Notes under the pieces: model-generated
Told to the model about the DNA's origin: nothing
Database searches by the model: none
The model's input: the letters and a program-made list of their open reading frames with translations, nothing else
Made by a program: the position numbers and the translations under genes
Shown here: piece after piece, positions 1 to 64,000 of the stretch
How the letters are laid out: each line of letters begins with the position of its first letter
How positions within the stretch are numbered: position 1 is the first letter of the stretch
From: an uncultured delta proteobacterium
GTDB lineage: Bacteria; Desulfobacterota; Desulfomonilia; UBA1062
Direction of reading: 5' to 3'
Assembly (NCBI GenBank): GCA_963752595.1
Contig: CAVVYZ010000023.1
Span: 20,961 to 84,960 of the forward strand
DNA length: 64,000 nucleotides

Positions 1-163
1 TGATACCAGCCCGATCCCTTGAGATGAAAGGACGAGTGGGAGATAAGCCTCTTCACGGGTCCGCCGCATGACGGTGCAGCGTTTCAGCGGGAGAATCGTT
101 GATCTTTTGCATTGTCTCGAATTCATTCCGGCATTTCAAACACTTATATTCATAAATAGGCAT
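1..163 (-). CDS. FmdB-family zinc-ribbon protein (runs off window; one apparent indel)
   Basis: Manual translation from ATG 163: MPIYEYKCLKCRNEFE...C..CGG.VKRLIS..SFHLKGSGWY; not in ORF track. Confidence 0.85.
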
Positions 164-679
164 ATGATGCAGTTTCCTCCGTCATTCACGATGTGTTCGT
201 TATATAGTGGTGCGGCCTCCATCTTGTCAAGGAGAGTCAGCACCTGCTTGAGCCCGGTCACGGGGTTCTTGGTAAGGAAAAGGCGGGTCAGCGTATCCAC
301 GACGAACTCCTCGTCATGGGGGTCACCGTAGAAGTCAGCCTTGCCGGTGGAGAACCGGTGTATGTGCAGCAGTTCGTGGGTCAGGATGAAGGTGATGAGA
401 GAAAGGAGGTCCACCTCCGAATGTCTCTTCACGAAATGGAGGATCTCGGTATCCTGGAGGCACACCCGGTAGCACGGGGCGAGCTTCGTCTTGCCGGTCT
501 CGACGCGCAGCAGTTGTGCAAACACGCCCAGCTTCTTTTCTTCCCTGTCCAAATCCGAGAGGGTCTTGATGTCGTATATGCCCTTCACGCTCCAGTTCAT
601 CTCCTTGTGGATGATGTTTTCCGCAAGGCTCGATCCGTAGCTGCAGCACGTTCCAATGCTCGGACATGAAGTATGCCAT
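136..679 (-). CDS. Hypothetical protein with HExxH (HELLH) zincin-like motif; indel near 5' end
   Basis: MAYFMSEHW start (679) joins ORF 136..735 frame; LTHELLHIHRF followed by downstream HDEEFVVD. Confidence 0.6.
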
Positions 680-740
680 GAAAGTAAAAAAGGCAAGCCT
701 CTCTGCATTCTAGGTGCTCTGCACAAAAAAGGCAAGACCT

Positions 741-1767
741 TCAGATCTCTCTGCCCACGGCATTCGCCACACGCTTTTCAGCCCTTCCATCATGCCCTGA
801 ACTCGGCCGGACGAAGAGACTGGGGTCCGTCGGAAAGGGCCTGCTTCGGGTTTCGGGTGGACCTCGATCATGAGCCCGTCCGCTCCTGCAGCAATGGCGG
901 CATAGGCCATGGGCGCCACATAGCGTGCATGCCCGGTGCCGTGTGAAGGGTCCACGATGACCGGCAGGTGGGTCTTTTCCTTGAGCACGGGAACGGCAGA
1001 GATGTCGAGGGTATTGCGGGTGGCTGTCTCGAAGGTCCGTGATGCCGCGCTCGCAGAGGATCACCTGGCTGTTTCCGCCCGGAGAGGACATATTCCGCCG
1101 ACATGAGGAATTCCTCGATGGTGGTGGACATGACCCCGTTTCAGGAGCACCGGCTTCCTGATCCTGCCCACTTCCTTCAGGAGCTGGAAGTTCTGGATGT
1201 TCCTGGCGCCCACCTGCAGACAGTCCGCGTAGTCGGAGATGACCTCCATGGCTCGCGATGTCCATGATCTCGGTCACGACGGGAAGGCCGTACTGCTCCT
1301 TTGCCATGCCCAGGAGGACGAGCCCGTCCTGTTTCAGGCCCTGGAATGCGTACGGCGATGTCCTGGGCTTGAAGGCGCCTCCGCGGAGCATGTGGGCGCC
1401 GCTGTCCTGTATGGCAGAGGCCACGTCGAGGATCTGTTCCGCGGGATTCCACTGCACAGGGCCCTGCAATGACGAGGAGGCGCTTTCCCCCCACCGTCAC
1501 CCCCATGCCCAAATCAACGATGGTGGGGTCCTCCTGGGTCTCCCGCGAAGCGAGCTTGTACGGGCTCAGGATGGGGATGACCTTTTCCACGCCCGGCTGG
1601 GCTTCCAGACAGGTGAGCTTTTCCTTGCCGCGCTCGTCACCGATGGCCCCGAAGATGACCCGTTCGGTACCTTTACTCTCGTGGACCTTGTAGCCGAAAG
1701 ACTCGATGAGCTGCTTGACATGCTCGATCTGTTCTGCTGTTGCGCTTTTTTTCATGGAAATTATCAC
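741..1767 (-). CDS. aroF: 3-deoxy-7-phosphoheptulonate (DAHP) synthase, type I-beta with N-terminal regulatory domain (frameshifted in assembly)
   Basis: [52 protein letters not shown] across frames; GTG start with AAGGAGG RBS. Confidence 0.93.
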
Positions 1768-1821
1768 ACTGTCCTCCTTTACGGTTTTTTGAAAGGTCGT
1801 GTGTCTCATTCCCAGGGCCAT

Positions 1822-1862
1822 AAAAGAAAAGGCCGTGGGAGGTGAACCACCCACGGCCTTTG
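1822..1862 (-). terminator. Attenuator terminator hairpin upstream of aroF
   Basis: AAGGCCGTGGG-TGGTTCACCT-CCCACGGCCTT followed by TTCTTTT. Confidence 0.85.
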
Positions 1863-1880
1863 TGTTCGCTGTCGAACACA

Positions 1881-1955
1881 TCAGCCCACAGGCGGTTCTT
1901 CCCCGATAAACCCGAAATAAAAACCGTAATAGCGAGTGGCCGATGCTGTTATCAT
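1881..1955 (-). CDS. Tyr/Phe-rich attenuation leader peptide MITASATRYYGFYFGFIGEEPPVG
   Basis: 24-codon ORF with 6 Tyr/Phe codons in 8 positions, lying between a promoter and a terminator upstream of DAHP synthase. Confidence 0.85.
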   Translation of the reverse strand: MITASATRYYGFYFGFIGEEPPVG

Positions 1956-1961
1956 GCAGCA

Positions 1962-1990
1962 AATATGACAGAACTCAGTAAGGAGTGCAA
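1962..1990 (-). promoter_or_regulatory. Sigma70-type promoter for the leader and aroF
   Basis: TTGCAC-17 bp-CATATT with extended -10 TG. Confidence 0.6.
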
Positions 1991-2000
1991 GGAAAAATAA

Positions 2001-3415
2001 CTATTCAATGCTGAAGGTCTCCCTCATCCCTTTATCCCAGTCATCCCACAGGAAGGTGTCTGCTTTTCCGTCGGCAATTGCCCGGAATGCATAGCGCACC
2101 TGCTCTTCATAGAATTCACAAAATGCGCCGGTCTTCTGCATGCAGCCATTCATTTCGTGGGCTTCCGCAGGACAGGGAGAGCCGCAAAAGTGCCGGATTG
2201 CACAACGGCGGCAGGGCTCGATGTCCTCGACCTTTCGATCGGTGACCAACCGGAACGGTTCGGTCTCAAGACGGTCGGAAATGTCATCATCAAACAGATT
2301 GCCGCCCCGGAAGCGGTCCAGACCGATGAACTCGCTGCACGGGAACAAATCGCCATTGGGGGCGAGGGCAAAGAAGCATCTTCCGCCGCCGCAGGGTGAG
2401 ATATCGCACATCAATCGGCGTGCTGTCGGCGCAATAATCGCCATCAGGATATTGGCAAAGTTTCCGACAACCAGTTTCCGGCCCGTCTGCTGATACAGTT
2501 CATGCGGTCCTGTCAAGTGCCTGCAGGAAGTACTTTGCAGCTTCCGGGTCACCCGGTTTCGAGCTCCGGGAAGCCGGAAGGGTGCAGCGCAGGATATTCA
2601 TCAAGCAGGTCGGAACTTCATGTGCGTGAAAGAAATCCGCCAGTTTGGTCAGTTGCCGCATATTCCTGCGGTGATAGTGCAGATGACGCTCCAGTTTTCA
2701 TAGCCCTTGAGGCGTCCCATCGCGGCAACCACCTCTTTGAAAATCCCTGGCCGTCCCAGTTCTGCCGGGTCCGGTCGGCAATCCGGGCGTGGGGGCATCG
2801 AGGGAAAGGCCGATGCTGACATCCGGCTCGTCAGGAATTCAATTGCCGCATCGTCCAGCAGCACTGCGTTGGTCTGGATGCCGAAACGAAAATCGTTTTC
2901 ATATGCCTCGATGCCGGCGAAGACAGCATCGCTGTTCAGGAGCGGCTCGGCTCCGTGAAAGATGATCTGGGGCACAGAACCCTTTCGGGAGTGATTCATG
3001 GAAAATAGTCGTTTGAGTGATTTCGAGTGCCTTCAGCAGCCTATCTTCCGGCATATGTTCACCCTTGCGGCGCATGTCTTCCGGGATATAGCAATAGATG
3101 CAGTTCATGTTGCACCGTTCGGTCGGGTTGAAATAGACTGCTGAGGGGGAGAGCCCGAACCGCAGTGCATTCATCTCCTCGGCAAAGGCCTTGGCCTTCT
3201 GCCTGTAGGTCTTGAGCAGCTCGCCTCCTGACAAGACCCCGGCAAGCTTTTCTTCTTTACCAGGGACCAGAACGCTGTGTCCGGATCGATCACCGCAATA
3301 TATTCAGGATGGCCGATGTCGATGGGTTGAAAAGCGGGCCGTTCCCCGTGTTGATGTAGAGGCCCCGCGAGGGGGCCTTGGAATTCGAGGGTGATTGATT
3401 CTTCCGGACGGTCAT
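2001..3415 (-). CDS. cbpB: Peptide-modifying radical SAM/SPASM enzyme CbpB (frameshifted in assembly)
   Basis: CNMNCIYC radical SAM motif, FHGAEPL, SPASM cysteines CGGG..PC..C..C....C...CP; ATGA overlap with the peptide gene. Confidence 0.85.
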
Positions 3416-3522
3416 TGCTTCTTTTTCTTTTCAATCAGGATGTAATGAGAGAGTCCGGTCCCCACTGTTTTACAGCTTTTTCGGAATGCAATTACGGGTT
3501 TTCCTGCCTCAGTTTTCTTCAT
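3412..3522 (-). CDS. cbpA: Modified-peptide precursor CbpA (36 aa: MKKTEAGKPVIAFRKSCKTVGTGLSHYILIEKKKKQ)
   Basis: IAxRKSCxxxGTGLSHYIL signature; AGGAG RBS; directly upstream of cbpB; not in ORF track. Confidence 0.85.
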   Translation of the reverse strand: MKKTEAGKPVIAFRKSCKTVGTGLSHYILIEKKKKQ

Positions 3523-3545
3523 GGTTTTCTCCTTTCCTGCTTTAT

Positions 3546-3592
3546 AAAAAAAAGGGTTCTGACGGACGAAAAGCATCCGTCAGAACCCTTTT
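3546..3592 (-). terminator. Riboswitch-controlled intrinsic terminator
   Basis: AAAAGGGTTCTGACGGA..TCCGTCAGAACCCTTTTTTTT. Confidence 0.85.
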
Positions 3593-3611
3593 CCATCAGA
3601 TTCCGGTTTCT

Positions 3612-3778
3612 TTCGGTTCCAGCAGGTCTTCTGGCTCTCGGGTCATGGGCGATTTCACTGCCTTCCCGCTGTCAAGAAAAACAGCAGTGACCGGCCGTCA
3701 GCCGTCGTGAATCGCCTCGCCGATTACAGCGGTGGGTCCGCCACGGATTTGCACCGTGTTCCGATGTGCTGAAATCGA
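3612..3778 (-). ncRNA. Cobalamin riboswitch upstream of cbpAB
   Basis: GGAACACGGTGCAAATCCG, CCCACCGCTGTAA, CACTG..GGGAAGG, B12 box AGCCAGAAGACCTGC. Confidence 0.92.
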
Positions 3779-3814
3779 TATTCGCAATTATTAATCCAAG
3801 TTAGGCTCTGTTTG

Positions 3815-4579
3815 TCAAGAAATTAAAGTATGGCGGACATAAGCGATGAGGTCCGTGATGCTCTCAAAGGCATCCTTCCGCAGTGCCTTCGGTCTTTTAA
3901 CCATGACCACCGGGCAATTCTCCAGCCGGGCCGCTTCGAGCTTCTGCGGCACGCCGCCTTCTTTGCCGCTGTCTTTTGTTACGAGCATGCCGATGGAAAA
4001 CCGCCTGATGACAGCCCGGTTCTCTTCCACCGTGAAGGGTCCCCTGGAAGCGATTATCCGCCCGGCAGGGATACCCGCACACCGGCAGGCCTCCACGGAT
4101 TCGGGAAGGGGAAGTACACGCACGATAAGGGGAATGCTTCCTGACCTCGCTTCTCTGACATAGGGAGCAAGGTTTTTCACCCCGATGGTGAGGAGGATCG
4201 GATTGTGAAAGGTACAGGCGGTGCGTGCCGCATCCTCATGATCCGCTGCATAATGGAGTACGCTTTCCGTATCTGCCGTCCCGGGCCTGAGATAGGTAAA
4301 GCAGGGGATACCGGACCGGTCGGCGGCAGCCCTGGCAGCGGATCTGGCCTGGGAAGCATAGGGGTGAACGGCGTCAACGATGAGCCTGACCCCGGACTCT
4401 TCAATGAGAGAGGACAAGCCTTGTTCATCGAGCCTGCCGCAGCGTTTCAGGATGTTGGGGTGATCACCGGTATCGAAGGGAATCCCGGTGGCGGTGGAGA
4501 CGAGCACCCGGTATCCAAATTCCGCCAGACCGAGGGCCAGGGGCTGTGTCTCGCTGGTTCCGCCCAGCAGCAGGATCAC
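3815..4579 (-). CDS. cbiJ: Cobalt-precorrin-6A reductase
   Basis: ILLLGGTSE, DAVHPYA, RGPF, LVTKDSG; GTGA overlap with cbiH. Confidence 0.93.
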   Translation of the reverse strand: MILLLGGTSETQPLALGLAEFGYRVLVSTATGIPFDTGDHPNILKRCGRLDEQGLSSLIEESGVRLIVDAVHPYASQARSAARAAADRSGIPCFTYLRPGTADTESVLHYAADHEDAARTACTFHNPILLTIGVKNLAPYVREARSGSIPLIVRVLPLPESVEACRCAGIPAGRIIASRGPFTVEENRAVIRRFSIGMLVTKDSGKEGGVPQKLEAARLENCPVVMVKRPKALRKDAFESITDLIAYVRHTLIS

Positions 4580-5355
4580 AGCCGGTAGCCCCGCGGGGTG
4601 ACGAACCACCCGTCAAAGATCCTGGAAGACCTGTTGCCGATGATGACCACGCTCCGCATGTTCATCTCTTCTTCCAGAAAATGATCCAGATCGGTGAGGA
4701 CAATGCGTTCACCCTCCCGGCCCACGCCGGTGGCGATGCCGACGGGGGTCGATCCGGGCCGGCATCTGCGCAGTATTTGCGCTGCCTCTTCCATATGCCC
4801 GGTCCGTTTTCTGCTGCGGGGATTGTAGAGGGCAATCACGAGATCGGCCTCGGCAACCGCCTCGATCCGCTTCACGATTGTCTCCCAGGGGACAAGCAGA
4901 TCGCTCAGGCTGATGACGGCATAATCCAGCATGAGCGGTGCGCCGAATCGTGCAGCGGCGGCGTTTGCCGAGGTGATTCCGGGAACGATCTCGATGGACA
5001 GCTTCATGCCGCGGGCCGCCGCCATTTCCAGAGCCAGACCGGCCATTCCGTAAACACCTGAATCTCCCGAGGAAATGAGGGCAACCATGTCCCCGGCCGC
5101 CGCTCGTTCAAGGGCCATGCCGCAACGTTCAATCTCCTGTGTCATGCCCGATGAGATAAGCTCCTTCCCTTCGGTGAGATCGCTGATCAGATCCAGGTAC
5201 GGCGTGTAACCGGCAATCACCCGGCTGGATGCGATGGCCTGCTCTGCACGGCGGGTGCGGTCCAGGGGATCTCCCGGTCCGATCCCGACTACAGAGAGCT
5301 TTCCCGTGCCAGGGCTATGGTCACTCCTTTGTGTATGATCCTTGGCAGTATTAAT
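4576..5355 (-). CDS. cbiH: Cobalt-precorrin-3B C17-methyltransferase (probable AUU start at 5355)
   Basis: GKLSVVGIGPG, SSGDSGVYGMAG, ISLSDLLVPW, LYNPRS, TPRGY; start position is inferred. Confidence 0.92.
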   Translation of the reverse strand: MNTAKDHTQRSDHSPGTGKLSVVGIGPGDPLDRTRRAEQAIASSRVIAGYTPYLDLISDLTEGKELISSGMTQEIERCGMALERAAAGDMVALISSGDSGVYGMAGLALEMAAARGMKLSIEIVPGITSANAAAARFGAPLMLDYAVISLSDLLVPWETIVKRIEAVAEADLVIALYNPRSRKRTGHMEEAAQILRRCRPGSTPVGIATGVGREGERIVLTDLDHFLEEEMNMRSVVIIGNRSSRIFDGWFVTPRGYRL

Positions 5356-6056
5356 CGTGTCCTCCTTCCCGCCAGCAGGGATGCAGGTTCGGCCACGGCC
5401 GGCAGGTTTACTCTTTTCAGTGCTCCGGGGGAATGCTGGAAGCTCCTGAGCGCTTCCCGGATCTCCCGGCCCGGGATGAATCGCAACGGGATGCCCAGCC
5501 CACGGGCAGCTTCAAGCAGCCCCTTTTCTCCGGCCTTGATGTCGGCGCTGGCCAGAAAACGCACCTCGGCAGGATCGACCCGGGCCTCAAGCAACCCGGC
5601 ATGGACGGCTTCCATGATCGCCTGTGCAGAAACCCCTTTGCGGCAGCCGATGCCGACGATGACCGTTTTCAGCGCCTCGGTGGTGGTGGTGATCACGGGT
5701 TCCGCCCCCAGGATATTGGCAATGTCCACGGCAAGGCCGTTTGCCCCCCCTTCATGACCGGACAGGAGGCTGACGGCATGCCTTCCCAGGACATCCACCA
5801 CCACCACGGCAGGATCGGTGTGCTTGTCCGTCACCAGCGGCGCCAGCGCCCTGACCGCGATGCCGCAGGGGCAGATGTATACGAGCTTGCGGTAGGTCTG
5901 GAAGAGGTCCTTTGTCAGCGGTTCGATGCTGTTAAATTTTCTGTATGATGACCCCCTGATTTTTTCATGGAGAAAGATGTCTGCTTCCATCCTGCGGGCA
6001 ATAGCGGCTGCAACCCGATAACCTTCTGCGGAAAGGGTGATGAGGGCGGCCTTCAT
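5289..6056 (-). CDS. cbiG: Cobalt-precorrin-5A hydrolase
   Basis: DPAVVVVD..G..VSLLSGHEGGAN, GIGCRKG, VAEPA. Confidence 0.93.
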   Translation of the reverse strand: MKAALITLSAEGYRVAAAIARRMEADIFLHEKIRGSSYRKFNSIEPLTKDLFQTYRKLVYICPCGIAVRALAPLVTDKHTDPAVVVVDVLGRHAVSLLSGHEGGANGLAVDIANILGAEPVITTTTEALKTVIVGIGCRKGVSAQAIMEAVHAGLLEARVDPAEVRFLASADIKAGEKGLLEAARGLGIPLRFIPGREIREALRSFQHSPGALKRVNLPAVAEPASLLAGRRTRLILPRIIHKGVTIALARESSL

Positions 6057-6811
6057 TCGTCTGATCCTTTCCGGAACCCATGGGAGAATGAAGGGTCATA
6101 GAGCTTCGAGGCGGGTATTGCCCGCTCCAGGGCCCTGCCCACGATGATCACGGCGGTCCTTCCCATGCCCGATGCTGCAACATGTTCAGCAATGTTTTCC
6201 AGAGTGCCGCTGATAATTTTCTCATCCGGCCAGGAGGCATGGTAGACAACTGAAACAGGGCAGTCTTTTCCATAGGAAGGGATGAGGGTCCGGGCAGTAT
6301 CACCGATGGCATGCCCGGACAGGTAAATGCAGAGCGTGGCGTGCGACCGGGCAAGCTTATCGAGTTCCTGTTCTTCCGGCAGGGGCGTGCGTCCTGCAGT
6401 CCTGGTCAGGATGACCGTCTGGGCTATCTCGGGCGCGGTGAGTTCGATCTTAAGGCAGGCTGCTGCGGCCTGGAAGGCGCTGATGCCGGGTACTACCTCG
6501 TACTCGATCCCCAGTGCATCGAGCCCGTTCATCTGCTCCCGGATGGCCCCGTACAGGGAAGGATCGCCCGAATGCAGGCGGATTACGTCGATGTCCCTGT
6601 CCCTGGCCTCGCTGCATACCTGCAGGATCTCATCGAGGGCCATCCCGGCGGAGTCATGCTTTTCCGCATCCGAAGGCACCAGGGCCATGACCTCCGTACT
6701 CACCAGGGATCCGGCATAAATGATTATCCTGCAGTCCTGCAGGATCCCGGCAGCCTTTACGGTGAGGAGTTCCGGATCCCCCGGGCCTGCCCCTACGAAA
6801 AAGACCTTCAT
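6053..6811 (-). CDS. cbiF: Cobalt-precorrin-4 C11-methyltransferase
   Basis: VGAGPGDPELLT, YAGSLV, RLHSGDPSLYG, SKLYD. Confidence 0.95.
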   Translation of the reverse strand: MKVFFVGAGPGDPELLTVKAAGILQDCRIIIYAGSLVSTEVMALVPSDAEKHDSAGMALDEILQVCSEARDRDIDVIRLHSGDPSLYGAIREQMNGLDALGIEYEVVPGISAFQAAAACLKIELTAPEIAQTVILTRTAGRTPLPEEQELDKLARSHATLCIYLSGHAIGDTARTLIPSYGKDCPVSVVYHASWPDEKIISGTLENIAEHVAASGMGRTAVIIVGRALERAIPASKLYDPSFSHGFRKGSDE

Positions 6812-7536
6812 GGGATTTCCTCCTCAAGTGCGCGGACAAGGATAATGGAAAGATACCCGGTTTCCGGTGCTTCATCTTTCAGGACACGCAGATCCGTTTC
6901 CACCCGCTCGTTTTCCATGCCTGCCCGGGAGATGAAGACACTGTGCTCCATCCTCCCGCAGTCCTCCAGGAGATCGAGGACGGCGTTCAGCCGTGCCCCG
7001 ATCTTCATGAGCACCACAGTCCCCGGTTGCTGCAGGGACGTCCTGATCTGTTCGAGATTGTCGTCCACAGGGATGATCGTCACCGGCCGCTTTCCTTCCC
7101 CGACAGGGAATCCTGTCAGGGCCGAGGCTGCGCTGAAGGATGTGACCCCCGGCACGATCACGATCTTGACCCCGGGTATCAGTTTCCGCAATTCCCGCAT
7201 GAGATAGATGCCTGTGGAGTACAGGCAGGGATCGCCCAGGGTGATGAAGCAGGCGTCCTCTCCCCGGGCAAGCACTTCTGCAACAGCCGAGGCGTTTTCC
7301 CGCCATCTGTTCGAAAGCTCTTCCCTGCGGGAGGTCATGGGAAAAACAAGATCGTGGATCTCGACCTCGCTGCCCATGGACCCGCCTGCTATGGAAAGGG
7401 CTGTACTTTCCTGTGCGGTCCGAGCCTTTGGTACAAACACATGCCGGCATCGGGAAAGAATCTTTGCAGCTTTGACCGTGAGCAGCTCGGGATCGCCGGG
7501 ACCGATGCCCAGAGAAAAAAGTGTTCCGGTATTCAT
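6808..7536 (-). CDS. cbiL: Cobalt-precorrin-2 C20-methyltransferase
   Basis: GIGPGDPELLTVKA, FPM, TLGDP.LYST, VLMKI, YLS. Confidence 0.93.
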   Translation of the reverse strand: MNTGTLFSLGIGPGDPELLTVKAAKILSRCRHVFVPKARTAQESTALSIAGGSMGSEVEIHDLVFPMTSRREELSNRWRENASAVAEVLARGEDACFITLGDPCLYSTGIYLMRELRKLIPGVKIVIVPGVTSFSAASALTGFPVGEGKRPVTIIPVDDNLEQIRTSLQQPGTVVLMKIGARLNAVLDLLEDCGRMEHSVFISRAGMENERVETDLRVLKDEAPETGYLSIILVRALEEEIP

Positions 7537-8165
7537 GGGTTGTTTTCCTTTATCAAGATCAGGATACTCAGGGGAGATATTCTTTCCGGTAAAAGGCCGT
7601 CATGTATTTCCGTGATCTTCTCTTCCGGAAGCGTCAGGTTCTCGCACAGGTAAATACGATACTCATACCCCATGGCCTGCATCAATCGATCGATCCAGGA
7701 GGTGACCCGCCCGGTGAGAACTGCTATTTTTTCAATACCTTCCAGTTCTTCGGGAGAAACATCGGGTTCATCCCCGTGTGCATCGAGAATGGCAAGGTCC
7801 TGCCAGTCCAGGCCCAGCCTGGCGCAGGCTACCTGCAGGGAGCTGATGCCCGGTATGACCCGGCAATGCTCCAGACCGAAACGACGGATGACCGGAGCTG
7901 CAAGGCTCATGAGCCCCGGATCTCCGGTGGTGAGGACTGCCACGCGCCTGGTTCTTCTCAGTTCGGCTATCCGGTCCAGGACACCATGGATATCGGCGGT
8001 GACCGGGATACGCTCGGCCGGGCTTTCCGGGAACAGGTCCAGCAGACGCACGGCACCCACCAGCACCTGGGCCTGGCCGGCCGCCTGTCTGGCCAGTGGG
8101 GTTATGTAATCCGGCCCGCCGGGCCCGCAGCCGATGATGACAATGGGATTATGTTTTTCTGTCAT
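7533..8165 (-). CDS. cbiE: Cobalt-precorrin-7 C5-methyltransferase
   Basis: IIGCGPGGPDYIT, TGDP, PGISSLQ, CENLT. Confidence 0.9.
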   Translation of the reverse strand: MTEKHNPIVIIGCGPGGPDYITPLARQAAGQAQVLVGAVRLLDLFPESPAERIPVTADIHGVLDRIAELRRTRRVAVLTTGDPGLMSLAAPVIRRFGLEHCRVIPGISSLQVACARLGLDWQDLAILDAHGDEPDVSPEELEGIEKIAVLTGRVTSWIDRLMQAMGYEYRIYLCENLTLPEEKITEIHDGLLPERISPLSILILIKENNP

Positions 8166-9220
8166 GGCTTCTCCCAGGGGGCAAGGTCTCCTGCAGACCC
8201 CAGCCGGTTGCCCTTCATGTCCACCAGCACCACGGATGCGGGAATCGATGTGTTCAGCCGCGAAAGGATCGATGCCCGGATAGCCCTGGCCAGGGCATTG
8301 CCGAGGGGTTCTTTTTCCCGGTTATTCAGGAGCGAGAAAAGTCCTTCCACCGTGGGGACTTCAGGCAGGCTCTGCCCGAAGAGGTCCTTTGCCAGGTTCA
8401 CAACAGAGGGAAGGGCGCTCGCCGATCGGGATGAGTGGGTGTCGAAGCACCCCCGGGCGAGCTTGGCCAGCTTGCCCGGATGGCCGAGGACCAGGACCGC
8501 CGAGGGCCGGTAATCCGGAATACGGTCCAGGGCAAAGCCCCATTCGTTGCTCACCTCGATGACCTGTTCCGGCTTCAGGGAAAAATGCCCGCGGGCGGCC
8601 TTTTCCCCGATATGCCCGGGCACCAGGACCGGCCGGTCGACCCCGCCGGCATGTGCGATATCCATGCAGCAGAGGATGGTCTGCCGGATGGCCGAGCAGG
8701 AAAACGGGCGGACACGGCCGGTGGTCCCCAGGATAGACAGTCCGCCGACGATGCCGAGCCGGGGGTTGAAGGTACGGGCAGCCAGCTCGCTGCCGCCCGG
8801 GATGCTGATGGTGATGTCTACCCCCCTGCCGGTCAGCTCCTGTACGGCAGACCGGATCATGGCTGCCGGTACCGGGTTGATGGCAGGTTCACCGGGCTTC
8901 ACCTGCAATCCCGGCCTGGTGACCGTGCCGATGCCTTCGCCCGCCTTCAGGACGATGCGATCAACGCCGTTCCAGCAGACTTCTGCTCTGACAGGGACCC
9001 CGTTGGTGATATCGGGATCGTCTCCGGCATCCTTCAGAACGGATGCTTCGGCCGAAGGTCCGTTGCTCCGGGCTGAAGCGACCGGTATGCGCGTGCATGC
9101 CCCATCCGGCAGGGTAACATCCACCGTACCGGGCACGGGTTCACCCAGGAGCAGCATCACGGCCGCCTTGGCTGCAGCGGATGCGCAGGTGCCGGTGGTA
9201 TAGCCGTGCCGGAGCGTCAT
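8162..9220 (-). CDS. cbiD: Cobalt-precorrin-5B C1-methyltransferase
   Basis: LRHGYTTGTCA, KDAGDDPDIT, TFNPRLGIVGGLSILGTTG. Confidence 0.96.
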   Translation of the reverse strand: MTLRHGYTTGTCASAAAKAAVMLLLGEPVPGTVDVTLPDGACTRIPVASARSNGPSAEASVLKDAGDDPDITNGVPVRAEVCWNGVDRIVLKAGEGIGTVTRPGLQVKPGEPAINPVPAAMIRSAVQELTGRGVDITISIPGGSELAARTFNPRLGIVGGLSILGTTGRVRPFSCSAIRQTILCCMDIAHAGGVDRPVLVPGHIGEKAARGHFSLKPEQVIEVSNEWGFALDRIPDYRPSAVLVLGHPGKLAKLARGCFDTHSSRSASALPSVVNLAKDLFGQSLPEVPTVEGLFSLLNNREKEPLGNALARAIRASILSRLNTSIPASVVLVDMKGNRLGSAGDLAPWEKP

Positions 9221-10086
9221 GACGCCCTCTCTTTCGCCAGGATGAGCTCTTCGGGGATCAGCTCCAGGAGACGCTTCCTGGCCTCTCCCACGGTCAGGGG
9301 AAGGCCGTCGATGGGGACGCCGTCGTAGCGCTTCATGTCGTAGAGAAGCCCGGAAATGTAGGGAAGCCTGAGGCTGGCCCGGGTGATCATCTCGTGATTG
9401 CAGAAGATTTCCTGTACCGTTCCCTCGCTCAGGAGGCGCCCCTGCTTGAGCACGGCGATGCGGTCCACGAAGAGCGGGAGCATGTCCACCGAATGGGTGG
9501 CCATGATGATGGTGGCCCCCTGCTTGTTCAACTGGTGCAGGAGCTGGAGCATCACCATCTCTCCCGCAGGGTCCAGGCCCTGGGTGGGTTCGTCCAGGAT
9601 GAGGATGCGGGGCTGCATGGCCAGGACACCTGCCAGACAGACCCGTTTCTTTTCCCCGAAGCTCAGGTGGTGTATGGCCCGGGACCGCAGAGCCGAGATA
9701 CCCACGGCATCGAGGGACTGTTCCACCCGGTCCCGGATTTCATGTTCGGAAAGCCCGAGATTGCGGGGGCCGAAGGCCACATCTTCGGCAACAGTGGCGG
9801 CAAACAGCTGATCATCCGGGTTCTGAAAGACCAGCCCCACCTTCTGGTAAAGCTCTTTTGCGGTCAGTGAGCGCTGGTCTTTGCCCTCAATGGTGATGGT
9901 GCCGGTCCGGGGCTTCAGCAGCCCCATCAGGACCTTGATGAGCGTGGTTTTCCCCGATCCGTTGGAGGCAAGCATTGCAATGAATTCGCCGGTGTTCACC
10001 CGGAGATCAAGGGCATACAGGGCCTGGGTTCCTTCGGGATAGGTATAGGATATATCAAGGGCTTCGATGCAGAAGCTGTCCTGCAT
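9217..10086 (-). CDS. cbiO: ECF cobalt transporter ATPase
   Basis: SNGSGKT, FQNPDDQLF, LSFGEKKR, LDEPT. Confidence 0.93.
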   Translation of the reverse strand: MQDSFCIEALDISYTYPEGTQALYALDLRVNTGEFIAMLASNGSGKTTLIKVLMGLLKPRTGTITIEGKDQRSLTAKELYQKVGLVFQNPDDQLFAATVAEDVAFGPRNLGLSEHEIRDRVEQSLDAVGISALRSRAIHHLSFGEKKRVCLAGVLAMQPRILILDEPTQGLDPAGEMVMLQLLHQLNKQGATIIMATHSVDMLPLFVDRIAVLKQGRLLSEGTVQEIFCNHEMITRASLRLPYISGLLYDMKRYDGVPIDGLPLTVGEARKRLLELIPEELILAKERAS

Positions 10087-10088
10087 AC

Positions 10089-10826
10089 TCACCTCCACTC
10101 CTGAATCAGGAACAGGCAGATGATCACCAGGCAGGGGAGCAGGGAAAACAGGATTTCCCTGCCGGTCATCCGGGGGAGGGGTTCACCGGGGATCGAACCG
10201 TTGTAACCCCGCAGCAGCATGGCTTCATGGGTCTGCCTGGACTGATCCAGAGAACGGAGGATGACCGATCCCGCCAGCGTGCCCAGGGACGAGAGCGTCC
10301 GTTTTACCCCGTGATGGCCGAGGCGCACGCGCTGGGCGCAGGAGGCTTCCGAGGCATGCTCCAGGAGGATGAAGATGCTGCGGTACATGAGCATGGCGAG
10401 CTCCACCCATCCCCTGGGGATGCCGAGGGCGCGCAAGGCGCTGAAGATCCTGTGGGCCGGGGTCACCATGCCGAGCAGGATCATGATGGACAGGCTGCCC
10501 AGCACCTTGGAGCCCATGAGAAATCCTGCATGAAGGACAGGTATCCCGCCGGTAGTCAGTTTGCCCTGGGAATATGCCTGCAGCGCGATGAGTACCAGAA
10601 CGAAGCCCATGGGCAGAGCAAGACGGCTGAAGAGAAGCATCAGGGGCATTTTAAGGACCAGCAGGCATGAGAGACACAGAACTAAGGTGATGAGCGGCAG
10701 ATGAACATGAGTTGAAAGGATGATGCAGATGATCGCTGTAAGCGCCGTTATGATCTTTACGCGGGGATCGAGCCGGGTCAGAATGTTTTCGCGATAGGAA
10801 AAAATATCCAGAAACAGATCAAACAT
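10089..10826 (-). CDS. cbiQ: ECF cobalt transporter T component
   Basis: LDPRVK, hydrophobic helices, AMLLRGY; ATG 10826 overlaps upstream gene. Confidence 0.9.
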   Translation of the reverse strand: MFDLFLDIFSYRENILTRLDPRVKIITALTAIICIILSTHVHLPLITLVLCLSCLLVLKMPLMLLFSRLALPMGFVLVLIALQAYSQGKLTTGGIPVLHAGFLMGSKVLGSLSIMILLGMVTPAHRIFSALRALGIPRGWVELAMLMYRSIFILLEHASEASCAQRVRLGHHGVKRTLSSLGTLAGSVILRSLDQSRQTHEAMLLRGYNGSIPGEPLPRMTGREILFSLLPCLVIICLFLIQEWR

Positions 10827-11094
10827 CTTCGAGTTCCCTCTTTCTGCGGGGCGGGAAGAGCTCGCGGAAATAGTATCCTCCGGCAAATCCGCCAATGGCT
10901 CCGGCCGTGAGGAAGACAAAAAGGAGAAGGTCGCCCTGGTCGGTGTTGATAAAGGGATCACACGGCGGCCGGCCTGCCTCCATGGCATACTTTTCCACCA
11001 CGGTCTCGTCCACGCCGGTCCATCTGTCTGCGGCAGAACAAGGGCCTGCTGAGATGAAGGATACAATCATGAAAAGCAAGGCAATGATCTTCAT
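10819..11094 (-). CDS. Small cobalt-transport accessory membrane protein (CbiN-like)
   Basis: Signal peptide, WTGVDETVVEK..PFINTDQGDLLLFVFL..G..GGF..GY; located between cbiM and cbiQ. Confidence 0.7.
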   Translation of the reverse strand: MKIIALLFMIVSFISAGPCSAADRWTGVDETVVEKYAMEAGRPPCDPFINTDQGDLLLFVFLTAGAIGGFAGGYYFRELFPPRRKRELEDV

Positions 11095-11832
11095 GCAGGC
11101 ACCTTCTCCCTTGTCAAAAAGCTCAAAAGCTCGGGCCTGCGCGCACTGATGAAACGGTATACTCCTGCGCACATGATGCCTTCCACGATACCCAGGGGCA
11201 CCTGGGTCGGGACAAAGGCCAGGAGGATCGCCGTAAACATTGTGGTGAAGGACGTGCTGCCCGAAAGGGCTGTAGCGAGCTCGAACGAGGTCATGGCATA
11301 GGTGGCCCAGTCCGAGAGCAGGCCTGCCAGGAAGAACGCCACCGGCAAGGGCGCTCCGATGCGGCGGGATAGTATGAATATGCCGTAACCGGTGAAGGCG
11401 CCGACAACACCCATGGAGACGATGTTGGCCCCGAGGGTTGTCAGCCCGCCGTGGGCCAGGAAAAGGGCCTGGAGCACCAGGGAAACGCTGGCAACAAGAA
11501 CGCTTAAACTTGGGCCGATGATGACGGCTGCCAGGCCGGTGCCGCAGGGATGAGAGCATGAACCGACAACAGGGGACCGGGATGGGCATGCAGGAGATGA
11601 TGAAAACCGCAGCTCCCACAAGCCCTATCAGGGGTTTGAAATGAGGGATTGATGCACTTTGGACACGCATATTGCGAAGTCCCCATGCCACAAAAGGACC
11701 CGCTGCAATGAACCAGAGGACAGCCCACTTGGCCGGAAGGATGCCCTCGGTGATATGCATCGCAAAAGCGTCACCGGGAAGAACCGGCATCAGGATGGCC
11801 GTCAATGCGGTCAATATGTAAAGATTGTTCAT
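11091..11832 (-). CDS. cbiM: ECF cobalt transporter S component (one indel)
   Basis: Signal peptide then AMHITEGILP; SCSHPCG; QALFLAHGGLTTLGAN; TQVPL. Confidence 0.93.
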
Positions 11833-11861
11833 AAACCAATCCCCTTTACCTGTTCCCATGA

Positions 11862-12300
11862 TCATCCTCTTTTTGAGTGAATATGATCCGAGTGTTCGAA
11901 ATGGCGGATATTTTCTAGGCTACGTGACTCCTCCACCCGGCGGATGACAAGGTCCGCCAGGGACTCGTCATACCCGAGATTCTTCCCCAGGATAAGCTTG
12001 ACTTCAGGATTTCCCGCTGCCTTTTCCCTGAGCATGGCCGGGATGTCTTCTTGGATGTGTACTCCGGCATGGAGAAAGTAGGGGAGGACGATGATCCGGT
12101 TCGCACCCTGCGCCACGCAGCGGTCAAAGGCTTCGGGGAAATACGGGACGGACATGGACATGCTGCAGGTCTCGATGATGCCGCCTCCCACCTTCTCCTT
12201 CATCCGTGCGGCAATTTTTTCCATGTCCTCGCCGGCGCCGGGCCTGCGGCTCCCATGGCCGATGATGATGATTGCCTCCCGGATGCCGTCTTCTCCGGGA
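11862..12300 (-). CDS. cbiX: Sirohydrochlorin cobaltochelatase CbiX domain (possibly fused to CbiC)
   Basis: IIIGHGSR, LPYFLHAGVHIQEDIP, His-containing tail. Confidence 0.85.
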
Positions 12301-12986
12301 TCGTTCCCTGTGCCGTGCAGCCAGTGAGCACAGGGCATGGATCACGCTCACCGCCAGCGTGCTTCCGCCACGCCGTCCGTCCAGGACAATGGCGGGAATG
12401 TCCAGCTGCAGGAGTTCGGTCTTGCTTTCCTCCACATGCACGAACCCAACAGGCATTGCCACCACCAGGGCGGGACGGATGCCTTCCTCCAGGATCATCC
12501 GGTTGAGCTCGAGCAGGGCCACGGGCGAATTGCCGAACACCGCGATGCCGTTCTGAAGTGCATGCTTCGCCTTGCGCACGGCAAAAAGGGATCGGGGCAG
12601 GCCTTCCCCTTCCGCATCTTTTGCCACATCCGGATCGGCGATATGGCACAGGATGCTGCCGGGTGTATAGTGAACGCTCGCTTGCCTCAACCGGGGAAGC
12701 GACAATCCGGCCCGGATCATGTTCGCATCAACATAGATCTGCCGGGCACCGGCAAGTGCCTGAATGCCGGATGCAACGGCATCGGAGGTAAACCGGACAT
12801 CCTGCATGATCCCGAAATCTCCTGTGGTATGGATCATGCGGCACACGATCTCCCATTCCTGCTTTAAAAAGTGTGGGGAGGGGCCTCTTTGTCAATAATG
12901 CCAAATGACATGGCCTCGATATCGTTCCCGCTTCTGGGGGATGACAGCAGCGAGCGGATGAGGGGAGCATTCAATGATTTCTTCAT
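12300..12986 (-). CDS. cbiC: Cobalt-precorrin-8 methylmutase (indels)
   Basis: IEAMSF.IID, RMIHTTGDF, GNSPVAL, PVGFV, GRRGGS; boundary with cbiX approximate. Confidence 0.9.
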
Positions 12987-13045
12987 GTTATTTTCCCTTT
13001 AATAATAAACGTTCAGCAGTTTTCTGCTGATCTTCCTTATCTTCC

Positions 13046-14475
13046 TCACCCCTTGCGGGAGCGGAATGACAAGAGGGGGCCGGTTTCGTCCAAGGCTTTA
13101 CAAAGAGAAACAAACCGGTCCAGCGCCTGCGGCCTGCAGGCAAGGTGCTGATGGATGTAGCTCGCCAGGATATGGCCGTGCTGGAATCCTCTCCCGGCGG
13201 GTAGCGTCGGACCGGGGTTTTTTCAGTGAATAGACCGGTTCCCATCCTTCCTTTCCTGCGGGATCCGCGGTGAGCTCGGAGTAATGAAACTCATGGCCTT
13301 TCAGGACCGTTCCCCGTGTTCCCCGAGGGAATCCTCGGTCGAGATGCGTCTCGACATAGCCAAGGGCCTGCCTGAGCCGTTCCAGCATTCTGTTGCGAGC
13401 GGAAGGATGCCGGCCATGCCGTAGGTCCTGCCGTCCAGGGTGTCTATCCCCTGCGACAGGTACATCAGGCCGCCGCATTCCGCGTAGACAGGCCGGCCGG
13501 ACCCGGCAAAGCCCCGGACGTCGGAGAGCATGGACTCATTTGCCGCAAGCGCCGGCGCACATGCTCCGGATATCCTCCGCCGAGATACAGTCCGTGGAGA
13601 TGGCCGGGGAGATGTCCGTCCCGGACCGGTGAGAAAAATTCCAGGGTGCACCCGCGGCCGACCAGCTCGTCGAGGAGATCCTGGTAATAGAAATGGAAGG
13701 CCCGGTCCCGGGCGACGCCCAGGCGGACGAAAGAAGGCCGGGCCATCACGTCCGCAGGAGCCGGAATCCGGAGAGGGGCTCCCTGCCGGGCAATCTCGCT
13801 GGATCCTTTCCAGGTTTGAGGAAGCGGTCGCAGACGTCTGCCAGGGTTGCCAAGATTTCCGGCGTGATACTCGAAGGCTCGGCGGTGACCAGGCCCAGAT
13901 GCCGGCTCTCCAGTCCGGGAACCGCTCCCCGGGGGACAGCTCCCAGCAGGGAAGGGCAGCCGGCGGCCTGTAATGAGCTTTCCAGCACGGAGCCATGTCT
14001 TTCAGATCCGCAGTGATTGGCAATGACGCCTGCTATGCCGAACCCCTTCTCGAATCCGCGCATAGCCCTGTACCGTGCAGCCAGGCTGCGGGCCATGCCG
14101 TGCACGTCGCACGACCAGGAGCACCGGGGCGTTCGAGCCAGCGCGGCGATCTCGGCCGTGCTCCCGCTTCGAGCGGCCTGGGCGTGCGCCGTCGAAAAGG
14201 CCCATGACGCCCTTCGATCACCGCGATGTCGGCGTCCGCCGTGGCGCGGGCGAACAGCTCCCGTACATACTTCGCGCCGGACATCCAGCCGTCCAGGTTG
14301 TAGCAGGTGCCTGCCCGGAGGCAAGGGACAGATAGGTGGGATCCAGGAAATCGGGCCCCACCTTGAATGTCTGCACGCGGATGCTTCCGCACCAGCGAGG
14401 CGCCAGGGCGAAGCTCAACGAGGTCTTGCCGACGCCGCTGCCGGTTCCCGGCGATCACGATCCTGGGTCGGTCAT
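13046..14475 (-). CDS. cbiA: Cobyrinate a,c-diamide synthase (multiple indels)
   Basis: SGVGKT, FKVGPDFLD, NLDGW, RHLGL, ARDRAFHFYY, YLGGGYPE, AECGGLMYL, GHEFHYS. Confidence 0.9.
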
Positions 14476-15012
14476 TGGGCGTTCAATCGCTCGACCCCCT
14501 TTCTGCGCCTTGTCGCCGGTCGAAGCCGTGCTTGACGCATGCGCATTTCGGTCACCGTGTCGGCCAGCATCCACAAGTGCCGGGCGTTGCCTCGCGACCT
14601 GTCAGCACGATGCACGTCTCCGGGCGTGCGCATCTTGAGCGCCGAGCACCTGCTGTCTTCAACGAGGCTGCCGCGACACGGCGAAGCAGATCTCGTCCAG
14701 GACACGATCGGCGAATCGGCCGGTGGCGATGGCCTCGGCCGCTTTGTCGCAGTCCCGCCTGGGCCGCGTCGCGATGCGTGGCCATGAGCGGTCTGCCGTT
14801 TCGGCCGGAAGGAACCCGAGGCCGGTCATGTGATATCTCGGAGTCGGCGCGGCCTGGAGCGGCGGCAAATTCGCCGACCGAGTGTCGGCCTTCACGAAAT
14901 GCAGGATGAACGCTTCTGCCATGCCCGCGGCTCGGAAGGCCATGCCCAGGGCGGCGGTGGTCTTGCCTTTGCCGTCGCCGGTGAAAAGGAGGATGCGCGG
15001 CTTGGAACTCAT
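14472..15012 (-). CDS. cobO: Cob(I)yrinic acid a,c-diamide adenosyltransferase (indels)
   Basis: FTGDGKGKTTAALG, LDEI, VLTGR, LADTVTEMR. Confidence 0.88.
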
Positions 15013-15029
15013 CCGGTGGTCTTCATGCG

Positions 15030-15990
15030 AAGCCAGCAGTGGATCGCGCCGATGGCAATGCCAGGCACATCGCGAAGAAACAGGCCCGACGCCGCGAACA
15101 TCAGGGCATTGGCCTTGCGGATATGACGCGGACTGCAGAGGCGAAGGTCGCGTCGCCGATCGTGGGCATCTCATCGGGCTGGCCTTCGTAGTACGTGGCC
15201 TGCCCAGCTGCACGCCCAGGGCGCCGGCCATGGCCGCTTCGGCCAGCCCCGAGTTGGGACTGGCATGTTTCCGGCCGTCCCTCCTGCTGATCCGCAATGC
15301 CCCCCGGCGCAGCCTGATCAAGGAGTACGGCGGCTACAGCAAGCGGGGCCGCTAAGCCGGGCCGGGAGGTAGTTGGCCGCGTCGTCGATCCTGGCCGAGG
15401 CCCAGCCGAATCGGCGATACCGATCGTTCTGGTATCCGAAGATCGAGTCCAGCGTGTTGACGGCCTTGTACGACAAGGGCGCCCACCGGGCCGGCCAGGA
15501 AGGCGAAGAACAGGGGGGCGATGACGCCGTCGACGGTGTTTTCCGCCACGCTTTCCACGGCAGCGCGGGTGATGCCTTCTTCATCGAGCTGCTCCGTGTC
15601 CCTGCCCACCATCCGGGATACGACACTTCCCGTCGCCTTCGGGCAGATCGCCCGCAACCAGGGCCCGGAACACGGCCATGCTGTGCCGGGCCAGGTCGCG
15701 CGCGGCGAAGGTCGTGTAGAGCAAAAGGATGCCGACGGCATCACGCAGGAAGGGGTGGATGAACGCCGGCCAGGCAGAGAATGCCTGCAGGCCGCCAGGC
15801 CTGCAGTGGTAAGGATGACCACGGCAGCGGTGAAGATGCCGGCTGTACCGTCGGCCGGAATCTCTGTCTCGCAGGTGCTTCCAGCCTGATGGCCAGGCCG
15901 CCGATGAGCGACGGGGTGGGGCAGGCAGCGGGGGTCTCCCAGGACGAGATCGAGCGCCAGGGCGATGAGGATTTGATACTTCAGCTCCAT
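15030..15990 (-). CDS. cbiB: Adenosylcobinamide-phosphate synthase (indels)
   Basis: [58 protein letters not shown]; 3' end approximate. Confidence 0.9.
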
Positions 15991-15993
15991 CGG

Positions 15994-17510
15994 CTATAAT
16001 CCCATGATCCGGTAAATTTCTTCTATATCCATATGGTCCCGCACCACCTCCGCCAGGCGGTCCAAGGCGGGCTCCAAGTCGAAGGGCGCAACGATTTTGC
16101 CCACGGGCGGCAGGCCCCGGCGGGCCCTGAGCCGGTCGATGAACCAGCGGCGGAATTCGTCGGCATCGAAGATGCCGTGCAGATAGGTGCCCCAGACGGG
16201 CCGGTTCCGGCGATGTGACGCCGATGACCTCGCCGTCCTCGCCGGACGACGAGCGGCAGACAGGCCGCGCCGGCTCGTCTGGCCGTGATGGATCTCGTAG
16301 CCGTTCACCCGGAGCCCGGAACCGGCATGCACGGCCGATAACGAGCCGCAGGGTCTTGTCCGGCGGAGCATCCCGTGGTCACGGCAGCAGGCCGAGGGCC
16401 TGCATGGTCCTGCCGGACGATCTCGATGCCCTGCGGGTCAGCGATCTCGTGTCCCAGCATCTGAAACCCGCCGCAGATCCCGACGATCTCCGTTGTCCTC
16501 CGCCTGCGCCAGTTCGATGATCCGTCCGGCCAAGCCGCTTCGCTGCAGATACTCCAGATCGGCCGATGACGTTCTTGCTGCCCGGGATGATCACCGCGTG
16601 CGGGTCCTGAAGTCTCCGTCGCTGCGCACGATCCGCAGGCGCACATCCGGTTCGATCCGCAGGGCGTCAAAATCGGTGAAATTGGAAATGTGGGGCAGAT
16701 CGATCACGGCGATCTCCACGCCTTCTTCCGATCGGCGCGACTCGTCCGATTGGCGCGCTCTTTGAAGCTGACCGAATCCTCTTCCGGCAGGCCGAGGTCT
16801 TTCAGATAAGGGACGGTCCCCAGGACCGGCCGGCCGGTATGGCGCTGCGTGTACTCGATGGCCGGTCCCAGCAAGCTTTCCTCGCCCCGGAAACGGTTGA
16901 CGATAAACCCGGCCACCAGCCCGCGTTCCCATTCGGCCAGGACTTCCATGGTGCCGACAAAGGAGGCAAAGACGCCGCCCCGGTCGATGTCGCCCACCAG
17001 CAGGACCGGCGCGCCGGCGTATTCGGCCATGCGCATGTTGACGATATCGTGGTGTTTCAGGTTGACTTCGGCCGGGCTGCCGGCCCCTTCCAGGACGATG
17101 ACGTCGAATTCGCGCGGCCAGGGAATCGTAGGCCTCCTTGGCGGCCTCGAAGGCCTGCGGCTTGTAGCGGATATATTCGTTCACGTCCATATTGCCCACC
17201 GGCTTGCCCAGGACGATCACCTGGCGCCGGTGTCGCTGTTGGGTTTGAGCAGGACGGGATTCATCCGCACGTCCGGCTCCAGCCGGCAGGCCTGGGCCTG
17301 GACCACCTGGGCCCGGCCCATCTCGCCGCCGTCGCGGGTGACGAACGAATTGAGCGACATGTTCTGGGACTTGAAGGGGGCCACCCGGTACCCGTCCTGC
17401 AGCAGGATGCGGCAGAAGGCCGCCGTCAGGACGCTCTTGCCGGCATTGGAGCTGGTGCCCTGGAACATGAGGGCCGGACGCTTCCGGACGGTCGTGCTTT
17501 CCAGGCGCAT
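15994..17510 (-). CDS. cobQ: Cobyric acid synthase (indels; possibly fused to upstream CobD)
   Basis: [62 protein letters not shown]. Confidence 0.93.
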
Positions 17511-17513
17511 GGT

Positions 17514-18570
17514 TCAGGATCCTGCCCAGGGCTTCGCACAGCCGTGCATTTTCAATTTCGCGTCCGTACGGCCACGCGGAAGAACCGGTTGTCGAGCCCG
17601 GCGAAATTGTCGCAGACCCTGACGGCCATGCCTTCGCTCAGGAGCCGGCAAGCGATCTTTCCGGCATCCGTCCCGCTGCGCTCCACCTTGACCAGCAGAA
17701 AATTGGCTGCGCCCGGATATACGTTCAGGCCGGGGATCGATCCCAGGGCGCGCTGCAAGGCGGTCCCTTGCTTTCCGGATAAATTCCCTGGTGCGGCCTG
17801 CATATGGCTCGTCATTGAGCGCTGCTTCCCCGACAGCCTGGGCGAACGTGTTCACGGACCAGGGGGGCATGAGCTGCTTCAGTCTGGATACAAGGTCGGG
17901 GGCGCCTGCGGCGAAACCGAGCCGCATGCCCGGTATGGCATAGAACTTGGTGAGCGAGCACAGCACGAGGACATTATCCGGACGGTTCCTGACCAGGCGG
18001 TCCATGCCGTCCACGAAATCCGCAAAGGCCTCGTCCACGATGAACATCGTTTCCGGATGATCAGCGGCCAGTCTCCTGAGTTCGGCCGGAATCGAGCGCA
18101 CAGGCCCGTTGGGATTATTGGGATTACCCATGAAGACCAGCTCATTTCCCTGCAGTCTCTTTTCCAGATGGGCAGGTCGAGGGCGAATCCTTGGTCCTCC
18201 TTCAGGGTGATCATGTCGATGTCCAGTCCCGCCATCCGGGACACGGCCAGGTAGTCCGCATAGGAAGGGACCGGGATCACGCCCGCCGGGCGGGAAAGGC
18301 CCGGGGAATGAGGTGGAGGATCTCGGTGGAGCCGTTCCCCACTAGCACCTGTTCCGGGGGGATGCCATGGGCGGATGATATGGCCTTCACCAGGGAGAGA
18401 CTGTCCGGGTCGGGGTAATGAACGATGGAGCTGATCCTGGAGCTGATGAGCGGCCTAAGCCATCCGGGGGGGCCGAGGGGATTGATGCTGGCGGAAAAGT
18501 CGATGATCCGGGATTCGGACACTCCTGCCCTGGCCGCCAGATCCCGGATATTTCCGCCGTGCCCGGTCAT
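17514..18570 (-). CDS. cobD: L-threonine-O-3-phosphate decarboxylase (indels)
   Basis: [49 protein letters not shown]. Confidence 0.9.
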
Positions 18571-19322
18571 GGGAGACCTCCCCGGAAGATCCAGATGGCG
18601 GCCACCAGGGGAGGGACGAACTCGGCAGTCTCGCATGCGGCGCCCAGGGTATCGCCGGTCATGCCCCCGATCTTCCGGTATGTATAGCCGGTCAGCAGAG
18701 TGCAGCTGCGCATGCTGCAAGCCCCATGGTCAGCCCGGCCCAGTGTGCAGCCAGAAAGCCGATGAAAAGCATGAGGAACAGGGCCCATAGTGGTTGGAAA
18801 GGTGAGCGTTTCTGTATAAATACCGAGCACAGTCCTCCTTCCGCACGGGCATACGGAAGAAGGGACAGCATGATGAGCAGGGAACAACGGCCTGCCAGCG
18901 GCATGAGCAGGATGACGCTGCTCCGCATTGCGCCGGTTACGGATGCCAGCAGGGCGGTTTTCAGGACCAGGTCGCACACGATGGCTGCTGCACCCATCGG
19001 CCCGGTGCGGCTGTCTTTCATGATCTCCAGCATGCGCTCGCGGGGACGTGAGCTGAAAAAGCCGTCGGCGGTATCGGCCAGCCCGTCGAGATGAAGGCCG
19101 CCGCTCATGATCAGCAGCGCTATGATGACCAGTGCGCTTCCCGCCAGGGGAGGCAGGATGTGCTGCAATCCGTAATCGAACAGAGCGGCTGCTGCACCGA
19201 GAAGCAGGCCCACCAGCGGGAAAATGCGCGGGACTCCTTTCCAGATCCCGTTCATCCAGCCTGAGGAATCCGGGCACGGGAAGAACGGTCAGGAACTGGA
19301 GGGCCGCCAGAAAGGATCTCAT
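18567..19322 (-). CDS. cobS: Adenosylcobinamide-GDP ribazoletransferase (indels)
   Basis: [41 protein letters not shown]. Confidence 0.93.
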
Positions 19323-20391
19323 ACCGGGCTGACCTTTGACACGGAGGCTTCCTCAAAGGTGGCGACTTCCGTCAGGATACGCACCGCTGCCTCCACCAGA
19401 TTCATGGCCAGAGCGGCCCCGGTTCCTTCGCCGAGCCGGAGGTCCAGGTCGAGAAGGGGCTTTTTCCCGAGATGATCGAGGGCGATGCGGTGTCCCTTTT
19501 CCACGCTCGATGGGCTGCGATCATGTAGTCGCCGGAAGCGGGGCATAGTGCCCCGGCAATCAGGGCGCCGGCGGTGGAAATGAAGCCGTCGATGACCACG
19601 GGTTTCTTCTGTGCGGCAGCACCCAGGATCAGTCCGGCAATGCCGCCGATTTCAAAACCACCCACCTTTGCAAGCACGTCCAGGGGATCGTGTTCATCGG
19701 GCCTGTTTACGTCCAGCGCACGTTCGATGACTGCAATCTTGTTCCGGTACTGTTCATCATCGATCCCGGTTCCCCGTCCGGTCACTTCAGCAGCCGGAGT
19801 GCCGGTCATAACAGCGACAATGGCGCTGCTAGGGCGTGGTGTTGCCGATACCCATCTCCCCCGTTCCGAAGACATCGGTTCCGGGTCCGAGCTCCAGGGC
19901 AGTCCTGATCCCGGCCTCGATGGATTCCACGGGCCTGTTCCGGAGTCATGGCCGGGCCCTGGGCCATGTTCCTCGTGCCCGGCCGCGATCCGCCGGGAGA
20001 TGAAGCTATCCGATCCCGAAAGGTCCGAAAGATCGCCGGCCACCCCCATGTCCACGACCACGACACGGCCGCGCCTGCCTGCCGTGCCAGGGCATTGATG
20101 CCGGCACCGCCCCGGATGAAGTTATGGACCATCTGAAGGGTGACCTCCTGGGGATAGCTTGCTGACCCCTTCGGCGGTGACGCCATGATCGCCCGCCATG
20201 ATGACGATGACCTTCCGGTCCACCGGCGGCCGGAGTGAACGGGTCATCCCGGCCAGATCCTCGGCAAGGTCCATGAGACGGCCCAGGGCCCAGTGGGGCA
20301 TGGTCAGCTGTTCGAGCCGCGCCCTGGCTTTTGCCCGTGCTTCAGCATCCTGAGCACGTATGTTTTTCAGCGTTTCATCCAGCAGGTTCAA
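19319..20391 (-). CDS. cobT: Nicotinate-nucleotide--dimethylbenzimidazole phosphoribosyltransferase (indels)
   Basis: [44 protein letters not shown]. Confidence 0.93.
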
Positions 20392-20946
20392 GATATCTCC
20401 TTTTCCTCTTTTTTCTTGATGAGCATGGGTATGCCGCAGAAGGTGACGTACACCGCGTCGGCCTCCGAGGCGACCACCTGCCCGGCGCGGCCCGACAGGT
20501 CCCGGAAGAGCCGTGCCGAGGCATTGTCCGGGACAATACCCATGCCCACTTCATTGATGACTATGATAACCGTTGCCGGCGATTTCCTGCACTCGGAAAG
20601 AAGATCGAGGCAGAGTGAGGAAACTGTCTTCTTCCGTGATTGTCGGCCTTCCTGCTCCGCCTGGTACATGAGGTTGCTGATCCACAGCGTCAGGCAGTCT
20701 ATGAGGACCACCGGATGCCGGTGCCTCCCGCAGGACCTTGCAAGATCCACGGACTCCTCGATGGTATCCCACGCATGGTTGCTCCGTGCCTTCCGGTGCT
20801 TTTCCACCCGCACGCGCATCTCTTCATCCATGACCGGGCAGGTGGCCACATATGCCCTGGGACCAGGCAGGGATTCGGCCAGCTGCTGTGCATAACGCGC
20901 TCTTTCCGCTGCGGCTTCCGCCGGTCACCAGGATGACTCTGCCCAT
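20388..20946 (-). CDS. cobU: Adenosylcobinamide kinase/guanylyltransferase (indel)
   Basis: LVTGG.RSGKS, DEEM..R...H, WDTIEE, DCLTLWISN, NEVGMG, FRD. Confidence 0.92.
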
Positions 20947-20947
20947 C

Positions 20948-21562
20948 TCAGCACCCCCGCACGTGGCAGGTATCGTTCAGACCGGCGAGCACCCCGTTGT
21001 TCCCGAACAGCCTGACGGTGGTGACGGAGGCGTTGTCGATCTCGAACAGGATATAATGCGCCGGTTCCAGGCCCAGGAAAAAACAGATAAGGGCCCGTAT
21101 CACCCCGCCGTGCGCGAACACGATCACGGTCTCGCTCTCATGGGAGGCTATCCGCTTTCCCACCCGCTCGATGCGTTGAAGAAAATCCGTGATCCCTTCA
21201 CCTCCGGGAAAAGTAAAGTGAGCGGTCAAGGCCTGCCCACCCGTGTATCTTGTCCGTATAGCGCGAATGGATTTCATCGAAGGTCAGTCCCTCGAATGTC
21301 CCGAAATCGATCTCCCGCAGATCAGGATCGACCTGTGATCTGCAAACTGAGGGGTCCGGCAGCGATCTTCACTGTTTCCGTGACCCGCAGCATGGGGCTT
21401 GCCATGCACACAGCCCCGTCCAGGTTCCGGAACACGGACGTCAACGCTGCAGCCTGGCGCAGGCCTTTTTCACCGAGGGGGATATCGGTGTGAGCCTATG
21501 AAACGGCCCCGGTAACCATCTCCGGTGCATGCATGCCGTATCAGCAACAGATTTCTCGCCAT
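20948..21562 (-). CDS. cobC: Histidine phosphatase, alpha-ribazole phosphatase (indels)
   Basis: LLLIRH, SPM.R, LREIDFG.FEG, FPGGE, AHGGVIR. Confidence 0.85.
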
Positions 21563-21575
21563 CGTCATTCCTCCA

Positions 21576-21613
21576 AATAAAAAATCCCCGGACATCAAGA
21601 TGTCCAGGGATTC
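21576..21613 (-). terminator. Riboswitch expression-platform terminator
   Basis: AATCCCTGGACATC-TT-GATGTCCGGGGATT followed by TTTTATTT. Confidence 0.8.
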
Positions 21614-21675
21614 CGTTTTTAATCCTCGGTTTTGACCTTTGACCCCATACCCACGAGGGCCCCAAGCACATGCAT

Positions 21676-21822
21676 CACGGGCAGGTCTTCTGGCTTCCGG
21701 ATCATCCTACTCGCCGCGCCTTCCCATCCTTGCAGGACAGTGGCTTACAGCGGCTTTCGTCCCCGGTTACAGCGGCGGGTCCGCGACGGATTCACACCGT
21801 CTTCCCTTTGCTATCCCGTAAA
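21676..21822 (-). ncRNA. Cobalamin riboswitch leading the cob/cbi operon
   Basis: AGGGAAGACGGTGTGAATCCG, CCCGCCGCTGTAA, GCCACTG..GGGAAGG, AGCCAGAAGACCTGCC. Confidence 0.95.
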
Positions 21823-21879
21823 TAATCCTTAAACAAATCGGCTTTCCAAAGTCAAGGAGATCATTCGAATATAGCTTTA

Positions 21880-21909
21880 TTGACAAATGCCATTATCATC
21901 CATGATAAT
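21880..21909 (+). promoter_or_regulatory. Putative sigma70 promoter for the aroC operon
   Basis: TTGACA-18 bp-GATAAT. Confidence 0.45.
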
Positions 21910-21941
21910 CATAAGCCATTGATATAGTTTTTGGAGGTTCC

Positions 21942-23076
21942 ATGCTCATTTTTTACACAGCAGGCGAGTCCCACGGCAGGGGTATCTTTGCATTCCTGGA
22001 CGGACTTCCCGCAGGTCTTGCCGTTGACAGGACCCTGATCGACCATGATCTTTCCCGCCGGCAGAAGGGATACGGCAGGGGAGGACGGATGGCCATCGAA
22101 AAAGACACGGTGGATATACTCTCCGGGGTCAGGGGAGGGATCACCCTGGGAAGTCCCGTGATCATGGCGGTGTGGAACAGGGACTTCGACAACTGGAAGG
22201 AGCAGATGGACCCCTGGAAGATCATTCCCGGCAGGGAGCTCTACACGCCCCGGCCCGGTCATGCCGACCTGGCAGGCGCCGCCCGGTTCAGACATCAGGA
22301 CCTGCGGAACGTCCTGGAACGATCGAGCGCGCGGGAAACTGCCGGAAGGGTGGCAGCGGGCGGGTTTCTCAGATCGCTGCTCAGTGCCCTGGGAATCGAG
22401 GTGCATTCATGGGTGACCGGTATAGGGCCCGTGGAGTACGCAGGGCCTTTTGATCGGAGATAGCGGGACCGGTCGAGCGTCTTCGTTCCGGACGATGACG
22501 CCACAAGAGAGATGGAGAAGGTCATTGATAACGCGGCACAGAACGGGGATACCATCGGCGGGGAGTTCACGATCCATCTCGAAGGACTGCCGGCAGGCAT
22601 CGGCTCCTATACCCAGTGGGACCAGCGTCTCGATGCTTTGTTCTCCTCGGCGCTCATGTCCATACCCGGTATCAAGGCCGTGCAGATAGGGATGGGGGTG
22701 GAATGTGCAAAGGTCCCCGGTTCGGCTATCCATGATCCCATCCTCCCCACCAGACCCAAGGAAAGGTCATCGAACAATGCCGGCGGGACTGGAAGGCGGG
22801 GTGTCCAACGGACAGTCCGTGGTGCTCAGGTGTACCATGAAACCTATTCCCACCCTGAAAAAGGGTCTGCCCACGATAGACCTGCGGGATAATTCTTCCG
22901 TGCAGGCCGATTACGAGCGCTCGGATGTCTGTGCAGTCCCTGCCGCCTCGGTGGTGGGTGAAGCCATGGCGGTCATAACGTTGTCCTCCGCCATATTGGG
23001 CAGCTTCGGGCAGCCGAATATCGGGTCCCTGGTAAAGGCCTTTGAAGAGCACAGGAGTTACTGGGAGGGATTATGA
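21942..23076 (+). CDS. aroC: Chorismate synthase (two indels)
   Basis: TAGESHG, RRQKGYGRG, PRPGHAD, RSSARET, MKPIPT, ERSDVC. Confidence 0.96.
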
Positions 23077-24614
23077 TCTACCTGACCGGATTCATGGGTT
23101 CCGGAAAGACCTCGGTGGGCGAGGCCCTGGCTTCGCTCATGAAAAGGCCTTTCATCGACCTGGACAGGTACATCTCGGCAAAGACCGGAAAATCCATTGC
23201 CGAGATATTTGCCTGTGCCGGAGAGCCTTCATTCAGGTCACTGGAAAATGAGTCGCTCCTGGAGATCTCCGAAGGGGCATGGGGAACCGTTATTTCCACC
23301 GGGGGAGGTCTTCCGGTCAACCGCAGGAACAGGGAGGTGATGAAAGCCAGCGGATATGTCGTGTATCTGAGGGCTTCCTTTGGCACCCTTATAACCCGGA
23401 TACCGGAAGATCCCGGAAGGCCCCTGTGGAACGAGCGGGCATCACAGCTCCTGGAGGAGAGAAAGCCTGCCTATGAAGAGGCGGATTTCATCATCGACAC
23501 CGAGGGCTTGTCCGTCCAGCAAGTGGCACGGAAGATCATCAGCCGGATGCAGAAGATGGTGAACCCCGTGCCGGTCCTTGTCCCTTCGCAGCCGTATCCG
23601 GTCTATATCGGGCAGGGTATTTTCAAGGACCTTATGAAATATCTCCGCAGGAATGCAGCACCCGAGGGCGCCTTTATCCTTGTCGACGAGAATGTGGAAA
23701 AGTACCATGGAAACATTGTGAAAAAGACATTCCGCGGAATTACGCATACTAGCATAGTTGTTCCATCCGGAGAGTCGTCCAAATCGTTCCCGTTCCTGCA
23801 GCAGGTTCTGGATGAGATGTTTGCCGCAAAGATGAACAGGCAATGGATCTGTGTGGCCATGGGCGGCGGGGTCACCGGAGATCTGGCAGCCTTTGCTTCC
23901 AGTATTTTCATGCGGGGCATTCCCGTGGTGCAGGTTCCCACCACCCTGCTGTCCCAGGTCGATTCCAGCATCGGCGGAAAGACCGGGATCAACGTCGGTC
24001 ATGGGAAAAACCTGGTGGGCACCTTTCATCAGCCCCTGTTCGTCCTGAGCGACGTCGAATTCCTCGGAACCCTCGACCGGGGACAGCTGGAAAGCGCCTT
24101 TGCCGAGGTCATCAAGTACGGCATCATCATGGACAGGGAGCTTTTCGAATACCTGGAAAAGACGAAAACCCCGGATCTCGTGCAGATCGTTTCCAAATGT
24201 TCTGCGGACAAGGCCTCGATCGTTGCCGGTGATGAGCGGGAAAAAGGTTTGAGAAGGATATTGAATTTCGGCCATACCCTGGGCCATGCACTGGAGCGGG
24301 CTAGTGATTATACCATGAGTCACGGCCGGGCGGTGGGGGCAGGGATGATTTTTGCCGCATGGCTTTCCATGGATGAGGGCCTTCTGCCGGCAAAAGACAT
24401 GAAGAGGATACAGACTCTTGTGAACCGGTATGTTTTTAAACGGAGCAAGCCGGTTTTTCCCAAGCCCGGGAAGATCAAGGGTGGCATCGAGATGGACAAG
24501 AAGGGCACGGGTGAAGGCATCCACTTTGTGTTGACACCGGGTATCGGTGATGCTACCGTTAAAAAACTATCTAGTTCTCAAATATTAGAAGCCTATGAAC
24601 GATTCATCAGCTAA
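23073..24614 (+). CDS. aroKB: Shikimate kinase / 3-dehydroquinate synthase fusion (AroK-AroB)
   Basis: GFMGSGKT, GGG, RPL; then GGGVTGD, PTTLL.QVDSSIGGKTG, LNFGHTLGH in one uninterrupted ORF. Confidence 0.93.
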   Translation: MIYLTGFMGSGKTSVGEALASLMKRPFIDLDRYISAKTGKSIAEIFACAGEPSFRSLENESLLEISEGAWGTVISTGGGLPVNRRNREVMKASGYVVYLRASFGTLITRIPEDPGRPLWNERASQLLEERKPAYEEADFIIDTEGLSVQQVARKIISRMQKMVNPVPVLVPSQPYPVYIGQGIFKDLMKYLRRNAAPEGAFILVDENVEKYHGNIVKKTFRGITHTSIVVPSGESSKSFPFLQQVLDEMFAAKMNRQWICVAMGGGVTGDLAAFASSIFMRGIPVVQVPTTLLSQVDSSIGGKTGINVGHGKNLVGTFHQPLFVLSDVEFLGTLDRGQLESAFAEVIKYGIIMDRELFEYLEKTKTPDLVQIVSKCSADKASIVAGDEREKGLRRILNFGHTLGHALERASDYTMSHGRAVGAGMIFAAWLSMDEGLLPAKDMKRIQTLVNRYVFKRSKPVFPKPGKIKGGIEMDKKGTGEGIHFVLTPGIGDATVKKLSSSQILEAYERFIS

Positions 24615-25131
24615 GATAAGAAAAGCCTTTGATGAAGGCAGATTCCTCGACGTCGTGCAGGGAAGGAATCTGTGCAAATCCCATGAACAGAAACTCATGC
24701 TCGGTATTTCCCTGTTCAAGCTCGGCCGCACCCAGGAATCGTTCACTATTCTGGAGCGAGTGGCAGAGAAGACGGAACAGCTGACAAAGGTCTTCTATTA
24801 TCTCGCGCTTATCCATAAAAGCAAAGGACTTGAGGAAACGGCACGGGATTGTCTTCAGAAATATCTGGCATTCAATCAGGATGACGATGATGCCCTCGAT
24901 CTGATGGAACCCCGGGAGGACCAATCCGAAGCGCTGCTGAAAGAGCCTTCCGTGCAGCTTGCCAAGGTATATGCCCAGCAGGGACATTATGAGCAGGCCC
25001 TGGATATCTACGCTCAGGTGGATAAAATGACGGGCCTTGACCCTGACGCGCTCAAGGAAGCGCATCAGGTGGAAAATCTCTATATCATGAAGACCCTTCA
25101 GGGGTGGCTGGAAAAGGTGGCGAAGAGATGA
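24595..25131 (+). CDS. TPR-repeat protein
   Basis: Helical repeats (FYYLALIH.., LAKVYAQQGHYEQALDIY). Confidence 0.75.
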   Translation: MNDSSAKIRKAFDEGRFLDVVQGRNLCKSHEQKLMLGISLFKLGRTQESFTILERVAEKTEQLTKVFYYLALIHKSKGLEETARDCLQKYLAFNQDDDDALDLMEPREDQSEALLKEPSVQLAKVYAQQGHYEQALDIYAQVDKMTGLDPDALKEAHQVENLYIMKTLQGWLEKVAKR

Positions 25132-25574
25132 AGATCATGGTTTTGAGCGGACCTAATCTGAATATGCTGGGGCAGAGGGAAAAATCCATTTACGGGACAG
25201 TGACCCTGGAACGGATCCAGGAACTCGTTAAGGAAAGGGCGGCACAGCTCGGGATGGACGCGGCTTTTTTCCAGTCAAACCATGAAGGTGCATTGATAGA
25301 TGCCGTCCATGCCGCACCGGGAAGCGGCGTTTCCGCATTCATCATCAATCCGGGCGGGTTGACCCATACCTCGGTTTCTCTCCGGGATGCGCTCCTCAGT
25401 GTTGCGCTGCCCTTCATCGAAGTGCACCTGAGCAATGTCGCTTCACGGGAAGACTTCCGGCAGATTAATTATTTCTCGGACATCGCGTCAGGGACCATTT
25501 CCGGCCTCGGTTCATTCGGATACCTGCTTGCCCTTGAGGCATTGAAGGAAATGTATGGAAAAAAGGCTCAATAG
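25128..25574 (+). CDS. aroQ: Type II 3-dehydroquinate dehydratase
   Basis: GPNLNMLG.RE..YG, QSNHEG, INPGGLTHTS, EVHLSN. Confidence 0.96.
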   Translation: MKIMVLSGPNLNMLGQREKSIYGTVTLERIQELVKERAAQLGMDAAFFQSNHEGALIDAVHAAPGSGVSAFIINPGGLTHTSVSLRDALLSVALPFIEVHLSNVASREDFRQINYFSDIASGTISGLGSFGYLLALEALKEMYGKKAQ

Positions 25575-26622
25575 GGCCCGGCAATATCTCAAAGGGCTGG
25601 AGGCGATCATCATCACTTCACGTCCCAGCGTGACGTATCTGAGCGGCTATACCGGGTCTGATGCCGTTTTCCTGTACACGGAAAGCAAATCGTTCCTTTT
25701 TGTCGATTCCCGCAACACCCTCCAGGCCCAACAGGAATCCGGCGCTGAGGTGCGCGAGATCGTAAAGAGATGGGAGGGGATATATCCCGTCCTTCAGGAA
25801 GAGGGCGTCAAGCTTCTGGGGATTGAGTCGAACGTCATCGATTTCGACAGCTTCATGCAGATGCGGGACACCTTCAAAGGCGTCGAAATAACGCCGATAG
25901 GCAAGCAGCTCAGATATCTGAGGATGATCAAAGATGAATCCGAGGTGAACCTCCTGAGCCGGGCGGCAAGGATCTCCGAGCAGGCCCTGGAAACGGTCCT
26001 GCAGAAAGGCCTCATCGGACGCACGGAAAGAGAAGTGGCCCTGGACCTCGAATGGGAAATGAGGATCAGGGGGGCGAGCGCCTCTTCTTTCGAACTTATC
26101 GTTGCTGCCGGCCCAAGGTCTGCCATGCCGCACGGAACTGCTTCGGATCGGGTGATAGCGCCCCGGGAGGCGGTGGTCATCGATTTTGGCTGTATGTATA
26201 ATGGGTATTGTTCGGACCAGACAATAACCGTTATCACCGGCACGATGGAGCCCGCATTCCAGGAGGCCTACAGCCATGTCCTGGAAGCGCAGCAAAAAGC
26301 CATCAAGGCGCTCAGTCCCGGGATAAATACATCTGCTATAGACCAGATCGCCCGTGACCATCTGAAGGCCGCCGGCCTGGGTCCGTATTTCGGACACGGG
26401 CTTGGGCATGGCGTGGGCATGGAGGTGCATGAAGCGCCGACGGTATCGTATCTTTCGGACGATGTCCTCGAAGAGGGGATGGTCATAACCATCGAGCCCG
26501 GGGTGTATATTCCGGGTAAATTCGGCATCAGGCTTGAGGATATGCTCCTTATTACAGATAATTCTTGCAAGCATCTTACAAATCTTGATAAGGGAATCAT
26601 CAGATTAATCAGCCAGAAGTGA
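25555..26622 (+). CDS. Xaa-Pro aminopeptidase (M24B)
   Basis: MPHG, IDFG..Y..YCSD.T, HGLGHGVG.EVHE, TIEPGVY, RLED. Confidence 0.92.
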   Translation: MEKRLNRARQYLKGLEAIIITSRPSVTYLSGYTGSDAVFLYTESKSFLFVDSRNTLQAQQESGAEVREIVKRWEGIYPVLQEEGVKLLGIESNVIDFDSFMQMRDTFKGVEITPIGKQLRYLRMIKDESEVNLLSRAARISEQALETVLQKGLIGRTEREVALDLEWEMRIRGASASSFELIVAAGPRSAMPHGTASDRVIAPREAVVIDFGCMYNGYCSDQTITVITGTMEPAFQEAYSHVLEAQQKAIKALSPGINTSAIDQIARDHLKAAGLGPYFGHGLGHGVGMEVHEAPTVSYLSDDVLEEGMVITIEPGVYIPGKFGIRLEDMLLITDNSCKHLTNLDKGIIRLISQK

Positions 26623-26628
26623 GGGTTT

Positions 26629-27189
26629 ATGCAATATTCCACAGCACAGTTTCGGAAGGGTTTAAAGATCGAGATAGACGGCGAGCCTTTTGTCATCACC
26701 GAGTTCCAGCATGTAAAACCGGGCAAAGGCGGGGCGTTCGTCCGGACCAAGTTCAAGAGCCTGATAACCGGCAACGTTCTGGACAAGACATTCCGGTCCG
26801 GAGAAAAGGTCGATGTTCCCGACCTCGAGGAAAGGAAGATGTCCTTTCTTTATAAGGATGATAACGGCTACTGCTTTATGGATACGGAAACATACGATCA
26901 GATGACGCTCAATGAAGATCATATAGGGGATGCCCTCGGTTACCTGAAAGAAAATGTCGAAACCAAGGTTCTGCTCCATAACGGGAAACCCATCGGTGTG
27001 GAAGTTCCCATGTTCATGGAGCTGGAAATCATAGAGACAGACCCGGGCGTTAAGGGAAATACCGTTTCAGGCGGATCAAAACCTGCCAAGCTCGAGACAG
27101 GGGTCGTCATTCAGGTCCCGCTCTTTGTGAATACAGGCGAAATCGTGAAGGTCGATACCAGAACTGGTGAATATATCGAGAGAGTGTAA
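26629..27189 (+). CDS. efp: Elongation factor P
   Basis: HVKPGKGGAF, KPAKLETG, VPLF, KVDTRTGEY. Confidence 0.98.
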   Translation: MQYSTAQFRKGLKIEIDGEPFVITEFQHVKPGKGGAFVRTKFKSLITGNVLDKTFRSGEKVDVPDLEERKMSFLYKDDNGYCFMDTETYDQMTLNEDHIGDALGYLKENVETKVLLHNGKPIGVEVPMFMELEIIETDPGVKGNTVSGGSKPAKLETGVVIQVPLFVNTGEIVKVDTRTGEYIERV

Positions 27190-27195
27190 GCACGA

Positions 27196-27609
27196 ATGAA
27201 TATAAAGATCGTGAAAGACCTTATCGAGCTGATCAAGGGCACGGATGTCATCGAGCTGGAATGGACCCCTGAACGCATTCATATCATCCGAAGAAGCCAG
27301 CCGGCGGATACAGTTGCTTCACGAACCTATGATAACGACAGATCCAAGGTGGCGGTAAAGGATAAGCATACCGTCACCGTCACCTCTCCTCTGGTGGGTA
27401 CCTTCTACCGGTCTCCTTCTCCGGAGACGCCGCCCTATATCCACGTGGGAGACAGGGTGAATAAAAACCAGGTCCTGTGCGTGATAGAAGCCATGAAGCT
27501 CATGAATGAGATCGAATCACATGTGGACGGCATCGTAACGGCCATACTGAAACAGGATGGGGACAGAGTAGGATATGGAGACCAGCTCTTTATCATAGAA
27601 GAGCTATGA
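27196..27609 (+). CDS. accB: Biotin carboxyl carrier protein
   Basis: SPLVGTFY, IEAMKLMNEI. Confidence 0.9.
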   Translation: MNIKIVKDLIELIKGTDVIELEWTPERIHIIRRSQPADTVASRTYDNDRSKVAVKDKHTVTVTSPLVGTFYRSPSPETPPYIHVGDRVNKNQVLCVIEAMKLMNEIESHVDGIVTAILKQDGDRVGYGDQLFIIEEL

Positions 27610-28331
27610 TCTCATGGAAGTTTCAGCAGGATGGAAGGTGTCGGCCACAGGACACCATGGCAAAGGATCTCGATCTCTTTGAATCAGTAAGGACAGGATC
27701 TGCTGCAGGTGTTTTCCGGGTGTATGATTGGGCCGAGCCTGCCGTCACCATCGGATTTCATCAGAAGACATTCTCTTTTCATGATCCATCACTTTCACTC
27801 CCCCTGTTGAAACGTCCCACCGGCGGTGGTGCAGTTCTGCATAACCATGACATCACCTTCAGCATGAGCCTGGGATCCGACGGTGTGCTTCCTTCCCCGA
27901 TACCTGAATGTTCGCAGCGCATTTCCGGCGTCTTTGCGAAGGCGTTTCAAGACTGCGGGCTGAATGTGCGGCTGCAGGGGGGCAGGCATGAGTTCGCCGA
28001 GGTATGCTTTGCCAGACCGTCACCGGTTGAGCTCATGCTGTCGGGATCGAAAATCCTGGGACTGGCCCTGCTGCGGAAAGGGAAATACCTTCTTGCTCAG
28101 GGCGTTATCCCGCTGCATGTCGATGAGGATCTCTCGATGAGGGTGTTCGGTGATCGGCTGAAGGAAAATCCCAAGGGTATTCTTGACCTTGCTCCCGGTT
28201 TTTCAGTTGAAGCATTTACAGAAATCCTGCGCAGCTGCTTTTTTTCTGAGCTGGGCGTTTTTCTTTCTGACGGCGACGAAGATTATCATCAGTGCCATGA
28301 CGCTGATGACGGCAAAGTAAAAACGCGGTGA
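27606..28331 (+). CDS. Lipoate-protein ligase A / LipM-family protein
   Basis: M..D, RVY.W...TIG, RPTGGGAVLH, CF, KI.G. Confidence 0.8.
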   Translation: MISWKFQQDGRCRPQDTMAKDLDLFESVRTGSAAGVFRVYDWAEPAVTIGFHQKTFSFHDPSLSLPLLKRPTGGGAVLHNHDITFSMSLGSDGVLPSPIPECSQRISGVFAKAFQDCGLNVRLQGGRHEFAEVCFARPSPVELMLSGSKILGLALLRKGKYLLAQGVIPLHVDEDLSMRVFGDRLKENPKGILDLAPGFSVEAFTEILRSCFFSELGVFLSDGDEDYHQCHDADDGKVKTR

Positions 28332-28925
28332 CATAAACTTTGTCATGAACATATGCCCGATCATGGAAAACAAGGCAATGCCCGGAACGATCCCCAATAC
28401 CGTCGCCTTCATGAAATCTCTCCAGCAGACACCCGAAGCTGCAGCTGCCGTATTGATGGCGGTAAACGGGATGAAGGTCAGAAACTGAAGGGCCAGAACA
28501 ATGGGGTAGCCGTTCTTCTGAATCGCGGTCTTCACTTTATGCGATTTCTTGCTTTGCCCCCAGGTTTCATCGATGCCCAGAGATTTTACCAGAAAATACG
28601 CTATGTTTGCATTCAGAAGACAACCGATATAGGACAAGGCCATACCGAGCGGTGCGCCGTAGGCTGAAGAACCTGCCATGACAATCAGGCTGAGCGGTGC
28701 GGCAAGAGGCATGGTGGCGACCATCATGATAAAGAGGATCGCGCCGGATATCCCGATTTTCTGAAGGGTCAGGCGGAAGTAGAGCCAGTCATTCAGGGGA
28801 TAGATATCGATGACACTGAAGAAGCCCAGGAGGGAAAAAAATCCGATGACCAGGAAAATTGAAAGACTTGCACATTTTCCTGCCTGGGCTGGTGTATCAT
28901 CAACGATTTCTTCAACATAATCCAT
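28203..28925 (-). CDS. TVP38/TMEM64 (VTT/DedA) membrane protein
   Basis: Multiple TM helices, FIPF..IN.AA, F..AT.LG..PG. Confidence 0.8.
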   Translation of the reverse strand: MDYVEEIVDDTPAQAGKCASLSIFLVIGFFSLLGFFSVIDIYPLNDWLYFRLTLQKIGISGAILFIMMVATMPLAAPLSLIVMAGSSAYGAPLGMALSYIGCLLNANIAYFLVKSLGIDETWGQSKKSHKVKTAIQKNGYPIVLALQFLTFIPFTAINTAAAASGVCWRDFMKATVLGIVPGIALFSMIGHMFMTKFMSPRFYFAVISVMALMIIFVAVRKKNAQLRKKAAAQDFCKCFN

Positions 28926-29123
28926 CTGTCTTCCCCCGGGTACAGTCTGGTAACATTAAAATCATCGGCAGGATAAAGGGTTACATAAGGAGATCACAAT
29001 ATCGTATCCTGGTTGAATATCATTACACGCAAAGCAAAGGTTAGCTGGATTTATTTTGGAAATTTATGCTATTATAAAGTGATTACTATTATTTATTCGT
29101 TTTCTTGTGAAGATGGAGGAACT

Positions 29124-31253
29124 ATGGGAGAAAACCCTGTCAGCGCCCTGATGAACCCGTCAACCATCGCTGTTGTGGGCGCAAGCAACAATCTGACCAC
29201 CATGGGCACCATTCAATGCATGAATCTCCTTACCAGCGGTTTTCCGGGAGAGGTCCTGCCCGTTCATCCAAAGGATACAACCGTCCTGGGCAGAAAGGCA
29301 TATCCTTCCATAACCGATCTGCCGTATGCGCCGGACCTGGCGGTACTTGTCGTACCCACCAGGCTTGTTCCCGGCATGCTTGAAGAGCTCGGTAAACTCG
29401 GAACTCGTTCCGTTATCATCGTATCTGCAGGTTTCCGGGAAACCGGCGAGGAAGGCAAAGCGCTGGAAGCAACCATTCTGGAGACCGCTGAAAGGTACGG
29501 AATGCGTTTTCTTGGACCGAACTGTCTCGGGATTATCAATACCCATCTTCCGCTGAATCTCACCGTGGGGCCGATACTCGATTATAACGGTAAGCTTGGC
29601 CTTGCTTCCCAGAGCGGAACCTACATTGCACAGGTGGTCTCCTATCTCCACAGGAACGGCATTGCCATAAGCAAGGCCATCAGCGTCGGCAATGAGGTGA
29701 ACATAGACTTGACGGACTGTCTTGAATATCTCGGCGGAGATGAAGCCACCAGGGCCATCGGGCTCTATATCGAGGGGATAAGGGATGTCGGGCGGTTTCT
29801 GGAAGTGGCCGGCAGGGTAAGCAGGATCAAGCCTATTGTTGCGCAATATGTCGGAGGGTCCAAGGCCGGGGCGAAATCCAGCGCCAGTCATACCGGAGCC
29901 ATGGCAGGTCCGCTGCATCTGTACGAAGCGCTGTTCGATCAGGCCGGCATAATCGGTGTGGATTCCATAGAAGATGTCTATAAAATCGGCTGGTCTTTTG
30001 CGACCCAACCGCGATTAAAGGGAAAAAGGATAGCGGTTCTGACAAACTCCGGCGGTCCGGGGACCGGCATGGCAAACACCCTTGACAGGTGCGGGCTGGA
30101 CATCCCTGAGTTTTCTCCGGACCTGCAGAAAAAGATCTGTGCACACCTTCCTCCCCATGCCAGCGGTCGAAATCCCGTCGATCTCACCTTCCATGTGGAT
30201 ATGAAAGGGCTTACAGAAGAGATCCCCAGGCTGCTTTTCGCATCTGATGAAGTCGATGGGATCATCATCCATGGGATCATGGACACAGGATTCATGGAGC
30301 TTTTATACCCTGCGGTGAGCACGTTTATGGATATCACGAAAGAGCAGCTGGTTTCTTTTGCAAAGACCAGTATTGATCCCCTGGCTGAAATGCCCTGCAC
30401 ATACGGGAAACCGTTGCTGATTTCATCTTTTTTCGATAGTAAGCTCGATAACTGCGTCCGGTCATTTCACCGGAAGCAGGTTCCTGTTTTCGATTCACCG
30501 GAAAAGGCAGCCAGGGCAATGGCGTCTTTGCATGCGTATGAAACATTCATTAACAGAAACGGAGGTGTCCGGAAATTGAATCCGGAAAAACTCCCGAAGC
30601 TGCAGTTCATTTTTAATTCCTTTGCACAGCAAAATCGATGAGTTTCAGGCAAGAAATTTCTCCAGGCATACGGTATCCCGATCACCCAGGAGATGACGGC
30701 ATTCAGCATTGATGACGCAAAAGAAAAGGCGGATATTATCGGTTATCCGGTGGTGCTCAAGGGATGCTCTGCAGAGATAAGCCACAAAACCGAACACGGT
30801 CTGGTTTATCTGAACCTTGCAAATGAACAAGAACTCGCGATAGCATATCAGGCGTGAAGAGAAAGGGATGATACTTCGCCTGTTCTTATTGCGGAAATGG
30901 TCAAGGCTGACAGGGAATTTATCATCGGCATGAGCCGCTTACCCCGGCTTTCCTCCAAGTATCATATTTGGAATGGGAGGTGTCTTTGCAGAAGCCATAA
31001 ATGATTTTTCCGTGCGTTTTGCACCACTTTCCCGGTCAGATGCCTATGAAATGATGGAACAGTCTCAGATCAAAGGCACTGTTGAAGGACTACCGGGGCA
31101 TGATCCCTGTCAGGAGAGAGGAAATTGCGGATATTCTTGATGGCGATCAGTGATATTTCCCTGCATTTTCCCATGATTCGGGAAATCGATCTCAATCCTG
31201 TCATGGTGATGAATGGCAAGCCGAAAGTTGCTGATGCACTGATGGTGCTTTAA
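29124..31253 (+). CDS. ADP-forming acyl-CoA synthetase (fused alpha/beta; indels in 3' part)
   Basis: AVVGAS, SAGFRE, LGPNCLG, SQSG, SHTGAMAG, NPVDLT; downstream GYPVVLKG..SHKTE, EIDLNP. Confidence 0.9.
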
Positions 31254-31273
31254 ATAAGAATAAGGAGAAAAAA

Positions 31274-31669
31274 ATGCAGCAGAAGATTAGAGAGATGATG
31301 GCGATTTATGATGAAAAGAACAGGATGCCCTGTGCAGTTGCTCATTATATTGCGGATGTTCTCAAGATCGACCCACTCCTGGTGGGAAAGGAAGCAACAG
31401 CAGCAGGGGTGCGGTCTGATCGGATGTCAGCTGGGTTTATTCGGATATGGAAGGAAAGGAAAATCAGAGTATAAAATAACAGGAAGGAAGATCGAGAATC
31501 TAGATGAAATAATTGATGCCATCAAAAACCAGGCAGTGGATGGAAAGATTGCCTGCGCCCTTTTATGGAAGATTGCAGACGATGCAGACATAATCCGGTG
31601 CGAGGCCGGTAACGCAGCTGACGCTCTCGGGTATGAAAATATCCCCCTGCCAGCTGGGAGCATTTCTAA
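31274..31669 (+). CDS. Hypothetical protein with duplicated C..A..IA..G....CQLGxF domain (indels)
   Basis: Two ~55-aa repeats ending CQLGLF and CQLGAF, read across frames. Confidence 0.65.
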
Positions 31670-31828
31670 CAACCGGGATATTTTGAACGAATTCCTGCAA
31701 GTCCATAAACTGAAAAGTAATTTGTTATTTTTCGGAAATTGTGATTGAAAGGGAAGAATGGCTCCTGTATTATTATAAAACTGAGCTGAAATAGATTTTA
31801 TGTACACCCCTTTCATTCGGGAGGAAAT

Positions 31829-32444
31829 ATGCCGGTACGGATTACCTGGCTTGGCCATGCTGGTGTTATGATCGAATCGGCCATTACCCTGTACATTGAC
31901 CCCTGGAAGGTTGGACATTCATTGCCGAAAGCCGATATAATTTGTGTAACACATGATCATTACGATCATTATTCTGAAAAAGATATCGAATCTCTTCGTG
32001 ATTCCGGCACCAGGGTTATTGCCCCCATGCACACGTCATGATCACGGATAACATAAGTACCGGCACATCGGTGACAATAAAGGGCATAACCATACAGGCT
32101 GTCCCTGCGTACAACGTGAACAAGGCATTCCATCCGAAAGAAAAAGGGTGGATAGGTTACATCCTGGATATTCAGGGAAAAAGGATCTATCACACCGGTG
32201 ATACGGATAAAATCCCGGAAATGGCGGGGATTGATGTCGACCTTGCTTTTCTTCCGGTGGGCGGCACGTACACGATGGATTCACAGGAAGCAGCGAGGCT
32301 GCCCATGATATGAAAACACGCATGGCCGTGCCCATCCATTACGGAGACATTGTGGGATCGGAAAAGGATGCTGTACGGTTTTCAGAATTATGCCCGTGCA
32401 CGGTCCGTATCCTCCATCCGGGTGAATCCATGGAATTACCATAA
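31829..32444 (+). CDS. MBL-fold metallo-hydrolase (indels)
   Basis: WLGHA, IDP, THDHYDH, YHTGDT, PVGG.YTM, P.HY. Confidence 0.9.
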
Positions 32445-32448
32445 GCCG

Positions 32449-34380
32449 ATGGATATCAATGTAAATAATATCAAGAGTGTTTTTGAGTCTGCTCCTTTTG
32501 CCGTTTGCGCATTCGACAGAAGCGGAACGGTGATCTACGTAAACAAGCTGCTGGAATCCAATATAGAACCTTCCGTGCTGCCCTTTGTAGGTAAATCTCT
32601 CTATGAACTGGTGCATAAGTTCCTTGTGGATGAAAGGCTTGAAAAAAATCTGAAGCGCCTGATTGAAAAGAACAAACCTTTTTCAGTAGTTGTGAAACAT
32701 TGAGTTCCCCACGGGTCCGTGCTTCAGGATTATAATATCACCTTGGCTATAAAATGGATTCCCTTTGTGCTGGTGGCTGATTTCGTCAAGTGGAACCCTG
32801 GGAAGGGAAGGGAGATACCGGAAACTCATCGAGGATGCCCCGGACGCCATCGTCGTTCATCAATAGCCAGGATTCATTACCTTCGTGAATCCTGCCTTTC
32901 CAATGTCATAGAAGCACATTCCGATCAAGTGCTCGGCAAGCCCATATTCGACTTGGTGGACGATAAAGGGAAAGAAGACCTTTCGCCATTGAGAAGAAAA
33001 TCTGCCAAACAGTTTTTTACCCAGATAACCATCCAGGCAAAAGATAAACAGAAGATCCTTGAGGGTAATTTTCAGTTCATTGAAGACAGGCCGGGCACAT
33101 CCATTGCCATGCTGAGGGATGTGACGGAGAAAGTCCTTCTTCAGAAACGGCTTCTCAGGCAGAATCAGGATCTTTCCGCCGTGAACTTGATTTCGAAGAC
33201 CCTCTCTTCATCGATCGAGCTCAAGGAGATCCTCCACAATACCCTTTCTCAGGTACTCCAGATCATGAATATCGAAACCGGCTGGATCTATCTCCTCGAA
33301 AAAGGGAAGAATATTCTGAGGTGCGCCTATTCCTACGGCATTCCCGATGAGGTCGCCCAATCCATAAAAGAGCTCAAGCTGGGCGAAGGGATCGCCGGCA
33401 GGGTTGCCCAGAGCGGCATGCCCATCATTATCGAGAATGCGTCGATGGACTCCCGGATACAATCACTGGCTTTCAAGAAGTATGGGTTCAGGTCTTTCGC
33501 CTCTATTCCACTCCAGTCGAGCAGCCGTCTGATAGGTGTCATGAACATCGGCTCCTTCGGCCAGCGCATCATATCACCTGATGATGAACGGCTGCTCATA
33601 ACGATTGGGGTGCACATGGGAACGGTCATGGAAAATATCCTGTTGTTCCAGGAGATCTCCAAAACCACCGATGAACTCAAAGATGCCCTGAACCTCATCA
33701 GGCAGCGGAACGAGGAGCTGAGGACCCTGGTATCGACTGTTTCCCATGACCTGAAAAATCCCATCATTGCCATTAACGGGTTCTGTGAACGATTCATGAA
33801 GTCTGCCACGGCAAAACTCACTGAAAAAGAAAACCAGTATATCAGCGCCATCCATGAGAGCGGAAAGCACATGGAGCAATTCGTCACAAACCTCCTGACC
33901 CTGTCTGCCGTGGAAAACCTCAAGCTCAGGAAGGAAGAGTTTCCGGTCAAGGACATCGTCGATGATATATGCATGGAGATGGCGGCTCAGCTTGACGACA
34001 AGAAAGGCAAAATATCTCTGGACAGCGAATTGCCGGTGGTAAAGGCCGACAGGATAAGGGTAATGCAGGTCTTTTCCAATCTCATTTCAAATGCGATCAA
34101 ATATGCAGACCCGAAAAAGGATCTTGTGATAAACATCGGATATCAACCCCAGTCAAAAATGCATATTTTTTATGTACAGGATAATGGTATGGGTATTGCT
34201 GAAGAGCATGCGGAAAACATCTTCGATATCTTTTACCGTGCCTATGAAAACCATGCAGAAGGTACGGGAATAGGTCTGGCAATCGTGAAAAAAGCATTAA
34301 GCGTAATGGGTGGAGATATCTGGATTAAATCAAAAATTGGACAGGGTTCGGTTTTCTATTTTTCCATTCCCATGGAATAA
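32449..34380 (+). CDS. PAS/GAF sensor histidine kinase (indels in 5' part)
   Basis: GEGIAG GAF, SHDLKNP, NLISNAIKY, DNGMGI, GTGIGL. Confidence 0.92.
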
Positions 34381-34419
34381 CCATACGCCCCCGTTTTACC
34401 AGTTTAATTGGATATACAT

Positions 34420-36053
34420 ATGGACAAGAATCAGAATATATTATTGAAAATCATCTTATGCATCGCCGTTGCCGCCCTGTTCATCAACATAGGCGGAAAG
34501 GCCTTGTGGGATCCTGATGAAGCGAGATATGCGGAGATGGCACGTGAAGTCGTGGTGCTCAACGATTGGCTGACGCCGCATCTCAATTTTCTGCTCTATT
34601 TTGAAAAACCCATGATGTATGTCTGGATGGTGGCGGCGAGCTTCAAGGTATTCGGTGTAACGGAATGGGCTGCCCGGCTTGTTTCCCTCCTGTGCACCCT
34701 GGGAGGTGCCGCCCTGACAGGATATATGGCCTATAAACTGTGGGGACGGAGAGCAGGACTCATTTCCGCAATAATACTCCTGACCTCGCTTGAGTATTTA
34801 CTCATGGCCAATATCGTTGATCTGAACATGGCCCTTACCTTGTTCATAACTGCAGCCATGGTTTTTTTCTGGCAGGGACAGCAGGAAAAGAAGGCACTCT
34901 GGTTTTATCTCTTCTGGATATCCATGGCGCTGGCGACATTGACCAAAGGGCCATAGGGATTGTCCTGCCTGCAGGAGCAATCGCCGTATATATTCTCATG
35001 ACAAAGCAGTTCAACCTGATTAAGGAGTCCAGACCAATTTCGGGCATCCTGCTTTTCCTGCTCATTGCAGCTCCCTGGTTTCTGTATATGAGCATGAAGC
35101 ATCCTGATTTTTTCTCTTTTTTCTTCATAAATCAGAACATACAACGGTTTGCGGTATCCGATGAGCATAACAAACCTTTTCATTATTTCTTCATGATCAT
35201 CATCATGGGATTCCTTCCCTGGACTTTTCTGTTTCCTTTATCGCTGAAAAAGATATGGGATAAGGGCATCTCGAAAGAGATCATCTACCTGGCCTGCTGG
35301 TTTCTGGTCATCCTCACCTTTTTCACCTTTTCCCGGTCAAAGCTGGGTACGTACGTGTTTCCCTGTTTTCCCCCGCTGGCCCTTTTCGTGGCAGATGTCC
35401 TGAGAGAAAAAAAAGAAGGATTGAGGATACCGCTTTACGCAGCAGGGATCCTGTGGATCTGTCTCGGCCTGGTATTACTGTTTTTCTCGGTACTGGTTTC
35501 AAACGGCATACTGAAGTTATCATCGTCCAATGCCTTGCCCCTCATGGATATCGGTCACTGGGGTGGCGCCATCATAACAATTGCTGCACTCACCGGCATC
35601 CTCCTGGGCAGAAGATACGGAACGGCCCTGGGGTTTGCCGTCCTGGGAACTGCACTCATCATAACCGTCAATGGGTTCTCTCATTATTGGGATGATATGG
35701 AGTCAACCAAACACCTGGTGAAGGATCTGCCGTCACAGGCGATCCTCTGCTCCTATAAGAGATATTATCAGAGTGCGAGCTTCTATGCTCAGAAACAGGT
35801 GATATTGGTGGATACTCTGGGAGAGCTGGAATTCGGTGTCCGGCACCATACCGGTTCCCCCATAACCATGACCCTGGACACCCTCAGCCGTCTCATGGAA
35901 ACGGATAAAAAGGTCTACTGCATAACCTCGGTAAGACATCTGCCCTTTCTGCTGGCCAATATTCCCGATGCCGTTGTGACAAAACAGATCAAGGGATACG
36001 CGCTGCTGCATGTCCCTGAAAGCAAAGAACGATTTTACCAGCTGATCCAATGA
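34420..36053 (+). CDS. ArnT/GT83-like integral-membrane glycosyltransferase (one indel)
   Basis: DPDEARYAE.ARE, YFEKP, LTKGP, PWF, SKL.TY. Confidence 0.88.
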
Positions 36054-36081
36054 GTTTTATAACCCCCTGTGGTAATTCCAC

Positions 36082-36110
36082 TTGACACCCTCAGGGGTGG
36101 ATTGTATAGA
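36082..36110 (+). promoter_or_regulatory. Promoter of tRNA-Val
   Basis: TTGACA-17 bp-TATAGA just upstream of the tRNA. Confidence 0.5.
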
Positions 36111-36123
36111 TTCACCACGGTTC

Positions 36124-36195
36124 GGGCCGCTAGCTCAGCGGGAGAGCGCTGCCTTCACACGGCAGAAGTCACAGGTTCAAATCCTGTGCGGCCCA
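36124..36195 (+). tRNA. tRNA-Val(CAC)
   Basis: Acceptor stem GGGCCGC/GCGGCCC, D arm GCTC/GAGC, anticodon arm CTGCC-TTCACAC-GGCAG, T arm ACAGG-TTCAAAT-CCTGT. Confidence 0.96.
36171..36188 (+). repeat. attL core (tRNA T-arm)
   Basis: Identical to 42506-42523. Confidence 0.88.
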
Positions 36196-36236
36196 TACCT
36201 AACTCCTTAATATAATTGTCATATTTTAACTCAAAT

Positions 36237-36258
36237 ATGTTCGCGGAATGTTCGCGGG
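36237..36258 (+). repeat. Putative integrase arm-type sites (2 x TGTTCGCGG)
   Basis: ATGTTCGCGGAATGTTCGCGGG is identical to 42452-42473. Confidence 0.75.
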
Positions 36259-36356
36259 GTTTTTCCAAACCTGTTTTCACTTGTTTATTTTTTTTCAAAT
36301 ATGCAAGATGCCTAAATAGATAATTGATTTTTTTTATTGTTTAAAAGGGATAATAT

Positions 36357-37148
36357 ATGCCACGTGATCAAATACTAAAAAGGGCTTTTGAAATAGCAGA
36401 CGATGGTATGCAAGGTGCTGTTGGATATTTTTATTATGTTGTTGCTGCTCAAGGATTAGCGAAAGAGGAGAGAATAATAGACTACCTCCCAAAAGGATTG
36501 GCTAAACAAAGCGATGGAACACACAAGCCAGCATTCGTTATGAATATGTTCCATCAATGGGTTCGATTTTATAATCCTTTAGAACTCATTCAAACAATGC
36601 ATTCTGTTTTCATACCATACCACATTCGTACATGTTTGTTAGGTATAGTAAGCATCTTTGAGGGATATCTACGAAACACTACTGATCGCTTAGTTAAAAA
36701 AGGATTAATTCCTCGATTACCGGATACTTATAAACAGCGTCTAAAATGGGCGATCGACATTGTACTTACTTCAAACTATGGCGATTCGGAAATGCAAAAG
36801 AGATGTCCGAAATTATGTCTGGATTTAGACCATGCGAGACGTATAAGGAATTTATGGATGCATAATAATGGCAATTTTAATAAACGGTATAAGAGGGATG
36901 CTTTAGCTATTGCCGGTCATGATGCGATAGTTGTACCGGCGTTCTTAAAATTTAAAAAATCTCCCAAAAGTAAAATTGCTTTTCCTATTGAAATGGCACT
37001 ATTCGAAACAATTTCTTGTTCTCACATAGAGGCACTACATCATATTAACCACATGCTACAGACACAACATTTCGGCCAGAAAAGGTCATATGGATATGCA
37101 CGTGAAAATAAAAAAATCGAATGGGAACGCCTACTAACGGGAGTTTAA
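36357..37148 (+). CDS. Putative HEPN-domain RNase
   Basis: IVSIFEGYL helix plus RNLWMH (Rx4H) motif; intact ORF with RBS. Confidence 0.65.
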   Translation: MPRDQILKRAFEIADDGMQGAVGYFYYVVAAQGLAKEERIIDYLPKGLAKQSDGTHKPAFVMNMFHQWVRFYNPLELIQTMHSVFIPYHIRTCLLGIVSIFEGYLRNTTDRLVKKGLIPRLPDTYKQRLKWAIDIVLTSNYGDSEMQKRCPKLCLDLDHARRIRNLWMHNNGNFNKRYKRDALAIAGHDAIVVPAFLKFKKSPKSKIAFPIEMALFETISCSHIEALHHINHMLQTQHFGQKRSYGYARENKKIEWERLLTGV

Positions 37149-37216
37149 GAGTTAAACGCTCAAGGCAATATTTTATTTTTCATATTTTTTAACATTCGCA
37201 GATCGGGTCTGAAACA

Positions 37217-37632
37217 TTATCGATATAACATTTCAATGCCTCTTTTGTCACAAACATCATATAAGTCAATTGTATTAAAACAGATAAAGCCATCAATAGA
37301 TAATGACACATCTTCAAGCATTGATCTAATCACATGATCTACCAAACTGTATGTTTTAGTTTGTTTTTCAAGCACAAATTCTAAAAGAGGTTCACGATAG
37401 CATTTATCTTCAATCAATATTGTTGAGGGTAAATCTAAGAAATGTTTAAATCTAACAACATCATGCTTTCTACGAACTAATCGAGTATGAATCGTCTCAT
37501 AAAGGGTGGGCCAAGGGACGAGTAGTGAATGAACTTGTATCTGTTCATCACCATAGCTTCAGAGTGAAAAGCATCTCTTTCATTGAATAAGGCGAACCAA
37601 TAACCTGAATCAGCAAAAATATTTTTTGGCAT
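37217..37632 (-). CDS. PIN-domain (VapC-like) nuclease (one indel)
   Basis: MPKNIFADSGYWFAL...D.FH, PWPTLYET, SLVD, CFN..D; TAATG coupling to the upstream gene. Confidence 0.75.
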
Positions 37633-37962
37633 TAGATATCATCCTCTGATTCCGCGCCCCCATAACCTTTCCAAGGTGATGCCTTGCGTTTTCCAATGAT
37701 AAATCTACCTTTATTGAGCCTCCGAAGATTTCCAAATAATATATATCCTATCTGATTTGGAAAAATTTACATTTTCTTCCAATTCTTGTCTTAATTTAAT
37801 AGATATATCATCCTCATCATCTTTAAGTGCAGAATATTGAAATACTGCCAAACTACCACCACATTCCTTTGCATCGAGATTATCTAACCATTCATAAAGC
37901 CCCGCATAATCTCCCTTCACTCCAAGGTCATATGAAAGCCATATAGTTTTTTTCATTTTCAA
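37632..37962 (-). CDS. Small Cas2/VapD-like hypothetical protein (one indel near 3' end)
   Basis: IWLSYDL....DY..LY.WLD...A.ECG..., DRIYII; continues GRFIIGKRKASPW.GY in the next frame. Confidence 0.55.
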
Positions 37963-37978
37963 AAGTCCCTTCTGTTCT

Positions 37979-39091
37979 TTAATAGATTTTTCTCTTTTTG
38001 ATTTCGATTATTTTCCCTTCAAGTAAAGCTCTTTTATCATCCAATTCAACCTTCCCATACCGATATACTGATTGAACGCTGGCATGTCCTGTCGCTATCT
38101 TAACTTGTTCAGGAGAATATTGCTTCATCATCTTTGTAACCGTTGAATGCTTTGTTCCTGAATATAGGTTAATCTGAACGCCCGTTTCCTTACAAGCCTC
38201 ATTCCAAAGCCGGCGTACTATGTCCTTAGTGTATCTCTTATGAGGATGATTTGATTCTTTGCAGTTGAAAACAAAGGGGCTAAAGGGATAATCGGTTGCC
38301 ATGCTTTCAAGGATCTCCACAAAATCTGATACAAGAGGGACCTCGTGAATCTTTTTATCTTTTGTGTATACTACTTCCTCACCGCCTGAAATTCCTCTTT
38401 GAACAATGAAAGCCTTTTTATTGGGTCATAATCCTGTTTCATGAGCATCATGGCTGAACTTGGCCTTATCTCAGGATGATATTTAAGCAACCAGAAGATC
38501 GGCTGATGTTTTGTTTCAATAGCTTTAATAATTTTAATCTGGATTTCTTCTGTAACAGCCTTTGGTATTGGATCAACAATTTTATATTCTCGTCGCTTAA
38601 GGGGAAGGGGAGGGAATCTATTAGCTCAGATCTCCAAGCATAATCCATTGCTGATGAAAGACTATCTATAACTTTTTTACGAGTGTTCGGAGTAATCTCT
38701 TTTTTGTCGAGCTCGTTCTTGAGCTGCTTTATGACTTTGAGTTTCACTTCATGAAGCTGGTATTGATACTTGATGAAGAAAGGCTCTAGGTGGTTATTAA
38801 CATACCCCAAATAGTTTTTATAAGTGCCGGGAGACCAATCTCCTTTACATTCATCCAACCATTCACGCAAAAATTGAACTACATTTGAATCTCCATGATA
38901 ATATTTTCTCGGATTAAAAACACCCCGTTCGACATCACCTTGCATCTGATGGAGGCATTTTTCAGCGTCCTCTTTAGTTCTCATCCTTAATCCACGATAG
39001 AATGAGACCTCATACCGTTCGCCTTCATAAAAGAATTTGAATAGAACCAGGTTTTCTTTACTCCATGACGTTGATGGATGCTCCCCTTCAT
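37979..39091 (-). CDS. Tyrosine recombinase/integrase (indels)
   Basis: MKGSIHQR arm-binding N-terminus, SPGTYKNY core-binding region, IRP, LYSGTKHS, TGHASVQSVYRY. Confidence 0.88.
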
Positions 39092-39121
39092 ACAGGTCTC
39101 CAAATTATCACAATAGCTGTT

Positions 39122-39150
39122 ATGGTAAACCTGTTTTTTGTGGAGGTCAA
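39122..39150 (-). promoter_or_regulatory. Integrase promoter
   Basis: TTGACC-17 bp-TACCAT. Confidence 0.6.
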
Positions 39151-39269
39151 TTGCATCGTGGAAGCCCTTATATTTAAACCTTTTTTAAAATTACACTTGA
39201 AGTCCGTTAATAGACGATCTTTTCCTTTTTCAAATTTTTCTTTGTTCTAAAATCTAAGGATTAAAAGGA

Positions 39270-39939
39270 ATATCAGTACTTTCTATTATCAGTCTGTGGT
39301 TATTGAGCCACTGATAGGGATTTTTCACAAAGAAATACATGGTCCTTCTATCTCTTACCCCTGTAGCTCTTCTAGTTGCCTTTGAAGTATATAAAAAGCC
39401 CTCTCAGTCATAGGATAGGTTACTTTGGCAGAAAAAGGGATTTTACCACCTTTACCCCATACATTACCCAGATCTGCATCATAATCTTCAAGGTCTTCTT
39501 TCCCGAGATACTTGCCAGCATAGCCCATTATCCCATTTTCACTTTTAATGGTTTCAACCCTTGTTCCTGCTAATAGATGTTTATCAACTCCAGAGCTGAC
39601 AACATTGAACCATATTGTTGCGATCAACTTACGGGCATCTTCATAAGGTACTCCCCACAGAAAGAAGTGATAGTGAGGAGCTATCTCACCTTTATGAATT
39701 CCAGACTTCCTTTTCTTTATTTCTAAACGCCATATGTAACCGAGATAGGGGTATTCTCTTTTTAAACGCCTGAAGAACTCCTTTATGTGAGCCTTGCTTT
39801 CTTTTGGACTTGGGATTTTTTCATCAGGATATGTCAGCGTTACAAATATAGGTTTTTTATTTCTCTTAACCATTGCCATCATGAGCATTAAACCTTTTCG
39901 ACTTTGTCTTGAAAACCTCTTTCTTATCGCACCAGCCAT
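39270..39939 (-). CDS. HUH rolling-circle replication initiator with two catalytic Tyr
   Basis: Motif I FVTLTY, motif II PHYHFFLW, motif III YAGKYLGK; C-terminus likely extends past 39355 via an indel. Confidence 0.85.
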
Positions 39940-40334
39940 GAATCATCTCCTTTTTTAAACACTAAAACTTTCACTATACCGTTGTCATACTGGATCACCT
40001 CTTTGACGGATTTTCTCCTTCCCTTGGTTTCCTTGAAGATTATCAATCTGCCTTCAGGATAGTAATCTATGACTATGAGATTATTACCTTTTACATTTAT
40101 TCTTCTAGGTATATGCTTATGGTTTGATGGATGATTTGTTTCATAGGTATGTGTTCTTGAATTAACATAGGACAAGCCCCTGGCACCTTCGGTGCCTCTG
40201 CCGCTTGCGCTCGCTTGCTCCCCTCCCATAGTTCGCCGCTCGCTTGCGGCAGGGTCATCAGGTTCAATCTCAGAAAGTGGTCTTATTGGATATGCGTTTT
40301 CAAAAAGATTAAGTTGTTTTGGTTGTTTTGCCAT
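39924..40334 (-). CDS. Hypothetical protein upstream of Rep (or Rep N-terminus) with QLNLF clamp-binding-like motif
   Basis: 136-aa ORF overlapping rep by 16 nt; spans the GC-rich hairpin cluster. Confidence 0.55.
   Translation of the reverse strand: MAKQPKQLNLFENAYPIRPLSEIEPDDPAASERRTMGGEQASASGRGTEGARGLSYVNSRTHTYETNHPSNHKHIPRRINVKGNNLIVIDYYPEGRLIIFKETKGRRKSVKEVIQYDNGIVKVLVFKKGDDSWLVR
40161..40254 (-). other. Candidate double-strand origin
   Basis: GC-rich hairpins (CTGCCGC/GCGGCAG, GGCACC-GAA-GGTGCC), repeated GCAAGCGAGCG, followed by GGGCTTGTC. Confidence 0.45.
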
Positions 40335-40368
40335 ATGGGGCTTTTCCCTCTCTTTGAGAGAGCCCCAC

Positions 40369-40397
40369 TTGACTCTTTAGCTATAGAAATATACATT
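40369..40397 (+). promoter_or_regulatory. Antisense promoter in the rep leader
   Basis: TTGACT-17 bp-TACATT. Confidence 0.65.
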
Positions 40398-40402
40398 TAT
40401 AC

Positions 40403-40484
40403 AGCTGAGTAAGCCGAAAGGCCCTCATGCTCCAAAAGGCCAGGCATTGCGTCTCGCCAAAGTCCGATGCCTGGCTTTTCCTTT
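40403..40484 (+). ncRNA. Candidate countertranscribed copy-control RNA
   Basis: GCC-GAAA-GGC hairpin then terminator AAAAGGCCAGGCATTG..CGATGCCTGGCTTTTCCTTT; antisense to the rep leader. Confidence 0.55.
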
Positions 40485-40493
40485 AATTAATTC

Positions 40494-40896
40494 TTATTTT
40501 TTTTCACGCGTGCCATATAAAGCCCTTTTTCTTTGTCATAACTTTCATCATCTATTCTATATTCTTCTTCCCTCTTTATTCTCATTTCTTCTTTTATCTT
40601 TTCAACATCTTCGGCAGGGGATATAAATGTAAGCCCCGTGGGTTCGATTTAGGAGAACACGTAGGGCATGTGTTAATTTACTATCTTGATCATCATAACT
40701 AAACCTATAGGCCCTTATACGTTTCTCTTTTCTTCAAGTTGATGATATAGGCTCTGCTCACATCTAGCCTTCCAGCAGCCCCACCAGGAGAAACCACTTG
40801 CCCTTCAAATTCTTCACACACTTGATTAAACTCATCAAACGAGTTTAATTTAATTGTTCCACCCTCACATGATTTGAAGTTTTTTTTCTTATCCAT
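40494..40896 (-). CDS. Small HTH DNA-binding protein (Xis/Cop-like; indels)
   Basis: VSPGGAAGRLDVSRAYI helix-turn-helix; AAGGAA RBS. Confidence 0.65.
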
Positions 40897-40938
40897 GACT
40901 TATGTTCCTTTCGTCTTTAGGATATCTACTAAACAAGA

Positions 40939-40977
40939 GTTAGTAACATAGGTTAGTAACATATGTTAACAACATAG
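40939..40977. repeat. Three tandem 13-bp repeats (operator or iterons)
   Basis: GTTAGTAACATAG GTTAGTAACATAT GTTAACAACATAG. Confidence 0.8.
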
Positions 40978-41002
40978 ATCAAGTATAAAAATGTGATGAT
41001 CT

Positions 41003-41200
41003 CTACGCTTCACTCCCCCGGCTCCCCACAGGTCCGCCGACCCTCCCTTCGTCCTCTTTTCCTGACTGCCGAAAGACTGACCCCTCTGGGCCTCCATTGT
41101 GCCTTCATTACATTACGGCACAACAGAACCTAGGCCCTGGGAAGCTATCCGGGGTCTCGGCGGTCAGAGAGGAGTATGGGGTAGCGTTCAGCTACGCTAC
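41003..41200. other. Candidate single-strand origin or packaging hairpin
   Basis: Nested stems TCCTCT/AGAGGA, CTGACTGCCGA/TCGGCGGTCAG, GACCCC/GGGGTC, GGGCCT/AGGCCC, TTGTGCC/GGCACAA; TAGCGT hexamers adjacent. Confidence 0.55.
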
Positions 41201-41323
41201 GAGAAGATAGCTTCAATGAAATCTATAAACGCAAGAATAATGAATTATTCAGCCTCAAAGTAGATCATTTAATTATAATATGATATTAAATCCTTAGACC
41301 GCTTCTAAAGAGAGGGTATAAAT

Positions 41324-42359
41324 ATGAAAAGGAACTCAAATAATAATATAATTTTTACAATTTTAATTTCTTTTATTATCCTGAATTATTTACCCATTAA
41401 AGCAGAAGCAGATGAGAACCCTCAAGAACAAAAAATATTGGTTCTGGAAAATAGATTAAAAATAAACACAGAGTCTCTTGATGCGGTTAGAAGAGATCAG
41501 CTTAATTATAATATAGAAAAAAATTTGTTAAAAGAAGCATACGCTTCAAACATGCAAACAATTAACCTTATTATAGCTCTAATACTTGGTTCATTAACAA
41601 TCCTTGGATATGCTGGAGTAAGAAGTATCAATTCAATCAAGAAAGATTTTAAAGGAGAGTTAGATAATTTAATTTTATTAAGAAGTGAGTTTGACTTGAA
41701 AATGAGAGATGTTGATGATCAACTTTTAAACGCAAAGAAAAGATACGATGAATTAGCTCAAGTAAACGAAAAGCAGGATAAACGCCTTCAAATTCTAGAA
41801 ATTCAAGAGAAATCAGCTGCGCTTATAAAAGAGAAGAACTTTTCAAATGCCCTAAGATACATCGATATTGGCCTTAGCCTTTCTAGTCATGATATTAGTT
41901 TTCTATCAATGAAAGCATTATGTCTATTATGTCTAAAAAGGTTTGATGAATGCATCTTTGCCTATGAAATTTTATTATCACAAGACTCAAACAATATTAG
42001 TGCTATCACAAACTTAATTGAGCTTTATTTACTTACAGGAAAGCGGGAAAAATCTAGTTTCTTATGCAGGTGCATTTGCCAATACTCAGTTCCATTTATG
42101 GCCCTTATTTTTCATGGTACATATCTGCACTTGATCACTTCCTATCAGGAAACGAAGAGGATTTGAAAAAATTGTTGATGCATCATCCTGTAGATGTTCC
42201 TGAATCAAAATCTCCACGTATAAATAACTGGACCTATGGTGACGCTCTCTATATTTATAAACCGTATGTCCAATAAACCGGGATATAAAGCTATGTTAGG
42301 TGCATACTTTCTTAGAAGGTAAGCTATCTCTCGAAGAATTTAACAGAGAAATTCGCTGA
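41324..42359 (+). CDS. Membrane-anchored coiled-coil/TPR protein (indels in 3' part)
   Basis: Signal peptide (..IKAEA), TM helix INLIIALILGSLTILGYAGV, coiled coil, TPR helices; 3' end approximate. Confidence 0.65.
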
Positions 42360-42451
42360 CATACATTACGGTTCAACCAAACGAACTGGCGCTTACGGCG
42401 AAGTCCGTAATCTAACTTAATCACTAATCATCAACACATTCGAAACACAGA

Positions 42452-42473
42452 ATGTTCGCGGAATGTTCGCGGG
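42452..42473 (+). repeat. Putative integrase arm-type sites (2 x TGTTCGCGG)
   Basis: Identical to 36237-36258. Confidence 0.75.
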
Positions 42474-42505
42474 TACCTGTAGAACAAGGCCTGATGCTGG
42501 TGTAA

Positions 42506-42523
42506 ACAGGTTCAAATCCTGTG
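42506..42523 (+). repeat. attR core (displaced tRNA 3' fragment)
   Basis: ACAGGTTCAAATCCTGTG, then TGGCAA instead of CGGCCC. Confidence 0.88.
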
Positions 42524-42560
42524 TGGCAAAGGAATAATGGATCAAAATTTAAGAGAACGA

Positions 42561-42800
42561 GTGACTTTACCCAAAGGGTGGAGTCACAATGTTTTGTTTT
42601 GTCTTTGAATCCCCATTGAAACAGGTGAGGAGCGGAGGGGAAATTTGGGGAAACAGCGGCGTTTGTCTGAGCGGAGTGAAACGGAGCGAGTTTAGCCGCG
42701 GCCCAAATTTTCCCGAGCACCGCAGCGGACCCCGCAGGGGCTGTTTCACTTGGGGTGCCCTTTTTCGGTTCCTTTTTTGGGCAAGCAAAAAGGAACAAAA
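42561..42800. other. Highly structured non-coding element
   Basis: Nested inverted repeats CCCCA/TGGGG, TGAAACAG/CTGTTTCA, GGGAAATTTGGG/CCCAAATTTTCCC, GCGGC/GCCGC, GTTCCTTTTT/AAAAAGGAAC. Confidence 0.6.
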
Positions 42801-42963
42801 GCTTATTTTGAGTTGGCCGAAAGCAAGCTTTATTATCGTAAATAAAACAGCTTTTTAGTTTGGGGAAACCCAGAAATAACCCAATGCTATAATCTAATGT
42901 TTTCCTGGACTGTGTCGTACAGTAAATGGTTGCAAATCCCATGCGCAAAAAGGTCCAACTATT

Positions 42964-44122
42964 ATGATTGATATGCAACAGATGAATGTCCTTATCGTCG
43001 ATGACATGGAGAACATGTGCAAAGCGATTAGGGGGATGCTGAGAGTCCTGAACATCGGCGGGCAAGTCTATTACGCCTATAACGGACTTGAAGCCTGGCA
43101 GATACTCCAGAAGCCGGATACCCAGGTCGACCTTGCCATCATCGACTGGAACATGCCGCAGAATGACCGGGGTGGAGCTGCTCGGCCATATCAGGGAAGA
43201 CGGAAGACTGCGGGATATGCCGGTGATCATGGTAACCGCGGAGGCCAACAGAGAGATTGTTGCCCAGGCGGCTGAATCGGATATCGATGCGTACCTCCTG
43301 AAGCCCGTTACCGTAAAATCCCTGGAAGATCGCCTGAAGACGGTCATCCAGAAAGCCAACAATCCGCCTCCCATGGTCCATCATCTCAAAAAAGCCAGGA
43401 ATTATGAGGAAAGTGGAAACCTGAACGGCGCCATATCCGAGGTGAAGCTGGCAATAGAAGCGAACCCGTCCTCAACGAGGCCCATCAGGGAGCTCGGACA
43501 TCTCTATTTCAGCAAAGGCGACCTGGACGATGCGGAAAAGTGGCTTCTCAAGGCGGCCAAGCTGAACAACCTCGATGTTTTTGCCTGCCATTCGCTGGGC
43601 GAGCTGTACCTGAAGCGCGGCAACATGGACGAAGCCATCAAATATTTTGAAAGGGCCATGCAGATAAGCCCGCGGCATCTGGAAAGGGGTCTCAACTTCG
43701 GCAAGGTGCTCCTTGAAAAGAACATGACTGCCAAGGCAGTAAAGGTGTTCAATAAAATACTGGAGCTGGCGGACGACCCCCTTTCTCTGCGGGAAGATAT
43801 TGCCAATATCTGCATGGAAAGAGGGGAGTTCCGGCATGCCGTTCAGCTGTACACGATCATCCTGCAGCACGCACCGAACCGAACAGATATCATGGTCAAA
43901 CTGATTGACGCGTACCTTCGTTCCGGCGAGGGTCAGAAGGCAATGCCGTATCTCGTGGACCTGCAGAAGAAGGAAGAAAGAAACATAAAACTGCTTATAA
44001 TCATCGCAAAGGCCTACCTCACCCTCAAACAGACTGCGCGGGCCGATCAGGTGCTCCAGAAAGTGTTCAGGCTGGACCCTGAGAATTATGAAGCGAAGAA
44101 TCTTATCAAGCAATGCTATTGA
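42964..44122 (+). CDS. Response regulator with C-terminal TPR repeats (one indel)
   Basis: LIVDD, IIDWNMP, MVTAE, YLLKP, then multiple TPRs. Confidence 0.9.
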
Positions 44123-44134
44123 CGGGAAGGCGAT

Positions 44135-45354
44135 ATGGCAAACATGATGCAGAATGATTTACTGACGATTATCGGGATATCACATGACAGGTCTCTTTCC
44201 ACCAAAGAAAAGCTCCAGTTGATCATCGAGAAGGTGGTGGCCTGCATGAACACGGAAAGGGGTTCCATCATGCTCATGAGCGGAAGGGATACCCTGGAGG
44301 TAGCTGCCTCTACAAAACCGGAACTGATCGGCATAAAGCAGTCGATCAGGGAAGACACTCCATCGGCCTGGGTGGTGAAAAACCGGCAGATTCTGTATAT
44401 CGGGCCTGATACGGGGGCCATGCCCTTCAAGAAAAGGTTTGATTATTATAAAAAAGAAGCGTTCCTGCTTGCGCCGATTATCATGCACAATAAAGTAATC
44501 GGGGTTCTGAACATTACAGACAAAAAAGATGCCGACTCGTTCAGTTCCCAGGAGCGGGAGCTCTTCCTCACCATAGCCGGGTATGTCATCAGCGCGATTG
44601 AAAACCAGCGCCTGTCTGAATCGTTGAGAAAAAGCCGGAATGATATCAAGCGGAAGAACCAGGAACTGAGAAAGCTGGAAAGAATCCGCACCGAGCTTTT
44701 CAATATGCTCATCCATGATCTGAAGGGGCCGCTTTCAGAGGTTGTGGCAAGCCTTGATATCCTTTCTTATGTGATCAAGGATGAAAATCTCGATTATATC
44801 GACATCGGCCCAGTCGCCTGTGATACCCTGCTGCGGATGATTTCCGACCTGCTCGATATAACGAGGCTTGAAGAAGGATGTCTCAACCTCATTTACGAAC
44901 AGATCGAGCCCGCTCGATATGATACATGAAGCATAATCCGGTTGAGTGCGATGGCAAACTCAAGGGGTATCGAGCTGAAGGAAGACATCGGAACAGGGCA
45001 TACAGGGATGTTCCCGGGTGATAAAGGCATCATCATGAGGGTGATGCAGAATCTGCTCATCAATGCCGTTCAGCATTCACCCCCGGGGTTCATGTATTGA
45101 AACCGGGTTCGAATGTTCAAAGAATACGATAATCTTTCCATGTGCAGGACCACGGTCCGGGCATCGCACCTGAATTTCAGGAATCCATCTTCAACAAATT
45201 CTTTCAGATCACCAAAAAAAGAGATGGTAGAAGATTTTCAACTGGCCTTGGGCTGACATTTTGTAAGATGGCGGTTGAAGCGCATTTGGGCTCCATTCAC
45301 GTTGTGAGTGACGGACAGAGCGGAAGCCGCTTTGTTTTCCACATCCCCTTATAG
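44135..45354 (+). CDS. GAF sensor histidine kinase (indels)
   Basis: GAF (IGVLNITDK), IHDLKGPL, NLL.NA, D.GPGI, STGLGLTFC. Confidence 0.9.
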
Positions 45355-45588
45355 ATCAAGCAGAGGTATATTGTCATCCGGAAACATTCAGCGCTTCCGT
45401 TCGTCCAGTATCAGCAATGAGGTGCAGGCGAAGCTATTAGCATCAGGTGATGATACTTGAACTTCCCTTTCCCGACCATAAGATAGTAAGTCAACGTATT
45501 CATGACACAATAATCGTGATCACCAGAGAATACCTCTTATAATCCATGGTGCACCATCGTGTAGGTACGGATCGGGAGGAACCGCGCA

Positions 45589-48264
45589 ATGCCGAATATA
45601 CCCAAGGCTGTTTACCGGATGCAGTTTCATAAAGGTTTTACTTTTCAGGATGCGGAAGTGCTTTGTGATTATATTGACAAATTAGGAATCAGCCATATCT
45701 ATGCATCATCAATTCTCCAATCAGTGCCGGGCAGTACTCATGGATATGATATTACGAATTACAGCCAGATAAATAAAGAGATAGGAGGGTGGGCCAGGAT
45801 ATGAAACCTTCAGTGCAGCGCTGAAAAAGTCATGGACTGGGCCAGGTCCTGGATATAGTGCCCAACCACATGGCAATAAACAGCCCAGAAAATGTGTGGT
45901 GGCTTGATGTCCTGGAAAACGGTCCATCAAGCCCATACGCCGTATATTTTGATGTGGACTGGAACTATCGGTGAAAACTGTTTGTGAATAAGATAATCCT
46001 TCCCATACTCGGGGATCATTACGGCAGGGTCCTGGATGCCCGTGAAATTCAGCTGCATCGTGAAAAGGGTTTGTTCAGCTTCCATTACTATGACCATATC
46101 CTGCCGGTTTCACCCAACTCTCTGTCGGCACCACTCAAGACCGCAGCCGATCGGTGTCATTCGGATCTCCTGGGATTCATCTCGGATTCGCTGAAAAATC
46201 TTCCTTTGACCACATACACCGACCGGGAGAGTATCCGAAGAAGGCATCGGGATAAAGAAGTCATCAGAAACTGCTTGAAAAATTAATGTCCAGGCAGGAA
46301 GAAGTTGGCAATGCCGTCGAACTGGTTGTCCAGTGAGATCAATGCAAACCCTGAAGCACTCCACGATATACTGGAACAGCAGGTTTACCGGCTCGCATAC
46401 TGGAGGATGGCCGGGCATGAACTGGGATACCGGAGATTTTTTGATATCAATTCCATGGTAGGTCTTCGAATTGAGGACAAGTCAGTCTTTTATGATGTTC
46501 ACGATATTATTTTCAGGTTTCTGAAAACCGGGATACTTGACGGCATACGGATAGATCATCCGGATGGCCTGTGGGACCCCGACGAATATTTCCATCTCTT
46601 GAGAAATGAATCCCCGGATGCCTGGATTGTCATCGAAAAGATCCTTCAGCCAGTCGAGAGCAGCTGAGAGAAGATTGGCCGGTGGACGGATCAACCGGTT
46701 ATGATTTCATGAATCTGGTGTCCGGCCTTTTCATAGATCCTCTGGAAAGAAAAAGAACTTACGGATTTCTATCAAAGAATTCACCGGAGAGACCACTGAT
46801 TACCCTGCATTGGCCAGGGAAAAAAAATATCAGGTACTGAATGAGCTCCTGGACAGTGACATAACAGGCTGACCGATCTGATGGTCAGGATTTGTGAGCA
46901 TAACCGAAGATTCCGGGATTTTACCAGGTATGAAATACGTGAAGCCCTCATTGAAATCATCGCCTCGTTGCCGGTCTACCGTACCTATATAAGGGCACAT
47001 CTCGGTCAGATATCGGATACGGACAGAAACTTATTGCTGACAGGTCATAGATACCGCTAAGGCAAATCGAACAGATTTGGACCAGGAACTGATACATTTC
47101 ATAGGAGATATGATTCTCCTGAAACATCGAGGGGAGCTTGAAACGGAATTTGTCATGCGTTTTCAGCAGTTATCGGATCCGGCCGCGGCAAAGGGTATCG
47201 AAGATACCACGTACTACTGCTACAACCGACTGGTTTCGCTTGAATGAGGTGGGAGGTGATCCCGGGAAGTTCGGAAATACCGTCAGCAGTTTTCACCAAA
47301 GAATGCAGGAAAAAACCAGGAGGTTTCCCCATGGCATGAATGCCACCTCCACCCATGATACCAAGAGAAGCGAAGATGTTCGTGCCCGGCTTTCCCTGAT
47401 TTCGGAGATTCCAAAGGAATGGATCCGGGCCGTGCGGAAATGGTCCGGGCACAACGAGAATATCGCAGGATCGAATATCCCCGGACAGAATACGGAATAT
47501 CTCATTTATCAGACACTCATCGGTGCGTGGCCCATAGAATTGGAGCGGCTTTCCGCATATATTCTCAAGGCATTCGGGAAGCGAAAAAGTATCACCTCCT
47601 GGACCCCCCCGATACCCGGCCTATGAAGAAGCGGTCATCCGGATTCATTGAAAAAATAACTGACAGAGACAAGGAATTCATCATGGACATCCAGACATTT
47701 ATCCAGCCACTTATAGGGCCGGGCAGAGTCAATTCCTTGACCCAGACACTTATTGAAATGTACTGCGCCGGGAGTGCCTGATTTTTATCAGGGGACCGAA
47801 TTGTGGGATTTAAGCCTGGTTGATCCCGATAACAGACGGCCGGTAAACTATCCATTCCGAGAATGGGACTGCTTTCAAAATCATTAAGGATGCACACCGG
47901 AAAACATTCTCAATGGAGATGGAAAGCGGCCTTCCTAAACTGTGGTAATCACGTCGAAGCTCTCAAATTGAGGAGAAGAAATGCCCGGATATATTTGAAA
48001 AGACCGGATTATCAGCCTCTTCCGGTGGAAGGGAAACACAGGCATCAGGATCATCGCTTTCTTAAGGGGGAAGGAAATCGGGACGGTATGCCCCCGGCTG
48101 GTCATGAGTTTTGGCGGCAACTGGGATGATACTGTCATTTAAATTGCCGAACGGCCCCTGGGTAAATCGACTGACCAAGGATATTATTCCCGGTGGAAGG
48201 TTATTCCTGAAGGACCTGTTTCGGCGTTTTCCCGTAGCGCTTCTGACCAGAAAGGGGACTGTAA
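45589..48264 (+). CDS. treY: Malto-oligosyltrehalose synthase (many indels)
   Basis: [68 protein letters not shown]. Confidence 0.93.
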
Positions 48265-48266
48265 TC

Positions 48267-50032
48267 GTGACCGAATATCGGTGTATGGGCTCCCAATGTC
48301 ACGAAAGGTATCGCTGAATATACGCAACCAGAGCATTCCCATGTCAGGGCAGGCTCGGACGGGTGGTGGGGGTGCAGGATGAAGCCGGGCTACGGCATGG
48401 AGAAGAATATACCTTTATCCTGGATGAGCAGTCGCCTCTGCCGGATCCCGGGGTCCATGTGGCAGCCGGAAGGGGTGTTCGGTCCTTCAGGTTCTATGAT
48501 CATTCACTTTTTGCCTGGACCGATGATACCTGGCAGCAGCGGCCACTTTCATCCGCGGTTATCTATGAGCTTCATATCGGGACATTCACCCCAGAAGGGA
48601 CCTTTGCCGGGGCAGAAGACACACCTCGAAGCATCTTCTGGACCTGGGAGTAACACATGTGGAGATCATGCCGGTAAACACCGTTCCCGGGTTCCCGCGG
48701 ATGGGGTTATGACGGGGTATATCTCTATGCGCCCCAGGAGACATACGGAGGTCCTGACGGATTGAAACATCTGGTGGATATCTGTCATGAGGAGCGGCCT
48801 TGGGGTGATCCTGGACGTTGTTTACAACCATCTGGGGCCTTCCGGCAACTATCTTGACCGGTTTGGGACCGTATTTTACCACCAATTATGTGACACCGGG
48901 AAAAGCCGTGAACCTGGACGGAAGAGCAAGTAACGAAGTACGCCGTTTCTTTTGCGACAATGCCTTATGTGGCTGCGCGACTATCACATGGACGGGCTCC
49001 GGCTGGATGCGGTACATGCGATCTTTCGATTTCTCCGCCGTACATTTCCTTGAGCAGCTGAGCAGGGAAATCAAGGAGCTCCAAGCACGACTCGGACGGC
49101 ATTTTTACATAATAGCGGAAAACGATAGGAACGAAATACGTCCGGTACAGCCGTATGAAACAGGGGGGTACGGAATCGATGCCCAGTGGAACGAAGATTG
49201 TCACCATGCGCTCCACACCGTTCTTACCGGAGAAAAGGATGGGTATTATGCGGATTTCGGTACCCTGGAAGACCTGGCCAAGGTATTGTCAAAAGGTTTT
49301 GCACAAGACGGCAGGTATTCCATCTTCAGAGGAAGAAATCATGGCAGGCCCGCTCATGAATTGAGCGGACACCGTTTTGTGGCCTATCTGCAAAACCATG
49401 ACCAGATCGGCAACCGCGCCAGGGGTGATCGGATAACGCATCTGGTGAACATGAAAAAGGCAAAGATAGGTGCTGCGCTGATATTTACCTCAGCCTTCAT
49501 TCCCCTGATCTTCCAGGGCGAAGAATGGGGTTCATCAAACCCGTTTCTGTATTTCAGCGACCATGAGGACCCTGCGCTGGCAAATGCTATCAGGGAAGGG
49601 CGGAGAGCCGAGTTTTCCGGGTTCGGATGGGATCCATCCGAGATACCTGATCCCCAGGCACTGGAAACGTTCAGGCTATCCTGCCTGAATTGGAAAGAGC
49701 TTGTGGATAAACAACATGCCGACCTTCTTGCGTGGTATAAACAGGTGATCAAACTGCGCAAGGAGCTTCCCGGCCTCACCAGCGGCCACCTGGACCGCAT
49801 AGCCGTTTCATTCAATGAAGCGCAGAAATGGCTCGTCATGAAAAACGGCAGCGTCAGTGTCGCCTGCAACATCGATGGACAAGGGCATGAGGTCGATCTG
49901 GGATCAGATTCTTTGCAGCACCTGATCCTTGCATCAGACGACGGCATATTTCTGAAGGAAAACAGGATCTATCTGCCCGGTGAAAGTGCGGCAATCTTGA
50001 TCGATGCACAAGGGCAGGGCGGCTCACATTAA
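48267..50032 (+). CDS. treZ: Malto-oligosyltrehalose trehalohydrolase (indels)
   Basis: [50 protein letters not shown]. Confidence 0.93.
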
Positions 50033-51367
50033 ATGTTGGAAATGACCGCCTGGTACTTGCCCCGCGGGCCCCTGGCTATCCTGTCCGCCAGGTGGATATT
50101 GAGCGAGATTTCAGGACCCATGACCCGGGCCAGATTGGATCGGATCTCACGAGATTGTCTTCAGAAAACCTGTCCCCAGGGACAATGAATACATCCAGCG
50201 ATTCCATCGAGTTCTGAATGATCTGGTATTCTTTTATGTTGGACCGGATGATATGGTTGAAATAGGCAGGATAAAAATATTTGTATCCGGAAGCCGTCCT
50301 GATGAGGTTGGTGATTCGTCCCCCTGCCAGTTTCATGAGCGGCAGGCCTCTTCCGCAGGGACAGGCATATCCCGCACCTGTTCCCACATCGCCGGTATCA
50401 TAACGGATCAATGGAAACGCCAGGTTTTCGAGATTCGTACCCACTATCCGGGCGATGCCGTCCTGTTGGATGAATTCCATGAAATTGTATTCCATATTCA
50501 TATGGTAATTACCGAATTCGCATTGACCGGCGGAAGCACATCCTTCGATCATCCCGTACCAGTCGAACAAACGGGTATGGAATGCCTTTTCAATGGTTTC
50601 CCGCATGTCGTCATGGAGGATCTCGCTGGTGGTCAGTATGGCGGCCGGATCTTTTTCCAGGGTGTATCCGTTGTTGATCATGTGCCTGGCCAATACATGG
50701 ATAATTGAAGGATATCCCGATACGATAGCGGGCCCGATGGTATTGAGCAGTTTGACCATGGCATCCAGGCTTGCATCGCCGAGATCGGCTGTATTTATGG
50801 TCCAGGTGTTCAATGCACGGTTCCTTTTGAATAACAGGTGTGCATCCGCAGGGGCATAGAACGGGCTGCCGAGTTTGACGAACCTCCCGGACCATCCTTT
50901 TCTGGCCCAGCTCTCGAAGCGATAGTTTGCAGCGCTTTTCATGTGGAGATAATCGGGATGCCACACGAAAGAGAGTATCCGTGAGCTGGAACCGCTGGTG
51001 CTCACGTTCATGGTTCCGGGGAAATCATACCGGGGAATAAAGTCATCATGATGATTCATGACAAAGGCTTTATCTATGATGGGAAATGATGCGAGATCAT
51101 CCATTGATTTTATGTCGCCGGGAAGGGCTCCCAGGTTTTGAAAAACCGAGCGGTAGAAAGGGACATACTGATATGAAAAGCTCAAAAGCCTGGATAATTT
51201 CGAAAGCTGCAGCTTCCTGAGGTCATCGTATGCCCACCACTGGCTCTTCATAAGAAAGGCATAGTGCTTTTTTACCTCAGGTTCCCAGAATAGATGGGAC
51301 GGCAGAAGGCTGTACAGGTTATTTTTTTGCTTCTTGAGAAAATCCTTAACCTTTGCAATGGGGACAT
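50029..51367 (-). CDS. Phenylacetate-CoA ligase / CapK-like adenylate-forming protein (indels at ends)
   Basis: VPFY, STSGSS, GYPS, YGM.E, T.L.N..FPLIRY.TGD, GR; start approximate. Confidence 0.8.
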
Positions 51368-51455
51368 GACAGACTCCTCACATGTAATTCATAAAAGAGA
51401 GGTTATCAGAGGTGTTTTCTCTAGATTAACGTTACGAAGTATTGCAATCAAGACC

Positions 51456-52359
51456 TTACTTTGCCGGACCCTTTGTGAAATCAAAGGCGGAACGCAAGGT
51501 GCGGGCCAGATGCAGCACATTGCCTGTTCCCTGGAAATGGAGGAAGAACATACGGGGTTGTTCGTCGAGCAGGTGATGATGAATGGTGAGAATTTTTATG
51601 TTGCCTGCCTGGAGAGATCGGATAACCGGATTAACCTCTGCCGCGGACAGGACAAGCTCTCCTGCAACAATGGCCTGCTCGTTCGTTCCCGTAAATCCGG
51701 CCCATGAGTTGAGTCCCATGCCGGAAGTGAGCTCAATGCCCGCCAGCATAACTCCGGTCCTTTCCTGTGACAGCTCGAATATTCCATTGATGGTCCGGCC
51801 TTTCAGCCCCATGATGTGTTCGATCTGGATTGTGTCCAGGATAGGCATGCTCGAAGGAGGGAATGCAGATCGTTGGGAAAGTTTTATTTTGTCAAGTGCG
51901 AGCCGAAGTGTTTTTGCCATGACCTCTGCTCTGCCTATTCCTTCGATATGCAGGCATCTTATGCGGGAATATTCGCCCGGGAAAAAAATTGTGAAGGGCA
52001 GCCACCTTTAGATTACCTTTTTCCAGCTGGAGCACGAAAGGATCAAGCTCATTCTCGAACAGCAGGAAGTTTCCGGTCATGATCGCCAGTTTTCCCCTGA
52101 TTTTCCATGAAACCCAAGATGTACCGATCAGAGCCGAGGGTACCTCCTTATCCATGCTTAAACGCAGGTCTCTCGGATACTGCACGACCAGCACGTCTTT
52201 GTGCATCTCACCCATGACTCCGAGAACTTTTATAATCTCGAAAAAATGCTCCGGTATCTGGTGAGATTCATCGTCAGCATGTGCCTGGATGGAGGAAAGG
52301 ACCAGCAGGAGAATCACTGGAAAAAATCTTATAATGCGGAACGGAAATGTTTCAGGCAT
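51456..52359 (-). CDS. Exported DUF1259 (LppY/LpqO-like) two-domain protein (indel)
   Basis: Signal peptide; duplicated domain with ALHN.. and TIHHHLLDEQPRMFFLHF. Confidence 0.75.
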
Positions 52360-52436
52360 AGCAATTAAATAATCGAAATCAGACTTGAATCAAGAAGAGA
52401 CCACTGACATGGGGCTTTTCTGCATGAGAACAGGTA

Positions 52437-52462
52437 AGGGGACCCCTGACATGGGGTCCCCT
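52437..52462. terminator. Hairpin after the fdn operon
   Basis: AGGGGACCCC-TGACAT-GGGGTCCCCT. Confidence 0.6.
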
Positions 52463-52479
52463 GGAATCAATTCAATTAC

Positions 52480-53107
52480 TTAAGCTTCCGGTTTATTGTT
52501 TCTTTCCGCAAACCAGCGCGGGCAATGGGTCTCGCACCAGGCCTTGGAAACGTAGCCGGTGATCATGGCGGATACGGTGCCGGGATTGCCGATGGTTCCA
52601 AGGTAGATGTGCACCATGATGAAGGAACCCAGCACCACCACGCCCAGGGCATGAAGCATGAATGCCAGCCGGGCTACGACTGCCGGGACCAGGAGCGGGT
52701 TCCACATGATGAGACCGGACACAATGATTGTTATACCAGCCACCACGAGCACCCAGAAGAATGCCTTCTGTCCGGCATTGTACTTGTACACGGGAGGAAG
52801 CTTGTCGGTTTCCCACAGATAGCCGCCGCCTTGCAGGATCCAGCCCAGGTCCGCTTCTTCGAAGACGCAGTCCTTTTTCCACATGAAATAGCCGTATACC
52901 AGCCCGAAGGCGAAGATCACCCCGGAGAAGATGTGCATCCACTTGGTGGCATAATAATCCGCCAAGCAGGGTCGGGATGAAGCTCCAGGACTGGAACATC
53001 AGGCCGAGGCCGGAAAAGATGCAGAAGAGGCAGGTGCCTGCCATGAGCCAATGAGCGATCCGCTCAACCGGATCGGTTACTCTTACCATTCCTTCATGCG
53101 CTGACAT
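52480..53107 (-). CDS. fdnI: Formate dehydrogenase cytochrome b (gamma) subunit (indel)
   Basis: ERIAHW, H..SG, KYNAGQK, H...HIY, AMITGYV. Confidence 0.9.
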
Positions 53108-53891
53108 TTATTCACCCCCTTCTTCTTTCTTCTCATGAACCCGGTGAGGGCCTTTGATGAGATAATGCAGTGCGGCCATGCCGATCACGCCGCCCATGCC
53201 GATGAGCGTGAAGGGCTTGAAGAGGTTCTTCCACCAGAGAACGGAGGCGGGCATCTTCGGGATTCGGGTTGGTATGAGAGAAGTCGCTCACCTCAACCGT
53301 TCCCGGCATGACATAAAGGAGATGGGTCTCGTACTTCGGGTTGTTGGGATACACGAACCCGCCGACCTTCTCGGCACTCTTGGCCGCCTTTTCCACCATT
53401 GCCTCTTTGGTGCCGAAAGTCAGGCAGCCGGTGGGGCAGGCAGTCACGCAGGCGGGTTTCTTGCCGTCGGTGATCCGGTCATAGCACAGTGAGCATTTGG
53501 CGACGGTCTCTTTCTCCTTGGAATAACGGGGAATATCGAACGGGCAGTTCACTACGCATGACCGGCAGCCGATGCAGGTCTTCGGGTTGTGAACAACCGC
53601 ACCTTCTTCTGTTTTCGAAAGTGAACCGGTGGGGCATGCCTTGACGCATGCGGGTGTTTCACAGTGCATGCAGGCGTCATGGCGCATGAGCCAGTTCAGC
53701 TTGCCTTTCTTTTCCACTTCATCGAACCTGATGAGGCACCAGGTATTGTAGGAAAGGTCCTTGGGGCTCTGGAGGGATCCGGTGTACAGGGTCTGTTCGG
53801 CTGGCAGCTCGTTCCACTGCTTGCAGGCCACCTGGCATCCCCTGCAGCCGGTGCATTTTGTAACGTCAACGAGTTTGATGTATTCTGCCAT
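53108..53891 (-). CDS. fdnH: Formate dehydrogenase Fe-S (beta) subunit with C-terminal TM anchor (indel)
   Basis: CTGCRGCQVACKQWN, CMHC..P.C..ACP, CIGCRSC...CP, KCSLC. Confidence 0.92.
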
Positions 53892-53901
53892 ATGTCACCC
53901 C

Positions 53902-56900
53902 CTAAACCTTTTCCACATTGACGAGGAAAGCCTTGTATTCAGGAATCATGGTGTTGGAATCCCCGATGAACGGAGTGAGGTCGTTGGCATTCCCGCCGGT
54001 GACCAGTCCTTTGTATCCGAAGTGCCAGTGATACCCACCATATGGTGTGTCTTTCCCTGAATGACAAAGGGTTTCAGGCGTTTGGTAATCATGGCGTACG
54101 CTACGATACCTTCTGCATTCCGTGCTGAGGTAAGCGTACCTTATCTCCGAAGGTAATGCCCTTTTCGCTGGCGAACTCTTCACTCATTTCCACAAACTGA
54201 TGCGGTACCAGCTCGTTAAGCCAGGGCAGCCATCTGGTCATCTGACCGGTCTGCCAGTGTTCGGTAACACGGTAGGTAGAGCAGATGATGGGGAAATCCT
54301 TCGAATTTTCACTACCGAAGGTTGCCGCAACGCAGCCTGCTGCCATGATCGGGATTACAGGTTTTTTCCTTGGCCTTCTCGTCCCACCTGGTGATCGCCG
54401 GTGAAACCTGATTCGAGCTCATCAGGTTCTTCACTTGTGATTCCAGCGGCTCGTAGTGCTCGGGGAACGGTCCGTCGGTCATGCCGGCGGCAAAGAGCAT
54501 ACCTCTGCCATGCGGCACCATGATGAACGGCAGGATCGCATCCGGATCGCCGTTTCCATCCGGAATATCACCGACCCATACGTTCTTGAGCTTGCTCCAC
54601 CAGAGAACGGGTTTATCTTTGGCAAAGGGCTTGCCCTCGGCGTTCACACTGGCGCGGTTGTACACGATGCGGCGGTTTACCGGCCAGGACCATGACCAGT
54701 TGGGGTATACGCCGAGACCTGTAGGATCTGCCGGATCGCGTTTCATGGTCTTGTTTTCGGTATCGGTTACCGAACCACTGTAGACCCAGCAGCCGCAGAC
54801 GGTGGATCCGTCATCCTGCAGCATGGCGAAACTGGGCACCATGTCGCCTGGTTTGAATTTCTTGATCTCTTTTTTAACCTTATCTTCAATCTCTTTTTCT
54901 GCAATGAAGTAACCGTTGATTTCTTTGGCCACCTCGCGGGGCTGTGGATTGTTTATAGCCGGATCCATGCTGCCTTTGGAGTAGTTCCAGGTAAGGTTCA
55001 GGATGGGGTCCGGGAATGCACCGCCTTCTTTTGCATAGAGGGCCTTTGTTTTTGTGACGATCTTGTTGAGGATCCAGAGATCGTCTTCTGCATGGCCGGG
55101 TGCATCCACCGCCTTGTACCGCCATTGGGTCCATCTTCCGGAATTGGCGATGGAACCTTCCTTTTCCAGGGATGCTGCGGCGGGAAGCAGGAATACTTCC
55201 GTCTTGATATCTGCCGGATTCACACCTGCCTCTTTCTGCCAGAAGGCCGAAGTCTCGGTTTCCCACAGGTCGATGGCAACCATCCAGTCGAGCTGGGCAA
55301 GGGCTTTTCTGATCATCTTTGCGCTCGGTGCGCCGACTGCCGGGTTCATGCCCCAGACAAACATGCCCTTGATATCGCCGTTGGCCATGGCACTGTAAAT
55401 GGGCAGGTAGGAATAATTCTTGCCGTCGTCTATTTTGGGGACATAACTGTATGCGGTTTCGAGATCGACATCTCTCCACCAGGCCTTCATGAGGCTTGCC
55501 ATGTACTTCGGTGTGTTACCCCACCAGTTCAGACTCTTGGGGTCTTTGGTCTTCGGCGTGTTTTCCTCGTTGTACTTTGCCAATGTCGGCTGGTTAGCCT
55601 TGGGGTATTTGAGATAGCCGGTGAGGATATGGAAGAGGGCGCCCATGTCCGTTGAACCCTGGACATTGCTTTCGCCGCGGAGCGCATTGATACCGCCGCC
55701 TGCAACGCCGATGTTACCAAGCAGAAGCTGAAGGACGGCGAAGGCCCGCACGTTCTGCGAACCGTAGGTATGCTGGGTGGTGCCCATGGCATACATGATG
55801 GTTCCGGACAGTTCGGGCTTGTAAGTCGCTGTATAAGCATCTGCAACACTTTCAAGATCTTCTGATGTTGCATCCGGTGATCTCGCTTGCCTTTTTCAAG
55901 GTGTAGCGGGAATAATGCTTTTTCAAGAAGCTGGAATACGCACATGGGATCCTGAAGTGTCGTATCCATCATGGGTATGCCGTTGGCATCCATCTGGTAG
56001 CTCCAGGTGGCCTTGTCGTATTTGGCACCGGTAAGTCCGGAGAAGGCACCGTCGAGGTCTACCGCACCCTGGAAAGCCGGGTTCACGAGATAAGCGCCGT
56101 CCGTGTAATTCTTGACATACTCTTCGTTGATCCGGTTCTTCTCGATGGCGTAGTTTATCACAGCACCCAGGAAGGCTATATCCGTGCCGGGCCTGAGACG
56201 TGCATAAATATCCGCTGTGGCGGCTGACCTGGTGAACCTCGGGTCCACCACGATGAGCTTTGCCTTTCTCTTGCTTCTGGCTTCATTCACCCATTTAAAG
56301 GAAATGGGATGGTTTTCTGCCGGATTGGAACCCATAACCAGGATGGCGTCCGCATGCTGAACGTCATTCCAGTGATTCGTCATAACACCGCGACCGAATG
56401 ATGCCGCCAGACCGGCGACCGTGGCGCTGTGTCAGATACGGGCCTGGTGCTCTACGTACACCAGGCCGAGGGCCCTGTTCATTTTGGTCAGGGCGTAAAC
56501 TTCTTCATTATCAAGTGCCGCTCCGCCGATGGAAGCGATGCTCTCGCACCGGTTCACGACCTCATTCTTATCGTTTGTCAGTTTAAAACCAGCATCCCTG
56601 GTCTTTTTGAGGTTGGTTGTGATCTTTTCCAGAGCCCAATCCCACTCGACCTCTGTCCAGGCATCTGCTCCGGGGGCGCGGTACAGAACCTTCTTGTTCC
56701 GCTTGTCATTGTTGGCGATCTGGTACAGCGAGCCACCCTTGGGGCAGAGAGCTCCCTTGTTGATTGGATGATCCGGATCACCTTCCGTGTTAATGACCTT
56801 GCCGTTCCTGACATGGGCGATGATACCGCAACCCACTCCACAGTAGGGGCAGATCGTTGGCACTTCCTGAGCGTACTGGATCTTTCTGGACTGGGCAAAA

Positions 56901-56989
56901 GCCGGCTTAATGCCTACCCCGGTCCCAATACCAGCCGCTGCGAGGGTGCCGCCAGCAACTTTGAGGAAACTCCTCCTCGTGATATCCAT
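53902..56989 (-). CDS. fdnG: Selenocysteine-containing formate dehydrogenase alpha subunit, Tat-exported (indels)
   Basis: TRRSFLK Tat signal, CPYCGVGC, HQARI-U-HSATV, MTNHW, GSNPAENHP, LRGESNVQG, FPEHYEP. Confidence 0.95.
56400..56434 (-). promoter_or_regulatory. Sec UGA codon (56432-56434) and bacterial SECIS hairpin
   Basis: In-frame TGA at the catalytic Cys/Sec position followed by a GTCGCCGGTCTGGCGGC stem-loop. Confidence 0.85.
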
Positions 56990-57059
56990 GCTGCACTCTC
57001 CTCCCGTTTGGTTTGGTTATGATGCGAACATCATATAAAGGTTCCTTATCACAGAAATT

Positions 57060-57075
57060 ATGAATGTTCATTCAT
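57060..57075. promoter_or_regulatory. Palindromic operator-like site
   Basis: ATGAATG-TT-CATTCAT. Confidence 0.5.
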
Positions 57076-57081
57076 TTTAAA

Positions 57082-57178
57082 TTATGCAATAAATTACATA
57101 ATGGCTCTGCGCCTTAATTTGCCCGGACGCCATTGTAACTCTATTTATGCAATATAATACATAATGGCATTACGCCTT
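57082..57178. repeat. Two 34-bp direct repeats with internal dyad symmetry, 63 bp apart
   Basis: TTATGCAATAAATTACATAATGGCTCTGCGCCTT / TTATGCAATATAATACATAATGGCATTACGCCTT. Confidence 0.75.
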
Positions 57179-57303
57179 GGATTACATGTTGAACAACATG
57201 GACAATATTCAGATGAATCTTGTAAAGTGGCTTTAAATCATGCCCTTAGCCCGGGACTCGCTTTCTTGTTGACATGATTTTTTATATCCCATAGTGTTCG
57301 GCC

Positions 57304-58011
57304 ATGAACTGGGAATCTCTTCTGAGCACCTATCCTGACGATAAAGCGGCCATCCTGAGGGCAAAGGAATTACGCGCTCTCCTTACAGAACAGATTGGTG
57401 CAATCGATATACCTGTTCTCCATGAGTTCTGGCAAGAAAAAGGATTGCAGCCTTTTGCCGCATCACTTGCCCCTGTTTGCCTGAGTGTTTGGAAGGAATA
57501 CTTCGGATCGATGCCGTCGTTCGATATGAATGAAATCCTTGATTCCTGCGCACAGGGCAAGGCAATACCCGAACTGGAAGGTGCTGATGCCGGCGCCCTT
57601 GATGTCATCGTCAATGATGCATTCTCTCTCCTGTTGCAGCGCATGCGGGAAAAGAATTCCGATCTCATACCTGATTCGTGGGATCAGGGATTCTGTCCAT
57701 TCTGTAATTCTTCCCCGCATATAGCATTTGATTCAGAGACAGGAAGAGAGCTCTTCTGTCCCATGTGTGCGCATTCATGGCGATTTCGCCGTTTTAAATG
57801 TCCGGTTTGCAACAATACCGACCACCTTACTCTCGGATATTTCGATGCAGAGGGAATTGAGGGTACAAGGGTAAGTTTCTGCCGTAAATGCAATCACTAT
57901 ATCAAAGTGATCGACGTGAAGCTGAGAACTGCGCAGGATTATGAAACAGAAGATACCTTGAGCCTTGAGCTTGACAAACTTGCTGCAGACGAAGGCTTCA
58001 CTTCCGCCTGA
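57304..58011 (+). CDS. fdhE: Formate dehydrogenase accessory protein
   Basis: CPFC, CPMC...W..RR..CPVC.N, CRKC..YIK, LD..A..EG. Confidence 0.88.
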   Translation: MNWESLLSTYPDDKAAILRAKELRALLTEQIGAIDIPVLHEFWQEKGLQPFAASLAPVCLSVWKEYFGSMPSFDMNEILDSCAQGKAIPELEGADAGALDVIVNDAFSLLLQRMREKNSDLIPDSWDQGFCPFCNSSPHIAFDSETGRELFCPMCAHSWRFRRFKCPVCNNTDHLTLGYFDAEGIEGTRVSFCRKCNHYIKVIDVKLRTAQDYETEDTLSLELDKLAADEGFTSA

Positions 58012-58180
58012 AAATGGATTCGATCATCATTCACGCTTATTCCTTCTTTTCTGACCAGGAGAATGCCACTGCCATGGTATAAAGTTATCCGTACAGGTAT
58101 AGACTCCGGTAATGTTATATGTTATGCGCCCATAAGCCTTGCAGTCAACTTTGTAAAACATTAACAGAAAGCGAGATCGC

Positions 58181-59314
58181 GTGGATCCTTACGCAGCATT
58201 ATGGACGTTTCCTGCAATAATCCTGGCGGCAATGCTCATTGCCTGGGCAGCTGAATGCGGACAATTTTATATCTCCCAGGGTCTGGCCCTGGCCGTTCTC
58301 GCTTGGGTACAGACCATCCCTGAATTTGCCATAGAAGCCGTTATTGCTCTGGAGGCCGCAAAAGATCCGGCCAAGGTGCACCTTATTACAGCTAATTATA
58401 CGGGTTCCTTACGATTATTTGTAGGATTAGGCTGGCCGTTGGTCTATTTCGTCGCACTTTTTTTCAGAAAGAACTTCAAGCAGGGATTATACGTACTGGA
58501 ACTGGAAGATGAGCACTCAATAGCAATCCTGTCACTTCTTCCTGCCCTTGTTTATTTTCTCGTAATCTATTTTAAAGGAAGTTTGAATATCTTCGACGGG
58601 TTGGTTTTATCGGGAATCTATTTTTCATATTTATATCTTTTGTCCAAAATGCCTCCCCAGGACAAAGAGGAAGTAGAAGATCTCGGCAGGATCCCGAAAT
58701 ATATCATGAAGCTTGCCTTTCCCTATACTGTCTCATGCATACTTTGTTTTTTCATCCTGGGCGGCCTGATTATCTATTTCGCAGCCCATCCTTTTCTCTA
58801 TTCAATGCTTGCACTTGCGACTTCCATAGGTATATCACAATTCGTTTTTGTCCAATGGGTGGCACCGTTCCTGAGCGAATTTCCCGAAAAGCTCTCGGCA
58901 TTTCATTGGGCAAGAACGGTAAAGAAAGCGCCTATGGCTTTAGTTAATTTTGTGTCCTCATCCATCAACCAGTGGACAATCCTCGTGGCACTTGTACCAT
59001 TCATCTATTCTTATGGGCTCGGCAGAATAGCCCCCGTAGTTTTCGATAGTCACCAGGAACTGGAAATCCTCCTCACGATTGTTCAGTCATATCTCGGATT
59101 TCTCTTTCTTGTGAAAATGGAGTTTCATTTCAGGGAGGCCGCTGCTCTTTTTATCCTTTGGCTTACCCAATTTATTATTCCTGAAATCCGGGAAGAGATT
59201 CTCTGGATTTATGGGGCCTGGGCACTGATAGAAACATACATCCTGATAAAGAATTTCAAACAAAGAAATGCATTTCATGTATTTTTCGCATTGTATAAAA
59301 CCCACCTGAGATAA
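58181..59314 (+). CDS. Cation/Ca2+ exchanger (CaCA) family membrane protein
   Basis: Alpha repeats T.PEF and SEFPE, ANYTG, SS.INQWT. Confidence 0.8.
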   Translation: MDPYAALWTFPAIILAAMLIAWAAECGQFYISQGLALAVLAWVQTIPEFAIEAVIALEAAKDPAKVHLITANYTGSLRLFVGLGWPLVYFVALFFRKNFKQGLYVLELEDEHSIAILSLLPALVYFLVIYFKGSLNIFDGLVLSGIYFSYLYLLSKMPPQDKEEVEDLGRIPKYIMKLAFPYTVSCILCFFILGGLIIYFAAHPFLYSMLALATSIGISQFVFVQWVAPFLSEFPEKLSAFHWARTVKKAPMALVNFVSSSINQWTILVALVPFIYSYGLGRIAPVVFDSHQELEILLTIVQSYLGFLFLVKMEFHFREAAALFILWLTQFIIPEIREEILWIYGAWALIETYILIKNFKQRNAFHVFFALYKTHLR

Positions 59315-59356
59315 ATGGTTCTAATTGTTCAGCAGCGACCATCTCACAGGTCGCTG

Positions 59357-60814
59357 CTATTCTGATGACTCGATGAGTATCTGTCCTAATTTGAGGGAAT
59401 CATTCAGATTTATCTGTATTTCGGAGACAAATTCCTGTTCTATACGGAACAGATGCCTCTTCTGCTGATTGAGGATATATAAACCGACTTCCTGGGGCAA
59501 ATCAACCTTTATATGCTTGATTTTATTTCTACTTAAATAAAGCTGTATTTCTCTCAGGGCCATAAATCCCGATGATTCCACCGATCTCACAAGACCTGTG
59601 CCTTCGCAACCGGGACAGGTGACGTGGCTTTTTTCCAGAAGAGGGGGTGAGAGCCTTTCGCGGGAAAGTTCAAGTATGCCGAAATTGGAGATCTTGCCAA
59701 TGACGAGATGCGCCCGGTCTTCTTTAAGGCCCTCTTTCAGCGCCTTTTCCACCAACCGGTTATGCTCTTTTACCCGCATATCTATGAAATCAATCACGAC
59801 AAGACCGCCGAGATCCCGCAGAACAAGCTGCCGTGCGATTTCCGCTGCGGCCTCCTTGTTTGTCTCGAAGGCAGTGTCTTCGATGGTTTTGCTGTTTGTC
59901 GACTGTCCTGAATTGACGTCGATGACCACCAGCGCTTCGGTGGGCTCGATGATGATGGTGCCGCCTGACTTCAATTTAACCCTGCTGCTGTAAATGTCCT
60001 CAATCTGATTTTCCAGCTCGTATTTCGTAAAAAGCGGCTTGGAAAGCTTGTAGTGCTTGATGATTTTATTCTGCCGGGGCATGACGGTTTTCATGTGCAG
60101 ACTGGCACGCTTGTAGGTTTCTTCATCATCGATGAGTATCTCGTTGACATCCGTCGTCAGATAATCACGTATCGATCTGATGATGATATCGCCTTCTTTG
60201 TAGATAAGGCTCGGACAGACCGCTTTGTCATACTCCTCCTGGATGCTTTTCCACATCCTGAGGAGATAATTCATGTCCCGCAGTAATTCAGCCTTGTTCT
60301 TGTCCATGCCGGCTGTCCTTACGATGAATCCCATGTTCTCAGGCGGATTCAGCTGGCCGAGGATCTCCCGCAGTCTTTTCCGCTGCTTTTCATCTTCGAT
60401 TTTCCGTGATATGCCAGCCAGGTCCTGGAAGGGGAGGAGTACGAGAAATTTGCCGGGAAGGGAGATGTTGGTCGTGAGCAAAGCACCCTTTGAACCTTTT
60501 TCTTCGCGCTGCACCTGCACCATCAGCTCGAGTCCCCTGCGTATTATGGAAAGGACATCCTTGGTTCCCTGAAGCTCGGGGATCATTGCCGTATTGATGT
60601 CCTGAACCGACAGCAGGCCGTGTTTTTCCCTCCCGTAATCGACAAATACTGCATTGAGGCTGTGCTCCACCTTGGAGACCCGTGCCTTGCAGATATTTCC
60701 CCGAAGCTGTTCTTTGAGGGCGCTTTCCATGTAAAACAATTTCAGGACACCTTCGTCCACGACAGCTACCCGAATCTCTTCGGGATGAATAGCATTCATG
60801 AGCATTTTTTTCAT
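59357..60814 (-). CDS. Rne/Rng family ribonuclease (catalytic domain only)
   Basis: GNI.K.RV, FVDYG, IVRTA, VIDVNSG, RDLGGLVVIDFIDM, CPGC Zn-link. Confidence 0.93.
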   Translation of the reverse strand: MKKMLMNAIHPEEIRVAVVDEGVLKLFYMESALKEQLRGNICKARVSKVEHSLNAVFVDYGREKHGLLSVQDINTAMIPELQGTKDVLSIIRRGLELMVQVQREEKGSKGALLTTNISLPGKFLVLLPFQDLAGISRKIEDEKQRKRLREILGQLNPPENMGFIVRTAGMDKNKAELLRDMNYLLRMWKSIQEEYDKAVCPSLIYKEGDIIIRSIRDYLTTDVNEILIDDEETYKRASLHMKTVMPRQNKIIKHYKLSKPLFTKYELENQIEDIYSSRVKLKSGGTIIIEPTEALVVIDVNSGQSTNSKTIEDTAFETNKEAAAEIARQLVLRDLGGLVVIDFIDMRVKEHNRLVEKALKEGLKEDRAHLVIGKISNFGILELSRERLSPPLLEKSHVTCPGCEGTGLVRSVESSGFMALREIQLYLSRNKIKHIKVDLPQEVGLYILNQQKRHLFRIEQEFVSEIQINLNDSLKLGQILIESSE

Positions 60815-60828
60815 TCAAAGGCCTTTCT

Positions 60829-61430
60829 TCATTCGAACATATCAGTCGGTCCGAGGCCGTGTCTGATGATTTCTAGGGTGTCGGTATCCATTGAGATAAT
60901 GGTGGAAGGTATATCCGGGAGGATTCCGCTGTCGATTATTGCATCCACCGCATGTCCGAGGTGTGCTTCGATCTCTATGGGATCAATATGAAGTTTTTCA
61001 TCGGTCATGGGAACACTCGTGGTTATGATGGGTTCCCCTACTTCCTGGATGATTGCCCTGCAGAACCAGTGATCCGGGATGCGGACGCCGACGGATTTGC
61101 GGTTGGTCTGCAACAGTCTCGGCACGAGCCTCGTGGCGGGAAGGATTATGGTATACGGGCCGGGGAAGAGGATGCGCATGATCCGGTAAGCTTCGTTGTT
61201 CACCTTAGCAAACATGCTGATGTCTTTGATATCGGACAGCATGATGCTGCGGGGTTTTTTCGAAACCTTGATCTGATTGATCTTGTCGATCCCATGCTTG
61301 TTGGAAATGCAGCAACCCAGGCCGTAGACGGTATCCGTGGGATAGACGATGATCCCGCCTTTTTCAGGATATCGGCCACCCTGGATACTGTCCGGGGTTT
61401 GGGAGTCTTAGGATCGATGAGGATCCGCAT
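60829..61430 (-). CDS. L-threonylcarbamoyladenylate synthase, YrdC/TsaC family (indels)
   Basis: YPTDTVYGLGC, PGPYT.IL, VGVRIPD, TTS, PSTII. Confidence 0.88.
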
Positions 61431-62181
61431 TATCGTTTCCCTTCATGCATAAACTCTTCATATCAATGTTACTGAGAGATGCAAATATTGAATATTTAAT
61501 TGAAGGTATTTCCTTTTCAAGATTCGAGATGTAATTCCGGATGAGGTTACGCTTGCTGTCCGGACGTATGGGGCAACTTATCCCCACCGGCAGGACATCC
61601 AGATGTCTGAAATAATTTTCCACAAGCTCTCCGGTACAATAGGCAAGGGGCCGTATAACCCGGTTTCTGCCGTCGTTCGAATACCGGGAAGGTGCCATAC
61701 CGCCGATCTGGCCGGTGTAAAAGCAGCGCAGCAGAAAGGTCTCAATGATATCATCCAGGTGGTGGCCGAGAGCGATGGAGGAAACACCCATTTCTTCGGC
61801 CAGTGCATAGAGCTTTCCCCTCCTGAGGCGAGAGCAGAGGGCACAGGAGCTTTTTTCCGGATCATTGATAAGGTTCAGGATCTCGGAGATCTGTCCGTCA
61901 TGAATGATCACTTCGAGTTTGAGATTTTTTTTGATCCAGAGGGCGATCCTGTCGAAGTCCAGTTCAAAGCCGGTTCTGATATGGACCGGTATGATCTCAT
62001 ACTCGATGGGGGCGGATTTTTTCAGGAGCGACAGAATTTTGATCATGACAATGGAGTCTTTCCCTCCGGAAACGGCCACCATTACCTTGTCGCCCTGCTG
62101 GATCATCCGATAGTCGTGGATGGCCTCTCCAGCCTTGTGCCGTAATTGTTTCTCTAAAAATTTCTTCGATGTAGGGGACAC
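61408..62181 (-). CDS. ttcA: tRNA 2-thiocytidine synthesis protein, TtcA family
   Basis: PP-loop SGGKDS, CALCSRLRRG.LY, LGHH.DD, IRPL. Confidence 0.85.
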   Translation of the reverse strand: MSPTSKKFLEKQLRHKAGEAIHDYRMIQQGDKVMVAVSGGKDSIVMIKILSLLKKSAPIEYEIIPVHIRTGFELDFDRIALWIKKNLKLEVIIHDGQISEILNLINDPEKSSCALCSRLRRGKLYALAEEMGVSSIALGHHLDDIIETFLLRCFYTGQIGGMAPSRYSNDGRNRVIRPLAYCTGELVENYFRHLDVLPVGISCPIRPDSKRNLIRNYISNLEKEIPSIKYSIFASLSNIDMKSLCMKGNDNADPHRS

Positions 62182-62243
62182 AATGTTCTCTTTAGCAAAA
62201 AAATGGCGAAGGTAAAAGAACGAAGCTGCACTCGCTGGAAAAA

Positions 62244-63176
62244 CTAGCCGGCTCCGGCTGCCTTTTCCAGCCATGATGCAACAGTATCAAAGGCTTTTTC
62301 CGTGGATGGGAAAAAAGAATGGTCGGGCCGATTATTCATCCAGGTTATCTGCCGTTTTGCAAAGTGCCGGGTATCCCGCTGAACCAGGCTGACAGCTTCT
62401 TTCAGGGACAGAACGCCGTCCAGGTGGTGAATGATGTGCTTGTAGGCCAATGTCTGCATGGAGGTCAACTCCGGACCATATCCGCTGCTCAGAAGCCTGA
62501 CGGTTTCTTCAACCAGGCCTTTTTCCACCATCCTGATTACCCGGTTGTCGATATTGCGGTAGAGAAGCTGCCTGTCGGGCATGATGCAGGCAATGTGCGC
62601 TGCATTGACCGGTTTTTCAAAACCATGGCTGCGGTAGATGCTGCTCGGCCTCTTGCCGGTCAGGAAGAGTATTTCAAGGGAACGGATGATTCTCAGGGCA
62701 TCGTTTTTCCTTATGCGGGAAGATGTCATGGGATCCATTTTATGAAGCATGGTTTCCAGATAGCCGATGCCTTTTCTTTCAATAAGTTTTTTCAATGCGG
62801 TTCGTACTGCATCCGATCGCCCCGGAGCGGGCGCCAGACCATAGATGAGCGCCTTGATATAAAGGCCGGTCCCTCCGACAACCACCGGAAGCTTTTTTCT
62901 CAATCGAACCTCCTGAATCTTCCGGCGGGCCATCTGTACAAACATTCCGGCCTGAAACTGCTCATCCGGATTAACAATGTCAATCAGATGATGCGGCAGG
63001 AAGGCCCTCTCTTCTTCGTTTGGTTTTGCTGTGGCGATATCCATGTGGCGGTACACCTGCATGGAATCGGCAGATATGATTTCCATGGCATGGTTCTGTG
63101 CGAGGGCGAATGCGAGATCGGTCTTGCCGGAACAGGTTGGTCCGGTGATGATGATCAGGGGCGTCTGCCTATCCAT
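62244..63176 (-). CDS. miaA: tRNA dimethylallyltransferase
   Basis: GPTCSGKT, SADSMQVY, TAKP, GGTGLY, TRHFAKRQ.TW. Confidence 0.96.
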   Translation of the reverse strand: MDRQTPLIIITGPTCSGKTDLAFALAQNHAMEIISADSMQVYRHMDIATAKPNEEERAFLPHHLIDIVNPDEQFQAGMFVQMARRKIQEVRLRKKLPVVVGGTGLYIKALIYGLAPAPGRSDAVRTALKKLIERKGIGYLETMLHKMDPMTSSRIRKNDALRIIRSLEILFLTGKRPSSIYRSHGFEKPVNAAHIACIMPDRQLLYRNIDNRVIRMVEKGLVEETVRLLSSGYGPELTSMQTLAYKHIIHHLDGVLSLKEAVSLVQRDTRHFAKRQITWMNNRPDHSFFPSTEKAFDTVASWLEKAAGAG

Positions 63177-64000
63177 CGTTCGATCTCTTCCCGGTCGATC
63201 TTCTTGAAGAGAGGTCTGCCATGTGGACATGCGATGGGCGAACCGACACTGTCGAGGTCATGCAACAGGGCAGCAGCTTCCGATGTGGTCATTATTTTGC
63301 CGGAGCGTATGCTTGCATGGCAGGCGATGGTCGCGATAAGGTCTTCCATATGGCCTGTTTCAGCTTTTTTGGTTCTCATTGATACTTCAGAATATTCGGC
63401 AAGAACATCCCTGATAAATGTTTTTATATCCCGGATGTTCAGCAGCGGAGGCAATGATCTGAAGGCGATGGTATGCTCACCGAAGGGCTCGCATTCGATG
63501 CCCAGTTTGTTGAAATGGCGTGAAATTTCCTCATAGACGCTGTATTCCTGACGGGAAAGGTCAAGGATGACAGGGGCCAGCAGAAGTTGTGATTTGACGT
63601 TTTCCGACAGATAAAATGCCTTTAACCGTTCAAAGGTAACCCGTTCGTGGGCAGCGTGCTGATCCAGGATGAACAGGCTCGCATCATCCTGAAGCAGGAT
63701 ATAGGTGGCGTGAAGGAAGCCCACAATGGATTTGGAGGAATAAAATCCTTCGGCATGCCGGGATAAGGGATCCACAGCGAACAGAGAATACTCGCTGGAT
63801 GATTTTCTGTTGTCCGCAGGTGGACCGGCATTTGGTGAGGTATATGCTGATGATGTGCTGCTCTTCACTTCAAGAGAACGGTATTCCGGAGCGTTGATGA
63901 TCTGAGGCAGGGCAGGGGAGAAGGCATTTCCGACGGTTGCTGCGATGAGTCCGAAGACAGCTGACGGGTGACGGAATCTCACTTCTGCTTTTGACGGGTG
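63155..64000 (-). CDS. mutL: DNA mismatch repair endonuclease MutL (3' part)
   Basis: DQHAAHER, ACH, CPHGRP; HPSKAEVRF at window edge. Confidence 0.95.
   Translation of the reverse strand, partial: HPSKAEVRFRHPSAVFGLIAATVGNAFSPALPQIINAPEYRSLEVKSSTSSAYTSPNAGPPADNRKSSSEYSLFAVDPLSRHAEGFYSSKSIVGFLHATYILLQDDASLFILDQHAAHERVTFERLKAFYLSENVKSQLLLAPVILDLSRQEYSVYEEISRHFNKLGIECEPFGEHTIAFRSLPPLLNIRDIKTFIRDVLAEYSEVSMRTKKAETGHMEDLIATIACHASIRSGKIMTTSEAAALLHDLDSVGSPIACPHGRPLFKKIDREEIERWIGRRP

Follow-up and report, generated by a model that had tools for sequence, protein, structure and literature searches.

A tRNA-Val island pairing an HUH Rep with a tyrosine integrase: a probable integrating mini-plasmid of a known kind

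Capsid-less integrative plasmids with HUH Reps have already been published (Kazlauskas et al. 2019, PMC6668415), and compact islands of regulator, Rep and integrase that lack a coupling protein are likewise in print (PMC5357655, PMC5704250). The island described here shares with the integrative plasmids an HUH Rep, site-specific integration at direct repeats, the absence of viral structural genes and an exchange of Reps with inoviruses. With the streptococcal integrative mobilisable elements (IMEs) it shares a compact Rep, a small accessory gene and a tyrosine integrase at a tRNA 3' end, as well as variable cargo and a coupling protein that is at times missing. Resemblances also extend to the TLC/RS1 satellites (PMC3545932), which are small and encode a regulator and a rolling-circle initiator but no morphogenesis genes, and to PICMI (PMC10803314), elements of ~6 kb with an integrase, a small regulator, a replication gene, defence cargo and no packaging genes.

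The island lies at a tRNA-Val(CAC) gene in the window, the whole 64,000-nucleotide stretch of DNA that was analysed (Table 1). The 3' end of this tRNA gene is duplicated, with 18 identical bases starting at 36171 and 42506, 6,335 bp apart; in a longer version of the pair, 21 of 22 bases agree. Just within either end is a 22-nt repeat composed of two 11-mers, in the same orientation both times, suggesting candidate integrase-binding sites. The GC content of the island is 36.8%, versus 56.4% and 50.0% in the flanks. The preliminary description of an AT-rich 6.3-kb island bounded by 18-bp att cores and arm repeats, integrated at a tRNA gene and carrying cargo at either end, was thus borne out by composition, exact repeats and gene positions. 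An Rfam scan of the element passed nothing beyond the tRNA. A search for an empty attB via the right-flank regulator gene among 10 same-genus genomes revealed none; the gene is present in one of the 10, in another context and without tRNA-Val.

Table 1. Positions of the features of the island and its target gene within the window.
Feature	Coordinates	Strand	Evidence
tRNA-Val(CAC), integration target	36124..36195	+	ARAGORN; Rfam RF00005
att core within tRNA, 18 bp	36171..36188	+	exact repeat
Arm-type repeat, two 11-mers	36237..36258	+	repeat comparison
263-aa HEPN-fold protein, likely RNase, intact	36357..37148	+	alignment, structure model
PIN-like protein, one frame break	37217..37632	-	Atlas match, intact homologues
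Cas2/VapD-fold protein, ~110 aa, one frame break; PIN partner	37635..37962	-	homologue model
Tyrosine integrase, ~370 aa, three frame breaks	37979..39091	-	Pfam and PHROG matches, intact homologues
HUH Rep core (PF23343), ~244 aa, two frame breaks in C-terminal part	39207..39939	-	Pfam
136-aa ORF (QLNLF), split-off Rep N-terminal part	39924..40334	-	similarity to Rep N-termini
Candidate double-strand origin: hairpins, then degenerate family motif from 40180	40151..40250	-	DNA match
Candidate antisense RNA: promoter-like hexamers (40369-40397), two hairpins, U-rich tail	40369..40490	+	L064 conservation
Regulator or excisionase-like protein, ~116 aa, one frame break	40487..40896	-	homology to L064:3823-4173
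Operator-like TGTTACTAAC repeats, 5' of regulator	40937..40975	-	word common to L064
Long imperfect hairpin, candidate single-strand origin or packaging signal	41031..41200	.	folding z-scores
Membrane, coiled-coil, TPR cargo protein, at least one frame break	41324..42276	+	sequence features
Arm-type repeat, right end	42452..42473	+	repeat comparison
att core, right end	42506..42523	+	exact 18-base repeat

The Rep assignment proposed earlier is upheld by a match to Pfam PF23343 (E 4e-13) of the ORF at 39939-39358, which contains the motifs FVTLTY, PHYH and YAGKY; T34, H89/H91, Y140, K143 and Y144 are all invariant across a 12-row alignment. The intact sister Rep is 244 aa in length, and the window Rep is 90% identical to intact P0016 across 194 aa. 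PF23343 is the only precomputed domain of the Rep homologues, and no solved structure was matched in a search with the Rep profile. This profile matches three of 122 genomes of the class; among 400 genomes phylum-wide, one further genome contains a C-terminal Rep fragment only, with no integrase. As sole query, the window Rep recovered none of 40 relatives and returned a single, spurious viral locus, and P0002 found no match in metagenome contigs. The ORF with QLNLF noted upstream of Rep does exist but is the N-terminal part of Rep: it aligns with the N-termini of the L068, L075 and L030 Reps, and a separate 115-aa homologue (P0014) is present elsewhere. QLNLF is not conserved, its sole counterpart among eight homologues being QLLLF in P0014, and its interpretation as a clamp-binding motif was dropped as unsupported. 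A programmed frameshift joining this ORF to Rep was ruled out by a stop codon that lies in the Rep frame shortly before the Rep ATG.

Matches to Phage_int_SAM_3 (Pfam) and phrog_1/216 (PHROG) likewise confirm the tyrosine integrase, the four pieces of which align with intact homologues at 44-61% identity. The integrase family matches 25 of the 122 class genomes, versus three for the Rep profile, and is not bound to the PF23343-type Rep of the island; the L068 integrase matched none of the phage records searched. The gene previously labelled HTH is regulator-like, with 51% identity to L064:3823-4173 across 63 aa, but no HTH domain was found by Pfam, and the intact L064 homologue gives a weak match to an excisionase family (phrog_4691, E 0.004). 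The TGTTACTAAC word, which also occurs upstream of the L064 regulator, may act as an operator.

The double-strand origin, single-strand origin and antisense RNA proposed previously all have comparative support as candidates, of unequal strength. The candidate double-strand origin has DNA matches in L075 (E 3e-12), L068 (5e-10) and L065 (0.01). A 17-nt family motif, YTTRWCH-N6-CATA, is present in 73 of 79 metagenome Rep loci, with 80 matches on the rep strand versus 0 on the opposite strand, 10 of them out of frame. Its synonymous positions are fixed, with T at the first base of Leu in 52/55 and CAT for His in 54/55 (background codon use in Rep genes, 36% TTR and 59% CAT). This strand-specific motif is a candidate nick site for Rep, degenerate in the window, where the copy scores 5.0 bits and ranks third in the element; it is absent from pXF1.3, pXAG82, pREC02, L020-L023 and L025. 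For the antisense candidate, with a predicted length of 80-90 nt, hexamers and hairpins are kept in L064 (z -5.4 and -4.5), and a sequence search found it in one of 177 loci; its hairpin is not among the calls of a terminator scan, and the promoter count (3 versus 2.5 expected) is not significant alone. The long imperfect hairpin (z -3.5 and -4.6) is the top of 83 folding windows, and a similar fold is seen in L030 and L075 (three sequences compared, chosen by eye); by sequence, it has no match in the 177 loci.

Among the cargo, the 263-aa protein has R164 and H169 (Rx4H) invariant across 58 rows and a structure model of pLDDT 95, whose closest structural counterparts have folds of HEPN type (Z 10.6, rmsd 3.2-4.0, 130-136 aligned); at this Z the tool advises caution with helical bundles, although the top rows are HEPN-type. 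It has no match in Pfam or PADLOC. As modelled, the protein has an Rx4-6H motif within a HEPN fold and is a likely RNase, so that fold and motif agree with the RNase cargo claimed at the outset, the activity itself being a prediction. The PIN-like protein has an Atlas lead (score 0.93) to a cluster in which 19% of the members contain PF01850, and intact homologues at 31-42% identity; its gene pieces have no Pfam match. The Cas2-like family comprises 286 representatives, and a model built for P0020, one of the homologues, resembles Cas2 (Z 8.9, rmsd 2.4, 77 aligned), indicating, as judged on this homologue, a ferredoxin-like Cas2 fold. In eight of 12 other loci, a PIN gene follows the Cas2-like gene. 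The rightmost cargo product has a weak TPR_2 match (E 0.001, under cut-off). PADLOC and NCBIfam yielded nothing meaningful for the element cargo.

In a quick tree, built without four duplicate rows and without Rep ORFs shorter than 190 aa, the Rep falls into a clade of 12 (97% SH-aLRT). Eight of these have DNA context: in six, Rep is immediately followed by an integrase (window, L030, L064, L065/L066, L068 and L075; gap of 11-270 bp in the relatives), one (L069) is an inovirus, and one contig (L063) stops 75 bp past Rep. Four relatives are complete att-bounded islands, namely L030 (7,593 bp), L064 (4,310 bp, at tRNA-Ser), L066 (4,383 bp) and L068 (4,976 bp, at tRNA-Val(CAC)); their sites and cargo vary, and morphogenesis genes are absent from all. 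Cargo of the relatives includes type II RM, DUF262-HEPN and BsuBI/PstI, and repeats with an 11-bp period are located near the ends of L030, L031, L064, L066, L068 and L075. Since complete att-bounded relatives have the same core, the window island is no lone remnant. The preliminary description would have been contradicted by homologues confined to inovirus or prophage genomes or by a Rep and integrase not linked elsewhere; neither holds, because the linkage of the two recurs in other genomes, in complete islands outside inoviruses whose cargo varies and is often of defence type. L065 is the L066 element with a single att and joined ends, representing integrated and circular assemblies of one element; a head-to-tail tandem could be an alternative source of this junction. 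More distant Reps are found on circles of 1.06-2.94 kb with no integrase or Zot match, accounting for 27 of the 79 metagenome Rep loci; five small ORFs of these circles have no Pfam match, so their label as CopG-like is by eye. Directly established are the boundaries and gene content of the island, the same core with other cargo and sites, and the circular junction of one relative.

The att-bounded island of Rep and tyrosine integrase is probably an integrating mini-plasmid, because assemblies of one relative include an integrated and a circular form. Under this model, excision by the integrase would release a circle of 6,335 bp. Rep would then nick it at a site within the 5' region of rep and replicate it, a hairpin upstream may prime the second strand, and the circle would integrate again at a tRNA-Val gene. 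Regulator and antisense RNA may restrain Rep during the integrated state, while toxin-type cargo flanking attP could stabilise the element or defend the host. Such an element may have originated when a small regulator-plus-Rep plasmid acquired the integrase of a resident island. Because the element encodes no transfer gene, its spread from cell to cell would be passive, most likely within phage particles.

Packaging by inoviruses is the most interesting possibility for spread, and it underlies a doubtful alternative: the island could be a satellite of filamentous phages, akin to TLC/RS1 of Vibrio cholerae except that it encodes an integrase. A helper inovirus would extrude the ssDNA circle that Rep produces, and the hairpin at 41031-41200 would be the packaging signal. 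The inovirus L069 has Zot/pI and the family origin motif, and its Rep is sister to that of L068 (98% support, quick tree); a Zot search among the 122 class genomes gave 12 matches, one clear (G041, E 2e-30) and 11 weak. Sizes of 4-8 kb and ssDNA intermediates are compatible with this alternative, and a precedent is described in PMC3545932. However, the host genome (84% complete) has no Zot match, Zot is present in only one of the 79 Rep loci, and a search for a packaging hairpin common to L069 found none. Moreover, viral Reps typically nest among plasmid Reps, according to PMC6668415, so L069 may represent capture of a Rep by a phage. Extended to the whole family, the proposal is similarly tentative: the islands would be integrase-bearing inovirus satellites that share Rep and nick site with the phage of the clade, are extruded in phage particles and carry RM/HEPN/PIN defence genes among anaerobic deltaproteobacteria, with the replicon also existing as 1-3 kb circles. 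If true, one origin motif links tiny plasmids, integrative islands and inoviruses, and a two-chain split Rep does the nicking in the sub-branch of the window.

A role as integrative mobilisable element, in which Rep is also a relaxase, the origin is also an oriT and a co-resident conjugative element moves the nicked strand, is improbable. The compact architecture is shared with streptococcal IMEs that have RCR-type relaxases, a group in which a coupling protein is missing from 35 of 118 (PMC5704250, PMC5357655), but Pfam and PHROG scans of the element ORFs matched no coupling protein, FtsK-like/TcpA included, the host genome (84% complete) gave no VirB4 (PF03135) or TrwB-type (PF10412) match, and the known helpers are TcpA-dependent and from Firmicutes (PMC5704250).

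Frame breaks affect the integrase, the C-terminal part of Rep and the regulator, Cas2-like, PIN and TPR genes. There are at least nine in ~1,900 codons of the island, two in 764 aligned codons of host genes in the flanks and one in 3,593 codons of the ribosomal operon, the essential gene rplB being among those broken. The island breaks are frame changes, chiefly single-base losses; these frameshifts, at least nine, are probably mostly assembly errors, and partial decay is possible because break density is higher in the island than in the flanks or the ribosomal operon. A decayed remnant, whether an inovirus prophage reduced by deletion or a defunct island with truly broken genes, is the least probable alternative: the dense breaks and an inovirus Rep nested in the clade would fit it, but att cores and arm repeats are perfect at both ends, four complete relatives equally lack morphogenesis genes, the 90% identical Rep (P0016) is intact, and essential host genes such as rplB are likewise broken.

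The island has HUH motifs I-III, att integration and no virion or morphogenesis genes, as integrative rolling-circle plasmids do; Pfam and PHROG scans of its ORFs gave no virion or morphogenesis match and Zot queries none, so that the pI/Zot morphogenesis ATPase of inoviruses is absent. The earlier claim of an undescribed class was not sustained, given the preceding integrative rolling-circle plasmids and streptococcal IMEs (PMC6668415, PMC5357655, PMC5704250). Because the kind is known (PMC6668415; PMC5357655), the island is a new family rather than a new class; no description of the family was found in the literature searched, and the supplementary lists of PMC6668415, covered in part, could name the clade. 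One PF23343 replicon spans tiny circles, integrative islands with defence-type cargo and an inovirus, and its strand-specific motif offers a cheap, direct nick-site test in a Rep family without any relative of solved structure. If inoviruses package the islands, filamentous-phage satellites reach well past Vibrio; if not, the islands are one further family within a known kind of element.

Differences from each described system are as follows. The pCRESS1-9 Reps are fused to an SF3 helicase, whereas the 244-aa Rep of the island has no SF3; the nearest named cluster, pVT736-1-like (pXF1.3, pXAG82 and phage Pf3), is listed as free plasmids (PMC6668415), and these relatives are only ~30% identical (29-30% to the homologue P0007 for pXF1.3 and pXAG82, the named plasmid relatives) and lack the motif. 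Streptococcal IMEs belong to another phylum, have relaxases with a PHA00330 domain and have TcpA in 83 of 118, their likeness to the island being judged by architecture. TLC/RS1 have a plasmid form alongside the integrated form, as was likewise assembled for the relative L065/L066, but integrate at dif via host XerCD, in contrast to the island with its own integrase and tRNA site; they are filamentous-phage satellites (PMC3545932), a status that is hypothetical for the island. Finally, PICMI use a primase and a fis site and are found in Vibrionaceae (PMC10803314), whereas the island family encodes an HUH Rep and occupies tRNA or ssrA-like sites.

The island was confirmed as compact and tRNA-integrated, as proposed in the preliminary description: its left end lies within a tRNA-Val(CAC) gene, the att core is repeated exactly 6,335 bp away, the GC content falls to 36.8% compared to 50-56% in the flanks, and the core encodes both a Rep and an integrase. 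A 22-nt repeat composed of two 11-mers is present inside each island end, and the same 11-bp-period design occurs near the ends of six relatives. Repeats of this kind are established as arm sites for lambda-type integrases, and those found here are as would be expected for such sites. The host assembly G000 (listed contamination 6.8%) has three tRNA-Val(CAC) genes (contigs C21, C23 and C28), two of them 90% identical to the copy in the window.

Features of the island and its borders (window positions)
Feature	Position	Strand	Description
tRNA-Val(CAC)	36124-36195		left island end inside its 3′ end
HEPN-type ORF	36357-37148		cargo
Cas2-fold/PIN-like pair	37217-37962		cargo; Cas2-fold protein, then PIN-like protein
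Island core		minus	regulator, 136-aa ORF, HUH Rep (Pfam PF23343), tyrosine integrase
Origin motif counterpart	40180-40151	minus	region aligns with relatives L075 and L068
Candidate antisense unit	40369-40490	plus	promoter-like hexamers, two hairpins, U-rich tail; antisense to Rep leader
Hairpin	41031-41200		most stable among 83 windows
Right att core	42506		18 bases
Palindromic stretch	42590-42800		GC-rich, intergenic, just beyond right att; resembles small repeated element

The element belongs to a well-evidenced, unnamed family with an origin motif. The Rep profile matched two of the 121 other class genomes, and in both an integrase of the same family follows Rep. The 7,593-bp element of genome G119 is bounded by 37-bp repeats, which resemble the 3′ end of ssrA; its cargo includes a DUF262-HEPN pair as well as a type II RM pair. 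Among the 79 metagenome loci representing the best 80 of 145 confirmed Rep matches, 11 have an integrase match, 28 have terminal repeats and only one has Zot. Complete islands, each with different cargo, include L064 (4,310 bp, tRNA-Ser), L066 (4,383 bp) and L068 (4,976 bp, at the same tRNA-Val site as the window element); L065 is a circular form of L066 with one att internal to the contig, a junction that would arise equally from a tandem array. A further 27 circles of 1.06-2.94 kb (L070, L073, L074, L077, L082 and 22 more) hold Rep, the origin motif and a few small ORFs, often one of them upstream; they make up a large set, so far without a name, of sub-viral circles or minimal plasmids.

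A quick tree placed the window Rep in a 12-row clade (97%) with integrase-linked elements. The clade also includes an inovirus, L069, as sister to L068. The L069 unit (positions 1-6162) is inovirus-like, with Zot/pI, a TraX-like gene and repeated ends 92% identical. In further branches and phyla, Reps are linked to different recombinases of the tyrosine or serine type (L019, L022, L076 and L092), suggesting that the pairing originated more than once. The integrase family occurs in 25 of 122 class genomes versus three for Rep, and replication and integration modules are swapped among islands: the host's second island has an integrase with 81% DNA identity to that of L064 and an unrelated initiator, labelled Rep_trans-like by eye (PF02486 gave no match). 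This second island (L016:2332-11700, contig C30) occupies the same host site as L064, tRNA-Ser CGA, with 30-bp att repeats and IS insertions. Elsewhere, a 7.9-kb att-bounded island at tRNA-Met (L132:2608-10594), possibly a divergent inovirus, encodes a PF23343-family Rep, an integrase, membrane proteins and an NTPase; a 2.6-kb contig with the window element's Rep family (L023, GC 46-52%), in a MAG labelled Borreliella garinii, is probably mis-binned.

Near the Rep N-terminus, an apparent peptide motif, GLSxxHI, has nearly fixed synonymous positions in 55 distinct copies (chosen by peptide pattern, with the codon background taken from Rep genes), and it behaves as a DNA signal. The pattern YTTRWCH-N6-CATA is found in 73 of the same 79 Rep loci from which it was derived. 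All of its 80 occurrences lie on the rep strand, and 10 of them (duplicate loci included) are out of frame with Rep. In MW202783 (L182:2923-3020), an independent 3-kb circle labelled Inoviridae and unused in motif building, the motif is the best match (24.7 bits), intergenic and just upstream of rep; a weaker inverted copy lies 100 bp away, and the six ORFs of the circle have no PHROG match. As a candidate nick site, the motif is reminiscent of CTTG, where pC194 and phiX174 are nicked, and its location inside the Rep gene may parallel that of the phiX174 origin inside gene A. The window counterpart has a diverged right half and scores only 5.0 bits.

The 136-aa ORF, which contains QLNLF, corresponds to the N-terminal portion of Reps that are full-length, and the Rep core has its own ATG preceded by AGGAG. 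Because two homologues of other origin, P0002 and P0016, begin at the same residue as this core, and P0016 and P0014 (a homologue of the ORF) are separate proteins, each recorded on a 6,690-bp contig in protein records, Rep is probably split into two chains in the window's sub-branch. A complex prediction scored 0.57 (best control 0.25; contact agreement of 46% or more, pLDDT of the partner 37 or more), hinting that the chains may associate; of the 157 solved pairs 116 reached the mark, as did 2 of the 215 mismatched ones, with only 18 solved pairs and both mismatched pairs passing at 0.60 or below.

The hexamers and hairpins of the candidate antisense unit are conserved in L064 with a different spacer, and the unit has a match in one of 177 loci; it may be likened to the counter-transcripts antisense to the Rep leader in rolling-circle plasmids. 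A fold like the hairpin occurs at the matching position in L075 and the G119 element (L030), and in 19 of the 55 pairs both bases differ, across only three hand-picked sequences.

As for cargo, the HEPN-type ORF has 64 other relatives (66 matches including itself and one short), with Rx4H invariant and a HEPN-type fold; the Cas2-fold/PIN-like pair is also present in 8 of 12 other loci, and neither has a PADLOC match. We infer a toxin or defence function for this cargo. The pair's module (also L166-L172 and L174), with 286 representatives and unnamed in Pfam, NCBIfam and PADLOC, is a candidate toxin-antitoxin or defence pair.

Taken together, the element is probably, by a modest preference, an integrating rolling-circle mini-plasmid. 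Int and the small regulator would excise it, Rep would nick at the YTTRWCH-N6-CATA motif, the long hairpin would prime second-strand synthesis and the circle would re-integrate at tRNA-Val; spread between cells would be passive, most plausibly inside phage particles. A dedicated inovirus satellite is rather unlikely, and a mobilisable element using Rep as relaxase more doubtful still. The host genome (84% complete) has no match to Zot for the former or to VirB4 or TrwB for the latter, leaving neither with a helper at hand. Across the 122 class genomes, a single Zot gene gives a strong match (L154, G041:C5); it adjoins a secretin-like ORF in a probable inovirus prophage. Alignment to intact homologues divides the integrase into four pieces, Rep into three and the Cas2-like gene into two, and the regulator, PIN and TPR frames are likewise broken, giving at least nine breaks per ~1,900 codons, compared to two per 764 aligned codons in adjoining host genes and one (in rplB) per 3,593 codons in the 19-gene ribosomal operon. 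Sequence error is likely the main cause, but the element's rate exceeds both host controls and some genuine gene decay is possible; that the whole element is a remnant is improbable.

A literature search, with most subscription papers outside its scope, gave no account of this family or its motif; the family offers a testable origin motif. The Rep-integrase linkage anticipated in the preliminary description recurs in other genomes (both class-genome matches and 11 of the 79 metagenome loci), but the proposed class is not new: according to Kazlauskas et al. (PMC6668415), HUH-Rep plasmids that integrate and lack structural genes are already described, some Rep clusters are known from integrated elements only, and Reps have been exchanged with inoviruses. 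The pVT736-1-like cluster of that study contains the nearest named plasmids. TLC, RS1 and PICMI are satellite precedents, from each of which the window element differs in a defining feature. The streptococcal IMEs (PMC5357655, PMC5704250) share its compact plan.

Follow-up and report, generated by a model that had tools for sequence, protein, structure and literature searches.

What role does a small protein with a predicted Cas2-type fold play when its gene is translationally coupled to that of a predicted PIN-domain ribonuclease? PIN toxins are among the most common bacterial toxins, and the folds of their partners are nearly all those of transcription factors. An operator-free pairing with a Cas2-fold protein would introduce a new class of antitoxin or sensor, as well as a toxin-antitoxin-like module that is not autoregulated. 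According to the accessible text of Matelska 2017, the partners of PIN proteins comprise RHH (29%), AbrB (24%), Phd (22%) and HTH (16%) proteins. The initial annotation of the locus, which named RHH, AbrB and Phd antitoxins as the normal partners, was therefore roughly right but left out the HTH class.

The gene pair is located on the minus strand of the window, the whole 64,000-nucleotide stretch analysed here. It consists of orfA (37959-37632, 328 nt, approximately 109 codons), encoding the predicted Cas2-fold protein, and a PIN gene (37632-37217), encoding a predicted VapC20/COG2402-like RNase of approximately 139 amino acids. The start codon of orfA is an ATG at 37959 (alternative, TTG at 37962), and its TAA stop codon (37634-37632) overlaps the ATG of the PIN gene at 37632 by one base (TAATG). 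The N-terminal part of orfA reads IWLSYDLG..DY..LYEWLD, and a different frame encodes its C-terminal part; similarly, the PIN motifs YET and SLVD share a frame that differs from that of DSGYW. Coordinates, strand, motifs and overlap given in the initial annotation all agreed with the sequence. In tblastn, intact homologues revealed a single frame change in each gene, at 37745-37715 in orfA and at 37549-37492 in the PIN gene, and the pair was analysed via its pieces and via these intact homologues.

Frame changes were also found in both of the two nearby host genes for which an orthologue from the same genus served as reference; int and arnT were likewise split. Since these neighbours are broken too, assembly indels are a likelier cause of the frameshifts in the pair than decay. 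It is quite unlikely that the window copy represents a decaying pseudogene pair, regardless of the role of the family elsewhere. A frameshift in each of the two genes and the occurrence of broken copies in other genomes would be consistent with decay, but neighbouring host genes are broken in the same way, and the two proteins share 58-78% identity with intact homologues over most of their segments and retain all key residues. Many host genes in the region 28000-47000 of the window are split by frameshifts, which calls for caution with any other 'broken gene' finding from this assembly.

Outside the window, 98 loci were collected, of which 17 ended too soon for evaluation (9 of these showed the start of a PIN gene). 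A PIN gene was located directly behind orfA in 74 of the 81 evaluable loci, which had mostly been found through orfA (2 were found through PIN). Both genes were intact in 65 of these 74; in the others, PIN was broken (6 loci), PIN was divergent and intact (L011), orfA was broken (1 locus) or both genes were broken (1 locus). The seven loci without PIN comprised three intact orfA genes and four orfA fragments. In all 61 distinct intact pairs, which are not independent and represent 45 clusters at 70% identity, the two genes were separated by -14 to +9 nt, with 37 pairs overlapping. A reverse test in 1,183 genomes from three phyla identified, besides three centres, six genomes with PIN hits above 100 bits, and orfA was present upstream of the PIN gene in all six (frameshifted in one). 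A seventh genome carried fragments of orfA and PIN on different contigs. The pairing of orfA and PIN, for which the initial annotation had proposed a co-occurrence survey, is far beyond chance, and PIN was the only conserved neighbour of orfA. The module, 750 bp in length, is real and widespread but rare (approximately 1% or less of sampled genomes). A correlation of 0.31 between orfA and PIN mirror distances, which was reached in 0 of 999 permutations, was set aside as it is explained by shared descent. Two single-ORF fusions of orfA and PIN were likewise discarded; each occurred only once, on a contig of 1 kb, and could be an error.

With the N-terminal piece of orfA as query, 36 proteins were found, the query included; this family size and the remote links described below are lower bounds. 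Nothing in Pfam, NCBIfam, PADLOC, PHROGs or PDB sequences matched the family significantly. None of 33 members matched the Cas2 family PF09827, and none contained an RHH, AbrB, Phd or HTH Pfam domain. A structural model was predicted for the intact homologue P0004 (pLDDT 90). Foldseek searches with this model returned Cas2 proteins in the top rows, none of them at E < 0.001. When 48,161 chains were searched independently, Cas2 accounted for all of the eight best matches (Z 7.1-8.1), followed at lower scores by BPSL1038 (Z 6.9), GhoS (Z 6.2) and VapD-VapW (Z 5.2). Re-alignment identified the type I-F Cas2/3 protein 9p1d as the best match, with a middling Z, as for the other fold matches, of 8.4 (rmsd 4.6; 97 residues, C-terminal tail included), and 48 of the top 50 rows were Cas2 or BPSL1038. 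The best named match in Atlas was PF09827 (0.85), and a profile-profile comparison (hhalign) with 30 Cas2 sequences yielded a weak match (E 0.011). The consistent fold rankings, the Atlas lead to PF09827 and the motifs described below supported a Cas2-type fold for the modelled protein. The Cas2/VapD-type fold that had been guessed by eye in the initial annotation was thereby supported and, in view of this fold and the lack of a match in the profile searches, the upstream protein did not belong to a known VapB class.

Strand 1 ended with an Asp in all of 42 homologues whose detection did not rely on this pattern, and 31 of the 42 had a Ser in the turn between strands 2 and 3; the register of both residues relative to Cas2 and VapD was set by eye. 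The C-terminal tail (RKxxPWxG) was conserved, and W6, C32, R68, Y70, W93 and G95 were invariant residues of surface type. Mean identity was 47% for orfA versus 37% for PIN. No cas genes occurred among the 101 nearest neighbours of orfA-PIN loci and no array-like repeats were detected in 39 loci over 5 kb; cas1 of the window's own genome was located on other contigs. An acidic tail of orfA was considered as a binding signal and rejected, as a ribosome-binding word for the PIN gene is located there in 23 of 61 loci. In three related 244-aa proteins (P0040, P0041 and P0042), a 130-aa N-terminal domain, for which no Pfam or Atlas match was found, is fused ahead of orfA. Two genomes of one genus carried orphan orfA homologues without PIN (L022 and L023, 1501-1794 in both). 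These orphans follow a gene that we take to be guaA, and the copy in L022 overlaps what is presumably dnaE. They retained the Asp and had lost the preceding Tyr and the end of the tail, and are possibly domesticated.

The model of an intact PIN homologue (pLDDT 95) had VapC20 as its nearest structure (E 6e-5), and profile searches matched AF_1683 (1w8i) and VapC20. The acidic residues D8, E47 and D100 were present in all 61 sequences and D124 in 59; all four occurred in the PIN protein of the window. From 1,026 candidates, the subfamily was delimited at E 1e-5 and comprised 269 clusters. The 120 members listed were unnamed, called hypothetical or annotated as 'predicted nucleic acid-binding protein', and the Pfam PIN profile mostly missed them (weak matches in 3 of 8). 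A tree of 50 PINs, whose groups were chosen by score and whose bootstrap had not settled, separated orfA-linked and sister proteins by a long branch with support of 98/97. Judged from their sequences, the orfA-linked PINs are a distinct subfamily, which could belong to the unnamed clusters PIN.5-PIN.7 mentioned in the accessible text of Matelska 2017. In PADLOC 2.0 and NCBIfam 20, one PIN homologue weakly matched PDC-M07B (E 0.004), with its orfA partner unmatched.

The genomic context of more distant PINs indicated which type of gene orfA replaces. None of 16 weaker sister PINs (30-43 bits) was associated with orfA, and 15 of the 16 were preceded by a small gene. Ten of these 15 genes resembled RHH, Phd, AF2212, DUF2281 or DUF6290, with 5 above cut-off. 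These results indicated that orfA occupies the gene slot held by VapB antitoxins in sister PIN loci. By eye, the sister partners (L031, L112-L129) combine differing N-terminal folds with what seems to be a shared C-terminal motif, D-x-S-x2-3-(H/Y)-x2-Y-L, that is absent from orfA and is probably the PIN-binding segment.

Regulation was approached by comparing the best palindrome in the 100 nt upstream of each pair with shuffled sequences. Significant palindromes were found in 1-2 of 59 orfA loci versus 7 of 15 VapB-type controls (Fisher p 1e-4), with the reservation that 1-2 of the hits in controls may be terminators. Across four settings the corresponding numbers were 1-4 of 56-59 orfA loci versus 6-7 of 15 controls. 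This scarcity of operator-like palindromes suggests that orfA does not repress its operon. A further argument, that the upstream region leaves no room for a promoter, was abandoned: the upstream gap was at most 60 nt in 16 of 48 orfA loci and in 4 of 13 controls.

Loss of either gene showed a slight asymmetry. An intact orfA was accompanied by a broken PIN in six loci and by no PIN in three; the reverse, a frameshifted orfA followed by a PIN that was intact, was seen in one locus (L018). The resulting bias towards loss of PIN first is weak (6/7, p 0.12; 9/10, p 0.03), the search having proceeded mostly via orfA and the breaks being possible sequencing errors. A predicted 1:1 complex of the L003 pair, made with alignments, scored 0.18 (mark 0.32) and was evidence neither way.

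Antitoxin, phage sensor and second nuclease, the three options of the initial annotation, are roles that sequence alone does not separate. A novel antitoxin is the best reading of orfA, and there is about an even chance that the Cas2-fold protein restrains PIN after translation, without autoregulation. Gene order, replacement of the VapB slot, the intact PIN site and the lean towards PIN-first loss all favour restraint, while the missing operator and the high conservation of orfA suggest control at the protein level combined with a second role, for example in sensing. In the corresponding mechanism, the pair would be a mobile two-gene module whose upstream Cas2-fold protein keeps the predicted PIN ribonuclease inactive. 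OrfA would form a Cas2-type dimer and would restrain PIN at the protein level, probably via its invariant RKxxPWxG tail. The segment of Cas2 that matches this tail docks Cas1. OrfA would be lost or diverted when the cassette disappears, when host expression is shut off or when a phage protein or nucleic acid binds to it. PIN, no longer restrained, would then halt translation by cleaving tRNA or rRNA, a target proposed by analogy with its VapC relatives only. For the carrying element the outcome would be addiction and, probably, defence by abortive infection. Several observations count against restraint. The conservation of orfA above that of PIN and the retention of Asp and, usually, Ser would be more typical of an enzyme or a sensor than of a simple antidote, and the antitoxin VapW, as described in the available portion of Gilep 2025, has lost the Asp and Ser that orfA keeps. 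In addition, PIN is intact behind the frameshifted orfA of L018, and the defence context of the pair is modest.

The main rival to restraint is that PIN is latent on its own and depends on orfA. By analogy with known defence systems, both genes would be required against phages, the Cas2-fold dimer sensing phage nucleic acid or protein and then activating PIN. This possibility, although rather unlikely, would account for the high conservation of orfA and its invariant surface-type residues, for the lack of an operator signal and for the intact PIN behind a broken orfA. The 130-aa domain ahead of orfA in three proteins resembles what might be expected of a swapped sensor, and the integron cassettes and some defence neighbours described below are also consistent with activation. 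In the available parts of their descriptions, the defence systems DS-5 and HEC-03 combine a PIN protein with a partner other than VapB, and for DS-5 it was reported that PIN and its small partner can both be required and that PIN alone is non-toxic (DefensePredictor). However, the antitoxin-first order and the overlap are as in sister vapBC loci, loss leans to PIN first, and orfA has no match in PADLOC.

A further, unlikely reading is that orfA represents a Cas1-free lineage of Cas2, in which the Asp/Ser cleft would bind nucleic acid and the tail that docks Cas1 in Cas2 would gate PIN, so that foreign nucleic acid on the dimer releases or activates PIN. If true, a Cas2-fold protein would act in phage sensing, and orfA would be a surviving connection of toxin-antitoxin modules with the complex that carries out CRISPR adaptation. 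A standing idea holds that Cas2 descends from a VapD-like toxin (Makarova 2012 and a 2025 review of toxin-antitoxin systems, as far as their accessible texts go). The orfA family bears on this origin as it is structurally nearer to Cas2 than to VapD, is found away from CRISPR loci and is consistently partnered by a protein that is not Cas1.

The two-nuclease and GhoS-type routes are less likely than a latent PIN. It is very doubtful that orfA is a VapD-like nuclease, either as one of two effectors or as a toxin with PIN regulating or repairing its effects. In orfA, residues in register with the catalytic Asp and Ser of VapD are conserved, the same residues are described as forming the site in BPSL1038 and some Cas2 proteins, and VapD, as far as the available account goes, was first found beside vapBC. 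However, orfA persists alone in three intact and six PIN-broken loci and is therefore unlikely to need PIN as an antidote. Moreover, the model is nearer to type I-E and I-F Cas2 (Z 7.7-8.4) than to VapD, no third conserved gene was found as a possible antitoxin, and the nuclease activity of Cas2 is described as dispensable for its job. Finally, a type V-like arrangement, in which orfA would be a GhoS-like RNase that limits toxin synthesis by cleaving the PIN message, is highly improbable: GhoS is reported to be a Cas2-fold antitoxin that cuts its toxin mRNA, it matches the orfA model and this route would require no operator, which fits the scarce palindromes, but the tight translational coupling suggests that the two proteins are made in equal measure, as would be expected of a complex, and the key residue reported for GhoS is an Arg (R28) rather than an Asp/Ser pair.

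In a comparison with known systems, orfA-PIN resembled VapBC in build. Both combine a PIN fold with an acidic tetrad, AF_1683 (COG2402) and VapC20 being the best matches, and in both a small upstream gene overlaps or abuts the toxin gene. In contrast to VapBC, the predicted fold of the partner is Cas2-like instead of RHH, AbrB, Phd or HTH, the orfA loci lack the operator palindrome signal used as a proxy for autoregulation, and the PIN forms its own subfamily. With Cas2 of types I-E and I-F (Cas2/3), orfA shares a ferredoxin-like fold with an extra C-terminal strand and tail, the strand-1 Asp and the turn Ser, but it does not match PF09827, has no cas gene or array nearby and is partnered by PIN rather than Cas1. 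VapD with VapX, VapY or VapW resembles orfA-PIN in its Cas2-like fold, Asp/Ser pair and small two-gene operons, and VapW is described as a Cas2-fold antitoxin. VapD is nevertheless a lower structural match to orfA (9kan), no VapX-, VapY- or VapW-type partner was evident beside orfA, whose only conserved neighbour is PIN, and in those systems the Cas2-fold protein is reported to be the toxin or to inhibit its own homologue. Two orfA-family accessions were not in the accessible table of Gilep 2025.

GhoST, a type V system, is described as having a Cas2-fold antitoxin encoded upstream of the toxin gene, as proposed for orfA; there, however, the toxin GhoT damages the membrane instead of acting as an RNase, the downstream gene is not a PIN gene and GhoS relies on R28. 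In the available descriptions of DS-5, DS-3 and HEC-03, a PIN effector is likewise combined with a non-VapB partner or with none, but the partners are DUF5830/AcrIF4-like or an ABC ATPase. BPSL1038, an orphan Cas2/VapD-like DNase, shares with orfA a Cas2 fold that is independent of CRISPR and carries both the Asp and the turn Ser. It differs in its reported D(X20)SST motif and aligned to orfA only to residue 75, without a match to the C-terminal strand; the accessible text on BPSL1038 does not mention a PIN partner. By the features tested, orfA-PIN is built like VapBC and is not VapBC, VapXD/YD/WD, GhoST or CRISPR-Cas, and no profile of catalogued anti-phage systems (PADLOC 2.0, NCBIfam 20) covered both components.

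The module is apparently undescribed, and the supplements of defence screens may list it as a candidate. The main text of Matelska 2017 contained no reference to Cas2, VapD or ferredoxin, and the expected accessions were absent from the available portion of its supplement. No Cas2, VapD or ferredoxin term occurred in the main text of DefensePredictor and no Cas2 in that of Payne 2024 on HEC systems. A Cas2-fold gene coupled to PIN without VapB was not described in the accessible texts of Makarova 2006, 2009 and 2012, NetFlax, and toxin-antitoxin reviews of 2020 and 2025, nor in those of DefensePredictor, Payne 2024, Soo 2014, Gilep 2025, the BPSL1038 paper and a HEPN survey. Cas2-fold antitoxins themselves are not unprecedented, GhoS (Soo 2014) and VapW (Gilep 2025) being precedents in the texts available; a PIN partner for such a protein was not described in these texts.

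Several features indicated that the module is mobile: its low GC content, below that of the flanks in 45 of 46 loci (median difference 10 points), its patchy distribution, with 0 of 36 same-family genomes carrying the pair, the presence of exact integron-cassette ends in 4 of 58 loci, which are closely related, and one copy on a conjugative plasmid (Advenella pWTk445), located before umuDC. A looser attC scan had yielded nine hits, of which four perfect and one near-perfect were kept and four were dropped as chance. On the Advenella plasmid, the PIN open frame (L108, 8336-8750; NC_017965.1) is absent from the gene table. Named hosts include Methylococcaceae, Bacteroidales, Hymenobacteraceae, Desulfohalobiaceae and Desulfurobacterium. 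No phage record contained the pair, one viral contig did so by repeating a metagenome contig, and no significant viral fold match was found.

The 101 nearest neighbours included 2 transposases and 42 genes without a match, and most of the rest were housekeeping genes. Presumably, 12 of the 101 encode defence or toxin-antitoxin-type domains, a count without a baseline. Some pairs were inserted inside conserved operons. Amid core genes and without an adjoining mobility gene, the pair was observed at nuoB/nuoC and prs/rplY and beside lpxC, ssb and hisD (L099, L021, L008, L019 and L001/L034). In four other loci (L006, L076, L087 and L088) it is flanked on both sides by long directly repeated stretches of host DNA (160-920 bp, 86-96% identical), which suggests that homologous recombination inserted or amplified it. 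The initial annotation had placed both genes directly downstream of int, which is correct for the window, where 19 nt separate the int stop from the orfA start, but does not extend to the family. Since no phage-integrase family occurred among the 101 nearest neighbours in 61 other loci, the link with an integrase is incidental.

In the window, the pair is cargo of a small integrated replicon, as indicated by its location in a low-GC element with int and Rep genes bounded by att repeats and by its absence from the 36 same-family genomes. The element (6.3 kb, 37% GC, versus 49% in the flanks and 53% in the genome) is integrated at a tRNA-Val(CAC) gene (36124-36195, plus strand), with one copy of an 18-bp att repeat within the 3' end of the tRNA (36171-36188, plus strand) and the other at 42506-42523 (plus strand). 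It encodes a tyrosine integrase in frameshifted pieces (37979-38984, minus strand), whose true start is probably further upstream, and a rolling-circle replication initiator (PF23343; 39355-39939, minus strand). No capsid or transfer gene was found in the 6.3 kb, and the element may be a satellite or an integrative plasmid. In an empty-site comparison, the flank gene was present in one of five relatives, where synteny was broken.

Cargo at the two ends of the element is different and unrelated, and these slots are worth mining. A gene for a 263-aa protein (36357-37148, plus strand) is convergent with the pair and showed no significant family match in profile searches. By eye, its R-N-x3-H motif, as defined in the accessible text of the HEPN survey, resembles that of HEPN RNases, and the protein is a possible second effector facing the pair. 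At the other end, a 280-aa protein (41324-42166, plus strand) has hydrophobic stretches and weak TPR hits. Approximately 50 bp inside each att, a 21-bp sequence of two tandem 11-mers occurs in the same orientation (36237-36259 and 42452-42474); these sequences are likely to be integrase arm-binding sites.
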